A stretch of DNA of 64,000 nt from Nannocystis bainbridge (lineage in GTDB: Bacteria > Myxococcota_A > Polyangia > Nannocystales > Nannocystaceae), in assembly GCF_028368995.1 (NCBI RefSeq), contig NZ_JAQNDL010000004.1, positions 384,001 to 448,000 on the forward strand, written 5' to 3'. Below are positions 1-64,000 of the stretch, one piece after another (position 1 is the stretch's first letter; each line of letters opens with the position of its first letter). A program made the translations under genes and the position numbers. The notes beneath the pieces were generated by a model. The model worked only from the letters and a program-made list of their open reading frames with translations, did not search any database and had not been told where the DNA came from.

Positions 1-539
1 ACGTCCTCGTCGATCTTGTCGTCGCAGTCGTTGTCGAGGCCGTCGCACACCTCGGCCTTGATCGAGGGCTGCGGGGCGTCACACGTGGCGCCCTTGCCGT
101 CGGCGTTGCACTTCCACACGCCCGAGCTCTTGCACTCGCCCTTGCCGATCGTGCAGGTGGCGCCCTCGCGCTCGAAGTCGTTGTCGACGATGCCGTCGCA
201 GTCGTCGTCCTTGCGGTTGCAGAGCTCCTTGATGGGCGTCACCTGACCGCTGCACTGGCCCCACGTCGCGTCGTCGCTGCAGGTGCGCGTGCCGTCCTTG
301 CACAGGCCGCGGCCGGAGGTGCCTTGCGGGCCGTCGTAGCAGGACTCGAGGATCTTCGGCTTGCACTGCGCGGGCTTGCTGCCGGTCGAGTTGAGCTCCT
401 CGAGGAGCCTCTTCTGCTCGAGGTTCTGGTCGGTATTGGCGCACGCGCCGACGAAGGCGCCGATCGCTAGCCCGGCGAGGCATCCCCGGCGGAGGATCCC
501 TGTGCCGGAGGCGAAAAAGGACGCAGCGGGGTTTCCCAT
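1..539 (-). CDS. Cys-rich lipoprotein with MopE-related/putative metal-binding repeats (3' end beyond window)
   Basis: Manual translation from ATG 539: MGNPAASFF...LAIGAFVGAC (lipobox-like), then ELCNRKDDDCDGIVD and EVCDGLDNDCDDKIDE repeats typical of myxobacterial surface proteins. Absent from ORF track because it runs off the edge. Confidence 0.8.
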   Translation of the reverse strand, partial: MGNPAASFFASGTGILRRGCLAGLAIGAFVGACANTDQNLEQKRLLEELNSTGSKPAQCKPKILESCYDGPQGTSGRGLCKDGTRTCSDDATWGQCSGQVTPIKELCNRKDDDCDGIVDNDFEREGATCTIGKGECKSSGVWKCNADGKGATCDAPQPSIKAEVCDGLDNDCDDKIDED

Positions 540-581
540 GGCCGGGACTATACACCGCCTGATATCATCCGCCGCATCAAA

Positions 582-1055
582 GTGTCCCTGCTGGGCAAAG
601 TCTACCTTCTGGTCAGCCTCATCCTGCTCGCGCTGGGCCTCGTGTGGACGCTCGTCACGCTGGGTGCGAACACCGGATGGGTCGAGGTGGTGCTCTACCT
701 GCCCGCCGCCGATCTTGCCCCGTCGTTCGTCCGCCGCCGCTTCGAGGTCCACGCCGCGGCGCTGCTGGCCGGATGGGTCGCCACCGCGGCGCTGCTGGCC
801 GTGGCGGCCATCCGGGCGCCGTTTCGGATCCGGTCCGCGGCGATCGCGCAACGGCGCACCCGCGAGCTCGAGCGTGAAGTGCTCGAGCTCCGCACCTTGC
901 CCCTGCGACAGGAGGACGAGGACGAATTGCTGGCCCGCGAGGCCCATCTCAGCGATACGCGCCGGCCCGTGATGCTCGGCGTGTCGGGCCCGAGCACGGC
1001 GGCGACGCGGTCATGGTCGGGCTCGCAGCCGCGACGCGAAGGGGACGTCGGGTGA
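582..1055 (+). CDS. LapA-like small membrane protein
   Basis: Two hydrophobic segments then a charged coiled coil (RRTRELEREVLELR); stop overlaps start of a LapB-like gene. Confidence 0.6.
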   Translation: MSLLGKVYLLVSLILLALGLVWTLVTLGANTGWVEVVLYLPAADLAPSFVRRRFEVHAAALLAGWVATAALLAVAAIRAPFRIRSAAIAQRRTRELEREVLELRTLPLRQEDEDELLAREAHLSDTRRPVMLGVSGPSTAATRSWSGSQPRREGDVG

Positions 1056-2233
1056 GCGAGCTGCTGGCGTTCGTGGTCGTGGCCCTGGCCGCCGGCGGAA
1101 TCGGGGCTGCCCTGGCGTGGTGGCGGTTGGCGCCGCGGCGGGAGGCGATCGAGCGACTGGCCCGCCGCGGGCACGTGATCCGCGAGCTCGCCGAGGGCGA
1201 CGTCGAGAACGTGGCCGAAGAGCTCGAGCGGATCGCGGAGGTCGAGCCCAACGACGCGACCGTGTTCCTCGCCCTGGCCGCGCTCGACCGCCGTCGCGGC
1301 CGCGTCGAGCGGGCCAAGGCGCTGCACCGCACGGTCCTGGCGTCGGCCGAGCTGGCGCCCGAGATGCGGGTCGCGGGGCTGGTCGGCCTCGGGCGCGATC
1401 TGCTGGCGCAGGGCCACGAGCAGGCGGCCGTCGGGGCGCTGACGCGGGCGATCAGCCTGGCGCCGCAATCGGTGGCGACGCTCGAGTCGCTGGCGCAGGC
1501 GCTCGAGCAGGCCGGCGCGTGGGAGCGGGCGGCGGCGGCGTGGGAGCGCCACGAGAAGCTGGCGCCGGCGCGGCGGCGGAGGCAGTCGCGGATCGGTCGC
1601 GGGCACGCGGTCGCCGGTCAGGCGCTGGCGGCCCTGCACGAGGGCGATCCCTTCAAGGCGCGCAAGCTGGTCGAGCGCGCGCTCGAGCTGGCGCCCGACA
1701 GCGGTCACGTGTGGACCGCGCGGGCCCGCGTCGCCGTGGTCGCGGGGGCCCGCGAGGAGGCGCTCGAGGCGTGGCAGCGGGCCTGGGAGCTGGCGCCTGC
1801 GGGCGCGCACGCGCTGACGAGCGAGGCGTGGTCGTGGGCGAAGGAGGAGGGCGCGCAGGACGAGCTGCTCGAGCGCATGCAGGCGAGCTTGCGCACGGCG
1901 AACGCCAGCAGTCTGGTAGTGGCGCTGGCCGAGCGCGTGGCTCGGCGTGACCCCGACCAGGCGGCCCAGGCGCTCGGCAGGGTCGCGTCACGCTCCCCCG
2001 CGGCGGCGCTCGGACTGATACGCTTGCGCCTCGCTCAGGCGCCGCGCGATGCGGCGCCCGATGCCACGGTCCGCGACGCTGCGATGAATTACAACACGCC
2101 CCCCACGCTCGTGTGCCGGCTGTGCGCCGCGCCGATGGCCAGATTCGGCTTCCGCTGCAGCTGCGGGGCCTGGGACAGCGCCGTCGCGGTCGAGGACCTG
2201 AGCCCGCGTTCGGGCGCCAGGAGCCGCACATGA
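1052..2233 (+). CDS. lapB: LapB/YciM-like TPR protein with C-terminal rubredoxin-type Cys motif
   Basis: N-terminal TM helix, TPR-like helices (GRVERAKALHRTVL, ALVGLGRD-like), C-terminal CRLC...FRCSCGAWDS; GTG overlaps upstream TGA. Confidence 0.65.
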   Translation: MSELLAFVVVALAAGGIGAALAWWRLAPRREAIERLARRGHVIRELAEGDVENVAEELERIAEVEPNDATVFLALAALDRRRGRVERAKALHRTVLASAELAPEMRVAGLVGLGRDLLAQGHEQAAVGALTRAISLAPQSVATLESLAQALEQAGAWERAAAAWERHEKLAPARRRRQSRIGRGHAVAGQALAALHEGDPFKARKLVERALELAPDSGHVWTARARVAVVAGAREEALEAWQRAWELAPAGAHALTSEAWSWAKEEGAQDELLERMQASLRTANASSLVVALAERVARRDPDQAAQALGRVASRSPAAALGLIRLRLAQAPRDAAPDATVRDAAMNYNTPPTLVCRLCAAPMARFGFRCSCGAWDSAVAVEDLSPRSGARSRT

Positions 2234-3620
2234 ACGACTCGACGCCGACACGCAAGCACGAGCTGCTCGGGTCGATCGGGCGGTTCCTCCGGCTGTGGGG
2301 CTTCCTGCTGTTCCCGGTGGTGCTCGCCATCATCTTCCGCGAGGTGATGGTCCCGTTCGTGTTCGCGTTCGCCCTGGCGTACCTGATGGCGCCGGTGATC
2401 AACCGGATGCAGGTCCGGCTCGGACGCGTGCTCTCGGTCATCCTCGTCTATCTGTCGCTGTTCGGGCTGATGACGGCGTTTTTGACGCTGTTCTTGCCGG
2501 CGCTCGTGGCCGACTTCTCGCGCCTGCGCGACACGGCCCCGGCGGCGATCGAGTACCTCGATCAGAACGTGCTGCCGCAGGCGTCGCGGTGGGTCGACGG
2601 CTCGCTCGGCACGCTCCACCAGCTCGACGAGGCGGTGACGACGGGACCGATGGAGCCGCCGAAGCCGTCGGAGCTGCTGGCCAAGCCGAACCGCGACGGC
2701 TCGTGGTCGATCAGCCTCGAGGGCGCGCGGCTCCACGTGGCCGACGCTGGCGACGGCCGCTACACGATCGCGGCCCCGAGCTCGACCGAAGAGAAGAAGC
2801 TGACCGACACGCTGCGCAAGCTGGTGGTGTCGAAGGGCACCGAGTACACCGGCCAGATCGCCGGGTTCCTCCGCAGCCTGGTCAGCGGGGTCACGACCTT
2901 CCTGACGAACTTCACGATCACGCTGATGCTGGCGGCGTTCATCCTCGTCAACCCGCAGCGGGTGACGGGCTTCGTGCGGGCGATGGTGCCGATCCAGCAC
3001 CGCCGCACCTACGACGAGATCATGGGCCTGCTCGACGTCGGCCTCGCCGGGGTCATCCGCGGCCAGCTGCTGATCTGCCTGGTCAACGGCGTGCTGACCT
3101 ACATCGGCCTCGTCATCTTCGACATCAAGTACAGCTTCCTGCTGGCGGTGGTGGCGGCGGCGTTCAGCCTGGTGCCGATCTTCGGCACCATCATCTCGTC
3201 GATCCCGATCCTGCTGGTGGCGCTGGTGTCGAACGAGAACGGCCTGTCGTTCGGGCCGCCGCTGCTGATGCTGGCGTGGATCGCCGGCATCCACCTGCTC
3301 GAAGCCAACGTGTTCAACCCGAAGATCATCGGCGACGCGGCGCACATGCACCCGGTCGTGGTGATCTTCGCGCTGCTGGCGGGTGAGCACGTCTACGGGC
3401 TGACCGGGGCGCTGCTGGCGGCGCCGGTGGCGAGCATGCTGCAGACGCTGTTCCTGTTCGCGTTCCGCCGCTCGCGCTGGCACCACGGGCCGAGCACGTC
3501 CGGCGACGTCGTGCCGGCGATGCAGTCGGTGACGACCTCGGTCGAGGCGTCGCGCGTGGCCGCCGACTCGGGCAGCTTCGTCGCCGCCGACAGCGACGCC
3601 TCGGACCGCTTCACCGGGCC

Positions 3621-3624
<4 letters not shown>
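2230..3624 (+). CDS. AI-2E family transporter (PerM-like)
   Basis: Multi-TM protein; LAYLMAPV, GVIRGQLLI, LVPIFG, EANVFNPKIIG..MHPVVVIFALLAG motifs. Confidence 0.9.
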
Positions 3625-8867
<5,243 letters not shown>

Positions 8868-8965
8868 GCGTCGCGCCTGCCAACCTCGTTGGCGATTTGG
8901 TCCCTGGTCGCCATCGGGGTTGCGAGGCCGCTGGGCTTTATCCAGCGATCACGCCCTTGGCGGCT

Positions 8966-8981
8966 TGGTGTAAGCCTTGCA
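8966..8981 (+). promoter_or_regulatory. Sigma54 (-24/-12) promoter
   Basis: TGGTGTAAGCCTTGCA = GG-N10-GC with TTGCA; about 65 bp upstream of ATG 9048; inverted repeat GCCAAC-N3-GTTGGC at 8879-8893 upstream. Confidence 0.65.
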
Positions 8982-9047
8982 CAATGAGACCGTGGTCGCA
9001 GACCCACGGTGCTCGCCGTGCGTCGCAGCCGCCTGGAGCTCCGACCC

Positions 9048-9479
9048 ATGCACTTCCGCGTCCTCCTCGCCGCCGTCCTCGTCGTCCTGAGCGCCTGCAA
9101 CACGCACCTGCCTACGCGCACCGACCGGCCGTTCACCGGGCAGTTCGGGATCTCCGTGCCGGTCCCGCCGCCGAGCCTCAAGGCGGCCCCTGTGCAGTAC
9201 GTGCGAGTGCAGGGCAACCTCGAGGTCGAGGCGCCGCAGGCCGACACGCGGGTGTTCGTGTACGACAGCTCCGGCGATCGGGGCTTCTTCGTGTTCGCCG
9301 ACCAGTACGGCCAGTTCGAGTTCGACGCGGTGAAGCTCGACCTCACCGACAACTGCCTCGAGGTGTGGTTCGAGGAGCCGGGTCTCGACGGACCGGCGAG
9401 CCAGCACCGGTTCTACGTCGCCGGCATCGAGGCGGACGACGCGACCGTGGCGACGATGGAGCAGGCCGACGAGTGCTGA
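9048..9479 (+). CDS. Hypothetical lipoprotein (beta-rich)
   Basis: MHFRVLLAAVLVVLSAC lipobox; typical high-GC3 codon usage. Confidence 0.75.
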   Translation: MHFRVLLAAVLVVLSACNTHLPTRTDRPFTGQFGISVPVPPPSLKAAPVQYVRVQGNLEVEAPQADTRVFVYDSSGDRGFFVFADQYGQFEFDAVKLDLTDNCLEVWFEEPGLDGPASQHRFYVAGIEADDATVATMEQADEC

Positions 9480-9582
9480 GCCCGGCGCCCGGAGTGAGCT
9501 GGCCCGAAGGACAGGTCGTCGAGACGACGCGCGCGGCTCGACGCGTGCGGTGTGCATCGGTCGGGCGGCGACTCTGCCGTAC

Positions 9583-9620
9583 GGGCTTCGTGGCGCTCCT
9601 CCACGGCTGTCACGAAGCCC
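9583..9620. terminator. Hairpin between convergent genes
   Basis: GGGCTTCGTG (9583-9592) pairs with CACGAAGCCC (9611-9620); no clear U-tract. Confidence 0.45.
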
Positions 9621-9703
9621 TCACGCCGACAGCAGCGCCCGAAAGCACCAGAGCCCGCCAGCGAAGCTGACGGGCCCTGCGAGGACTCGACCGGGAGGCG
9701 CGC

Positions 9704-10675
9704 TTACTGGGTCTTGACCGCCTTGCCGCCGACCTTGAGCACGGAGCGCTTGGCCTTGGGCGGGAGGTAGAACGTGACGCCGAGCGAGAACATCACGTTG
9801 TGGTTCCAGTTGGCGTCCTGGCGGTCGACCTTCGGCGGCACGTCCGTCGTGGTCGAGTTGAGGCCGGCCGCGTTGTTGTAGGTCATGATGTCGTGGACAT
9901 CGAGGTTGAGCGAGGCGAAGTCGGCGAGGAAGATGTTCACGCCGCCGCCGAAGCTCGGACCGACCTTGAGGCCCGTGTCGGGCTTGACCGGGTGCAGGTA
10001 ACACTCGCGGTTGGTGCTGTCCCCGTCGCGGCAGTACGTCGGGCTGCCGTTCGCCGTGTCGAGGCCGAGCAGGTCGCTGGTCGACCGGGCGTTCGGGTAG
10101 TGACGCCCGAAATTGGCCAGGCCGAGGCCGGCGAACAGGTACATGTCGTACTCGGTGAAGATGCCCGAGAACAGGCCCAGCTTGCCGCTGAAGGGCTTGA
10201 ACACAACGTCGAAGCTGGCCAGCCAGTTGTTGCGCGTGAGGCCCGACTGGAAGTCGTGGAGCAGCGGCGCGGGGCTGTTGAAGTCGGCCAGCGTACGGAC
10301 GGGCGCGAGGGACTGGTTCTCGGGCGTACCCGTCGGGATGCCGCGCGGGAGGCCGCCGGACTCGTCGTTGAGCGCCTTGAGCAGCTTGGCGTCGCGGTTG
10401 ATCACGCCGTACGCGAACTTCGCCTGGATGCCGATCCAGTCGGTGAAGTCGAAGTGGAGCTTGCCGCCGACGTAACCCTTGTGGACGAAGGTCTGCGACA
10501 GGCTCATGCCGACGAACGGCGTGATGCCGAAGCGAAGCTTGCGCAGCTCGAGCTTGCGGACGACGACCGGCTTGCCTTCGAGCGGGCTCTTCCGCTTGGC
10601 ATGCGCGACGTCGGGGAGCAACGAGATGGCGACCAGGGATGCCGCCAGAACAGTGAGCGATCGAATCCGGTGCAT
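9704..10675 (-). CDS. Myxobacterial outer-membrane beta-barrel protein (GltA/GltB-like)
   Basis: Signal peptide ending AHA; VVRKLELRKLRFGITPF, PFSGKLGLF, C-terminal FSLGVTFYLP beta-strand. Confidence 0.75.
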   Translation of the reverse strand: MHRIRSLTVLAASLVAISLLPDVAHAKRKSPLEGKPVVVRKLELRKLRFGITPFVGMSLSQTFVHKGYVGGKLHFDFTDWIGIQAKFAYGVINRDAKLLKALNDESGGLPRGIPTGTPENQSLAPVRTLADFNSPAPLLHDFQSGLTRNNWLASFDVVFKPFSGKLGLFSGIFTEYDMYLFAGLGLANFGRHYPNARSTSDLLGLDTANGSPTYCRDGDSTNRECYLHPVKPDTGLKVGPSFGGGVNIFLADFASLNLDVHDIMTYNNAAGLNSTTTDVPPKVDRQDANWNHNVMFSLGVTFYLPPKAKRSVLKVGGKAVKTQ

Positions 10676-10687
10676 GTCGAGGTGCTC

Positions 10688-11686
10688 TTAGCGGCGGGTG
10701 GTGTACTGGAAGGAGGTGGGGAAGTAGAAGCTCAACCCCAGGAAGAAGACCACGTTGAAGGCGAGCTTCTTGACCGCGGCATCCTTGGCAGCGTCGGCGG
10801 AGTCGAGGCTGTCGAGCTGATTGGGGCCCGGGCCACGCTCCGTCGGCTCGAGCTTGTCCTGGTAGATCCAGGTGCGAACGCCGAAGTTGACCGAGATCCA
10901 GTCGACGCGCGGGCCGTAGAAGCGGGCGCCGATGGCGAAGTTGCCCTGGCCGGTGAGGTGGCGGAACGGCTCGTGGATGGCCTCGTACCGCGGAATCACC
11001 TGGGTCTGGATCGCGCCGCCGCCGACCTGGACGTACGACTCCCAGTGCATCAAGGCACGGTTGAACACCGCGATCTTGCCGTAGAACGGGTTGTAGAGGA
11101 AGTTGACGCTGGCCTGCCACAGCGTCTTGTTCGCGGTCAACAGCACGCTCTCCTGGAAGCGGATGTTGGTGTACCGCGAGGTCTTGTTGCCGAAGAAGGC
11201 CGTGCCCGTGATACCGACCGCCATGCGGTTGGTGATCCAGTAGTTGAGCTCGGCGCCGACGGTGAAGTGGCGGACGAAGGGATCGTTGACCGTGATGCCG
11301 ATCTGCGGCTGCAGCTCGAAGCGCTTCTTCTTGAGGAAGCGCTGGCGCTGCACGACGGTAATGAACGCCTTGTCCTGCTTCAACTGGTCGGCTTCGGAGG
11401 TCGCGCTGACCTTGCCGGTCTCGCCCGAGGCCGCCGCCTTGCCCTTGTTCGCGTCGCCGAACAGGTCGGTCGAAGCACCGGCCTCACCACCTGCCTTGGC
11501 TTCGCCCGCGGGCTTGGCCGGGGTCTCGCTCTCGGCCTCGTCGAGGACGATCGTGTCGTCGTCGGCCGGGGCCGCAGGCGCGGCAGGAGCGGGGGCGGGT
11601 GCCGCGAGGGCCGCGGCGGCGGTTCCAGGAGCAGTGAAGGCCCAGGCTGCCAGGAGAACAGCCGAGCCGGTCAAAGAACGTCGCAT
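10688..11686 (-). CDS. Myxobacterial outer-membrane beta-barrel protein (GltA/GltB-like), paralog of neighbour
   Basis: Signal peptide; VVQRQRFLKKKRFELQP..VNDPF, PFYGKIAVF, FFLGLSFYFP; GAGG RBS before ATG 11686. Confidence 0.8.
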   Translation of the reverse strand: MRRSLTGSAVLLAAWAFTAPGTAAAALAAPAPAPAAPAAPADDDTIVLDEAESETPAKPAGEAKAGGEAGASTDLFGDANKGKAAASGETGKVSATSEADQLKQDKAFITVVQRQRFLKKKRFELQPQIGITVNDPFVRHFTVGAELNYWITNRMAVGITGTAFFGNKTSRYTNIRFQESVLLTANKTLWQASVNFLYNPFYGKIAVFNRALMHWESYVQVGGGAIQTQVIPRYEAIHEPFRHLTGQGNFAIGARFYGPRVDWISVNFGVRTWIYQDKLEPTERGPGPNQLDSLDSADAAKDAAVKKLAFNVVFFLGLSFYFPTSFQYTTRR

Positions 11687-12176
11687 GCTCACCTCAAGGT
11701 CGACTGGCACGTGGGTATCTCGGAGGTCAGGCCCAGCGGCCTGTGGAGAGGCCCTGCAGGGCCGTAGGAGGCAGGAACTCAAGTGGCCGGGAAGGCCGGG
11801 TCTCAGCAGGCCCGAAGGCCGTTGGAAGCAGAATCGCAGAGCCGGGGTAGAAAATCATCAGGCCCAGAGGGCACCCGGCAACCGAAGCGATAGACACCGG
11901 TTTAGGGGTGTCGGACGGTATCACAGCCAACCACTAGGTCACAACAGGACAAGCGCTGTTTGATGGCGGGCGCTGTTTGGAGCAAAGGCACGCGGGGCGG
12001 CTCGTAGGCCCCAAGGCTGCCAAATTCGCAGGTGACGCCCCGACACGCGCCCGCCGGCTGCCCGGCGAAGTTGTGGAAGACGATCTCCGCGGCGGGGGTT
12101 GGGTGACCCGTCACGACCCGCCTGGCCGTGCGAAGGCGCAATTTCAAACACGGCCCCATGGCGTAGAAAGTGCCAG

Positions 12177-13352
12177 TCACGCCCTGGCGTCGTCCGGGTC
12201 GCCGAACATGGCCTCGACGAACGCGTCGGCGTCGAACGGCCGCAGGTCGTCGACCTTCTCGCCGATGCCGATGAAGCGGACCGGCACCCGCAGCTCGTCG
12301 CACACGCCGAGGACCACGCCGCCCTTGGCCGTGCCGTCGAGTTTGGTCAGCACGAGGCCGGTGAAGTCCATCGTCTCCTTGAACAGGACCGCCTGGGCGA
12401 GCGCGTTCTGGCCGATGGTGGCGTCGAGCACGAGGAAGGTGTCGTGCGGGCCGCGGACTTCGGTCTCCACGACCCCGCGAGCGCGCGCGAGGGCCTTGGC
12501 GCACGAGCGGCGGATCTTCTGCAGCTCGTCCATCAGCTCCTTCTTGGTGTGGAGCCGGCCGGCGGTGTCGCAGAGGACCACGTCGAAGCCCTCGCGGGCG
12601 CCGCGGGCGATGCCGTCGTGGATGACGCTCGAAGGATCGGCGCCCTCCTTGCCGAGGTGGATCTCGCAGCCGACGCGGCGGGCCCAGATCTCGAGCTGCT
12701 CGCCGGCGGCGGCGCGGAAGGTGTCGCCGGCGACCAGCAGCACGCGGCGCCCCGCGGCCTTGTGGAAGGCGGCCAGCTTGCCGAGCGTGGTCGTCTTGCC
12801 GACGCCGTTGACGCCGATCATCAGCAGCACGTAAGGCGGCGGGTTCGGGCTGTAGTCGAGCGGGTCGGCGGGGACGGCCAAGATCTGGCGCGCGGCGGTG
12901 CGGATGACGGCCCACACCTTGTCGGCGTCGGCGACGTCGCTCTTGTCGAGGAGGTCGGTGACCTGCTCGAGCAGCTTCTGCGCCGCCTTGGCGCCGATGT
13001 CGGCGGTGAACAGCACGCTCTCGACCTCTTCGCGCAGCTCGGCGCTGACGCGCGGGCGGCCGCGGAACAGGCGGGCGAGCTTGGCGACGAAGCCGCCGCG
13101 GGTGCGCGCGAGGCCGGCGACGTAGCGCTCCTGTTCGGCGGCGCGGGCCAGCTCCTCGGCGGTGAGCGGCCGGACCGGGACCTCGGGGGCGCGGCGGGTC
13201 GCCCCCTCGAGGGCGCGTGCGGGCGGTTCGCCGGTCAGCTCGGCCGGCGTCTTGGCCGGCGGGAGGGCGCGGCGACGCGCGAGGACGACGCCGCCGGTGA
13301 CGACGAGGACGCCGAGGATGGCGAGGAGCAGGTAGATCTCGGTCGAGGTCAT
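12177..13352 (-). CDS. ftsY: Signal recognition particle receptor FtsY with N-terminal TM helix
   Basis: [39 protein letters not shown]; probable start [18 protein letters not shown]. Confidence 0.95.
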
Positions 13353-13586
13353 CGGCGACGGCCACTGCAGCGGTAGCACAGCTGGCGCCGATCCTGAAGG
13401 GTTCGGGCGTAGCTCCGCGAGATCTGCGAGATCTCGGGGGCGCGGGGCGCGGGCGCCGGCGGGGCGGGGTGAGCCCGCGACATCCGATTCGGGCCCCGGC
13501 CCCGGGAGATCGTCACCGCGGGCTTTTCCGGGGCGGCGGGTGGTGCTATCTCGCGGACGCCAGCGTTTTTTTGCGCGCGCCGTTCG

Positions 13587-16500
13587 ATGCGAATCAAGAA
13601 GATCGAGGTCAACGGGTTCAAGTCCTTCGCCGACCGCGAGGTCATCCACGTCGACGACCACGTGACCGCGATCCTCGGGCCCAACGGCTGCGGCAAGTCG
13701 AACGTCGTCGACGCGATGCGCTGGTGCCTCGGCGAGCAGCGGGCCAAGCACCTGCGCGGCCAGGGCATGGCCGACGTCATCTTCGCCGGCTGCTCGACGC
13801 GCGGCCCCGGCAACGCCGCCGAGGTGACGCTGACCTTCCAGAACAACGGCCAGGTCCCGGCGGCCTACCTCAATTTCGCCGAGATCGCGGTCACCCGCCG
13901 GCTGTACCGCGACGGCACCAGCGAGTACCTCATCAACAAGGTGCAGTGCCGCCTGCGCGACATCCAGGAGCTGATGGCCGGCACCGGCGCGGGCACGCGC
14001 GGCTACTCGATCATCGAGCAGGGCCAGGTCGGCCGGATCGTCAGCTCCAAGGCCGAGGAGCGCCGCTACATCATCGACGAGGCGGCCGGCATCACCCGCT
14101 TCAAGGCCCAGAAGCAGGCCGCCGAGAAGAAGATCGAGCAGACGCAGCAGAACCTGCTGCGGGTGTCGGACGTGCTGACCGAGCTCGAGGCGCGGGTCGG
14201 CAACCTGCGCCGGCAGGCGCAGAAGGCCGAGCGCTACAAGCGCTACCGGTCCGAGCTGCGCGACCTCGATCTGTGGATCGCCAGCCATCGGTTCCTCGAG
14301 CTCGAGGCGACGCGGCGCGTGCTCGAGGTCCGCAAGGGCGAGCTCGGGGTGCAGGTCGACGACATGCGGGCCAACCTGGCGGCCGCCGACGCGCGCGGCG
14401 AGGCCCAGCGGACCGAACTGCTGCAGCGCGAGCAGGAGCTGCGCGCGGCCCAGACGACGGTGTTCGACCTCGACAACCGCATCAAGCTGGCCGAGAGCGA
14501 GGGCCAGTTCCGCCGCCGCGAGCAGGAGGGGGCCCGCCAGGCGGTCACACAGGCCCGCGCCGAGGCGGCCGCGGCCGAGCGCTCGCTGACGGCCCTGCGC
14601 GGGGAGCTCGAGCAGGTCACGTCCCAGCTCGAGGATCTGCGCGCCGGCGCCGACGAGGGCCACGCCGAGGTCGCGGCGCGCCTGCAGGAGGAGCACGACG
14701 GGCTGACGGCGCGGCTGCGCGGCGAGGTGTCCGAGTTCGAGCGCGGGCGCTCGCAGCTGGCGCGCCTGCAGCAGCGCGAGGCGACCGCGTCGGCTCAGCT
14801 GCAGGCCCGCGCCGAGGGCCTGTCCGACCTCGAGCAGCGGATCTCGGGCCTGGCCCAGGAGACAGAATTGCTGGTGATCCAGCTCGAGCGCGACCGCGAG
14901 GATCTCGAGGTCGCCGAGTCCGCCCGCGAGGCCGCGGCCGAGCGGGTCGCGGGCCTCAACGACCGTCGCAGCGCCGGCGACCGCGAGAAGCAGGCGCTCA
15001 AGGGCCAGATCAAGTCGGCCGAGCAGACCCACGACGGCGTGCGCACGCAGCTGCAGCGGACCCAGTCGCGGGTGCAGTCGCTCGAGGAGATCCAGAAGCG
15101 CTACCGCGGCTGCGCCAGCGGGGTGCAGACGGTGATCCAAAACCGCGAGGCGATCGCGGCGGAGGCCGGCGGGGCGATCCTCGGCATCCTCGCCGACCAC
15201 GTGGCCGCGCCGGCCAAGTTCGAGCCAGCGCTGTCGGCGGTGCTCGGCGACCGCCTGCAAGGGGTGGTCGTCGACGGCGTGCGCGCCAGCGCCAGCGCGG
15301 TCGCTTTGCTCAAGGCCAAGCAAGAGGGTCGGACCTCGTTCCTGCCGCGCGAGTGCCGGCCGCGCCGCTCCGAGCATGGCTCCCAGGACATGTCCGATGC
15401 GCCAGGTGCTTACGGACCTGGCCTCGAGGACATGCTCCAGAGGCCAGGCGTGGTCGGCCGCCTGGTCGACGCGATCGACGTGCCGGGGGAGCTGCGGCCG
15501 CTGGCCCGCGCGCTGCTCGGCGACACGGTGGTGGTCGAGGACCTGCCCCAGGCGCTCGAGCTGTGGCAGGCCGGGGCGACCGCGCCGCTGGTGACCCTGG
15601 CCGGCGACCGCGTCGAGCCCTCGGGGGTGGTGATCGGCGGCTCGGCGCAGGGGCTCGACTCGGCGCTGCTGCAGCAGAAGCGGGAGATCCGCGAGCTGCA
15701 CGAGCAGGCGGCCACGCGCGAGGTCGAGGTCGCGGCGGCGTACGAGCAGGTGCAGGTGCTGGCCGAGCGCCAGTCGCAGCTCGAGGCCGAGCGCGAGATG
15801 AGCGAGGCGGAGCTGCTCGAGTCGGAGAAGGTCCGGCTGGCGCGGGTGCAGGAGGTCAGCCGGCTGCAGCGGGAGATCCAGCAGCTGGGCCAGCGGATCG
15901 ATCAGCTGACGCGCGAGCGCGCCAAGCTGCAGGCGTCGCTCGGCGGCCGCGAGGAGGAGCGGGCGCGCCTGACCGAGGAGCTGGGGCAGGTGCGCGAGGA
16001 GCTGCCGGGGCTGCAGCAGACGATCGTCGACGCCGAGGCGCGCATCGAGCTGCTGCGCGAGCAGCAGGCGCAGGTGTCGGAGATGTTGACCGAGGCCAAG
16101 GTGGCGCTGGCGCGCTTCCAGCAGCAGCTCGGGGCGCTGACGGCGGCCGAGGGCCGGCTGTCGCGCCAGGTCGCGGCCGAGGACGAGCGCCTGCAGCGGC
16201 TCGGGCAGACCCAGATCGAGGGCGAGGCCAAGATCGCGGCGCTCGAGGAGGCGCTGCAGGCGGCCGAGGCCGAGCGCGAGCAGCAGCTCGAGGCGCACCG
16301 CGTGGCGACCGCGACGCTGCAGGCCGCGCGCGAGGCCCACGACGCGGTCCGCCTGGCCACCGACGAGCTCGACCTGTCGGTCCGCAAGCTGCGCAACGGG
16401 CTCGACGAGCAGCGCGAGCGCCTGGCCGAGGTCGAGAGCGTGCTCAAGGAGCAGCGCATGGAGGCGCAGCACCTGAGCGCCGACATCCGCGAGCGCTTCG

Positions 16501-17219
16501 ACGCCGAGCTCGAGCTGTCGCTGTGCGACTTCCACGACCGCCCGCTGGCCGGGCCCGACTCGTCGGCGCGCCAGCAGGAGCTCAAGCGCGTGCTGGCGCG
16601 CATGGGCGAGGTCAACCTGACGGCGATCGAAGAGTTCGAGGAGGTCTCGGGCCGCTGCGACTACCTCTCGACGCAGAAGCGCGACCTCGAGTCGGCGATC
16701 GCCCAGCTGCAAGAGGCGATCGACAAGATCAACAAGACCACGCGCGAGCGCTTCCTCGAGACGTTCCGCGAGATCAACGAGAAGTTCCAGCAGGTGTTCC
16801 CGCGCCTGTTCAACGGCGGCCAGGCGCTGCTCCGGCTGACCGACGCCAGCGACCTGCTCGGCACCGGCGTCGAGATCCAGGCCCAGCCGCCCGGCAAGCA
16901 GGTCCGCAACCTCGAGCTGCTGTCCGGCGGCGAGAAGGCGCTCACCGCGGTCAGCCTGATCTTCGCCATCTTCCTCATCAAGCCGAGCCCGTTCTGCCTC
17001 CTCGACGAGGTCGACGCGCCGCTCGACGAGGCCAACGTCGGCCGCTTCGGCGCGATGGTCCAGGAGATGGCGCAGAACACCCAGTTCATCATCATCACCC
17101 ACAACAAGCGGACGATGGAGATCGCCGACCGCCTGTACGGGGTGACGATGGAGACCCGCGGCGTGTCGAAGCTGGTCAGCGTCAACATCAAGCGCGCGGT
17201 CGAGATGGCGGTCGCCTGA
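13587..17219 (+). CDS. smc: Chromosome segregation protein SMC
   Basis: GFKSF, GPNGCGKSN Walker A, coiled coils, hinge, LSGGEKAL signature, LDEVDAPLD. Confidence 0.97.
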   Translation: MRIKKIEVNGFKSFADREVIHVDDHVTAILGPNGCGKSNVVDAMRWCLGEQRAKHLRGQGMADVIFAGCSTRGPGNAAEVTLTFQNNGQVPAAYLNFAEIAVTRRLYRDGTSEYLINKVQCRLRDIQELMAGTGAGTRGYSIIEQGQVGRIVSSKAEERRYIIDEAAGITRFKAQKQAAEKKIEQTQQNLLRVSDVLTELEARVGNLRRQAQKAERYKRYRSELRDLDLWIASHRFLELEATRRVLEVRKGELGVQVDDMRANLAAADARGEAQRTELLQREQELRAAQTTVFDLDNRIKLAESEGQFRRREQEGARQAVTQARAEAAAAERSLTALRGELEQVTSQLEDLRAGADEGHAEVAARLQEEHDGLTARLRGEVSEFERGRSQLARLQQREATASAQLQARAEGLSDLEQRISGLAQETELLVIQLERDREDLEVAESAREAAAERVAGLNDRRSAGDREKQALKGQIKSAEQTHDGVRTQLQRTQSRVQSLEEIQKRYRGCASGVQTVIQNREAIAAEAGGAILGILADHVAAPAKFEPALSAVLGDRLQGVVVDGVRASASAVALLKAKQEGRTSFLPRECRPRRSEHGSQDMSDAPGAYGPGLEDMLQRPGVVGRLVDAIDVPGELRPLARALLGDTVVVEDLPQALELWQAGATAPLVTLAGDRVEPSGVVIGGSAQGLDSALLQQKREIRELHEQAATREVEVAAAYEQVQVLAERQSQLEAEREMSEAELLESEKVRLARVQEVSRLQREIQQLGQRIDQLTRERAKLQASLGGREEERARLTEELGQVREELPGLQQTIVDAEARIELLREQQAQVSEMLTEAKVALARFQQQLGALTAAEGRLSRQVAAEDERLQRLGQTQIEGEAKIAALEEALQAAEAEREQQLEAHRVATATLQAAREAHDAVRLATDELDLSVRKLRNGLDEQRERLAEVESVLKEQRMEAQHLSADIRERFDAELELSLCDFHDRPLAGPDSSARQQELKRVLARMGEVNLTAIEEFEEVSGRCDYLSTQKRDLESAIAQLQEAIDKINKTTRERFLETFREINEKFQQVFPRLFNGGQALLRLTDASDLLGTGVEIQAQPPGKQVRNLELLSGGEKALTAVSLIFAIFLIKPSPFCLLDEVDAPLDEANVGRFGAMVQEMAQNTQFIIITHNKRTMEIADRLYGVTMETRGVSKLVSVNIKRAVEMAVA
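15372..15437. repeat. 14-bp phased palindrome array inside SMC hinge
   Basis: CATG 15375, 15389; CAGG 15403; CCTG 15417; CATG 15431. Confidence 0.85.
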
Positions 17220-17231
17220 GCCGCGGGCGCG

Positions 17232-17295
17232 GGTGTCCGCGAGGGCATGTCCACAAGGGCATGTCCGAAGGGGCATGTCCGCGAGAGCATGTCCT
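17232..17295. repeat. 14-bp phased palindrome array, 3' of smc
   Basis: CATG at 17246, 17260, 17274, 17288. Confidence 0.92.
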
Positions 17296-17370
17296 TGGGG
17301 GCACCCGGCCGTGGCCCGGCTCACGGCGGCGGCGCTGCCGCGGACGCGGGAAACCGGGCATCGTCGCGGC

Positions 17371-18162
17371 ATGAGCATCTTTCGCGCGGACGCGCTGCAG
17401 GGACTGGTCGCCCTCGTCACCGGCGGGGGTTCGGGCATCGGGGCGGCGATCGCGGTGACGCTGGCGGAGCACGGGGCCCGCGTGGCGGTGTGCGGGCGGA
17501 CGCAGGCCAAGCTCGAGGCGACGGTCGAAGCGATCGCGGCGGCCGGCGGCGAGGCGCTGGCGGTCGCGGCCGACGTGCGCAGGCCGGAGCAGGTCGAGGC
17601 GGTGATGCAGGCGATCGAGGCCCGCTGGGGCCGGCTCGACGTGCTGGTCAATTCGGCCGCGGGCAACTTCCTGTGCCCGGCCGCGAGCCTGTCGCCGAAC
17701 GGCTTCGGCACCGTGGTCGACATCGATCTCAAGGGCACGTTCAACGCCTGCAAGGCCGCGCTGCCGCTGCTGTCGCGGGCGGGCGGGACGATCCTCAACA
17801 TCTCGGCGACGCTGCACTACGGCGGCACGCCGCTGCAGATCCACGCGGCCAGCGCGAAGGCGGGGATCGACGCGCTGACGCGCACGCTGGCGGTCGAGTG
17901 GGGCGCGGCGGGGATCCGCGTCAACGCGATCGCGCCGGGGCCGATCGACAACACCGAGGGGATCACCCGGCTGTTGCCGCCCGAGCTGCGCGCCAGGGCG
18001 GAGCGGGCGATCCCGCTGCGGCGGTTCGGCCAGCCGCGCGAGATCGCCGACGCTGCGGTGTTCCTGGCCTCGTCCGCCAGCGCCTACACGACCGGCGCGA
18101 CGCTGGTGATCGACGGCGGTCACTGGCTGACCGGGATGGGCCTGATGAGCCTCGCCGAGTGA
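17371..18162 (+). CDS. SDR family oxidoreductase (2,4-dienoyl-CoA reductase-like)
   Basis: TGGGSGIG, NSAAGNF, SPNGFGTVVDIDL, HAASAKAG, NAIAPGPI. Confidence 0.88.
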   Translation: MSIFRADALQGLVALVTGGGSGIGAAIAVTLAEHGARVAVCGRTQAKLEATVEAIAAAGGEALAVAADVRRPEQVEAVMQAIEARWGRLDVLVNSAAGNFLCPAASLSPNGFGTVVDIDLKGTFNACKAALPLLSRAGGTILNISATLHYGGTPLQIHAASAKAGIDALTRTLAVEWGAAGIRVNAIAPGPIDNTEGITRLLPPELRARAERAIPLRRFGQPREIADAAVFLASSASAYTTGATLVIDGGHWLTGMGLMSLAE

Positions 18163-18229
18163 CGGGGCGCGGTCGCGCGGCGGTTCGCCGGTCAGACGCC
18201 CGCGGTTCTGCGTTATCGTGGCGGCTCGC

Positions 18230-20320
18230 ATGAGTGCGAGCGCGAGCGCGGCTCACTACGTGCAAGAGGTCGGCGCGATCCTCGGGACCGCGGCCGTGAC
18301 CAGCTTGCTGTCGCAGCGGCTGCGTCAGCCGCCGGTGCTCGGCTACCTGGTCGCGGGCATGATCCTCGGCCCGCACGTGCCGGGCATCATCATCGGCGGC
18401 GAGGGCAGCGTGCAGCTGGCCCACGCGCTGTCCGAGTTCGGCGTGATCCTGCTGATGTTCACCATCGGCATCGAGTTCAGCCTGCGGAAGATCGTGAAGA
18501 TCGGGCTGCCGGCGGCGCTGACGGCGGTGATCGAGGTCGGGCTGATGATCTCGCTCGGCTACATGATCGGGGGGCTGTTCGGCTGGAGCTCGACCGCGAG
18601 CCTGTTCGTCGGCGCGTGCCTCGGCATCTCGTCGACGATGCTGGTGGCCAAGGCGTTCGAGGAGCAGCGGCTGCGCGGCGGCTTCGTCGAGGTCGTGTTC
18701 GCGGTGCTGGTGTTCGAGGACATGATCGCCATCCTGCTGCTGGCGATCCTCACCGGCCTGGCCTCGGGGACAGGTCTGTCGCCGATCGACTTCGCGCTGA
18801 CCGTGGGCAAGCTGCTGGCGTTCCTGCTGGCGATGCTGGCGGCGGGCCTGCTGGTGGTGCCGCGCTTCATCCGCGGGGTGGTCCGGATCGGGCGCGCCGA
18901 GACGACGCTGATCGCGGGCATCGCGGTGTGCTTCGGTATGGCGGCGTTCGCCTCGGCCTCGGGCTACTCGGTCGCGCTCGGGGCGTTCCTCGCCGGCATG
19001 CTGGTGTCGGAGTCGGGCGAGGGGCCGAAGGTCGAGCACGTGATCCAGCCGCTGCGCGACCTGTTCGCCGCGGTGTTCTTCATCTCCATCGGGATGACGA
19101 TCGACCCGGTGCTGGTGGCCCAGCACTGGTTGCCGGTGGTGGTGCTGACGGCGGTGGTGCTGGTCGGCAAGGTCGTCGGCGTGTCGTTCGGGTCGTTCCT
19201 GGCCGGCAACGGGCTGCGCCGCTCGGTCCGCGCCGGCATGAGCCTGGCCCAGATCGGCGAGTTCTCGTTCATCATCGCCGGCCTCGGCCTGCAGACCGGC
19301 GCGATCCCGGACTACATCCTGCCGATCATGGTGGCGGTCTCGATCCTCACCTCGATCACCACGCCGGTGATGGTCCGCCGGTCCGAGCGCGGAGCCGAGG
19401 CGATCGATCGCTGGCTGCCCGATCGCGTGCAGACGTTCGTGACGTTCTACGACGGGTGGATCGAGCAGCTGCGCGCGGCGCCCCGCAGCGCGACCGCCGG
19501 TCGCCGGGTGCGCGGGCCGCTGTTGATGCTGACCGTCGACGCGGCGCTGCTGGTGGCGCTGCTCGCCGGCTCGAGTCTGGTCCACTGGCAGGCGGTCGAG
19601 GCGATGTTCCAGGCGACGCGGCTGTCGCCGACGGTGATCGAGATCTTGTACGTCGGCGCGACGCTGACGCTGGCGGGCGTGCTGTTCGTCGGCGTGCTGC
19701 GGCGGGCGGCGGCGCTGGCCCGCGCGCTGGCGACGGTGGTCCTGCCGACCCGCGACGACGGCAAGCTCGACCTCGGCTCGGCGCCGCGGCGGGCGTTCAC
19801 GGTGGCGATCGAGCTGGCGCTGTCGCTGGTGATCGGGCTGCCGCTGGTCGCGGTGCTGCAGCCGTTCCTGCCGCTCAGCTCGGGCTTCGCGGTGTTCGTG
19901 CTGGTGGTCGCGGCGCTCGGTTACAACGTGTGGCGCAGCATCGGCAACCTCGATGGCCACGTGCGCGCGGGCACCGAGCTGATCGTCGAGGTGCTGGCCC
20001 GCCAGGGCCGCCAGGGCAGCGGCCCGGCCGCCCACCAGTCGCTGGTCGAGGTGGCGCCGATGCTGCCCGGCTTCCCCGACATGACGCCGGTGACGCTGGC
20101 GGCCACGAGCCCGGCGATCGGGCAGACGCTGGCGGAGCTCAACCTGCGCGCGCGCACGGGCGCGTCGGTGCTGTCGATCAACCGCGCCGGCGCGGGCGTG
20201 GTGCTGCCCGAGGCCAACGAGCGGCTGCAGGTCGGCGACACGCTGACGCTGGCCGGCGGCCACGAGGCGGTCGAGCGCGCCTCGGCGCTGCTACAGCGCG
20301 GGATCTCCCCCGGCGATTGA
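18230..20320 (+). CDS. CPA2 cation:proton antiporter with C-terminal TrkA-C (RCK) domain
   Basis: PPVLGYLVAG, GVILLMFTIGIEFS, SSTMLV, LGAFLAG, QIGEFSFII; IGQTLAELNLRARTGASVLSINR. Confidence 0.92.
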   Translation: MSASASAAHYVQEVGAILGTAAVTSLLSQRLRQPPVLGYLVAGMILGPHVPGIIIGGEGSVQLAHALSEFGVILLMFTIGIEFSLRKIVKIGLPAALTAVIEVGLMISLGYMIGGLFGWSSTASLFVGACLGISSTMLVAKAFEEQRLRGGFVEVVFAVLVFEDMIAILLLAILTGLASGTGLSPIDFALTVGKLLAFLLAMLAAGLLVVPRFIRGVVRIGRAETTLIAGIAVCFGMAAFASASGYSVALGAFLAGMLVSESGEGPKVEHVIQPLRDLFAAVFFISIGMTIDPVLVAQHWLPVVVLTAVVLVGKVVGVSFGSFLAGNGLRRSVRAGMSLAQIGEFSFIIAGLGLQTGAIPDYILPIMVAVSILTSITTPVMVRRSERGAEAIDRWLPDRVQTFVTFYDGWIEQLRAAPRSATAGRRVRGPLLMLTVDAALLVALLAGSSLVHWQAVEAMFQATRLSPTVIEILYVGATLTLAGVLFVGVLRRAAALARALATVVLPTRDDGKLDLGSAPRRAFTVAIELALSLVIGLPLVAVLQPFLPLSSGFAVFVLVVAALGYNVWRSIGNLDGHVRAGTELIVEVLARQGRQGSGPAAHQSLVEVAPMLPGFPDMTPVTLAATSPAIGQTLAELNLRARTGASVLSINRAGAGVVLPEANERLQVGDTLTLAGGHEAVERASALLQRGISPGD

Positions 20321-20327
20321 AGACGGC

Positions 20328-20393
20328 GGGCATGCTCGATCGAGCATGTCCGATGGAACATGGCAAATCGGACATGTCGTGAGCGACATGTCC
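20328..20393. repeat. 14-bp phased palindrome array, convergent junction
   Basis: CATG at 20331, 20345, 20359, 20373, 20387 with dissimilar spacers. Confidence 0.92.
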
Positions 20394-20408
20394 GAAGACG
20401 CAGCCGGG

Positions 20409-20900
20409 TCAGGCGCGCGCGAGCTCGGCGGTGGCGGCGACGATGCGGTCCAGCGAGCGGGCGAGCACGTGGGCGTCGTCGACGACCTCGAGGCGGACGG
20501 CGGGGTGGGCGGCCGCCCAGGCCTCGACGGCGGCGACGGGGATGAGCTCGTCGTCGCGGCCGTGGATGGCGATCGTCGGGCAGGGCGGCGCGAGGTCGAG
20601 GGCGTCGGCCGGCGGCTCGTGCACGATCAGGGCCGGGGCGGCGAGCACGAGGCCGTGCACGCGACCGCCGGCGCGATGGTGGAGGATCGCGCCGCACAGG
20701 GCGGTGAGGCCGCCGTAGCTCGAGCCGACCAGGACGCAGCCGTCGTGGGCGGCGAGCTCGGGCAGCAGCGCGGCGACGCGCGCGGCGAGGTTCATGCCGG
20801 TGAAGTCGGGGGCCACGAGGTCGAGACCGGCGGCCCGCAGCGCCTGCGCCTTGCGGCCCTGCGGGCTGCCCTCGAGACCGTGGCAGAAGACGACCTTCAT
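20409..20900 (-). CDS. Alpha/beta hydrolase (YqiA-like esterase)
   Basis: MKVVFCHGLEGSP, GSSYGG nucleophile elbow, HGRDDELIP, DDAH. Confidence 0.85.
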   Translation of the reverse strand: MKVVFCHGLEGSPQGRKAQALRAAGLDLVAPDFTGMNLAARVAALLPELAAHDGCVLVGSSYGGLTALCGAILHHRAGGRVHGLVLAAPALIVHEPPADALDLAPPCPTIAIHGRDDELIPVAAVEAWAAAHPAVRLEVVDDAHVLARSLDRIVAATAELARA

Positions 20901-20942
20901 CGCCGGACAGGATACGCGGCGGGCCGGCGCTCGTGGTAGGCC

Positions 20943-22070
20943 ATGGCCATGCCGGTGTTCGCGCTGACGGACGAGCTGGTGTTCCCGGACCCGGGGCAGG
21001 CCGAGCCGGACGGGCTGCTGGCGCTCGGCGGCGACTTGCGGCCCGAGCGGGTGCTGCTGGCGTACGCGCACGGGATCTTCCCGTGGAACAGCGAGGACGA
21101 GCCGCTGCTGTGGTGGTCGCCGGCGCCGCGGGCGGTGCTGGAACCGGGGGCGATCGCGGTGCCGCGCTCGCTGGCCAAGGCGATCCGTCGCCGGCCTTAC
21201 CGCATCACCCTCGACCTGGCCTTCGAGGCAGTCATCGCCGCGTGCGCCGAGACGCCGCGGCCGGGCCAGGACCGCACGTGGATCACGCCGGCGATCCGGG
21301 CGGCGTTCACCGATCTTCACCGCCGCGGATTGGCCCACAGCGTCGAGGCGTGGGACGGCGAGGAGCTGGTCGGCGGGCTGTACGGGCTGGCGCTGGGGTC
21401 GGTGTTCTGCGGCGAGAGCATGTTCGCCCGCGCCGACGATGCCTCGAAGATCGCGTTCGTGGCCCTGGCCGAGCAGCTGCGGCGGTGGGAATTCTCGATG
21501 ATCGATTGCCAGGTCGAGTCGGACCACCTGCGTCGCTTCGGGGCGACGCCGCTGGAGCGCGTGGCGTTCATGCGCCGGCTGGCGGCCGGGGTGGCGCAGC
21601 CGTGGCGGGTCGGGCTGTGGACGCTCGACGAGGAGCTGGCCGGCCGCGCCGAGGGCGGGCCGCCGGCGCACACCGCCGGGCCGCCGGTGATGTGGAGAAT
21701 GTCCCAAGAGACAGGTGATGCGTCCGCCGGCGAGGGGCGGAGCCGGCGCAAGCGGCGAGGCCGCGGCGACTGCGAGCTGGCGCGAGGGACAGGTGCTTCG
21801 ACGGGGCGCGCGGCCGAGGCCGCGAGTGAGATGTCTCGAGGGACAGGTGGATCGGCGGGGTCCGGGGCAGAGGCTGCGCCCGCGAGTGAGGCGTCCCGCG
21901 GGAAGAAGGACGCGCCCGAGCCCGACCTGCCGCGCGGGACAGATCCAGGGGTGGTCCGCGGGGCCGCGGAGGGCACGATGGGCGCAGAGACCGAGGACAC
22001 GAACATGTCTCCGGGGACAGGTGGCGAGGGCGCCGCTGCTTCGGGCTCCTCGGGCCGGCGGGAGCCCTGA
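20943..22070 (+). CDS. aat: Leucyl/phenylalanyl-tRNA--protein transferase with low-complexity C-terminal extension
   Basis: GLLALGGDL, AYAHGIFPW, LWWSP, AHSVEAW, LVGGLYG, FCGESMF, DASKIAF, IDCQ. Confidence 0.93.
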   Translation: MAMPVFALTDELVFPDPGQAEPDGLLALGGDLRPERVLLAYAHGIFPWNSEDEPLLWWSPAPRAVLEPGAIAVPRSLAKAIRRRPYRITLDLAFEAVIAACAETPRPGQDRTWITPAIRAAFTDLHRRGLAHSVEAWDGEELVGGLYGLALGSVFCGESMFARADDASKIAFVALAEQLRRWEFSMIDCQVESDHLRRFGATPLERVAFMRRLAAGVAQPWRVGLWTLDEELAGRAEGGPPAHTAGPPVMWRMSQETGDASAGEGRSRRKRRGRGDCELARGTGASTGRAAEAASEMSRGTGGSAGSGAEAAPASEASRGKKDAPEPDLPRGTDPGVVRGAAEGTMGAETEDTNMSPGTGGEGAAASGSSGRREP

Positions 22071-22183
22071 ACCGCTGCGGGGCCGCGGGCCCGGGGAGCG
22101 ACGGCGCCGCGACGTCACGGGGCCATCGGCTGCGACGGGCGTGACGCGCGGGAAGGCGCGAGGTATCCTTCGCGCCCTCTCGC

Positions 22184-25567
<3,384 letters not shown>

Positions 25568-25740
25568 ACTGATCGCGGGCGCGGCACCCCGACGCGCATG
25601 AACGAGAGAACATGTCTCGAGAGACAGACATTATGCGCTGACTGCGCGTGTGGTCGATGTCTTCCAGGCGCGCGAGCGGCCGTACGCCCGGTGCGAGGTC
25701 GAGTGACGGAGGCGTGGGGCTGGAGTAGATTTCTCCCCGA

Positions 25741-26826
25741 ATGTCCTCGCCCGCATGGTTCATTCGCTCCGTCTCGGTGCAGAAGTTCGGGTGCCTCAAG
25801 GACGTGAACGCAGCGTTGACGCCGCTGCACGCGTTCATCGGGCCGAACGATAGCGGCAAGAGCACGCTGCTGCGCGCGCTGCGGACGGCGATGCACCTGG
25901 TTCGAAGGTCATTTATTCGCGCGCCGAATGACGAAATTCAGCCCTTTGATCCGGGACCACTCTGTAGCGGGACGGCCATGCAGCTCGCCTTCGGGCCAGA
26001 TCGTGCAAAGAGCCATTTCAACTTGAAGATCCTCGATGAGGGTAACTTCGCGGAGTCCGGTGGGTCGAAGCCGTTGCTGGCGTCTCAGCGAAGCTGGATC
26101 GGGCCGCGGTCGACCAAACGAGGTTCAACGCTAACGTGGCCTCCGGAGATTTTGCCGCTGCTCGACTCGGGCGCTCGGCTCGTGCACCTAAACCCGAGCT
26201 CGCTGCGTGAGCCGAGCGAGCTCATCCCTGAGGGCGGTGGAAACGAGCTCATCGACGAGTACGGGCGGGGGCTGCCGGCCATTTACGACGCAATCCTCAA
26301 TCGCGGGGATGATGCATTCTTGCGCATGGTCGAGGGCGTTCGTCGTTTGTTTCCGACGATCAAGGCAGTCCGCCTCAAGGTGATGTCGAAGAGCACTAAG
26401 GCGCTGGAGGTGGAGCTTGTTTCGGGGGAGCGAGTGCCCGCGGCATTCCTCAGCGAGGGGCTCCTGTTCTATCTCGCCTTCGCGGCGTTGCAGCACCTCG
26501 ATCCGGTCGCGCTGTTGCTGATCGAGGAGCCCGAGAATGGGCTGCACCCGGCGCGAATCGCCGACGTCATGCGGATCCTGCGGGAGATCTCGAGTACGAC
26601 GCAGGTGGTGCTGACGACCCATAGTCCGCTCGTGATCAACGAGATGCAGGGCGACGAGGTCAGCGTGGTCACGCGCGATCGAGACAAGGGCACGATGGTC
26701 CGTCGCCTCGACTCGACCCCGAACTTCATCGAGCGCTCGAAGGTCTACGCCCTCGGAGAGCTGTGGCTGAGCTACGCGAACGGCGACGACGAGGGGCCGC
26801 TGCTCACCGCGCAGGTCGTGACATGA
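25741..26826 (+). CDS. ABC-type ATPase (AAA_21/AAA_15-like)
   Basis: GPNDSGKST Walker A, LSEG signature, LLIEEPENGLHP Walker B/D-loop, TTHSP; lower GC than flanks. Confidence 0.88.
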   Translation: MSSPAWFIRSVSVQKFGCLKDVNAALTPLHAFIGPNDSGKSTLLRALRTAMHLVRRSFIRAPNDEIQPFDPGPLCSGTAMQLAFGPDRAKSHFNLKILDEGNFAESGGSKPLLASQRSWIGPRSTKRGSTLTWPPEILPLLDSGARLVHLNPSSLREPSELIPEGGGNELIDEYGRGLPAIYDAILNRGDDAFLRMVEGVRRLFPTIKAVRLKVMSKSTKALEVELVSGERVPAAFLSEGLLFYLAFAALQHLDPVALLLIEEPENGLHPARIADVMRILREISSTTQVVLTTHSPLVINEMQGDEVSVVTRDRDKGTMVRRLDSTPNFIERSKVYALGELWLSYANGDDEGPLLTAQVVT

Positions 26827-27437
26827 AGCGCGTCGTCCTCGGCGGGGAAGGGCCGAACGAGCTCGGCGGCTGGTGCAACCTGCCCCCGTATCGCGCAGAA
26901 ACACCGGTTCCGGGGGTGCTCGAGGCGCTGTTGCGGCACGTCCGTCCTGACGGATGGATCGTCATCGACGCCGTAGTTTGGAGCTCGATCCGGAAGTATC
27001 GCGCCGGAGGTCACGCGGACGCCGAGGAGCGCAACGTGCTCGGTCTGGTCTTGAAGGCGCGAGAGCGCGGCGCCGACATCGTCGCCTTCGCGCGCGACTG
27101 CGACGGCGACGGAGCGCAGCACCGCCGCCGAATCGCCTCGATCGACGTCGGGCTCGCGCGCGCGCGCGAAGAGTTTCCGCAGGGTCCAGCCGTGATTGGT
27201 GGGAGCGCCGTGCGCATGCTCGAGGCTTGGGTCCTCGCTATCGGCGGCGAGCGACGGACCGAAGAGATGGGTCGAGAGGGACTTGAGACGGGATTTCAGC
27301 GGTTCCAGATCCCGCTCAAGAAGACCCCTGCGCTGGTCGACTTTGTTCAGAAGGCGGACCTCGGCAGGATTCCCGCCGATGCCGTGTCGCTGACGAAATG
27401 GTTGGCGCGAGCGCGTGAGGTCCTCGCTCCGTCTTGA
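26823..27437 (+). CDS. TOPRIM-like partner protein (DUF4276/RloB-like)
   Basis: ATGA overlap with ATPase; VVLGGEGPNE, FARDCDGD, MLEAWVL. Confidence 0.65.
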   Translation: MKRVVLGGEGPNELGGWCNLPPYRAETPVPGVLEALLRHVRPDGWIVIDAVVWSSIRKYRAGGHADAEERNVLGLVLKARERGADIVAFARDCDGDGAQHRRRIASIDVGLARAREEFPQGPAVIGGSAVRMLEAWVLAIGGERRTEEMGREGLETGFQRFQIPLKKTPALVDFVQKADLGRIPADAVSLTKWLARAREVLAPS

Positions 27438-27486
27438 GCACGCCTCGATCCGCTGGGCATGTCCGAACGGTCAGCAGCGATGAACG

Positions 27487-27639
27487 CTCGGGACATGTCG
27501 CTCGCGGTCTAGACCCCACTCGTCCGGCGCGAATGGCTGGCACTCGGGACATGTCCTGTCGGTCAGACTGGTTGACCGATCTCTGGCGCTAGCGAGCGGC
27601 TGGCACTCGGGACATGTCCCTCGCGGCTAGTCCCACTCG
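27487..27639 (+). repeat. Degenerate direct repeats including a copy of the adjacent gene's 3' end
   Basis: GGCTGGCACTCGGGACATGTCC exact at 27535 and 27598; 27487-27522 resembles 27606-27639. Confidence 0.75.
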
Positions 27640-27974
27640 CACACGCGGTGCTTGCACTTCTGGCCGGCGGCGCAGTCGGCGGCGGTGCTGCAGGCGTAGA
27701 AGCAGCGCTTGTGCTCGCACAGCAGGCCGGCGGGGCACTCGGCGTCGGCCTCGCACTCGAAGGTGCACATGCCGCCGTCGCACTCCTTCTTGTCGCAGCA
27801 GTGGCCGGAGCTGCACTCGTCGTCGTCGTCGCAGAAGGCCCCGATGCCGCCGGGGCAGTTGGGGTCGTAGCGGCAGTCGCCTCCAGGGAGGCCCGGGGGT
27901 CCGCAGGTGACGCTCAGCAGGGCGCCGATGGAGAGGCCGAGGAGGGTGTGAAGCCAGCCGGGCGATCGGTGCAT
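27627..27974 (-). CDS. Small Cys-rich secreted protein/lipoprotein
   Basis: Hydrophobic leader LLGLSIGALLSVTC then C-x-x-D-x-E/D-C repeats. Confidence 0.75.
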   Translation of the reverse strand: MHRSPGWLHTLLGLSIGALLSVTCGPPGLPGGDCRYDPNCPGGIGAFCDDDDECSSGHCCDKKECDGGMCTFECEADAECPAGLLCEHKRCFYACSTAADCAAGQKCKHRVCEWD

Positions 27975-28012
27975 GGAGCGAGGATCGACGGGGACGCGGA
28001 GGACGTCAACGG

Positions 28013-28567
28013 TCAGGGCTGCGGTCCGGAAGCCCCGGCCGTGAGCAGGGCCGCGTCGAGCCGGGCCTCGAGATCGGCGCCGGGCAGGGCCCACACGCCG
28101 ATGAGGCCGGCCGCGCGGGCGGCGTCGATGTTGCCGCGCTGATCGTCGATGACGACGACGTCCGAGGCGAGGCCGCGGAGGTGCGCCCAGAAGCGCGGGT
28201 CGGGCTTGGCGACGCCGAGTTCGCCGCTGCAGAGCCAGTGATCGACGAGGCCGGAGTCGCCGATCTGGTCACGCACGAGGGGCAGCCAGGCGCGGGCGAA
28301 GTTGGTGGCGAGGGCGATCCGGTGGCCCCGCGCGCGCAGGCGCGAGACGAGCGCGAGCCGGTCTGTCCGCAGGCGCAGGCAGGCGCGGTAGGCGGCGGCG
28401 GTCGCCGGGTCCCAGAAGTCGTCTTCGTCGATCGCGCCGACCCGCAGGCGGTGCCAGCGGTCGCGGTCGGGGGCGCCGTCGAGCTCCCGCCACGACGGCT
28501 CGGCGAGCACGCCGATCAGGTCGAAGGCGACGAGCGGGAGGGCGGACGAGGAGGTCGGTTCGGACAT
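28013..28567 (-). CDS. HAD-superfamily hydrolase (HAD-IA type)
   Basis: VAFDLIGVL, ALATN, SGELGVAKPDP, VIDDQRGNIDAARAAG. Confidence 0.85.
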   Translation of the reverse strand: MSEPTSSSALPLVAFDLIGVLAEPSWRELDGAPDRDRWHRLRVGAIDEDDFWDPATAAAYRACLRLRTDRLALVSRLRARGHRIALATNFARAWLPLVRDQIGDSGLVDHWLCSGELGVAKPDPRFWAHLRGLASDVVVIDDQRGNIDAARAAGLIGVWALPGADLEARLDAALLTAGASGPQP

Positions 28568-28680
28568 GGTTAAAAAAGGGTCGGGCTTCAGGACGTTCAC
28601 GTCTAGCGAGCCGCTCGCGGGACGGAGGTCGACGAGGCCCGGGCCGTCGGCGGGGACCGTAGCTCGTCGCGCCGCGAGGA

Positions 28681-28771
28681 GATGTCCGAACGCACATGCT
28701 CGTATGAACATGCGCATATGGACATGTACAAACAGACATGCGCTTTTGGACCTGCGCGTTCGGACATGTCC
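28681..28771. repeat. 14-bp phased palindrome array
   Basis: GATG 28681; CATG 28695, 28709, 28723, 28737; CCTG 28751; CATG 28765. Confidence 0.92.
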
Positions 28772-28772
28772 T

Positions 28773-29780
28773 TCACAGCAGGCCGTAGCGGACCAGGTGG
28801 TCGGGGGAGCGCTGCCACAGGTGGCCGACCACGGCGGTGGCGGCCTCGTCGAAGCGCTCGGCGCCGGCGCGCAGGCGGCGGTACACCGGGGAGGCGTCCC
28901 GGACGTCGTAGGCGAGGAGGTCGAGGGCGCGGCGGGTGTCGGGCTCGGCGAGGGCGGCGAGGAAGGCGTCGTAGGCGGTGACGAGGCCGGCGCACAGGGG
29001 GAGGCCGTCCAGCGGGCGCAGGGCGTCGGCGATCCGCAGCAGCGGCGGGCGGGGCAGCTGCTCGGCGAGCCAGCCGTCGCGGGCCTCGTCGGGCAGCAGC
29101 GCGGCGCGGCAGAACACGGCGAGGTTGGCGAGGTGCCACAGCTTGCGCGAGTGACGGAGCTTGAAGTAGCGGATGGCCCAGTGCTTGCCGGCGTTCTCGA
29201 CCTTGAACCGGTAGTCGACGCAGATCGTGCGGTAGTAGCGGTGGAGGTCGTTGCTCAGCGAGGTGAGGTAGCGGCCGCGGGTGATGGCGCCGGCCGTGTA
29301 GGCGCCGAACACCTGCTCGACGATGGCGGCGGCGTCGCCGGCGTTGGCCAGCCAGGCGCCCTCGGTCAGCAGGAGGGCGCGGTAGGTCAGGTGATCGTTG
29401 CTGTCGTCGCGGCCGCCGATGTCGCCGAGCAGGTCGTCGAGGACGACGGCGCTGTGGAAGGTCTTGTCGGGGACGTCGAGGCCGCGGGCGCGCAGGGCGG
29501 CGGCCAGGGCCTCGCGCGCGCCGTCGGCGTCGACGGGGGCGATGGCGCCGCGGCGGTAGACGACGGCCAGGTCGAGGTCGCTGAGGGCGCTCGACTCGTG
29601 GCGGCCGAGCGAGCCGAGCGCGAAGGCGGCGCAGCCTGGCGGGACGGCGCCGACGAGGGCGCGTCGCAGCTCGGCCAGGCGGGCGTGCGAGCCGGCGGCG
29701 GCGGCGAGCACGTGGGACGCGTCGGCTGCGGTCAACCCGAGCTCGGCGAGCAGCGGCGCGTAGTCGACCGGTCCGCGCAT
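28773..29780 (-). CDS. Pol-beta-superfamily nucleotidyltransferase with helical C-terminal domain
   Basis: LGSLGRHESSALSDLDLAVV = GS..DxD motif; C-terminal NDLHRYYRTICVDY..WAIRYFKLRHSRKL. Confidence 0.8.
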   Translation of the reverse strand: MRGPVDYAPLLAELGLTAADASHVLAAAAGSHARLAELRRALVGAVPPGCAAFALGSLGRHESSALSDLDLAVVYRRGAIAPVDADGAREALAAALRARGLDVPDKTFHSAVVLDDLLGDIGGRDDSNDHLTYRALLLTEGAWLANAGDAAAIVEQVFGAYTAGAITRGRYLTSLSNDLHRYYRTICVDYRFKVENAGKHWAIRYFKLRHSRKLWHLANLAVFCRAALLPDEARDGWLAEQLPRPPLLRIADALRPLDGLPLCAGLVTAYDAFLAALAEPDTRRALDLLAYDVRDASPVYRRLRAGAERFDEAATAVVGHLWQRSPDHLVRYGLL

Positions 29781-29781
29781 G

Positions 29782-30879
29782 TCAGATCTCCGGGCCCTCG
29801 GCGCCGGGTATGACTGTCCATCGGGACATGTCCTCATGGACATGGTCGTCGAGCGTGATCGGCAGGGTCAGCTGGGCCGCGGCGTGGCGCGGGCTGACGA
29901 ACGCGAGCTGACGGCTGTGACGGTAGCGGCGCGACCACTGCGGGCGAGCGAGGCCGTGCGGACCGGGGGCGACGGTGGCGTCGACGAAGTAGCGCTTGTG
30001 CACGCGCGGGACCACGTCGTCGCCGCCGGGCGGGGGCACGCGGGTGCTCTGGAAGCGGTCGTCTTGCCCTTCGGACAGGCCGCTGCGGCGCGCGTGAGTC
30101 TCGACCAGGCCGCGCAGGGCGGCGTCGTCGAACTCGGCGAAGCGGGCGAAGATCCGGTGGTCGAACGCGTCGGCGACCGCGCGCGACAGCTCGGCCTCGC
30201 ACACGATGTTGGAGGGCAGGTTGATGACCTCGCTGTAGATCCGGTCCTTGAGGTTCCAGAAGCGGTCGATGACGGGGAGCGCGTCGGGGTCGATGAGCAG
30301 CTCGCGGCCGCGGCGGACGAACACGGCCCGCGGCAGGCGCACGCCGGCGCGGCCGAAGGTGCGGGCGGTGCGGACGATGCCGTCGAGGGTGTCGAGGTTG
30401 ATCGGGGCGAGCAGCAGGGCCGAGAGGTCGAGCGCGAGGCCGTCGCCGCGGCCGCCGATGATGGCCCACACGCGCTCGGGGTCGAGGTCGACGCTCTGCA
30501 GCACGGGGCGCAGCGAGAGGGCCTCCGGGATCGCGCCGTTGCCGAGGACGATCCACTCGCTGACGCCGTGGTGGGCGACGCCGAGGGCCCGCTCGAAGCC
30601 CGGCTCGGCCGCGTGCGACAGCGGGAAGTGGCCGATGTCGTGCAGCAGGCAGGCGGCGACGAAGTGGCGCAGATCGGCCTCGGCGAGGCCCAGCGCGGCG
30701 CCGAAGCGGTGACCGAGGGTGGCGACGCCGAGCGAGTGGTCGAGGCGGGTCGCGGGGTCGTGGCTGCGCGGGTGCCAGTCGAGGGTGCCGAGGAAGCTGA
30801 CCCGACCGAGGCGCTGCACCCACGACGAGTCGAGCAGCGGAGCGCCGAGCAGACGGACGAGGGCCGGGGGGGGAGGCAC
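29782..30879 (-). CDS. HD-domain phosphohydrolase (SAMHD1/dNTPase-like family)
   Basis: VQRLGRVSFLG, TRLDHSLGV, LLHDIGHFPLSH, NLDTLDGIVR; start estimated at GTG 30879. Confidence 0.85.
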   Translation of the reverse strand: MPPPPALVRLLGAPLLDSSWVQRLGRVSFLGTLDWHPRSHDPATRLDHSLGVATLGHRFGAALGLAEADLRHFVAACLLHDIGHFPLSHAAEPGFERALGVAHHGVSEWIVLGNGAIPEALSLRPVLQSVDLDPERVWAIIGGRGDGLALDLSALLLAPINLDTLDGIVRTARTFGRAGVRLPRAVFVRRGRELLIDPDALPVIDRFWNLKDRIYSEVINLPSNIVCEAELSRAVADAFDHRIFARFAEFDDAALRGLVETHARRSGLSEGQDDRFQSTRVPPPGGDDVVPRVHKRYFVDATVAPGPHGLARPQWSRRYRHSRQLAFVSPRHAAAQLTLPITLDDHVHEDMSRWTVIPGAEGPEI

Positions 30880-31050
30880 GGCCCTCGGACGCTGGCACAG
30901 GCCCGCGGTGCTGCCAAGGGGGGACGCCGCGGCGCTCGCCGCAGCGTCACGCAGACAGGCCGTGAGGTGCGGGTCGGATCGCCGCGTGTCGGCCTGCGTC
31001 GGGCCCGCTTGCAAACCGGCGCGCGCTCTGCGAAGCCATGCGGCGACGGC

Positions 31051-31554
31051 ATGACGAAGAAGTCCGCGAAGATCCGCTGTTGGCTGATGAAGAGCGAGCC
31101 GGACGTGTTCTCGATCGACGATCTGCAGCGGCTCGGCAAGACCGCCTGGGAGGGCGTGCGCAACTACACCGCCCGCAACTCGATGCGCGACGACATGAAG
31201 ATCGGCGACCTGGTGATCTTCTACCACTCGAGCGTCGAGCCCGCCGGCGCGGTCGGGCTCGCTCGCGTGTGCAGCGCGCCGTACCCCGATCCGACCCAGT
31301 TCGACGAGAAGAGCGAGTACCACGATCCCAAGGCGACCCGCGAGGCGCCGCGGTGGATCCTCGTCGACGTCGAGTTCGTCGAGAAGTGGCCGGCGATGGT
31401 GACGCTGCAGGCGCTCAAGGCCGACAAGAAGCTGAAGGACATGCTGGTGGTGCAGAAGGGTCAGCGGCTGAGCGTGCAGGCGGTCGAGCCGCGCCACTTC
31501 GTGCACGTGCTGCAGCTGGCCGGCAGCGCGCAGGGCGAGGCGGTGTCGGCGTGA
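31051..31554 (+). CDS. EVE domain protein
   Basis: WLMKSEPDVFSIDDL, WEGVRNYTARN, MKIGDLVIFYHS, YPDPTQFD, RLSVQ. Confidence 0.93.
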   Translation: MTKKSAKIRCWLMKSEPDVFSIDDLQRLGKTAWEGVRNYTARNSMRDDMKIGDLVIFYHSSVEPAGAVGLARVCSAPYPDPTQFDEKSEYHDPKATREAPRWILVDVEFVEKWPAMVTLQALKADKKLKDMLVVQKGQRLSVQAVEPRHFVHVLQLAGSAQGEAVSA

Positions 31555-32093
31555 GCGCGGCCCGCAACATCGAGCTCAAGGCCCGCTGCCCCGACCTGGC
31601 GGCGGCCCGCGCTGCCGCCGAGCGCCACGGGGCCCGCTTCGTCCGCGTCGAGCACCAGCGCGACACGTTCTTCCACGCCCGCACCGGTCGCCTCAAGCTG
31701 CGCGAACGGACATGGCGCGAGGGACAGGACGCAGAGGACAGGTCGGACGCGGAGCTGATCCCGTACGAGCGCTCGGACACCGGCGGGGCGCGGGAGAGCC
31801 GCTACCACGTGGTGCCGGTGATCGAGCCTGCCGCCCTGATCGCGGGGCTGGCGGCGGCGCTCGGGATCCGCGGGGCGGTGGTGAAGCGGCGCGAGCTGTG
31901 GATGTGGCACAACGTGCGGATCCACCTCGACGCGGTCGAGGGGCTGGGGGCGTTCGTCGAGTTCGAGGCGGTGATGCTGCCCGGCGAGACGGACGCCGAG
32001 GCTCACGCGCGGGTGACGGCGCTGCAGGCGGCGCTGGGGCTGGCGGACGCCGACGTGGTGCCAGTCGCGTACGCCGACCTGCTCGGGCTGTGA
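31551..32093 (+). CDS. CYTH-domain protein (class IV adenylate cyclase/CyaB-like)
   Basis: NIELKAR, QRDTFF, RLKLRE, VVKRRELW, RIHLDAVEGLGAFVEFE, AYADLL. Confidence 0.9.
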   Translation: MSAARNIELKARCPDLAAARAAAERHGARFVRVEHQRDTFFHARTGRLKLRERTWREGQDAEDRSDAELIPYERSDTGGARESRYHVVPVIEPAALIAGLAAALGIRGAVVKRRELWMWHNVRIHLDAVEGLGAFVEFEAVMLPGETDAEAHARVTALQAALGLADADVVPVAYADLLGL

Positions 32094-32104
32094 GCGGGAC
32101 GTAG

Positions 32105-32182
32105 GGACATGTCCGCGAGGGCATGTGCCTGCGGACATGTTTAATCAGACATGCCCGATCGGGCATGCCGGGAGGGACAGGT
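32105..32182. repeat. 14-bp phased palindrome array, convergent junction
   Basis: CATG 32108, 32122, 32136, 32150, 32164; CAGG 32178. Confidence 0.92.
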
Positions 32183-33268
32183 TCAGGCCGAGAGGGTCGC
32201 CGGGGGCCGGTCGGTGAGGATCGGCAGGGCGCGCGGGTGGGGGGCGGCCTCGCGGATGAGGGTGGCGAGCGCGTTGACCCATACCGGGTGGTCGTTGAGG
32301 CAGGGGACGAGGCGCAGGTCCTCGCCGCCGGCGGCCTTGAACGACTCGGCGGCGCGGATCCCGATCTCCTCGAGCGTCTCCAGGCAGTCGGCGACAAAGG
32401 CGGGGCAGAACACGGCCAGGCGGCGGACGCCGCGGCGAGCCAGCTCGACCAGCGCGACGTCGGTGAACGGCTGGATCCACGGGGTGCGGCCGAGGCGGGA
32501 CTGGAAGGCGATGCTGGTCGCTTCGCGGGCGAGGCCTAGGCGGTCGCGCAGGGCGCGGGCGGTGGCGACGCAGTGGGCGCGGTAGCAGTTGCGGTTGTTG
32601 AGACCGATGGTGTCGCAGCAGTCGGGGCGGGCCAGGCAGTGGGCGCCGCTGGGGTCGCTCTTCTTGACCTGGCGCTCGGGCAGGCCGTGGAAGCTGAACA
32701 TGACGTGGTCGGGGCGGAAGTCCTCGAGCACAGGCGCGCCGACGCGGGCGAGCGCGTCGATGAAGGCCGGGTGGTCGTAGAACGGCGGGACGATGGTGAG
32801 GAACGGGGTGTTCCACGGCTCGCCGGCGGCGCGGTAGAGGGCCTCGACGGTCGATCCGGTCGAGCTCGAGGCGTATTGCGGGTAGAGCGGGACGGCGACG
32901 ATCCGGTCGCAGCCGCGCGCCTTCAGGGCGTCGAGGCCGCGCTGCAGCGAGGGCTCGCCGTAGCGCATGGCGAGCTCGATCTCGAGGTCGGGCATGGCGA
33001 CGCGCAGGGCCTCGGTGAGCTGGCGCGAGTGGTGCAGCAGGGGCGAGCCGTCGGGGCCCCAGACGGTGCGGTAAGCGGCTGCGGAGCGCGCCGGACGGAA
33101 GGGGAGGATGACGAGGTTGAGCAGCAGCCAGCGGCCGACGGCGCCGATGTCGAGGACGCGCGGGTCGGACAGAAACTCGCGCAGGTAGCGGCGGACCTCG
33201 GGGGCGCGCGGGGCGGCGGGCGTGCCGAGGTTGATGAGGAGGACGCCGAGCTTCGGTTCGGGGCGCAT
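32183..33268 (-). CDS. hemH: Ferrochelatase with Cys-rich insert (probable [2Fe-2S] type)
   Basis: GVLLINLGTP, YLREFLSDPRV, AMRYGEP, PLYPQY, FSFHGLP, FQSRLG, FVADCLETLEEI; CLARPDCC...NCYRAHC. Confidence 0.95.
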   Translation of the reverse strand: MRPEPKLGVLLINLGTPAAPRAPEVRRYLREFLSDPRVLDIGAVGRWLLLNLVILPFRPARSAAAYRTVWGPDGSPLLHHSRQLTEALRVAMPDLEIELAMRYGEPSLQRGLDALKARGCDRIVAVPLYPQYASSSTGSTVEALYRAAGEPWNTPFLTIVPPFYDHPAFIDALARVGAPVLEDFRPDHVMFSFHGLPERQVKKSDPSGAHCLARPDCCDTIGLNNRNCYRAHCVATARALRDRLGLAREATSIAFQSRLGRTPWIQPFTDVALVELARRGVRRLAVFCPAFVADCLETLEEIGIRAAESFKAAGGEDLRLVPCLNDHPVWVNALATLIREAAPHPRALPILTDRPPATLSA

Positions 33269-33335
33269 GCGCGGGCGCATCGTGGCGCGGTTCGCCAGGC
33301 GCCGCAACTGCGCGGCGGCTTGACGCGGGCCAGGG

Positions 33336-34121
33336 GTGCGCGCGACGTTTGCAGCGGTGACGGAGCGGCAGAGCCTGGCGCCAGGTGAGGTCCACGTGTG
33401 GCTGTGCGCGGCCGAGACGCAGGTCGACGCCGACTGGTTGGCGGCGGCGCGCGGGCTGCTGAACCCGGAGGAGCAGGCCCGCCAGGATCGCTTCGTGTTC
33501 GAGCGCAACCGCCGGCAGTTCGCGGTCGCGCGGGTGCTGGTGCGCCAGATCCTCGCCGGCTACACGGGGATCGCGGCAGCCGAGCTGCGCTTCGTCGCCA
33601 ACGAGTACGGCAGGCCGGCGCTGGCCCTGGCCGGCGCGCTCGAGTTCAACCTGTCGCACACCGACGGGCTGGCGGCGCTGGCGGTGACCCGCGTCGGCGA
33701 GATCGGGGTCGACGTCGAGGACGCCGAGCGACGCGCGCGGCCGGAGGAGGTGGCCGACCACTTCTTCGCGCCGAGCGAGGTGGCGGGGCTGATGGCGCTG
33801 GAGACCGAGCAGCGGCGGGCCCGGTTCTTCGACCTGTGGACGCTGAAGGAGGCGTACATCAAGGCGCGCGGGATGGGCCTGGCGATCCCGCTGGACGCGT
33901 TCGCGTACGACCTGTCGCGCGGGCGCGCGGCGATCGATCTGGCGATCGACGCGTCGCTCGGCGATCCGCGCGCGGGCTGGGAGTTCTTCCTGGAGGACCC
34001 GACGCCGCGCCACCGCCTGGCGCTGGCGGCCCGCTTGCCCGCGAGGGAACCCGCGCGGATAACGTATCGGTGGGTCGGTCCGGCCGGGCACGGGCGGCTC
34101 GGCCTGCGAGATGGTCCTTGA
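33336..34121 (+). CDS. Sfp-type 4'-phosphopantetheinyl transferase
   Basis: YGRP, FNLSHT, IGVDVE, FFDLWTLKEAYIKARGMGL; exact start uncertain. Confidence 0.92.
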   Translation: MRATFAAVTERQSLAPGEVHVWLCAAETQVDADWLAAARGLLNPEEQARQDRFVFERNRRQFAVARVLVRQILAGYTGIAAAELRFVANEYGRPALALAGALEFNLSHTDGLAALAVTRVGEIGVDVEDAERRARPEEVADHFFAPSEVAGLMALETEQRRARFFDLWTLKEAYIKARGMGLAIPLDAFAYDLSRGRAAIDLAIDASLGDPRAGWEFFLEDPTPRHRLALAARLPAREPARITYRWVGPAGHGRLGLRDGP

Positions 34122-34170
34122 GACATGTTTTTATGGACATGTCCGAACGGACCTGTTCTTCACGACCTGT
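34110..34170. repeat. 14-bp phased palindrome array, convergent junction
   Basis: GATG 34110; CATG 34124, 34138; CCTG 34152, 34166. Confidence 0.85.
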
Positions 34171-34212
34171 GATGCCGCGGCGCGACGGGATTCACTCGAA
34201 CGTGCGCGGCCC

Positions 34213-34250
34213 GAAAGCGAAACGACCGCCCCGGGGCTCCGGAGCGGTCG
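34213..34250 (-). terminator. Probable intrinsic terminator of trpS
   Basis: Stem CGACCGC/GCGGTCG plus CCGG/CCGG (34223-34250), followed on the minus strand by TTTCGCTTTC. Confidence 0.6.
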
Positions 34251-34272
34251 CTGGGCGGCCTGGCGGCGGGGC

Positions 34273-35352
34273 TCAGCCCTTCTGGCTGTAGAAGGGCTTC
34301 TTGCGCTCCTCGGCGCGCGACTGGGTGGCGTGCACGAGGCCTGACCACAGGTTCTCGAGGCCCATGGCGTCGCGGACCTTGCCGAGGGTCTCGTAGGCGA
34401 CCTTGCGGGCGGTGATGGTGCCGTCGACGATGATCTCTTCAGTGCGGTGCTTGTCGGCCGCGAACTCGGACCGGCGCTCGCGGATCGGGACCAGGGTCTT
34501 CTCGAGCGCCTCGATGACGCGGTCCTGGACGGCGGCGAAGCCGATGGCGCCGCGGTCGTACTCGGCGCGGAGGTTGGCCAGCTCCTCGGCGTCGCGCAGG
34601 AAGGCCTCGGCGAACAGGAACAGCGGGGCGTCGGTCGACTCGCCGGGGGCCGGGCCGGGCAGGGTGCGGATCTTGCGAGCGACCTCCTCGGGGCTGTCCT
34701 TGAGCCAGATCGCGTTGCCGGCCGACTTCGACATCTTGCGCTCGGCACCGCCGGCGACGGTGTTGACGCCCGGCAGCGACGGGGTCGCCGAGATGGTGGC
34801 CTGCGGGACCGCAAACACGCGGCCGTAGGCGTCGTTGAAGTGCTGGGCGATGTCGCGGGCGAGGGTGACGTGGGTCTCGTTGTCGGCGCCGACCGGCACG
34901 AGCTCGGCGTTGGCCATGAGAATGTCGGCGGCCTGGAGCACCGGGTAGCCGAGCAGGCCGAGCGGCACGTCAGCGTCCTTGAGGCCGGCGTTGACGGCCA
35001 TGTCCTGGATCGACTGCATGCCCGACAGCCGCGCCACCGGGGTGAGCATCTGCAGCAGGATGGCGATGTCGTAGACCGCCGGTACGCCCGACTGGAGGTA
35101 GATCGTCGAGCGGCCGGGGTCGACGCCCACGCTGAGCATGTCGAGCACCACGTCGCGCACGTGGTTCGGCAGGCGGGCAATCTCGTCGCGCCGCGAGCGG
35201 GTCGTGAGCGAGTGCAGGTCGGCGACGATGATGAAGCACTCGTGGCTGTCCTGCAGTTTGACCCGGCTCTGCAGGGTGCCGACGAGGTGACCGAGGTGAA
35301 GCGGCCCCGTGGGGCGATCACCAGTGAGCAGTCGCGGTTTGCGAGCTTCCAT
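34273..35352 (-). CDS. trpS: Tryptophan--tRNA ligase
   Basis: LTGDRPTGPLHLGH (HIGH), YPVLQAADIL, VPVGADN, KMSKS. Confidence 0.93.
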   Translation of the reverse strand: MEARKPRLLTGDRPTGPLHLGHLVGTLQSRVKLQDSHECFIIVADLHSLTTRSRRDEIARLPNHVRDVVLDMLSVGVDPGRSTIYLQSGVPAVYDIAILLQMLTPVARLSGMQSIQDMAVNAGLKDADVPLGLLGYPVLQAADILMANAELVPVGADNETHVTLARDIAQHFNDAYGRVFAVPQATISATPSLPGVNTVAGGAERKMSKSAGNAIWLKDSPEEVARKIRTLPGPAPGESTDAPLFLFAEAFLRDAEELANLRAEYDRGAIGFAAVQDRVIEALEKTLVPIRERRSEFAADKHRTEEIIVDGTITARKVAYETLGKVRDAMGLENLWSGLVHATQSRAEERKKPFYSQKG

Positions 35353-35419
35353 CGAGTTCAAGGGTCAAGGCCGGCTCTCCCTGTGTCAAGCCAACGGGTT
35401 CGCGCATCGCGGAACGACA

Positions 35420-35445
35420 CACAGCTGTCTCATGGGACAGCTGTG
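35420..35445. promoter_or_regulatory. Inverted repeat upstream of trpS
   Basis: CACAGCTGTC-TCATGG-GACAGCTGTG; its core is a TGTCT-CATG-GGACA 14-mer. Confidence 0.5.
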
Positions 35446-35557
35446 CGTGGACCTGCGACTCGGGCTTGCAAAGAGGGGGTGACCAAATGCGAAGCGCCGC
35501 GACCGAAGGCGGTCACGGCGCATCCGCGCTCCGCGGATCTGGCGGCTGCGAACCAGA

Positions 35558-35941
35558 TCAGCGCAACGCTTCACGCAGGCGCGGCTTGATGTCCGGGAGC
35601 ACCACGCTGACGAGGATGCCGAGCTGCGCCTTGCTGCAGTCGACGGCCATACCCCAGCGATACTTGTCGGTGAGGTCGACCACCACGATCATGACGATGC
35701 CCTCGTCGCCGAGGCGGAGCATGGTCTCGTTCAGATAGTCGGGGACGGGCAGACCCGACTTCTTGATCGTCTCCATGATGCGCTCACAAAGGATGTTGAA
35801 GAGCGCGCACGCCTTGGGGCTGCTGCGAACGCCGGCGACCGACATGCCGGACGTTTTGCTGAAGACGTCGGAGGCGGCCAGGCCACCCATCAGACCGTCT
35901 TCCACCTCAGCGAGCAGTTGGTTTACGACTTTGAGATTCAT
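35558..35941 (-). CDS. Roadblock/LC7-like small protein
   Basis: 127 aa alpha/beta pattern; GMSVAG, C-terminal AQLGILV; GGA RBS. Confidence 0.55.
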   Translation of the reverse strand: MNLKVVNQLLAEVEDGLMGGLAASDVFSKTSGMSVAGVRSSPKACALFNILCERIMETIKKSGLPVPDYLNETMLRLGDEGIVMIVVVDLTDKYRWGMAVDCSKAQLGILVSVVLPDIKPRLREALR

Positions 35942-36091
35942 TTCGAGTTCCTTCGTGATCCGTGCAGTCGGTGCCAGGTCATGGTAGCCGTGGCGCGGGG
36001 CGACAATCTATCACTTTTTGCACGATCCGGACAGCCGTCCAAACGGCCCGAGCGGCGCGCCGCACGTGGCCGCAAGGCCCGTTCGGCGCGG

Positions 36092-36559
36092 TCAGAAGCT
36101 CAGCCCGCGGATCGGCGGCGGCGCGTCCTGCTGCGTCTCCTTGAGGTAGTGCTTCGCAGCCCTCCGCAGCAGCGCCTTGAGATCCTCGGTGTCCCAGGGC
36201 TTCGTGACGTACTGCCACATCAAACCCTCGTTGAGGCCGCGAATTACCACGTTGATGTCGGAGTAGCCGGTGATCAGGATGCGCACCGGCGTCGGGTTGA
36301 TCTCCTTGAGCTTGCCGAACAGCTCGACACCCGTCATCTCCGGCATGCGCTGGTCGCTGAGAACCAGCTGAATGTCGCTGGCCCGGAAGATCTGCAGCGC
36401 CTCGGTGCCCGAGTTGGCGGTGTAGACCTTGAACATGTCGCGGAAGCTCTCCTCCAGCGTGTTGAGGATGCCCCGCTCGTCGTCGACGATGAGCAGCGAG
36501 AGGACCTGCTTGTCCTCTTGGCCGATCGTGCCGGTCTTCTGGAATTCCTTCCAACTCAT
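36092..36559 (-). CDS. Single-domain response regulator (receiver)
   Basis: LLIVDDE, LVLSDQRMPEMTGVE, ILITGY, YVTKPW. Confidence 0.92.
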   Translation of the reverse strand: MSWKEFQKTGTIGQEDKQVLSLLIVDDERGILNTLEESFRDMFKVYTANSGTEALQIFRASDIQLVLSDQRMPEMTGVELFGKLKEINPTPVRILITGYSDINVVIRGLNEGLMWQYVTKPWDTEDLKALLRRAAKHYLKETQQDAPPPIRGLSF

Positions 36560-36791
36560 GCAATACCTCGCTTCTCGCTGGGCAACCGGTCGTAGCGCGG
36601 GGAACCCTCGACGCGAGAGAGAGTCTGCTCCGTTCGCGCATGGTGGCAGGGGCGCATCCGGTTCGCAAGGGCCCCTTGGAGCCGCTCGCAGGAGCGCTGG
36701 TGGAGCGAGCCAGGGCCGGGGAGGCCGTGGCGCCCGGAGGACCTCGAAAGCGACCCGTGAGGCCTGCTAGGGCCTTTTCGCGCGTGAGTGG

Positions 36792-38207
36792 TCACAGTAA
36801 ATCTCCTGTACCACCGTCCGCTCCGCGCACGTAGCGGAAAGTGGACGCAAAGTGGCGAATTCCGGGGGCTTCGACCTCGAAGCGAAGGCCGTGGCGCATG
36901 CGCTGGCCCTTCTCTTCGAACACGGTGCGCACCACGTCGGCGACGTACTCGAGGTGCTCCATGGTGTAGACGCGGCGCGGGATGGTGATCCGGCACAGGT
37001 CGAGGTTGGGGCGGATGTTCTCGCCGGTGTCAGGATCGCGGCCGATGAGGACGCTGCCGACCTCGACCGCGCGCACTCCGCCCTCTTTGTAGAGCTCGAC
37101 GCAGAGCAGCTGGCCGGGGAACTCGTCCTCGGGCACGTTGCCGAAGAAGCGCCGCGCGTCGATGAACACCGCGTGACCGCCGAGCGGCTCGACCAGCGGC
37201 ACGCCAGCGGCGCTGAGCAGCTCGCCGAAGCGCTTGACCTGACCGATGCGGTAGGTGAGGTACGGCTCCTCGGTGACCTCGCGCAGGCCCTGCGCCAACG
37301 CCTCCATGTCGGCGCCCGACATGCCGCCGTAGGTGTAGAAGCCCTCGAACAGGATCGTCGGCGCCTTGAGGCGCTCGTACAGCAGGTCGTCGCGCACGGC
37401 GATGAACCCGCCCATCGGCACGAGCGCGTCCTTCTTCGCGCTCATGATCGCCGCGTCGGTGTAGCTGCACATCTCGGCGACGATCTCCGGGATCGTCTTG
37501 GTCGCGTAGCCGGGCTCGCGGTGCTTGATGAACCACGCGTTCTCGGCGAAGCGCGCGGCGTCGAGGATGACGAGGAGGCCGTACTGGTCGGCGATCCGCC
37601 GCACCTCGCGGATGTTCTCCATCGACACCGGCTGACCGCCGCCCGAGTTGCAGGTGACCGTCATCAGGATGTACGCGACGTGGCGCGGGCCGTACTCGCG
37701 GATGACGCTCTCGAGCTTGGCCAGGTCGACGTCGCCCTTGAACGGGTGGTAGCCCGTCGAGCTGCGGCCGGCGTCGATCGTGCAGTCGATCGCGCGGCCG
37801 CCGGCGAATTCGATGTGCGCCTTGGTCGTGTCGAAGTGCGAGTTGCCGGGCACGATCATGTGCTTTTTGATCAGCACGAAGTCGAGCACGCGCTCGGCGG
37901 CGCGACCCTGGTGGGTCGGGATGGTGTAGCGGTACCCCATCGTCTCGCGGATCTGCCGCTCCATCTCGAAGAAGGAGCGTGAACCGGCGTAGGCCTCGTC
38001 GCCGATCATCATGCGGCCCATCTGGGCCGCCGAGAGGGCTCCGGTGCCGGAGTCGGTCACGAGGTCGATGTACACGTCGTGCGATGCGAGGCGGAACAAG
38101 TTGTTGCCGCACGCCTCGATCCGCCGGACCCGCTCCTCATAAGGGAGCAGCGCGATCGGCTCGACGACCTTCGCCTTGTACGGGATGATCTGTCTGGCTC
38201 TGCTCAT
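36792..38207 (-). CDS. tnaA: Tryptophanase (beta-eliminating lyase)
   Basis: IDLVTDSGT, GDEAYAGSRSF, THQGRAAE, MSAKKD (PLP Lys), IPRRVYT. HFDTT, EVGS and RHF match tryptophanase rather than tyrosine phenol-lyase (FTTT, ERG, RFF). Confidence 0.88.
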   Translation of the reverse strand: MSRARQIIPYKAKVVEPIALLPYEERVRRIEACGNNLFRLASHDVYIDLVTDSGTGALSAAQMGRMMIGDEAYAGSRSFFEMERQIRETMGYRYTIPTHQGRAAERVLDFVLIKKHMIVPGNSHFDTTKAHIEFAGGRAIDCTIDAGRSSTGYHPFKGDVDLAKLESVIREYGPRHVAYILMTVTCNSGGGQPVSMENIREVRRIADQYGLLVILDAARFAENAWFIKHREPGYATKTIPEIVAEMCSYTDAAIMSAKKDALVPMGGFIAVRDDLLYERLKAPTILFEGFYTYGGMSGADMEALAQGLREVTEEPYLTYRIGQVKRFGELLSAAGVPLVEPLGGHAVFIDARRFFGNVPEDEFPGQLLCVELYKEGGVRAVEVGSVLIGRDPDTGENIRPNLDLCRITIPRRVYTMEHLEYVADVVRTVFEEKGQRMRHGLRFEVEAPGIRHFASTFRYVRGADGGTGDLL

Positions 38208-40288
38208 GGGCTCTCCGCGGCCTTGGCGGCCCCTTCGGTCCTCGTGCCCGGGTCCTTGGGCTCGGTCGGGATCCGAATGAGGAAGGTTACCCCCGCCGTT
38301 TCATTGCGCGTCACTGCGATGGTCCCCTGGTGCTCCATCACGATCCGGTAGCTGATCGACAGGCCCAATCCTGTCCCCTTGCCGACCGGCTTGGTGGTGA
38401 AGAAGGGATCGAAAATCTTCGAGAGGTTGGCTTCCGAGATGCCTTCGCCGTCGTCCTTGACCGCGATCTCGACCCAGGCGCCGTTGACCCGCGTGTCCAC
38501 GTGAACTTCGCCCCCGCGCGGGGTGGCGTCGATCGCGTTGTTCACGAGGTTCAGTACTACCTGGTTGAGCTTGGCAGGGAAGCAGGCGTAAGGGCGCGTC
38601 AGCGTGAGGTCGGACGTCAACTTGACGCCCTGGTCGCGCGCGTTGTTGGAGAGGATCATCAGGGTCTGACGGATCCCCTCGTCGATGTCGGCGTTCTGGA
38701 ACTGCGCCTCGTCGAGGCGGGCGAAGTTGCGGAGCCCGAGCACGATCTCGGCCATGCGATCGAGGCCGATGAAGCACTCCTCGAGCACCTTCTGCGTGCG
38801 CGCGAGGACCTCGTCGAGCGAGCCTTCCTTCTGCTCGCGGCTCTGGCTGACGTAGCTGAAGAACATCTTGAGCAGCTCGAGCTGCTTCGGCGCGGGCATG
38901 CTGCCGAGGTCGGCGATGACGTCCTTGGCGTCGGAGCCGATGTCTTTGTCTTCCTTCAGCTTGTCGAGGATCGCCCGGGCCGCGCTGACGCGCGCATGCG
39001 GGTCGCCGCCGGCGTCGGCCTCGAGCCAGCGCTGGACCGCGAGCCGCCGCGCGACCTTGAGGACGCGCTCGTGGGCGAGGTGCGTGTTGTTGCGGCTGAA
39101 GGCCAGCGGGTTGTTGATCTCGTGGGCGACGCCGGCGGTGAGCTGGCCGAGGCTGGCGAGCTTCTCGCCCTGGACGAGCTGGGCCTGGGTCTGCTTGAGC
39201 TCGACGAGGCTCTCCTGGAGGCCCTCGTAGAGCTGGTTGTTCGTCAGCGAGATCGCGGTCTGGCTGGCGAGCGAGAGCGTCAGCTCGAGCGCGGCGTCGT
39301 CGTACGGGAGGACGACGCTGTCGATGTCGGCGGCCGTCAGCGTGGCGGTGCGCGAGATCTTGCGGTTGATGAGCTGGAGGACGCCGATGACCTGGTCGTC
39401 CTGGTTCTTCATCGGCAGCACGAGCATGCTGCGCGTGCGGTAGCCGGTGCGCTGATCGAAGGCGGGGTTGAAGCTGTACTCGGCCTTGGGATCGAGCAGG
39501 TAGGCGTCAGGGATGTTGACGGGCTCGCCGGTGACGGCGACGTAGCCGGCGAGGGTGCTCTTCGAGACCGGGATGGTGAACTTGACCAGCTCGAGGTGCG
39601 GCAGCGAGTCGTTCTGCGAGTTGTTGAAGCGCAGGCGCCTGGTGCCGGACGCGTCCTTCTCGACGATGTAGAGCGAGCCGGCGTCGGAGCAGGTGAAGTC
39701 GCGGGCGGTGGTGAGGATGAAGTCGAGGAGCCGCTCCTGATCACGCTCGGTCGACAGGGCGATGCCGATGCGATTGAGCTTGGTGATCTCGCCGGCGAGG
39801 CGGCGACGCTCGGCCTCGAGGCCGAGCAGACGATCGTCGGCGGCGGCGTCGCGGAGGGCGGTGCGGAGCGCGACCTGGAGCGCGGCGGCACCTGGCTCCG
39901 GGGACAGGATCGAGGAGAGCACGTCGCCGAAGCGCTGCTGCAGCGCGTCGGCGCCGGAGCCCGGCAACATGCTGATGATGCGGGTGGGGCCGACGGGCTG
40001 GAGCTCGACGCGGCCGTCGTCGCAGAGGAGGTGCTCGTCGAGGAGGACGATGCACGACCGACCGGCGCGCCGCGTGGCGACGACGGTGCCGAGCTCGCGC
40101 GGAGCGACGGGTCGCAGCTCGCCGGACGAGCGGCACAGAGCGGCGGTCGCCGAGCCGGCGAAGGCCGCCGAGCACAGCAGCAGCGGGGTCAACGGCTCGG
40201 GACGAGGCGCAGGCACAGGCCCGGTGGGTCCGGCCGCGTCACCCGGGGGCGCGGTGCTGGCTGCGTCGTCGGCCTGCACAGTGTTCAT
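38204..40288 (-). CDS. Cytoplasmic GAF-domain sensor histidine kinase
   Basis: PDE-type GAF ([43 protein letters not shown]), [34 protein letters not shown]; no TM; stop overlaps tnaA start. Confidence 0.92.
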
Positions 40289-40441
40289 GATGGTCGGAGA
40301 ACCGGAGCGCAAAAACAAGAGTCACCGCTGCATCTGCACGACGTGAGGTCGGTGCCCGCGGACCCACACCGACGTCGCGACGACGACGCGGCGCGGGCTG
40401 CACCCGCGACGCGTCGAAGTCCTCAGCGGACGATACCGCGC

Positions 40442-41812
40442 TCACATGTTGACTTCGGGCAGCTCGGCCAACGCCGCCTCGATCGCCGCCTGCGGGTAGG
40501 CGTAGTCGGTCAGCTCGCCGCGGAAGTAGGCGTCGTAGGCCGTCATGTCGAAGTGGCCGTGGCCGCAGAGGTTGAACAGGATCACCGGCGAGGTGCCCTC
40601 TTCCTTGGCGCGGATGGCCTCGCGGATCACCTGAGCCACGGCGTGGCCGGCTTCGGGCGCGGGGACGATGCCCTCGGCGCGCAGGAAGGTGACCGCCGAC
40701 TTGAAGGCCTCGAGCTGCGGGACCGAGTAGGCCTCGATCAGCTTCTGGTCGTACAGCTCGCTGATGACGCTGCCGACGCCGTGGTAGCGCAGGCCGCCCG
40801 CGTGCACCGGCGGCGGGATGAACTTGGCGCCGAGCGTGTGCATCTTGACCATCGGCGCCATGCCGGCGGTGTCGCCGTAGTCGTAGGCGTACACGCCGCG
40901 CGTGAGGGTCGGGCAGGCCGCGGGCTCGACCGCGACGACCCGCACGTTGCGGCCGTGGACGATCTTGTCGCGCAGGTAGGGCACGGCGATGCCGGCGAAG
41001 TTGCTGCCGCCGCCGACGCAGCCGACGATGATGTCGGGGCTGTCACCGGCGCGGTCGAGCTGCAGCATCGCCTCCTGGCCGATGACCGACTGATGCATCA
41101 GCACGTGGTTCAGCACCGAGCCGAGCGCGTACTTGTACTTGCCGCCGCTCTTGGCCGCCATCTCGACGGCCTCGCTGATGGCGATGCCGAGGCTGCCGGT
41201 GCTGTCCGGATCCTGGGCCAGGATCGATCGCCCCGACTCGGTGCGGTCGCTCGGGCTGGCGGTGACGTTGGCGCCGAAGCTCTGGATGATCGCGCGCCGG
41301 TACGGCTTCTGGTGGAAGCTGACCTTCACCATGAAGACGTGGCACTCGAGGTTGAAGAAGTTGCAGGCCTGCGACAGGGCAGTGCCCCACTGACCCGCGC
41401 CGGTCTCGGTGGTCAGGCCGACGACGCCGGCCTGCTTGTTGTAGAAGGCCTGCGGGATCGCGGTGTTCAGCTTGTGGCTGCCGCTCGGCGAGACGCCCTC
41501 GTACTTGTAGTAGATCTTCGCCGTGGTCCCGAGGGCCTTCTCCAGGCGCCTGGCCCGCATCAGCGGCGTGGGGCGCCACAGCTTGTAGATCTCCCGGACC
41601 TCCTCCGGGATGTCGATGAAGCGCTCGCGCGAGACCTCCTGGTTGATGATCTCCGCGGGGAACAGCGGCAGCAGGTCGTCTGGAGTAACCGGGCTCTTGG
41701 TACCGGGGTGCAGGACCACGGGGAGCGGGCGCGGAAGATCGGCCTGGATGTTGTACCAACGTGTCGGAATTGCGCTCTGGGGGAGTTCAAAACGCGTCAG
41801 GGACTCGGTCAT
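40442..41812 (-). CDS. trpB2: TrpB2 (TrpB-like PLP enzyme, stand-alone tryptophan synthase beta)
   Basis: IPTRWYNIQADLP, WRPTPLMRARRLE, GSHKLNTA, TETGAGQWG, GSVLNHV, GGGSNF, HAGGLRYHG. Confidence 0.93.
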   Translation of the reverse strand: MTESLTRFELPQSAIPTRWYNIQADLPRPLPVVLHPGTKSPVTPDDLLPLFPAEIINQEVSRERFIDIPEEVREIYKLWRPTPLMRARRLEKALGTTAKIYYKYEGVSPSGSHKLNTAIPQAFYNKQAGVVGLTTETGAGQWGTALSQACNFFNLECHVFMVKVSFHQKPYRRAIIQSFGANVTASPSDRTESGRSILAQDPDSTGSLGIAISEAVEMAAKSGGKYKYALGSVLNHVLMHQSVIGQEAMLQLDRAGDSPDIIVGCVGGGSNFAGIAVPYLRDKIVHGRNVRVVAVEPAACPTLTRGVYAYDYGDTAGMAPMVKMHTLGAKFIPPPVHAGGLRYHGVGSVISELYDQKLIEAYSVPQLEAFKSAVTFLRAEGIVPAPEAGHAVAQVIREAIRAKEEGTSPVILFNLCGHGHFDMTAYDAYFRGELTDYAYPQAAIEAALAELPEVNM

Positions 41813-42151
41813 TCGCGGCGCTCCAGTCTCGCTCGACCTTTATATCGCGAGGCGTCGCTGCGACAAAGGCCCACGGGTCGGTCGCGGCCTCGGCTTTCGT
41901 CGGCGGGCTGCGGTCCTTGCCCCGTGTTCGCCGAGGTGCACCCCGAGCCGTAGATCGGCTGTTCTTTGGGCCATGCGCCGCAATTCGCGGGGCGCGCCGG
42001 CCGCTGCGCCCGGCGCCCGTGCGCATGCGCGTGGACGCGCCGGGTCGGCAAAACCGGCTGAAACGGGCTTCTGGGGCCATTTGGCGGGCCTCGCCGCGGC
42101 GCGCTTCGGCCGATGCGCGCGGAGTCACGGACCGCGGCGCGCGGACAGGTG

Positions 42152-43870
42152 TCACCGCCGCTTTGCCGCGCGTAGGCGCGCGAAGTACTCGCGGTAGGCC
42201 CGCATCGTCACGCCGGCGAACAGCAGCGTGATCGGGATGTTGACCCACAGCATCACGCCAGTGCCGACCGAGGTGATGTTGTCGAGTTCAGCCTCGGTGC
42301 TGATCCAGCCTGCGCAGGCGAGCAGGATGCTCAGGCAGTAGACGATCTTGTACGGGACGACTGACCGCCGTCCCGCCATGTAGACCATGCCCTGCTCGCC
42401 GTAATAGGCGTACGAGATCATGGTCGACACCGCGAACAGCCACGAGGCCACGGCCACGAGCCACTTCCCGAGCCCCGGGGCCACGCGATCGAAGGCGTGG
42501 CTGGTCAGCGCGGCGCCGACGTAGTCCTTGTAGACGTCGAGGCCTGCGAGCGCAGGCGCGCTGGCGAGCGGCGCCGCCGGGGAGCCCACCGGAGACCAGT
42601 CGACATAGAGGCGATCTCCCGCCCCGACAGCGACGACGCCGCTGACTCGCTGCAGGTCGCCGCCGGTGGCCGGATCGATCGGGCCGTAGCGCGCGAGCAT
42701 GAACACCCCGTCGCCGGGCCGCCAGCCGGTGCCGGTGATCGCCAGCGCCTGCGCATGTTTCTCGGGCAATGGCGTATCGGACAGGTCCCAACAGCCAGGT
42801 TCGATCTGGACCGCGGCCGGCGGGGCGGACAGCGAGGCCTCGCCGTCGCGACACCAGGCGCCGCTGGCCAGCACGACCAGCGAGGTGAGGGTGCAGACGA
42901 CGAGGGTGTCGATGAAGGGCTCGAGGCCGGCGACCACGCCCTCGCGCACGGGCTCGTCGGTCCGCGCGGCGCAGTGGGCGATCGGCGAGGTGCCCTGGCC
43001 GGCCTCGCTCGAGAACAGGGCCCGCTTCATGCCCCACACGAAGGCGGCGCCCGAGGTGCCGCCGACGAACGCGCCGGCGGCGTCGGCTGGGGAGAAGGCG
43101 GAGGCGACGATGAGGCGCAGCATCGCCGGGATGTCGGCGACGTGGACCGCGAGCACGTAGAGGGCGGCGGCGAGGTAGAGGAAGCACATCGCCGGGACCA
43201 GGGCGCCCGCGACGGCGCCGATCCGCTTGATGCCGCCGAGGATGACGGCGCCGACCAACAGCGCGAGCACGACGCCGACGGCCTGCTGCGGCACGCCGAA
43301 GCTCTCCTCGGTGACGATGCCGACGTTCCACGCCTGGAACATGTTGCCGCCGGTGAGCGTGCTGATGAGGAGGGTGATGCAGAACAGGACGCCGAGGACG
43401 CGGCCGACGGGCCGCAGCTTCTCGCTGCGCTGGGCGAGGCCGTCGTCGGCGACCCACATCGGCCCGCCGCTCGGCTCGTCCGGGTTGTCGGTGCGCCGGT
43501 ACAGCATCGACAGCGTGACCTCGGTGGTCTTGAGCGCCATGCCGGCGATGCCGACCATCCACATCCAGAACACCGCGCCCGGGCCCCCGAGCGCGATGGC
43601 GACGGCGACCCCGCCGATGTTGCCGAGGCCCACGGTGGCCGACAGCGCGGCGGAGAGGGCCTGGAAGTGGCTGATGGCCCCGGGCGCGTCGGGCTTGTCG
43701 TAGTCGCCGCGGATGATGGCGACGCCGTGGGTGAGCGCGTGGTACTGGCAGAAGCCGCTCCACACGGTGAACAAGAGGCCGGTGGCCATCACGGCGTAGA
43801 GCACGCTGTCGTGCCACAAGACCGCGTTGATGGCCGTCAGCCAGTCGTTGATGGCGATCCAGATCTCCAC
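42152..43870 (-). CDS. Alanine/glycine:cation symporter (AlsT/AgcS family)
   Basis: ISHFQAL..ATVGLGNIGGVA, GGPGAVFWMW, GGPM, GGIKRIG, LEPFIDTLVVC, YYGE. Confidence 0.92.
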   Translation of the reverse strand: MEIWIAINDWLTAINAVLWHDSVLYAVMATGLLFTVWSGFCQYHALTHGVAIIRGDYDKPDAPGAISHFQALSAALSATVGLGNIGGVAVAIALGGPGAVFWMWMVGIAGMALKTTEVTLSMLYRRTDNPDEPSGGPMWVADDGLAQRSEKLRPVGRVLGVLFCITLLISTLTGGNMFQAWNVGIVTEESFGVPQQAVGVVLALLVGAVILGGIKRIGAVAGALVPAMCFLYLAAALYVLAVHVADIPAMLRLIVASAFSPADAAGAFVGGTSGAAFVWGMKRALFSSEAGQGTSPIAHCAARTDEPVREGVVAGLEPFIDTLVVCTLTSLVVLASGAWCRDGEASLSAPPAAVQIEPGCWDLSDTPLPEKHAQALAITGTGWRPGDGVFMLARYGPIDPATGGDLQRVSGVVAVGAGDRLYVDWSPVGSPAAPLASAPALAGLDVYKDYVGAALTSHAFDRVAPGLGKWLVAVASWLFAVSTMISYAYYGEQGMVYMAGRRSVVPYKIVYCLSILLACAGWISTEAELDNITSVGTGVMLWVNIPITLLFAGVTMRAYREYFARLRAAKRR

Positions 43871-43995
43871 GAGCGGACGAGGGCCGCATGATGGCGGCCC
43901 GACCTGCGCGGCGCAATGACCGGGGCGGGGCCAGGCGAGCGGTCGGCGACTTTGCTGGATTAATTAAAGGAGAGGCGCGGCGGCCGGCCCGCGGC

Positions 43996-44970
43996 TCAGC
44001 CGGCCGGGGCGGATGGGGCCACCGGGGGCGGGCTCGCGGCGGCGGCGGACTGGCCGGCGGCGAGCGGCGTGGCGGGGCTCGTCATCGGCGTCGCGGGCGG
44101 GTCGGCGGCGTCTGCGGGCGCGGGCTTGCCGAGCTGCGGGGCGTCAGGACGGATCCCCGGCGGGACCTCGACGCGCTCGCCGACTGTGATGAGGCTGGCG
44201 TAGCGGAGCAGGCTGACCTTCACCAGCAGATCGGAGAAGGCCCACTCGGTCTCGAAGTTGGTGGCGACGGGGATGTCGACCGCGCCATCGGGGCCGGGCG
44301 CGGGCAGCTCGCGCGAGGGGACGCGCGTGGGTGGGCCGTAGACGCGGGTGTAGTGGGCGACGGCGTCCTCGTAGTCGGCGAGCGCGGGCGCGGGGTCCTT
44401 GGCGGTGCGCTGGTACGAGACGTGGCGCAGCGGATGATCGACGCTGTCGAACACGAACAGCAGGCGGCCCTCGGACCGCGGCCGCGGGCGATCGGTGAGC
44501 TGCTCGCTGCGGGTCTTGGGGCAGCTGAAGCGGACCTGCGGGTTGGCCTCGCGCTTGCTCTTGCGATCGAGCCACGAGGCGGCGGTGACAGCGTCCTCGC
44601 CGCGGGCGCGGGCGTCCTCGAGGCGCTTGCGCTCGACCTTGCGGCGACCCTCCATGCTGGCGCGGATCGAGGTGTCGCCGCAGGCGAGGCCGAGGCGCGC
44701 GGCGAGGGCCTCGGCGTCGGCGACGTGGTGGCGGCCGACGTCGGTGTGCATGGCGACGGTGACGGGCGCGCGCGGCCCCGGGCGCGGATCTTTGAACTCG
44801 AAGCGCCACTCCTGCTCCCTGCGCGCGAACAGGCCGGCGAGGCCGGAGCCGGTCGCGGTCGCGGTCGGCTGGGTGGGCTCCGCGGCGGGCTCGGGCCGCT
44901 GTTCGCCAGCGCCGCAGGCGGCGAGGCCGAGGACGCAGGCGAGAAGGGTGAGGCGCGAGGCGAGCAGCAT
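43996..44970 (-). CDS. Hypothetical lipoprotein
   Basis: MLLASRLTLLACVLGLAAC lipobox; high-GC3 coding pattern. Confidence 0.7.
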   Translation of the reverse strand: MLLASRLTLLACVLGLAACGAGEQRPEPAAEPTQPTATATGSGLAGLFARREQEWRFEFKDPRPGPRAPVTVAMHTDVGRHHVADAEALAARLGLACGDTSIRASMEGRRKVERKRLEDARARGEDAVTAASWLDRKSKREANPQVRFSCPKTRSEQLTDRPRPRSEGRLLFVFDSVDHPLRHVSYQRTAKDPAPALADYEDAVAHYTRVYGPPTRVPSRELPAPGPDGAVDIPVATNFETEWAFSDLLVKVSLLRYASLITVGERVEVPPGIRPDAPQLGKPAPADAADPPATPMTSPATPLAAGQSAAAASPPPVAPSAPAG

Positions 44971-45002
44971 GGGAGGCGCGGGAAAGTTCTCGAAGGGCGG
45001 TG

Positions 45003-45297
45003 TGAACTTCGGGACAGGTCGATGAGGATCGAGATGAACTTCGGGACAGGCGCGGGTGCGGTGGCTCGGAGGGGGAAGTGTCGCGCGACGCTTCGGAGGC
45101 GGAGGTTCGAGGTGAACTTCGGGACAGGTCGCGCGGGAGGCCGGATGAACTTCGGGACAGGTCGCGCGGGAGGCCGGATGAACTTCGGGGCAGGTCGCGC
45201 GGGGCTTGGGGCGGGCCGGAGATCGGGGGAACTTTGGGACAGGTCGCGCGGGGACGCGGGGCCGGGGGCGGGTGTACTTCGGGACAGGTCGCGCGGG
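45003..45297 (+). repeat. Seven-copy direct repeat GAACTTCGGGACAGGTCGCGCGGG
   Basis: Copies at 45004, 45036, 45114, 45147, 45180, 45229, 45274; core TGAAC-TTCG-GGACA is a variant of the 14-mer. Confidence 0.9.
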
Positions 45298-45314
45298 TGG
45301 CTGCGGAGCGGTGG

Positions 45315-45800
45315 TCAGCGGCCGAGCAAGATGCGGGCGCCGGCGATCGCCTGGCGCAGCTCGGGGTCGCTGACGTCGGACATGGCGCGGCTGGTGGCGT
45401 CGCTGGGCTCGGCCGTCATGGTCGGCGGAGCGAGCGCGGCTGCGGGCAGGGCGAGCGGGCGCGGGCTGGGCGTAGGGACGGCGCCGAGGCGGAACCTCAG
45501 GCCGCCGAGGCGGGCCTCGGGGGCCAGCTGCTGGAGCTTGCCCAGGAGCTGGTCCCGCGAGTACATCAGTTCGTGGTGGTACTGACTGTCCTCGACCACG
45601 ACGATGACCTCGTCCCGCACGACCGCGAGCGGATAGGCGCGCCCGCGCAGCCACGGCATGTTGAGCCGCTCCCAGGCGGCGCGGACGTAGACCAGCCGGA
45701 CCATGTGGTCGGGGACGATGGTCTTGACCAGCCGCCACACGGCGTCGGCGAGCGGCTGCGGACCGCGGGCGAACGAGCGGCGAGGACGACGGGCGGCCAT
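45315..45800 (-). CDS. DUF721/DciA-like protein
   Basis: AAWERL..AYPLAVVRDEVIVVVEDSQYHHELMYSRDQLLGKL..LRFRLG resembles the DUF721 pattern. Confidence 0.6.
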   Translation of the reverse strand: MAARRPRRSFARGPQPLADAVWRLVKTIVPDHMVRLVYVRAAWERLNMPWLRGRAYPLAVVRDEVIVVVEDSQYHHELMYSRDQLLGKLQQLAPEARLGGLRFRLGAVPTPSPRPLALPAAALAPPTMTAEPSDATSRAMSDVSDPELRQAIAGARILLGR

Positions 45801-45809
45801 CACCGTCGA

Positions 45810-46220
45810 GTGTGCCACACCGCGCTGGCGTGGGCGGCGGCGCTCCTCACGCTCGGATGCGCGGCCCGGTCCGGATGGGAGCGGACCGACGCGCGGGCCT
45901 GCCGCCCGGCCGATCCGCCGCGGATCTGCGTGCTCGCCGAGCCCGACCGGGCCCTGGTGGTCCGCGCGGGCGGGACGGCGCTGGTGCCCGGCGAGTGCGC
46001 GTCGTCGCCCCGGCGCCGCGGCGGGTCGCTTCACGTGACGGCAGAGGACGGTCGAACCGGGGCGCGAGACGACCGCTGGCTGCGGACCGGTCGCGGGGCG
46101 ACGACGCGGATCACGGCGACCAACAAGGCGAAGCCGCGGGTGGTCGAGCGCGACCGCTGCACCGGGCAGATCGAGGCGGACATGGCCGAAGGGTCATCCG
46201 CAGCGCGCGGCCGCGAGTGA
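45810..46220 (+). CDS. Hypothetical lipoprotein
   Basis: ALAWAAALLTLGC lipobox after GTG 45810. Confidence 0.55.
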   Translation: MCHTALAWAAALLTLGCAARSGWERTDARACRPADPPRICVLAEPDRALVVRAGGTALVPGECASSPRRRGGSLHVTAEDGRTGARDDRWLRTGRGATTRITATNKAKPRVVERDRCTGQIEADMAEGSSAARGRE

Positions 46221-46266
46221 GGGGCGGCTGCGCGGCGAACGGGCGTGCCCGAATCGTCCGCGTAGC

Positions 46267-46360
46267 GGACATGCTCGAAGGGGCATGGCCGAACGAGCAT
46301 GCGCGAAGGGACATGCTCGAAGGGTCATGGCCGAACGAGCATGCTCGAAGGGACATGCTC
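46267..46360. repeat. 14-bp phased array with 42-bp higher-order repeat, convergent junction
   Basis: CATG 46270, 46284, 46298, 46312, 46326, 46340, 46354; 46267-46308 nearly identical to 46309-46350. Confidence 0.93.
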
Positions 46361-46430
46361 CGACAGCGAGGGGCCGGCCGCCCGGGGAGGCGGCCGGGTG
46401 TCCCGAGGGACAGGCGCGGGCTCGTGTCGC

Positions 46431-47300
46431 TCAGAGCGACGCGAGGCCGGCCTCGTAGGCCTGGCGGAGGCGGAGGGTCAGCGGGCCCTCGCGGCCGTCG
46501 GTGACCGGGAAGCCGTCGAGGGTGGTGACGGCGATCGGGCCGCGCACCGAGGAGGTCAGGAACACCTCGTCGGCGGCGCGCAGGTCGAACGGGTGCAGCG
46601 ACGACTCCTGGGCGGAGATCGCCAGCGAGGCGGCGAGCTCGAGCACGACCGCGCGGGTGATGCCGGGCAGGATGCCGTCGGAGATCGGCGGGGTGAACAG
46701 GACCCCGCCGAGGACCGCGAACACGTTGCTGGTCGCGCCCTCGGCGACCAGGCCGGCTGGGTTGACGAGCACCGCCTCGTCGTCGCCCGCGGCCAGGGCC
46801 TGGCGCAGGGCCTGGATGTTGGGCAGGTAGTTGGCGGTCTTGAACGCGGGGTCGAGCGCGCTGGCCGGGGCGCGCGTGACGTCGACGATCCGCGCCCGCA
46901 GGCCGCGGGAGTAGCCGGCCGCGTCGGGCAGGTCGAGCGGGATCGCCAGCACGGCCAGCGTCGGCGTCAGCGCCTTGCGCGGGTCGAGCATCAGCGGGCC
47001 GACGCCGCGGGTGACGACGATCCGCACCAGGCTGTCGGCGTTGCCGGTGGCAGCGTGGGTGGCGTCGAAGTGCACGCGCAGGTCGGCGTCCGACCAGGGC
47101 AGGTCGAGGCCGATGCCGTCGGCGCTGCGGCGCAGGCGGGCGGTGTGGGCCGCCCAGGAGACGGGGCGGCCGCTGGCGGTGCGCAGGGTCTCGAACACGG
47201 CGTCGCCGAACAAGAACCCGCGGTCGAGCACGGGCACCGCCGCCTCAGCGGGGTCGAGGGGGCGGCCGATGGTGGACAGGTACACGCGGGATGACGGCAT
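46431..47300 (-). CDS. Class IV aminotransferase (IlvE/PabC/Dat family)
   Basis: LDRGFLFGDAVFETLR, HTARL, FKTANYL, VAEGATSNVF, ILPGITR, ADEVFLTSS. Confidence 0.92.
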   Translation of the reverse strand: MPSSRVYLSTIGRPLDPAEAAVPVLDRGFLFGDAVFETLRTASGRPVSWAAHTARLRRSADGIGLDLPWSDADLRVHFDATHAATGNADSLVRIVVTRGVGPLMLDPRKALTPTLAVLAIPLDLPDAAGYSRGLRARIVDVTRAPASALDPAFKTANYLPNIQALRQALAAGDDEAVLVNPAGLVAEGATSNVFAVLGGVLFTPPISDGILPGITRAVVLELAASLAISAQESSLHPFDLRAADEVFLTSSVRGPIAVTTLDGFPVTDGREGPLTLRLRQAYEAGLASL

Positions 47301-47308
47301 AGCTTCAG

Positions 47309-47360
47309 AACATGTCGGATGAGACAGGGTGGAAGGGACAGGGTGAAACGGGCATGTCCT
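47309..47360. repeat. 14-bp phased palindrome array
   Basis: CATG 47311; CAGG 47325, 47339; CATG 47353. Confidence 0.8.
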
Positions 47361-48095
47361 TCAGGACCGGCGGAGACGGAGGCGGAGGCACAGGCCGACG
47401 GCCTCGAGGGCGATCGCGGGCGTCATCTTCGACGCGCCGCGCTCGCGGTCGGGGAACACGATCGGCAGCTCGCGCGCGCGCCTGCCGGCGCGCACGAGGC
47501 GGTACTTCATCTCGATCTGGAAGCCGTAGCCGCTGGCGGCCACGGCGCTGCGATCGAGGGCGGCGAGAGCGGCGCGGCCGTAGCAGACGAACCCGGCGGT
47601 CGGGTCGCGCAGGCCGAGGCCGAGCAGGGTGCGGGCGTAGAGGCCGCCGCCGCGCGACAGCAGGCGGCGCCCGAGGCTCCATCCGCGGGTGCCGCCGCCG
47701 GGCACGTAGCGCGAGCCGATCGCAAAGTCGGCGCCGGTCTCGCCGACCGCGGCGACCAGGCCCGGCAGGTAGGCGGGGTCGTGCGAGAAGTCGGCATCCA
47801 TGGTGATGATGTGGGTGAAGCTGTCCTCGTGCCGCAGGGCCCAGTCGATGCCGGCGAGGTAGGCGCGGCCGAGGCCCTGCTTGGCGGCGCGGTGGAGGAC
47901 GTGGACGCGGGCGTCGGCGGCGGCGAGGCCGTCGGCGAGGGCGCCGGTGCCGTCGGGGCTGGCGTCGTCGATGATGAGCACGCGCGCGTCGGGCAGCGCG
48001 GTGAGGATCGCCGCGGTGATCGGCTCGACGTTGTCGCGCTCGTTGTAGGTCGGCACGAGCACGAGCGGGCGTGGGCGATTGGCGGCGGCGCTCAT
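47361..48095 (-). CDS. Polyprenol monophosphomannose synthase-like GT2
   Basis: PTYNERDN, DDASPDGTG, GLGRAY, MDADFSHDP, GSRYVPGG, GYGFQIEM, FPDRERGASK. Confidence 0.92.
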   Translation of the reverse strand: MSAAANRPRPLVLVPTYNERDNVEPITAAILTALPDARVLIIDDASPDGTGALADGLAAADARVHVLHRAAKQGLGRAYLAGIDWALRHEDSFTHIITMDADFSHDPAYLPGLVAAVGETGADFAIGSRYVPGGGTRGWSLGRRLLSRGGGLYARTLLGLGLRDPTAGFVCYGRAALAALDRSAVAASGYGFQIEMKYRLVRAGRRARELPIVFPDRERGASKMTPAIALEAVGLCLRLRLRRS

Positions 48096-48160
48096 GGCAG
48101 GCAGCCCGCGCAGAGTACCCCGCGCCGGCGCAGGGTTGCGAGGCCGCGCGCCGGGCTGCT

Positions 48161-48808
48161 ATGTTGTCGCCCGCCCAGGTTGCCACGGTGCGACGGATCC
48201 GCTGCCATTACGCGTCCGGAGAGGCCTTTACGGCGGCGCTGCGCGCGGCCGGCGACGATCAGGCGCTGCAGGTCTTCACGACCGAGCGCTTCGAGCCCGG
48301 CGAAGAAGTGCTCGCGGAGGTGTTCTTCACCGGCATGAACGGGAAGATGCTGGTCCGCGCGATCGGCAAGAAATGGCACATGGCGCGCCCGCGCCTGCGC
48401 GTCCGCGCCGGTGGGGTGCTCCGCTGCGCGGGGAGCGAGTGGCGCAAGCTTCAGTTTCTCCGCGAGGTGGCGCTCGGGCGGGCGACCATGGCACCGCGGC
48501 GACGGCACCTGCGCCAGCCGGTTTTGGTCGAGATCCGCTGGCGGCGCAGCGACGGCAATGACCTGATGCCGGCGACGATCTCGGAGATCTCCGAGGCCGG
48601 CGCGCTGCTCCTGACGGACGCGGGACTCACGCTCGGGGAGGAGATCATCATCGAGATCACGACCCCGGGGGGCGCGCGCCCGCTCGAGCTGACCTCGGTC
48701 GTGCGCAACACCCAGCACCCCGACGGGGTCGGCGTCGAGTTCATGCGCCGCACCTCCGGCGGGCTGACGCGGATCCGCGAGGTCATCCGCCGGCTCGTGG
48801 ACCAGTGA
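48161..48808 (+). CDS. PilZ-domain protein
   Basis: RRRHLR (RxxxR), EISEAG (D/NxSxxG-like), GVGVEF. Confidence 0.75.
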   Translation: MLSPAQVATVRRIRCHYASGEAFTAALRAAGDDQALQVFTTERFEPGEEVLAEVFFTGMNGKMLVRAIGKKWHMARPRLRVRAGGVLRCAGSEWRKLQFLREVALGRATMAPRRRHLRQPVLVEIRWRRSDGNDLMPATISEISEAGALLLTDAGLTLGEEIIIEITTPGGARPLELTSVVRNTQHPDGVGVEFMRRTSGGLTRIREVIRRLVDQ

Positions 48809-48817
48809 GCGCGATGC

Positions 48818-48882
48818 GACAGGTACGAAGAGACATGTCCGTGGGGACAGGGCGTTCGGGGCAGGTGCGAAGGGGCATGTCC
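48818..48882. repeat. 14-bp phased palindrome array
   Basis: CAGG 48820; CATG 48834; CAGG 48848, 48862; CATG 48876. Confidence 0.85.
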
Positions 48883-50310
48883 TTCGGGGCAGCGGCGCTG
48901 GCGCTGGCGCTCGGCTGCGGGCCGCCGGCGGTCGAGGTGCTGCCGGGGGTCAAGGCCGACCTCGGGTCGGGCGCGCCGAGCCCGGTCGGCGAGCCGACGC
49001 CGGCGCGGTCCGAGGGCGACTGCGCCGGGCTGGCGGCGGGCGCGGCCGCGGGCTCCGGCGAGGACGCGGTGCTGCTCGTTTGGACATGTCCGGAAGTTCA
49101 GGCGAGTCCGGCGGCGCTGCGGGCCGCGCTGCTGCAGGCGGGCAGCCCGGCGGAGGCGGCCGCGCTGGCGCCGAAGCTGGCGGCGGCGCCCGATCTGGCG
49201 GGGCTGGCCCGGCTGGCGGCGATCGATCGCCCGGCCGCGGGCTCGCTCAACCCGGCGGAGGCGCCCGACCCGGTCACGGCGATCGTGAGCCCGATCGACG
49301 AGGCGGTGCTCGGCGGGGTGCTGCGAGCGATCGGGGCCCAGACAGCGAGCGGGCTGACGCACGAACAGCGGACGCGGTCGGCGGCGCTGCTGGCCCGGGT
49401 CCACCGCGAGGCGCTGGCGCAGCTGGGGCTGCCGCCGGACCAGCCGCTGCCGCCGTTCGGGCGCCTGCTGGCCGGGCGGTTCCTCCACTTCGGTCGCGGG
49501 TTCTGTCAGACGTACTGGCAGCGGCGCGTGGCCGGGCTCGAGCCGCTGTTCGCGGCGACCGAGGACGAGCTGATGCGGGTGATGCTGGCGGTGGAGCGCA
49601 CGGCCCACGCGGGTGACGACGCGCTGCTGGCGGTCGAGCGCCAGCGGGCCCGCCGTTACTTGCAGGGCAGCGGGGTGGCGGAGCGGCTCAAGTCGCGCGG
49701 GGTGACGCAGACGCCCGAGGCCCTGCTGCCGCTGCCGAACGAGCTCGATCGCCTGGCCGACCACGGCTTCGTCGAGCTGGCGCTGCAGCGGGCGCTGTTC
49801 CTCGCGGGCGAGCAGCCGGCGCCGTTCGGGCTCGTGCCGGTGATCGAGTCGCTGCAGGCGATCCTGAGCCAGCGCGATCTGGGCGAGTTCCAGGCGCTGC
49901 TGACCCGCAGGATCGGCGAGTCGCGCAAGCTGGTGCCGGCGCCGCCGGAGCAGGGGACGCGCGAGTGGCCGGTGCGCGTGCCGTGGAGCTGGTCCGACGC
50001 GAGCTCGGTGGCGACCGCGGCCGAGACGCTGTGCGAGGAGGCCGACGCGGCCCAGGGGACGTCGCGCCAGCGCGGGCTGTGGCGGGCGGTGCTGGCGCTG
50101 CGCGACCGGCCCGACGCGTGCCGCGAGCTGCTGCGCCGGGCGCAAGCCGGCGGGCTGGCGGCCCGGCTGGCGCGGGCGGTGCTCGACCGCCTCGACGACG
50201 ACAGCCTGGCCGGGCTGCGCACGCGCACGGCGGCGCGCGAGGCCGGCGAGGCGCAGGTGCGGCGGGCGTTCGCGCTGGCGAGCCGCGACGCCGGGCTGTT
50301 GCCGCGCTGA
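48877..50310 (+). CDS. Hypothetical helical lipoprotein
   Basis: MSFGAAALALALGC lipobox; long ORF with high GC3. Confidence 0.65.
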   Translation: MSFGAAALALALGCGPPAVEVLPGVKADLGSGAPSPVGEPTPARSEGDCAGLAAGAAAGSGEDAVLLVWTCPEVQASPAALRAALLQAGSPAEAAALAPKLAAAPDLAGLARLAAIDRPAAGSLNPAEAPDPVTAIVSPIDEAVLGGVLRAIGAQTASGLTHEQRTRSAALLARVHREALAQLGLPPDQPLPPFGRLLAGRFLHFGRGFCQTYWQRRVAGLEPLFAATEDELMRVMLAVERTAHAGDDALLAVERQRARRYLQGSGVAERLKSRGVTQTPEALLPLPNELDRLADHGFVELALQRALFLAGEQPAPFGLVPVIESLQAILSQRDLGEFQALLTRRIGESRKLVPAPPEQGTREWPVRVPWSWSDASSVATAAETLCEEADAAQGTSRQRGLWRAVLALRDRPDACRELLRRAQAGGLAARLARAVLDRLDDDSLAGLRTRTAAREAGEAQVRRAFALASRDAGLLPR

Positions 50311-50600
50311 GGCGCGGAGGCGCGGAGGCTCGCGGCCGCGCTGGGGCGCGGAGGCTCGCGGCCGCGCTGGGGCGCGGAGGCGTCGCAGAGGCGCGGAGGC
50401 GACGCAGCCGCGCAGAGGCGACGCAGCCGCGCAGAGGCGCGGAGGCGACGCAGAGGCGACGCAGCCGCGCAGAGGCGACGCAGCCGCGCAGAGGCGACGC
50501 AGCCGCGCAGAGGCGCGGAGGCGACGCAGAGGCGACGCAGCCGCGCAGAGGCGACGCAGCCGCGCAGAGGCGACGCAGAGGCGCAGAGGCGACGCGGCGC
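50311..50600 (+). repeat. GC-rich minisatellite (about 19-bp unit GAGGCGACGCAGCCGCGCA with shorter variants)
   Basis: Many tandem GAGGCGACGCAG(CCGCGCA) copies directly after the stop codon. Confidence 0.9.
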
Positions 50601-50620
50601 GACGCGCTTGCGCGCGCGTG

Positions 50621-50768
50621 AGCATGTTCTTTCGGACATGTGGAATCCGAGCGGGCGCACACGGCATGTTCGAGAGAACATGTAGTTCCAGACATGTCTC
50701 TATGGACATGTCCTCGAAGGCATGACCTATCGGGCATGACCTATCGGGCATGACCGATCGGGCATGTC
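50621..50768. repeat. Longest 14-bp phased array, convergent junction
   Basis: CATG 50623, 50637, (none at 50651), 50665, 50679, 50693, 50707, 50721, 50735, 50749, 50763. Confidence 0.95.
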
Positions 50769-53226
50769 ATACGGCAGGGGCGTGTGCTGTCAGCCAGGCG
50801 GCGATCTCGCGCTGGCGGCGAGGGTTGCGGATGGCGTGGGCGTCGCGCTCGGCCTGGCGGGCGAGGGCCAGGGCGCGGTCGCGCTGGCTCGGTTCGTGGT
50901 CCCACAGGGCGCGGGCGAGGGCGAAGTGGGCGATGGTGCGGATCAGCGGCTGCTGCGAGCGCTCGGCCAGCGAGTGGGCGCGCTCGAGGTCGTCGAGGGC
51001 GCGGGCGATGGCGCCGCGGCCGAGCTGCAGCATGCCGGTGGCGGCGAAGTACTCGGCGTAGTCGAGGCGGTCGTTGCCGAAGGTGGCGATGATCTGCGGC
51101 AGGGCCGGCTCGAGCAGCCGTGCGGCCTCGTCGAAGTGGCCGAGCTCGAAGTGGGCGAGGCCGAGGTTGGCGTGGGCCATGCACGCGAACGGGTGGCGCT
51201 CGCCGAGCAGGCTGTCGAGCCCGGCGCTGGCCTCGTGGAGGACGGCAGCGGCCTCCTCGACCCGGCCGATCGAGCGCAAGGCCTCGCCGAGGCCGATCTG
51301 GGTGATCCGGATCGGCAGCGGCTCGTCGGGCGCGGTGCGCTGGCGCAGGGCGATGCCGCGGCGGTACAGGTCCTCGGCCTCGGCCAGGCGGCCCTGGGCG
51401 GCGCGCGAGTTGGCCAGATTGTTGAGGAGCTCGGCCTCGATGCCGATCTCGGGCGGGCGCCGGGCGATCAGGGCCCCGGCGATCGCTGCGGCGCGCTCGG
51501 CGGCACCGAAGTCCTGGAGGCCGTAGCCCTGGACGTGGACGTCGGTGACGAGGGCGCGAAGCTCGATGGCGTCGTGGCCGGCGCGGATGCTGGTGAGATA
51601 GGCGGCCCACAGCGAGCTGGCGGACTGCTGGGGCTCGCCGGTGTCGCTGAAGATCCGCCCGCGCCAGAACAGGGCCTCGGCGAGCAGCGGCGGGTAGTCG
51701 GTGGCCTCGGCGGCGTGGATGGTGCGCTCGACGAGGGCGACGGCGCGGTCGATCTGACCGGCGAGGAACAGCGCCTCGACCTGGGCCAGGTCGCGCTGCA
51801 GCAGCTGGACGCGGGCGGCGACGGCGGGGTCGCTCGGGAGGCCGAGGCGGCGCTGTTCGTCCATCAACGCCGTCGGGTCGCCGCACGAGGCGACCGAGCG
51901 CAGCCCGGCGACCGCCTGGGCGGCGTTCATCACGGTGTTGCGATCGCCCTCGGCGAGCACGTCGACGAGCGCGTCGAGCTCGGCCCGGCGGCGCTGCAGG
52001 CAGTGCATCTGCAGGTCGAGCGCGGCGCTCGAGCGCTCGCCGGCGCGGTGGGCCTCGCAGGTGCGCACGTGCAGCTCGGTCCACTCGGCGGCGTGGGCGT
52101 CGAGGTCCTGTCGCGTGCGCGCGACGGTGTCCGCGGCGAACACCAGGCCGGTCGCCAGCATGGCGCGCTCGACCGCGGCGCTGCGGCTGTCGTCCCACAC
52201 GCCGACGAGGTGCTCGGCGGCGTCACGGCAGCTGCCGGCGGCGCCGGCCTGGACGAACGCGATCGCGGCGGTGCCGAGGCCGGCCACGGCGAGGGCCCAG
52301 CGCATGCGTCGGCGGCCGCGATCGGGCGCGGGCGCCAGCTCGGCCAGCAGGTCGTGCATGGTCGGGAAGCGCTGGTTGGGATCGCTGTCGAGGCCGCGCA
52401 GCACGGCCCGCTGGACCTTGGGCGGCACCGGGGTGCGCGCGGGGATCGGGACGCGCTCGCCGAGCAGGACGCTGCGGCTGACCTCCTCGATGGTGCTGCC
52501 GGGGAACGGGCGGTAGCCGAACATCGCCTCGAACAGGGCCACGCAGAAGCCGAACTGATCGGTGCGCGCGTCGGTCGGCTCGCGCAGGAACTGCTCGGGC
52601 GCCATGTAGGCGGGGGTGCCGATCAACGAGCCGGCGGCGGTCATGCGCAGGATCGATTTGCCCGACTCCGAGATCGTGGCGCTGAGCTCGTCGCCGCCGA
52701 GGCCGACCGGCAGGGCCAGGCCGAAGTCCATGACGCGGACGCGGCCGTCGCCGCCGATCATGAAGTTGTCGGGCTTGACGTCGCGGTGGACGATGCCGGC
52801 GCCGTGAGCCGCGGCCAGGCCGCGACCGGCCTCCACGAACACCGCGAGGATGTCGGACCACGAGCGCGTCTGCTCTTCGAGCCAGGTGGTGAGGGTGCGG
52901 CCGTGGACGAACTCGAGGGCGATGAAGATCTGGCTGTTCCACTCGCCGACGTCGTAGATCTGGATGACGTTGGGGTGCGACAGCTGGGCCAGCGCCTGGG
53001 CCTCGCGCAGCAGGCGGGCGCGGCCGGGGAGGTCGCCGCTGAGCTGGCGACGGACCAGCTTGACGGCGACGCGACGGTCGAGCAGCTCGTCGTAGGCGCT
53101 GTAGACGACGCCCATGGCGCCCTCGCCGAGGCGGCTGAGGACGACGTAGCGGCCGAACCGCAGCGCGTTGGCGTCAGGCTCGCTCGAGCCCGCTCCGCCG
53201 CCGGTCGCCGTGGTCTCGTCGGCCAT
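50767..53226 (-). CDS. Ser/Thr protein kinase with TM helix and TPR region
   Basis: LGEGAMGVVY, VAVK, HPNVI, HRDVKPDN, DFGLA, GTPAYMAPEQ; TPR-like LNNLA/HANLG repeats. Confidence 0.95.
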   Translation of the reverse strand: MADETTATGGGAGSSEPDANALRFGRYVVLSRLGEGAMGVVYSAYDELLDRRVAVKLVRRQLSGDLPGRARLLREAQALAQLSHPNVIQIYDVGEWNSQIFIALEFVHGRTLTTWLEEQTRSWSDILAVFVEAGRGLAAAHGAGIVHRDVKPDNFMIGGDGRVRVMDFGLALPVGLGGDELSATISESGKSILRMTAAGSLIGTPAYMAPEQFLREPTDARTDQFGFCVALFEAMFGYRPFPGSTIEEVSRSVLLGERVPIPARTPVPPKVQRAVLRGLDSDPNQRFPTMHDLLAELAPAPDRGRRRMRWALAVAGLGTAAIAFVQAGAAGSCRDAAEHLVGVWDDSRSAAVERAMLATGLVFAADTVARTRQDLDAHAAEWTELHVRTCEAHRAGERSSAALDLQMHCLQRRRAELDALVDVLAEGDRNTVMNAAQAVAGLRSVASCGDPTALMDEQRRLGLPSDPAVAARVQLLQRDLAQVEALFLAGQIDRAVALVERTIHAAEATDYPPLLAEALFWRGRIFSDTGEPQQSASSLWAAYLTSIRAGHDAIELRALVTDVHVQGYGLQDFGAAERAAAIAGALIARRPPEIGIEAELLNNLANSRAAQGRLAEAEDLYRRGIALRQRTAPDEPLPIRITQIGLGEALRSIGRVEEAAAVLHEASAGLDSLLGERHPFACMAHANLGLAHFELGHFDEAARLLEPALPQIIATFGNDRLDYAEYFAATGMLQLGRGAIARALDDLERAHSLAERSQQPLIRTIAHFALARALWDHEPSQRDRALALARQAERDAHAIRNPRRQREIAAWLTAHAPAV

Positions 53227-53373
53227 AAACGGCGGCAGCTTACCCGATGCAGGCGGCCGCCGGCGCCCCGGGGACGTGCGTCGGCCAGGGCGCGCGCGGG
53301 TACGGCCGAGCTCACACGATCGAACTCACGCGGCCGGACGGGCGCATGATGCGCGGCCGCGCGCGCGCGGCTG

Positions 53374-53436
53374 CCTGTGCCGGAGGACATGTCCTCGGGG
53401 GCATGTCCGAATCGACATGGCTATTTGAGCATGTCC
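53374..53436. repeat. 14-bp phased palindrome array overlapping rhomboid stop
   Basis: CCTG 53374; CATG 53388, 53402, 53416, 53430. Confidence 0.88.
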
Positions 53437-55025
53437 GCAAAGGCACGCGAGTGCCGCGGCAGGAACAGGGCCCCGAGGACCACGCCGGCGGCGATGCCGG
53501 CGGCGTGGGCGGTGCCGCTGACCTCGGGGGTGAAGCTGTCGAACACGACCTGGAGTCCGAACAGGATGGCGAGCGCGACCAGCTCGGTGCGGCCGATCGG
53601 GGTCGACCGGAGGTCGCGCCGCAGCAGCAGGGCGGCGATCACGGCGCCGCCGAGCGCCATGATCGCCCCGGAGGCGCCGATCAGCAGCAACGGGCTGGCC
53701 GGGTCGCGCAGGAGCGCCACGGCGAGGCCGCTGAGGGCGGCGCTCAGCACGTAGATGGCGGCGAGGCGAGCCCGGCCGAACAGCACCTCGACGAAGGTGC
53801 CGAAGCGCCACAGCATCAGGACGTTGAGGGCGAGGTGGAGGACGCCGACGTGCAGCAGCGTCAGGGTGCCGAGCCGCCAGACCTCGGACGGGCCGAAATC
53901 GCCGGTGTACAGGGCACCCCAGGCGTAGGCGTGCTCCGTGTCGTAGGGATCGCCGACGCTGGCGTAGATGGCGTAGAAGCCGACGAGCACGGCCATCCAC
54001 GCCCAGGTGAGGCGCGGGCGGATGGCGTGGCGGCCGAGGAAGGTCGAGACGGCGCGCAGGGTCGGAGCGCCGCGGCGCAGGGCGGCGAGGCGGTGGTCGA
54101 GCGCGGGGCTAGGGGTGGTGGCCGGCCGCGGCGGGCGGCGCACGATCATGGCGTCGAGCGAGGCGAGGGTGGAGCGGGCGATCCGGTGCTCGCCGTGCTG
54201 CTCGAGCGCGCGCGCGAGGGTGCGACGGGCGGCGTCGGGGCGGCCGGCGCACCACTCGGCGAGGGCGACGCACAGCTCGCGATCGCCGCGCGCGAGGTAC
54301 ATGCCGAGGCCGTCGGCGAGGGCGCAGGTGCGGGCGACGTCGCCGGCGAGGGCGTGGGCCTGGATGACGAGGCGAGCGAGGCGCTCGAGCTGCTGGAAGG
54401 TGGGGTCGCCGGCGAGCGCCCGCGCGAGCGCCTCGGCGAGGGCGTCGCCGCTGGGGTCGGTGCAGGCGACGCTCTGGACGTAGATGGCGCCGAGGCCCTG
54501 GGCGAACAGGCCGGCGCGCTCCTCGGGATCGGCGAAGGCGGCCTTGACGGCGTCGACGTCGCGGCGGTTGTGCAGGAGGACGATGTCGAAGGCGCGCCGC
54601 ACCTGCGGCAGGCCGTGCGAGACGCGATCGAGCTCGGCGGGCGGGACATCGTCGCCGGCGCGCAGGGCGAGGATGGTCGGCAGCGCGGCCAGCTCCTCGC
54701 GCACGACCCGGGTCGGGTGGATCCGCGCGAGCACCCAGGCGAGCCGCCGCGCCCGCACCTCGTCGCCGGCGCCGATGGCCCGGTGCAGCCGCGTCTGCAG
54801 CGAGACGGGGGCGATGATGAAGAGGAGGTAGAGGCCGAAGGCGACGAAGCCGGCGCTGACGGGCTCGATCCACCACGCGAGCGCGGCGGCGAGGACGATA
54901 AAGGCGACGAGCAGCCAGCCGGTGCGCGCGTGCGGCAGGCCGACCCGGCGCAGGTAGAGGGCGTAGCCGAATAGCCCGATCGCGGTGACGATCAGCAGCG
55001 GGAGGGCGAGGGCGTCGATCGGCAC
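53421..55025 (-). CDS. Rhomboid intramembrane serine protease with long N-terminal extension
   Basis: EVWRL, LLHVGVLHLALN, IGASGA, AHAAG. Confidence 0.88.
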   Translation of the reverse strand: MPIDALALPLLIVTAIGLFGYALYLRRVGLPHARTGWLLVAFIVLAAALAWWIEPVSAGFVAFGLYLLFIIAPVSLQTRLHRAIGAGDEVRARRLAWVLARIHPTRVVREELAALPTILALRAGDDVPPAELDRVSHGLPQVRRAFDIVLLHNRRDVDAVKAAFADPEERAGLFAQGLGAIYVQSVACTDPSGDALAEALARALAGDPTFQQLERLARLVIQAHALAGDVARTCALADGLGMYLARGDRELCVALAEWCAGRPDAARRTLARALEQHGEHRIARSTLASLDAMIVRRPPRPATTPSPALDHRLAALRRGAPTLRAVSTFLGRHAIRPRLTWAWMAVLVGFYAIYASVGDPYDTEHAYAWGALYTGDFGPSEVWRLGTLTLLHVGVLHLALNVLMLWRFGTFVEVLFGRARLAAIYVLSAALSGLAVALLRDPASPLLLIGASGAIMALGGAVIAALLLRRDLRSTPIGRTELVALAILFGLQVVFDSFTPEVSGTAHAAGIAAGVVLGALFLPRHSRAFADMLK

Positions 55026-55098
55026 GCAGCCGCAGGGTAGCCGAGCGCGGGCAGGTCGGGGTAGATCGATCGGCGTGCTGAAGCGGGCGGCGGTGCGG

Positions 55099-55959
55099 AT
55101 GCAGTCGGCGATCGCGGTGGCGATCGCGGTGGTGGCGTCGGTGCTGGTGCTGGCGGTGGCGCCGTGGTGGATGGTGGTGATAGGGCCGCTGGTCGGGCTC
55201 GGCTACCGCGCGGCGGCGCTGCGGCCGATCACGCGGCGCGAGCGCGTGGCGCTGGCGCCGGTGCCGGAGACCTGGCGCGAGCTGCTGAGCCGGCGGGTGC
55301 CGTTCTACGAGCGGCTGACGCCGCCGGCGCAGCGGCGCTTCGAGGGCGACGTGGCGGTGTTCCTGGCCGAACACCGGATCTATGGGCCGCAGGGGTCGGA
55401 GGTGCCGGAGGAGGTCAAGCTGATGATCGGGGCCGGGGCGGCGATGCTGTGCCACGGGCGGCCGGACTGGGAGTGGCCGCACGTGCGCGACATCGTCGTC
55501 CACCCGACGCAGTGGAACGAGGACGGCGAGCCCGGCGACCACCACGGGATCGCCGGGCAGGTCCACCTGCAGGGGCCGGTGCTGTTCTCGCGCAAGCAGA
55601 TCCGGTTCGGCTTCCGCAAGCCCGACGGCGAGAACGTGGTGCTGCACGAGCTGGCCCACGTGCTCGACATGGCCGACGGGGCCGCCGACGGGTCGCCCGA
55701 CCGGTTCGCGTGGTCGGCGGTGCCGGGCTGGGAGGATCTGGTCAAGAGCCGCTTGAAGTCGGTCCGTCGCAAGCAGGGCGGGCCGCTGCGGGCGTACGCG
55801 GGGACCAACTCGGCGGAGCTGTTCGCGGTCGCGGTCGAGGTGTTCTTCGAGCAGCCGCAGCGCCTGCGCAAGCAGGACCCGCAGCTCTACGAGGCGCTGG
55901 CGACGCTGTTCAACGTCGACCCCGACACGGGGGTGCTGCGACGGGCGCTGCCGGAGTAG
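55099..55959 (+). CDS. MtfA-like zinc-dependent peptidase (M90)
   Basis: NVVLHELAHVLD, YAGTNSAELFAVAVEVFFEQP; N-terminal TM; start approximate. Confidence 0.88.
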   Translation: MQSAIAVAIAVVASVLVLAVAPWWMVVIGPLVGLGYRAAALRPITRRERVALAPVPETWRELLSRRVPFYERLTPPAQRRFEGDVAVFLAEHRIYGPQGSEVPEEVKLMIGAGAAMLCHGRPDWEWPHVRDIVVHPTQWNEDGEPGDHHGIAGQVHLQGPVLFSRKQIRFGFRKPDGENVVLHELAHVLDMADGAADGSPDRFAWSAVPGWEDLVKSRLKSVRRKQGGPLRAYAGTNSAELFAVAVEVFFEQPQRLRKQDPQLYEALATLFNVDPDTGVLRRALPE

Positions 55960-55974
55960 GCTGGCCCTACAGGG

Positions 55975-56045
55975 TGTCCTTAAGGACAGGTTGATTCTCA
56001 GGAGGATGTCCCACGGGACAGGTCGGTTGCCTGTCCCGAAGGACA
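55975..56045. repeat. Three perfect TGTCC-N4-GGACA palindromes, convergent junction
   Basis: 55975-55988 (TTAA), 56007-56020 (CACG), 56032-56045 (CGAA). Confidence 0.9.
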
Positions 56046-56053
56046 TCCGGCGA

Positions 56054-56404
56054 TCAGATCGGCGTGGCCGACAGCACGCGCGCGGTGCAGACGGCGCCCG
56101 CGGTGGCGACCTCGACGACGAGCGGGCGGGGCTTGCCGTCTTCCATGGCGGGCAGGCGGACCGCGACGGTGGTGCGGAGGGCGGTGGCGGGGGCGGCGAA
56201 GCCGATCACGTGCTGCTGGCCCTTCTCGCTGCTGTCGATGCCGTGGAGGACCGCGCGGGCGTCGGGCTGCTGGGGATCGCGGGTCAGCTCGACGGACAGG
56301 ACGACCACGAAGTCCCGCGGCGAGGCATTGACGAACACAGAGCCCTGGACCGGGTGGTTGGGGTCCAGCGAGGGGTTGGAGAACACGACGTCGTACGCGC
56401 TCAT
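56054..56404 (-). CDS. Hypothetical protein (beta-sandwich-like)
   Basis: ATG overlaps stop of upstream chelatase gene; coding-like composition. Confidence 0.55.
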   Translation of the reverse strand: MSAYDVVFSNPSLDPNHPVQGSVFVNASPRDFVVVLSVELTRDPQQPDARAVLHGIDSSEKGQQHVIGFAAPATALRTTVAVRLPAMEDGKPRPLVVEVATAGAVCTARVLSATPI

Positions 56405-56802
56405 GCCGGGGAGCTTAGCGCCACTCGCCGCAGGGCTGCCGCGGCGAGGGCGTCGAGCACGGCGGGGTCGCTGGCGAGCGCGTCGCCGGCGAGCGCGATC
56501 TCGAGGCTCGCGTGGTCGCGCTGGACCCGGGCGACGAGCTCCGGGACGTCGCGCTTCAGGTGGCGCCCGCCGCCGGAGAGGAACACCGGCACGACGACGA
56601 CCCGCCGCACGCCGGCCTCGCCGAGGCGCGCGACGACGTCGCCGAGCGCGGGGCCGTGCTCGAGGGTGGCGAGCGCGATCGCCAGCGCGGGGGCGAGGAC
56701 GCGCAGGCGCTCGGCGATCTGCTCGACCGGGGTCAGCCAGTCGGGATCGGGGCTGCCGTGGGCGAGCAGCGCGAGCGCGAGCTCGGGGCGGGGGTCGCTC
56801 AT
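56401..56802 (-). CDS. CbiX/SirB-type chelatase (single domain)
   Basis: LLAHGSPDP, ATLE..P, VVVPVFLSGGGRHLKRDVP. Confidence 0.85.
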   Translation of the reverse strand: MSDPRPELALALLAHGSPDPDWLTPVEQIAERLRVLAPALAIALATLEHGPALGDVVARLGEAGVRRVVVVPVFLSGGGRHLKRDVPELVARVQRDHASLEIALAGDALASDPAVLDALAAAALRRVALSSPA

Positions 56803-58004
56803 GACCGGGCCGCGCGCAGCTCGACGGCGAGGATGGCCTCGTGATCGCGGAGCCGCTGCAGGCACTCCTCGCTCGGCGCGACCTCGAAGGTGATGGTGGC
56901 GCAGGCCGCCTCACCGCCGGCGAAGATGGTGTTGCTCATGCCCTGGACGTTGACCCGCTCCTCGCGCAGCGCCATGAGGATGCCGGCGAGCACGCCGACG
57001 CGATCGAGGTGGCGGACGACGAGGCTGTAGCGAGCGACGCGCTCGTTGAGGTTGACGGCGTGGTGGACGATGCCGCGGGCGACGAAGCTCTCGATGATGC
57101 GCACGACCTCGTCGCTGATCGCCGACTCGGCCTGCTCGGTCGAGGCGCCGATGTGCGGGGTGGCGTAGACGTCGCCGTGTTCGCCGGCGATGTTCTTGAA
57201 GTCGGCCTGGCCGCCGGCGGGCTCGCCCTCGAAGACGTCGAGGCCGGCGCGCAGCCGACCGGCGCGCACGGCCTCGGCGAGGGCCTTGTCGTCGACGACG
57301 CCGCCGCGCGAGGTGTGGATCAGGGTGGCGCCCGGCCGCATGCGCGCGAGCTGCTCGGCGCCGATGTAGTGGTGGTTGGTCTTGGAGTAGGGGACGTGGA
57401 CGCTGACGATGTCGCTGACGTCGAGCAGCGCGCCGAGGTCGGCGACCTGGATCGCGCCGTGGGCCTCGAGCACGTCGGGCGCGATCGGGTGGTTGGCGCA
57501 GGTGACGATCTTGAGGCCAAAGGCGCGGGCGCGGACGGCGACCTCGCGGGCGATCATGCCGAAGCCGACGAGGCCGAGGGTCTGCCCCTTGAGGCCGCGG
57601 GCCTTGCCGTACTTGCTCTTGTTCCAGGTGCCGTGCCGCAGCTCGAGGGTGGCGTCGACGATCCGCCGGTCGAGCGCGAGGATCAGGCCCATGGTCAGCT
57701 CGGCCACGGCGATCGCGTTCTTGCCGGGGCAGTTGGCGACGAAGATGCCGCGACGGCTGGCGGCGGCGGTGTCGATGGTGTTGGTGCCGGCTCCGGCACG
57801 CACGACCAGCGACAGCGGCGGGGAGGCGGCCAGGGCGGTCTCGCTGACCACCGTCGAGCGGACGACGAGGATGTCGGCCTTCGTCTCGCCGAGCGCGGCA
57901 GGCAGCTGCTCGGCGCTCAACTCGGGCCGGTAGACGACCTCGCCGAGGCGAGCCAGGACGTCACGACCACTCGGAGGAAACTTGTCGGCGATCAGCACCA
58001 GCAT
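56799..58004 (-). CDS. serA: D-3-phosphoglycerate dehydrogenase-like 2-hydroxyacid dehydrogenase with ACT domain
   Basis: RAGAGTNTID, NAIAVAEL, GLVGFGMIA, SRGGVVD, LDVFEGEP, TPHIGAST; HLDRVGVLA ACT. Confidence 0.8.
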   Translation of the reverse strand: MLVLIADKFPPSGRDVLARLGEVVYRPELSAEQLPAALGETKADILVVRSTVVSETALAASPPLSLVVRAGAGTNTIDTAAASRRGIFVANCPGKNAIAVAELTMGLILALDRRIVDATLELRHGTWNKSKYGKARGLKGQTLGLVGFGMIAREVAVRARAFGLKIVTCANHPIAPDVLEAHGAIQVADLGALLDVSDIVSVHVPYSKTNHHYIGAEQLARMRPGATLIHTSRGGVVDDKALAEAVRAGRLRAGLDVFEGEPAGGQADFKNIAGEHGDVYATPHIGASTEQAESAISDEVVRIIESFVARGIVHHAVNLNERVARYSLVVRHLDRVGVLAGILMALREERVNVQGMSNTIFAGGEAACATITFEVAPSEECLQRLRDHEAILAVELRAARS

Positions 58005-58244
58005 GGCGGCCATCCATACCATGCCCGCTGCTCGCGCCGTCGTGATCGCGCGCGCTTGCGAGGGGCAATCTTGCGGTTGTATTGGTGGATGAATTACGGA
58101 TTTGTTTCGTAATCTTGGACGATAAAATAGGAAGTCTTGGATGATGGTGGGTTCGGGCGCAGCGCCGCAGCGCGGATGGCGGGCGGGTGACTGCGTCGGC
58201 GCAAGACACTGGCGGTGTTTGCGAGATCTCGCTATGGGTCGCCG

Positions 58245-60224
58245 ATGCCTCGCCTGCGCCTCGAGTGGATCGCCGTCGCCTCGCTGACGGCGTGCGGTGC
58301 GACGCCCACCGCCGACACGGCCGCGGGTCGGCCGGTGTCGGCAAGCCCGGCCACGCCGGTGACCGCGAGCGCCCCGGCGCCGCTCGAGACGACGGCGCCG
58401 CCGGCCGCGGCAACGCCGGCTCCGACGCCGCTACCGCTGCCGACCGCGGCCGATGCCGGGACCTGTCCGGCCGCCGACGATCGGGCCTATGGGATCTTGG
58501 TGTCACCGCAGCGGCCGGCGGTCGGGCAGCCGATGCGGGTGCTGGCGGCGACGCTGGCGGGCGAAGAGGCGCTGGCGCTGCGGGTCGAGGGCGGGGCTGA
58601 CCCTTCGGACATGCGCTTTTGGACAGGCGCTCCGGCGGCGGCGCTGGCGACGGTGACGCCGGACAGGGCGGGCGAGCTGACGATCGTCGCGGGCCGCGGC
58701 GGGGTCGGCAAGGTCTGCCTCAAAGTGAAGGTGCGCGAGCGGGCCGGGCGCGACGCACCGCCGCCGGCGAGCACGGCGGTGTGGCCGAGCCAGCGCGCGT
58801 GGGACAGCGGGGAAGAGGCGCTGTACTCGGCGTGGGTGCGGGCGCTGTTCCACGCCGAGCCGGGCGTCGACCTGGCCTACACGGCGTTCGATCAGGTGAC
58901 GCGCGATCCGGTCCGCAACATCCTTCATGACGCGTTCGCGTGGGGCGAGGACGCGGCGCCGCAGCAGGGCGGGCTGCACATGCGGCCGGACTGCGCCGAC
59001 ACGCCGTACTTCCTGCGCGCGTACTACAGCTGGAAGCGGGCGCTGCCGTTCGCTTTCCGCGGCTGCTCGCGCGGGGGGCCGGGCAAGCCGCCGCGCTGCG
59101 GCGAGACGACCAGCAACCTGGCGGCGCCGGGTGGGTCGGGGCCGCAGCCGGGGCAGCTCGGGGCGGTGCAACACTTCATGCGGCGCACGCTGGCGTGGGG
59201 GGTGCACACGGGCAACGGGCGGGTGGCGCTGGGCGACGAGCGCAGCGACCTCTATCCGGTGCGACTCGATCGCCGGTCGCTGCGGCCGGGCACGGTCTAC
59301 GCCGATCCTTACGGGCACATCCTGGTGCTGGTGGAGCTGTTCGCCGGCGAGGGCGGGCGGCCGGGGGTGCTGTACGCGGTCGACGGTCAGCCCGACGGCA
59401 GCATCACGCGCAAGCGGTTCTGGGAGGGCAACTTCCTGTGGAACCCGGACCCGCTGCTCGGCGGATCGGGGTTCAAGAATTTCCGGCCGATCGCGATCCG
59501 TGACGGGGCGGCGACGCCGCTGACGGATGCCGAGATCGCGGCCCACGGCGACTACGGCGACCTGTCCCAAGAGCAAGGTACGCTGGCGGGCCCGGCGTTC
59601 TACGACCGCATGGAGGCGATCGTGTCGCCAGGCGCGCGCGACCCGTTCCTCGCCCAGGAGGAGGCGGTCGCGGCGCTGTTCGAGCAGGCGCGAGTGCGGG
59701 TGACGTCGGTCGGCAACGGTGAGGCGTTCTTCAAGCAGAGCCCGGGGGCGACGATCGCGATGCCGGAGGGGTTCGCGGTGTTCGAGACGACGGGCTCGTG
59801 GGAGTCGTACTCGACGCCGGCCCGCGACCTGCGGCTGCTGATCGCCATCGACGTGGTCCGCGACTTCGCCGACAAGGTGCGACGTCAGCCGGCGGTGTTC
59901 GCGGCGGAGAACGACCTCGAGGGCGTGGTGCGCCGGCTCGGCGAGGCGCGCGACAAGCTGCTCGCCGATCCGAAGTTCCGCTTCGAGTACGTGCGCAGCG
60001 ACGGATCGAAGTGGCCGCTCGGGCTCGGCGAACTGGTGGCCCGGGGGCGCGCGCTCGAGGTCGCTTACAACCCGAACGACTGCCCGGAGCACCGCTGGGG
60101 CGCGCCCGCCGGCAGCGAGGAGGCGAAGCCTTGCTCGCGCCGGGCACCGAACGAGCAGCAGACGAAGATGGAGCGCTATCGGGAGTGGTTCTCGGCGCGC
60201 AAGCGGCCGGCCCGCGGGACCTGA
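58245..60224 (+). CDS. Large hypothetical lipoprotein with candidate Cys/His catalytic pair
   Basis: IAVASLTAC lipobox, Pro/Thr/Ala linker, PDCADTPYFLRAYYSWK and PGTVYADPYGHILV. Confidence 0.75.
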   Translation: MPRLRLEWIAVASLTACGATPTADTAAGRPVSASPATPVTASAPAPLETTAPPAAATPAPTPLPLPTAADAGTCPAADDRAYGILVSPQRPAVGQPMRVLAATLAGEEALALRVEGGADPSDMRFWTGAPAAALATVTPDRAGELTIVAGRGGVGKVCLKVKVRERAGRDAPPPASTAVWPSQRAWDSGEEALYSAWVRALFHAEPGVDLAYTAFDQVTRDPVRNILHDAFAWGEDAAPQQGGLHMRPDCADTPYFLRAYYSWKRALPFAFRGCSRGGPGKPPRCGETTSNLAAPGGSGPQPGQLGAVQHFMRRTLAWGVHTGNGRVALGDERSDLYPVRLDRRSLRPGTVYADPYGHILVLVELFAGEGGRPGVLYAVDGQPDGSITRKRFWEGNFLWNPDPLLGGSGFKNFRPIAIRDGAATPLTDAEIAAHGDYGDLSQEQGTLAGPAFYDRMEAIVSPGARDPFLAQEEAVAALFEQARVRVTSVGNGEAFFKQSPGATIAMPEGFAVFETTGSWESYSTPARDLRLLIAIDVVRDFADKVRRQPAVFAAENDLEGVVRRLGEARDKLLADPKFRFEYVRSDGSKWPLGLGELVARGRALEVAYNPNDCPEHRWGAPAGSEEAKPCSRRAPNEQQTKMERYREWFSARKRPARGT

Positions 60225-60407
60225 GGAGTCGGGTCGGTCGCGGCGCGGGCGACGGTGAGGCGCGACGAGCGAGTCTCGCGCCCGGCACGCGGGACCCGGG
60301 GCGCGACGAGCGAGTCGTTCGCGCCCGGCTCGGGGGACTCGAGGCGCGGCGAAGTGCGAGTCACTCGTCGGTGTGACGAAGCAGTGACGCGCGGACAGTC
60401 GGCCGGA

Positions 60408-60851
60408 TCAGGCGCCGGCGTCGCGCGGCGGGCGGACGACGAGGACGCTGCAGTGGGCGTGATTGACGACGCGGGCAGCGGTGGTGCCGAGCAGGCGATC
60501 GAGGGTGTCGAAGCCGTGGCTACCGATGATGATGAGGTCGGCGCCGATGGCGTCGGCGACCTCGCAAATCACCTGCGCGGGTCGGCCGAGGCGGACGTGG
60601 ATCTCGCCGGCGAGCGAGGCCGTGAGGGAGCCTCGCAGGTTCACGAGGTCCTGGTGCGCGAGCTCCACCAGGCGCGCGCCGAGCTCTTCGCCGCTGAGCG
60701 ACCAGGCTTCGACGGGCATGCCGATCGGGACGTTGACGGCCCGGCACAGGTCGAGCGCGGCGCCGTGGCTGGCGGCGAGCTGCGCGGCCTGGCGGAGGAC
60801 GAGGTCGGTCCGCGAGGACCCGTCGAGGGCGGCGAGGATGCGGGTGTACAT
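60408..60851 (-). CDS. Universal stress protein
   Basis: RILAALDGS, GRPAQVI, ADLIIIGSHG, LLGTTAARVVNHAHCSVLVV. Confidence 0.93.
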   Translation of the reverse strand: MYTRILAALDGSSRTDLVLRQAAQLAASHGAALDLCRAVNVPIGMPVEAWSLSGEELGARLVELAHQDLVNLRGSLTASLAGEIHVRLGRPAQVICEVADAIGADLIIIGSHGFDTLDRLLGTTAARVVNHAHCSVLVVRPPRDAGA

Positions 60852-60926
60852 GCGCGGACAATTTAGATCGTCGGCGCGAGGTTGTTCACCTTTTCGATGT
60901 GCGCGGGAGAGCGTAGCCTCCCGGCC

Positions 60927-61352
60927 ATGGTCGACCAATCCACCCCGGTCCGCGACGTGATGACGCCGGCCCCGATCACGATCGGCCGCGCGCAGACGCT
61001 GTCCGACGCGGCTCGGCGGATGCACGAGCACCACGTCCCTCACTTGCCCGTGCTCGAGGGCGGCTACTTGTTCGGGGTCCTCAGCGAGCGGGACATCGAC
61101 CTGGTCGAGAACCTGCCGGACGTGGACCCGGACGCGGTCAAGGTCGAGGAGGCGATGACGCAGGACCCGTACCGCGTCGGCCCGGACGTGACGGTGGGTG
61201 AGGTGGTCCGGACGATGGCGGCCCACAAGTACGGCTCGGCGGTGGTGATGCACGAGGGCCGCGTGGCCGGGATCTTCACCACGGCCGACGCCATGAACCT
61301 GCTGGCCGCGGTCCTGGCGCCCGCCGCTCCGCCCGCCGCCGAAGGTGTATGA
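60927..61352 (+). CDS. CBS-pair protein
   Basis: VRDVMTP, HLPVL..GVLSERD, VEEAMT, GIFTTAD. Confidence 0.9.
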   Translation: MVDQSTPVRDVMTPAPITIGRAQTLSDAARRMHEHHVPHLPVLEGGYLFGVLSERDIDLVENLPDVDPDAVKVEEAMTQDPYRVGPDVTVGEVVRTMAAHKYGSAVVMHEGRVAGIFTTADAMNLLAAVLAPAAPPAAEGV

Positions 61353-61380
61353 TGCACCCGCGCCAGGCTGCGGGGCGAAC

Positions 61381-62090
61381 ATGAGCGGGCTGATTCTCAT
61401 CGTCGAAGACGAACGCGACCTGGTGGCGACCCTCGAGTACGCGCTCGATCGCGAGGGGTTCCGCACCCGGTCGGCCTACACCGGTCGACAAGCGCTCGAG
61501 ATCGCGGTGACCGAGCCGGCACCCGACCTCGTGCTGCTCGACCTGATGCTGCCCGACATGTCCGGGACGCAGGTGTGCCAGCAGCTCCGCGCCAACGAGC
61601 GCACGCGGGCGATGCCGGTGATCATGATGACGGCCAAGGCCGAGGAGGTCGATCGCGTGGTCGGCTTCGAGGTCGGCGCCGACGACTACGTGGTCAAGCC
61701 GTTCAGCCTGCGCGAGCTGATGCTGCGGATCCGGGCGGTGCTGCGGCGCAAGACCCCGGCCGAGACGCCGCTGGCGCCGACGCCGTACGGGCGGCTGCGC
61801 GTCGACATGGACGGCCATCGCGTGTGGGTCGACGACACCGAGGTGACGCTGACGGCGCTCGAGTTCCGCCTGCTGACGACGCTGATCGCTCGCCGCGGCC
61901 GGGTCCAGACCCGCGACGCGCTGCTGGCCGACGTGTGGGGCGTGCAGCCGGGGCTGACGACGCGCACGGTCGACACGCACGTCCGGCGCCTGCGCAAGAA
62001 GCTGGGCGAGATCGCCGACTACGTGCAGACGCTGCGCGGGGTGGGCTACCGCTTCACGACCGACCTGCGCGCGTCCGAGGACGACGAACC

Positions 62091-62094
<4 letters not shown>
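61381..62094 (+). CDS. phoB: OmpR/PhoB-family response regulator (PhoB-like)
   Basis: ILIVEDE, LLDLMLPD, GADDYVVKPFS, LTALEFRLL, RTVDTHVRRLRKKL, TLRGVGY. Confidence 0.85.
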
Positions 62095-63821
<1,727 letters not shown>

Positions 63822-63822
63822 G

Positions 63823-63885
63823 CAGGGCCTTTCAGACAGGTCGTGAAGGACAGGTCGTCGAGGACATGGCCGACTGGGCATGTCC
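63823..63885. repeat. 14-bp phased palindrome array, convergent junction
   Basis: CAGG 63823, 63837, 63851; CATG 63865, 63879. Confidence 0.88.
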
Positions 63886-63900
63886 TTTGCGACTCACGGG

Positions 63901-64000
63901 TCAGGGCAGCAGGGCGTCGGCGAGCACGTCGAGCAGGGCGCTGTCCTGGGTGTCGCCGGCCAGCTCCCAGAACATCGCGCCGCCGAGGGCCTTGGCGGTG
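63901..64000 (-). CDS. C-terminus of a probable GH18 chitinase (partial)
   Basis: Manual translation ...KALGGAMFWELAGD..LLDVLADALLP*; LGGAMFWEL is the last barrel strand of GH18 enzymes. Confidence 0.7.
   Translation of the reverse strand, partial: TAKALGGAMFWELAGDTQDSALLDVLADALLP

Follow-up and report, generated by a model that had tools for sequence, protein, structure and literature searches.

Nannocystis is a soil myxobacterium, and in N. bainbridge the window examined here, a 64,000-nucleotide stretch of contig NZ_JAQNDL010000004.1, carries a tryptophanase gene between those of a histidine kinase and a receiver protein. Does this locus couple indole production to a signalling relay, and how many of its genes belong to that unit? 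Seven genes lie on the minus strand between positions 34273 and 43870:

34273–35361, minus strand: trpS, a second tryptophan-tRNA ligase of the TrpRS II type (TIGR00233, 254.6 bits, cut-off 176.75)
35558–35941, minus strand: Roadblock/LC7-fold protein of 127 amino acids (structure model and Foldseek)
36092–36559, minus strand: stand-alone receiver of 155 amino acids with no output domain (PF00072)
36353–36355, minus strand: codon of the conserved receiver residue Asp69, the phospho-acceptor
36792–38207, minus strand: tnaA, tryptophanase (NF009709, 629 bits, cut-off 285)
38204–40288 (reading frame to 40318), minus strand: soluble histidine kinase with GAF, HisKA and HATPase_c domains (domain search)
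40442–41812, minus strand: trpB2, a TrpB-like PLP enzyme (NF009057, 710 bits, cut-off 366; TIGR01415, 608 bits)
42152–43870, minus strand: agcS, Na+/alanine-glycine symporter family (PF01235, 380 bits; TIGR00835, 398 bits)

The six reading frames and the upstream symporter called in the initial annotation are real and lie on this strand at these coordinates, and each of its gene calls was supported, including "roadblock", which was confirmable by fold comparison only. The third-codon-position GC content of the genes (0.86–0.95) is typical of the genome. No Rfam family was matched anywhere in 33500–44500. Chance clustering is not credible, since the probability that two given single-copy genes would lie within 7.6 kb of tnaA in this 11.05-Mb genome is about 2e-6, and the gene order of the locus is also kept in other Nannocystis species.

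The tnaA gene is present as a single copy. Its product contains the PLP-lysine motif SAKKD, and residues Asp126 (NSHFDTT) and His452 (RHF) match those of tryptophanase 8sbg, while tyrosine phenol-lyases carry Thr (NMYFTTT) and Phe (RFF) in the same columns; by alignment, TnaA is thus shown to carry residues of the tryptophanase type. The previously reported overlap of the kinase stop with the tnaA start was read directly as an ATGA common to both (38204–38207), through which tnaA is predicted to be translationally coupled to the kinase gene.

Conservation of the arrangement was surveyed in 73 genomes representing 17 genera of the family, with TnaA counted at 71% identity or above. TnaA was found in 20 genomes, and 22 have the kinase sensor; 19 have both, and in 18 of these the two genes are adjacent, the exception (G002) being split by contig ends. 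A tightly packed kinase-tnaA-receiver order is found in three genera of one family, Nannocystis and two more. In the latter two the kinase and tnaA reading frames overlap by 4 or 1 nt, and tnaA and the receiver gene are 20–32 nt apart. The linkage of tnaA to a two-component pair is therefore real and conserved. The conserved unit is kinase-tnaA-receiver, smaller than the six genes first proposed, and the Roadblock-fold protein also belongs to the core in two of the three genera. In genus g4 (7/7 genomes) its gene immediately precedes that of the kinase; at both g4 loci that were inspected, in G013 and G059, a divergent receiver gene stands beside it, encoding a receiver-DUF4388 protein in G013. 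Three sister genomes (G054, G055, G056) have the kinase gene followed directly by the receiver gene, without tnaA. Since the two are neighbours in relatives lacking tnaA, we regard them as a cognate pair whose relay is independent of TnaA, and TnaA may be only a passenger of it.

The remaining genes are more loosely attached. The agcS gene adjoins trpB2, and trpB2 the module, only in Nannocystis; in g2 and g4 trpB2 is unlinked to tnaA. Among the genome contigs searched, none of 69 non-Nannocystis tnaA loci had the kinase, roadblock, trpB2 or trpS gene nearby. Of the tnaA, trpB2 and kinase neighbourhood suggested earlier, the kinase-tnaA part holds in three genera and the adjacency of trpB2 in Nannocystis alone. 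Across genomes, the TrpB2 clade (at least 71% identity) occurs in 19 of the 20 with TnaA, 0/3 with the kinase only and 0/50 others; three genera, and one contrast of presence with absence inside g2, underlie this co-occurrence. This genome-wide pattern fits a pair of indole producer and indole scavenger, as had been suggested; the latter is the proposed role of the trpB2 product, and indole salvage is the subject of PMC11085991. Linkage of trpS to the module is confined to Nannocystis, and even there one genome (G009) lacks trpS beside it. The search found no TnaA in six sister genera that carry the extra TrpRS type; G011 and G013, conversely, have the operon but lack this type. Together with the kinase-receiver pairs that lack tnaA, these distributions speak against the six genes forming one conserved unit.

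Evidence for transcription comes from assembled contigs of relatives' RNA libraries (three studies), which may also hold DNA. One contig of 2741 nt begins at the tnaA start, covers the receiver gene and extends past the roadblock stop, three further contigs span roadblock-receiver or receiver-tnaA, and one bridges the kinase/tnaA junction. Among the contigs listed, those of trpB2 and trpS stand alone; this pattern would agree with the proposed co-transcription from the kinase to the roadblock gene, but not with that of trpB2 or trpS. In Nannocystis the tnaA-receiver and receiver-roadblock spacers measure 232 and 150 nt, respectively, and internal promoters are possible since both contain -10-like motifs. 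A candidate terminator was read from the sequence:

35522–35538, minus strand: hairpin of high GC content, ATCCGCG-gag-CGCGGAT, 20 nt downstream of the roadblock stop

In two studies, RNA-library contigs stop at 35509 and 35490, 13–32 nt past this hairpin, which hints, weakly, that the tnaA-receiver-roadblock transcript may terminate there.

The kinase, for which the ATG at 40288 (694 amino acids) is a more likely start than the TTG at 40318, has no 19-residue window above 1.6 in Kyte-Doolittle hydropathy and is therefore read as soluble; the agcS product has 69 hydrophobic windows. The H-box and ATP-lid motifs of the kinase can be aligned with those of ZraS, and its N-terminal part is a two-domain sensor:

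39122–39124, minus strand: codon of His389, predicted to accept the phosphoryl group (H-box AHEINNPL, aligned to those of ZraS, 3a0r and KinB)
39299–39739, minus strand: GAF domain, residues 184–330 (PF01590)
39908–40183, minus strand: receiver-like domain, residues 36–127 (AlphaFold2 model, pLDDT 87)

In the model of the receiver-like domain strands and helices alternate, and the receiver-GAF dual-sensor kinase 6oap aligns with the protein over 354 columns. In the alignment Asp84 is invariant; however, the acidic pair and lysine of true receivers are missing, and we therefore read residues 36–127 as a pseudo-receiver. The GAF domain matches CyaB2 1ykd (2.4e-19) and PDE5 (4.8e-19) in phmmer, and 4mcw (GAF-HD-GYP), PDE2A, PDE5A and CyaB2 head the Foldseek results; by sequence and modelled fold it appears closest to cyclic-nucleotide-binding GAFs, though in contrast to these and to 4mcw it is preceded by a pseudo-receiver and would signal to a histidine kinase. 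The whole pseudo-receiver-GAF sensor is 45–57% identical to that of HD-GYP proteins of approximately 644 amino acids, some of which are labelled Gemmatimonadales or Planctomycetota. Given that HD-GYP proteins of other phyla share this sensor, and that its GAF domain resembles cNMP binders, the sensing of indole or tryptophan by this domain, as put forward in the initial annotation, is unlikely.

In the receiver, DD26-27, D69, T97 and K120-P121 are conserved (32 sequences), and kinase and receiver together are shown by alignment to hold all predicted catalytic and phospho-acceptor residues. With no output domain the receiver must work via a protein partner, and, lacking a DNA-binding domain, it means that the relay alone cannot account for switching on the operon. 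The Roadblock-fold protein, one of four paralogues in the genome, has no Pfam match even at E 10, and the Pfam Robl_LC7 model matches 0/29 members of its sequence family. Its structure model (pLDDT 90) is closest in Foldseek to Roadblock3 and MglB (TM 0.76–0.81). Among 30 longer relatives sampled, 19 have a receiver-DUF4388-roadblock and seven a DUF4388-roadblock architecture. In other bacteria the Roadblock-like domain thus forms the C-terminus of receiver-DUF4388 regulators, which suggests a non-transcriptional output of the relay. The Myxococcus xanthus Roadblock proteins MglB/MglC are linked to the response regulator RomR (PMC10329633, PMC12719032, PMC4719450). The Nannocystis protein resembles MglB in fold (TM 0.76–0.78) and in having a response regulator in its gene context, but sequence identity is 8–13%, and the protein escapes the Robl_LC7 model, has no MglA-like GTPase gene in its cluster, and belongs to a family fused instead to receiver-DUF4388 regulators.

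The initial annotation knew of no described operon like this one, and none similar was found in the literature searched, nor any description of a TnaA-TrpB2 pairing. The enteric tnaCAB operon, in which tnaA is paired with a tryptophan permease gene, is controlled by catabolite repression and by the TnaC leader peptide with Rho-dependent termination. The Nannocystis tryptophanase shares the PLP-lysine motif and pocket residues (Asp, His) of the E. coli enzyme, and its indole production would likewise be regulated, not constitutive. In Nannocystis, however, tnaA is coupled to the gene of a histidine kinase and precedes that of a receiver, and the cluster has an AgcS-family symporter as neighbour instead of a TnaB-type permease. 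TrpB2 indole-salvage tryptophan synthases are known from work on Thermotoga and Sulfolobus. Nannocystis trpB2 resembles them in passing the NCBI TrpB-like equivalog model and in being accompanied by a canonical trpB elsewhere in the genome (C3:1935756-1936784), but differs in co-occurring with one TnaA clade and adjoining it in one genus. The TrpRS II of Deinococcus has a nitric-oxide synthase partner. As in D. radiodurans, the cluster TrpRS, which contains the HLGH and KMSKS motifs, is a second copy, and its nearest solved relatives include "TrpRS II" (1yi8/2a4m, E 1e-65) and 2g36; its best solved match is instead 6ncr (E 1.4e-88). The housekeeping copy (C3:1021109-1022107), 33% identical to it, resembles ordinary bacterial TrpRS and belongs to a type that nearly all of the searched relatives possess.

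We tentatively favour, with slightly less than even confidence, regulated indole production with tryptophan homeostasis around the kinase-tnaA-receiver operon. From gene order and domain content, we infer a functional core consisting of an operon of soluble kinase, tryptophanase and single-domain response regulator. The pseudo-receiver-GAF sensor would respond to a ligand, for which a nucleotide-type messenger is a likelier candidate than indole; the kinase would then phosphorylate Asp69 of the receiver, which would act by protein contacts with the Roadblock protein, giving a non-transcriptional output, perhaps affecting polarity, motility or a second messenger. With tnaA on the same mRNA, indole production would coincide exactly with expression of the relay genes. 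Regulation of this kind would agree with the indole-negative scores of Nannocystis species in a phenotype table (PMC10435759). TrpB2, as the constant companion of this TnaA clade, would recapture indole into tryptophan. In Nannocystis trpB2, the spare TrpRS and the symporter would be separately transcribed neighbours gathered beside the operon, helping to hold the tryptophan pool and tRNA charging steady during TnaA activity.

A purely nutritional role is unlikely, if not strikingly so: TnaA would degrade tryptophan from digested protein to pyruvate and ammonia with indole as by-product, riding the kinase operon for co-expression, and TrpB2, TrpRS and AgcS would be amino-acid metabolism genes gathered by chance. 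The upstream symporter, the relatives whose relay exists without TnaA, the restriction of the trpB2, trpS and agcS adjacency to one genus and the solitary trpB2 and trpS contigs among those listed all agree with it. However, the stop/start overlap and tight packing are kept in three genera at only 52–57% kinase identity, which argues for selection on the arrangement, the TnaA clade stands beside the kinase in nearly every family genome with both, and TrpB2 tracks TnaA even where unlinked, as expected if indole itself needs handling. Distinctly unlikely is the proposal that the GAF domain binds indole or tryptophan, with TnaA as "writer" and TrpB2 as "eraser" in cell-cell or prey sensing. The conserved kinase-tnaA coupling and the co-occurrence of the two enzymes would suit it; moreover, indole induces myxospores in another myxobacterium, Stigmatella (cited in PMC3126691), and enteric histidine kinases are reported to sense indole (PMC6550529). 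Set against these are the three genomes with orthologous kinase-receiver pairs, where neither TnaA nor TrpB2 was found, the sensor shared with HD-GYP proteins, and the nearest solved GAFs, which are cAMP/cGMP binders.

Very unlikely, in our estimation, is post-translational control, in which the phosphorylated receiver or the Roadblock protein would bind TnaA and switch its activity or location, making the enzyme the output of the relay. The receiver needs a protein partner, tnaA is flanked by the kinase and receiver genes, and the phenotype table of PMC10435759 scores three Nannocystis species as indole-negative, two of which carry the cluster (L058, L059) and hence an intact gene. The negative score may, on the other hand, stem from poor growth in the test strip and not from regulation. 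The relay also exists without TnaA, and the fusion of the Roadblock-like domain to receiver-DUF4388 regulators points to a partner other than TnaA.

The roadblock-trpS spacer was also inspected, and one small reading frame, without a Trp codon, was read there. The same spacer contains a further element read from the sequence:

35420–35445, minus strand: palindrome CACAGCTGTC-n6-GACAGCTGTG, approximately 60 nt upstream of trpS

The palindrome is mostly kept in an alignment of seven Nannocystis sequences and could be an operator or a stem-loop.

At positions 384001–448000 of contig C4 in the source genome (G000; 11.05 Mb, approximately 72% GC), seven ORFs occupy 34273–43870 of the window on the minus strand. 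In the order of transcription these are:

42152–43870, minus strand, agcS (TIGR00835)
40442–41812, minus strand, trpB2 (NF009057, 710 bits, cut-off 366)
38204–40318, minus strand, histidine kinase (extent of the ORF; likelier start ATG at 40288)
36792–38207, minus strand, tnaA (NF009709, 629 bits, cut-off 285)
36092–36559, minus strand, receiver of 155 aa
35558–35941, minus strand, ORF of 127 aa (Roadblock fold)
34273–35361, minus strand, trpS (TIGR00233, 254.6 bits, cut-off 176.75)

The initial annotation had described this minus-strand cluster, and it is confirmed by the ORFs, by the family matches and by the ATGA at 38204–38207, read from the sequence, where the stop codon of the kinase gene overlaps the start codon of tnaA. 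The flanking genes, encoding a ferrochelatase, a phosphopantetheinyl transferase and a DciA-like protein, are unrelated. The lower GC content at 34–42 kb (0.66–0.69) resides in codon positions 1 and 2; since the GC3 of the seven ORFs (0.86–0.95) is native to the genome, horizontal transfer was ruled out as the source of this dip. Also in the neighbourhood are an AAA_21 (AbiEii-like) ATPase (25741–26826), a DUF294-like ORF followed by an HD-domain ORF (28773–31506), a PilZ-domain protein (48071–48808) and a Ser/Thr kinase with TPR repeats (50767–53226).

The tnaA gene is present in a single copy in the genome, and its product matches the beta-eliminating lyase fold (PF01212, 260 bits) with a PLP-lysine motif, SAKKD, that aligns with those of solved enzymes. 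Two pocket positions set the substrate specificity of these enzymes. In the cluster protein, as in tryptophanase 8sbg, they are Asp126 (NSHFDTT) and His452 (RHF), whereas the phenol-lyases 9j3u and 2ez1 carry Thr124 (NMYFTTT) and Phe448 (RFF). Of the NCBI models tried, only the subfamily model NF009709 was passed; the protein scored below the cut-offs of the tryptophanase equivalogs TIGR02617 (480 vs 826) and NF053783 (566 vs 750), and also below that of the tyrosine phenol-lyase model TIGR02618 (522 vs 721). The prediction that TnaA is a true tryptophanase, and not a tyrosine phenol-lyase, is well supported.

As a bacterial signal indole has been studied widely, and what is understood of its regulated production comes mainly from the enteric tnaCAB operon. 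That operon is characterized by the TnaC leader peptide and the TnaB permease, neither of which is found at the Nannocystis cluster. Where the enteric operon has its leader peptide, the kinase gene here lies directly 5' of tnaA and overlaps it, the transporter belongs to the AgcS family, and no Rfam match was found in 33500–44500 (E ≤1). The earlier statement that the arrangement is unlike tnaCAB therefore holds. A second, that no described operon like this one was known, agrees with the open-access literature, in which we found no tryptophanase-histidine kinase-response regulator operon; subscription papers could escape such a search.

Twenty loci around TnaA matches in relatives were compared. 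The full agcS-trpB2-kinase-tnaA-receiver-roadblock-trpS series was present in four long-contig Nannocystis genomes, and two loci cut by contig ends are consistent with it over their reach; in a further genome, G009, trpS is absent downstream. The gene order is roadblock-kinase-tnaA-receiver in G013 and kinase-tnaA-receiver in G011, which represent two other genera of the Nannocystaceae (g4 and g2, respectively). At the other 11 of the 20 loci (TnaA 40–50% identical) no partner gene was present. In a named genome collection comprising 79 tnaA loci, cluster genes accompanied all 10 Nannocystis loci, and at none of the 69 others (TnaA 38–63% identical) was a kinase, roadblock, trpB2 or trpS match detected at a coverage of at least 0.5 and E ≤1e-5; two of the 69 had a weak receiver match and one a 38% agcS match. 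Outside the family the closest TnaA (63% identity) is that of locus L115, where its neighbours are one BamA-like and one ABC-F gene.

The family itself was surveyed in 73 genomes from 17 genera. TnaA of at least 71% identity was found in 20 genomes, namely all 11 of Nannocystis (including G000), all seven of g4 and two of the five of g2. The kinase sensor occurs in 22 genomes, all from these three genera, with none in the other 14. Kinase and TnaA are found together in 19 genomes and are adjacent in 18, the locus in the nineteenth (G002) being interrupted by contig ends. The overlap between the two ORFs is 4 nt or 1 nt in g2 and g4, where the receiver follows tnaA after 20–32 nt. Three g2 genomes (G054, G055 and G056; 86, 87 and 60% complete) possess a receiver orthologue directly 3' of the kinase orthologue, and no tnaA anywhere (E ≤1e-60). 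Their kinase-receiver spacers contain no tnaA remnant better than chance; loss and gain of tnaA are therefore indistinguishable. Based upon the adjacency in these three genomes and the shared distribution, kinase and receiver are predicted to be a cognate pair with phosphotransfer between them. It is well supported that, in three genera of the Nannocystaceae, the tryptophanase is translationally coupled within the operon of this soluble pair.

Two of the tnaA-less genomes carry a receiver-GGDEF-EAL gene directly upstream of the kinase on the same strand (L142, 5919–7661; L143, 9722–11476), which ties the relay to c-di-GMP turnover. Within g2 the GC content is 0.61–0.62 at the tnaA loci (those of G011 and one of G057; L039, L146) and 0.72–0.74 at the tnaA-less loci L142–L144, so that one genus label may cover two lineages.

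RNA evidence was drawn from four runs recorded as RNA, belonging to three studies (root, soil and rhizosphere), in which relatives 88–99% alike are represented. A contig of 2741 nt begins at 38202 (the start of tnaA), takes in the receiver and ends at 35509, past the roadblock stop; others cover 35490–36921, 35699–36581 and 36395–37097, and that at 38022–38244 crosses the kinase/tnaA junction. Among the contigs listed, trpS (34288–35371) and trpB2 (40427–41816) each stand alone. These are assembled contigs rather than proof of single transcripts, from libraries that may hold DNA and were considered without a silent-region control, and stretches lacking contig cover do not indicate silence.

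For the kinase the most probable start codon is the ATG at 40288, giving a protein of 694 aa, in which no 19-residue hydropathy window exceeds 1.6. The structure model of residues 1–370 (pLDDT 87) comprises a disordered head, a receiver-like domain (36–127), a long helix and a GAF domain (184–330). In the orthologue alignment Asp84 of the receiver-like domain is invariant and the acidic pair and lysine are absent, for which reason we read it as a pseudo-receiver. By sequence and fold, the GAF domain comes closest, among solved structures, to cyclic-nucleotide binders (CyaB2, 2.4e-19; PDE5, 4.8e-19) and one GAF-HD-GYP protein, a similarity that makes it a candidate cNMP-binding domain. The H-box histidine and the N, G1, F and G2 boxes are intact, with GTGLGL and other motifs aligning to those of ZraS and further kinases of solved structure. 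Some 100 inserted residues (~400–505) separate the H-box helix from the second helix of the dimerization domain. This insertion is present in every orthologue aligned, and solved kinases align to its flanks alone. The pseudo-receiver-GAF module is 45–57% identical to the sensors of HD-GYP proteins of about 644 aa (P0161–P0218 and others), some of which are labelled Gemmatimonadales or Planctomycetota. One sensor cassette is thus common to two outputs, histidine kinases and a large family of HD-GYP phosphodiesterases, which is a by-product of this analysis.

In the 155 aa receiver, D26, D27, T97 and K120 are invariant among 32 sequences and D69 is nearly so; the protein has the full canonical residue set and no output domain. 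Its likely partner is the 127 aa protein, which the initial annotation had called roadblock (MglB-like). The fold bears out this designation, and the Pfam profile does not: no Pfam match was obtained (PF03259, Roadblock/LC7, was not found at E 10), and none of 29 family members matched the Pfam Roadblock profile at E 1. The model (pLDDT 90, pTM 0.82) has a Roadblock/LC7 fold, alpha-beta-beta-alpha-beta-beta-beta-alpha, superposable on solved Roadblock/MglB structures, and fold comparison gave 124 matches at E ≤0.001, including 9jue (TM 0.81), 3t1s (0.78) and MglB 6izw (0.76). A profile search of 1.84 billion representatives returned 272 relatives (E ≤0.001). Among 30 longer ones, hand-picked from 150 matches listed (P0296–P0435), 19 have the architecture receiver-DUF4388-roadblock and seven DUF4388-roadblock, one carries an MCP signalling domain and three have no other Pfam domain. 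Many receiver-DUF4388 (PATAN) regulators carry at their C-terminus a domain of this Roadblock-fold family, which escapes Pfam's Roadblock model.

At an E-value of 1e-10 or better this family was found in 23 of the 73 genomes, all of them Nannocystis, g2 or g4, and in none of the other 50. The gene adjoins the module in 10 of 11 Nannocystis genomes (that of G008 is contig-split) and lies directly upstream of the kinase in all seven g4 genomes, where the loci of G013 and G059 have a divergent receiver gene (receiver-DUF4388 in G013) beside it; in g2 it is unlinked to the module and neighbours a Ser/Thr kinase. Three further Roadblock-like paralogues in G000, one of them (C3:742451–742819, on another contig) fused to DUF4388, and the nearest copies in G011, G057 and G054 all lie in unrelated contexts. 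No gene for an MglA-like GTPase was found within the cluster. Complex prediction for two Roadblock proteins and one receiver scored 0.26 and 0.14 against a mark of 0.32, and, being without controls, weighs neither way.

TrpB2 is distinct from canonical TrpB (TIGR00263, just 151 bits, cut-off 392), which is encoded elsewhere in the genome and is 31% identical to it. Of the 20 TnaA genomes, 19 contain its clade (at least 71% identity), the exception being G006 (84% complete), whose tnaA contig begins at tnaA; the clade is absent from the three kinase-only genomes and from the 50 others of the family. This co-occurrence, in three related genera and with one contrast within g2, supports a functional link between TnaA and TrpB2. 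The expected clustering of tnaA, trpB2 and a histidine kinase was seen for kinase and tnaA, adjacent in 18 of 19 genomes, and for trpB2 only in Nannocystis; in g2 and g4 trpB2 is on a separate contig from tnaA; three such loci examined, including those of G011 and G013, had no Trp-related neighbours. A second TrpB2 clade, approximately 60% identical, is found in seven genomes and is unrelated to the distribution of TnaA.

The cluster TrpS is a second copy, 33% identical to that at C3:1021109–1022107, which resembles ordinary bacterial enzymes. It has the motifs HLGH and KMSKS, and its nearest solved relatives are 6ncr, 'TrpRS II' (1yi8, 2a4m) and 2g36. This extra type occurs in nine of 11 Nannocystis genomes and, at 56–61% identity, in six other genera, in which no TnaA match was found; G011 and G013 possess the core operon and lack it. 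No Trp-related genes lie beside the extra trpS in G019 or G023. In G023 (L141, 3722–4957) the gene adjoins those for an ACT-domain 2-hydroxyacid dehydrogenase, phosphoglycerate dehydrogenase-like, and a SEFIR/TIR-domain protein.

The interpretation of the locus as an indole/tryptophan signalling cluster stands insofar as tnaA is joined to a two-component pair and TrpB2 travels with TnaA. Relays without tnaA and the nature of the sensor module weaken its proposal of an indole-sensing kinase, which we regard as improbable. We tentatively favour a reading in which regulated indole production is tied to a non-transcriptional relay, with TrpB2, the spare TrpRS and the symporter as homeostasis genes gathered in Nannocystis. 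All nine strains described in the species-description paper PMC10435759, three of them Nannocystis, score negative for indole production, and two of those three species carry the cluster (L058, L059). The negative score fits tight regulation or recapture of indole, and may equally be a limit of the test. A purely catabolic role for TnaA strikes us as unlikely; should the link prove to be mere co-expression of a catabolic enzyme, the locus would be a minor operon variant. Direct control of the TnaA enzyme by the relay we consider very unlikely.

A bolder proposal, which we put forward with considerable doubt, is that the tryptophanase is the diffusible arm of the phosphorelay, forming an endogenous indole signalling circuit in myxobacteria. 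The second-messenger-gated kinase would phosphorylate the CheY-like receiver, whose effect within the cell would pass via a polarity or motility module of the Roadblock/PATAN type. It would at once drive co-translated TnaA, and the released indole would serve cells nearby as a signal in development (sporulation or swarming). As a cell-autonomous eraser, TrpB2 would then keep producers from answering their own signal. Added indole is reported to induce spores in Stigmatella (as cited in PMC3126691), and no tryptophanase gene or endogenous indole source in myxobacteria was found in the open-access literature. If true, such an enzyme-in-operon design would be undescribed for any two-component system. 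The locus is a concrete and genetically tractable candidate, in which a predicted true tryptophanase belongs to a two-component operon and a proposed indole scavenger co-occurs with it.

Regulatory sequences were also sought. The promoter scan gave no sigma-70-like sites, and a sigma-54 promoter upstream of the roadblock gene (TGGCAC...TGCA) was rejected on spacing (GG-n8-GC rather than n10). Eight terminator-like sites were located against 3.4 expected; none corresponds to a cluster-gene end, since seven are on the plus strand and the eighth, on the minus strand, is upstream of agcS. A Trp attenuator was dropped because the one small ORF read between roadblock and trpS lacks Trp codons, and the seven aligned Nannocystis spacer sequences were too alike for footprinting to inform. 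The -10-like motif GGCTACCAT (TAnnnT) lies at 35981–35989, approximately 40 nt upstream of the roadblock start, and in each of the three genomes without tnaA (L142–L144) CTGGGCTACCAT precedes the receiver gene; judged by sequence, both may be internal promoters. A near-perfect palindrome, CACAGCTGTC-n6-GACAGCTGTG, occupies 35420–35445, some 60 nt ahead of the extra trpS gene, and is mostly kept in other Nannocystis. The trpB2-kinase spacer (153 nt) is GC-rich with inverted repeats (GCGGGTGCAGCCCGC) at 40360–40420, which could end the trpB2 transcript.
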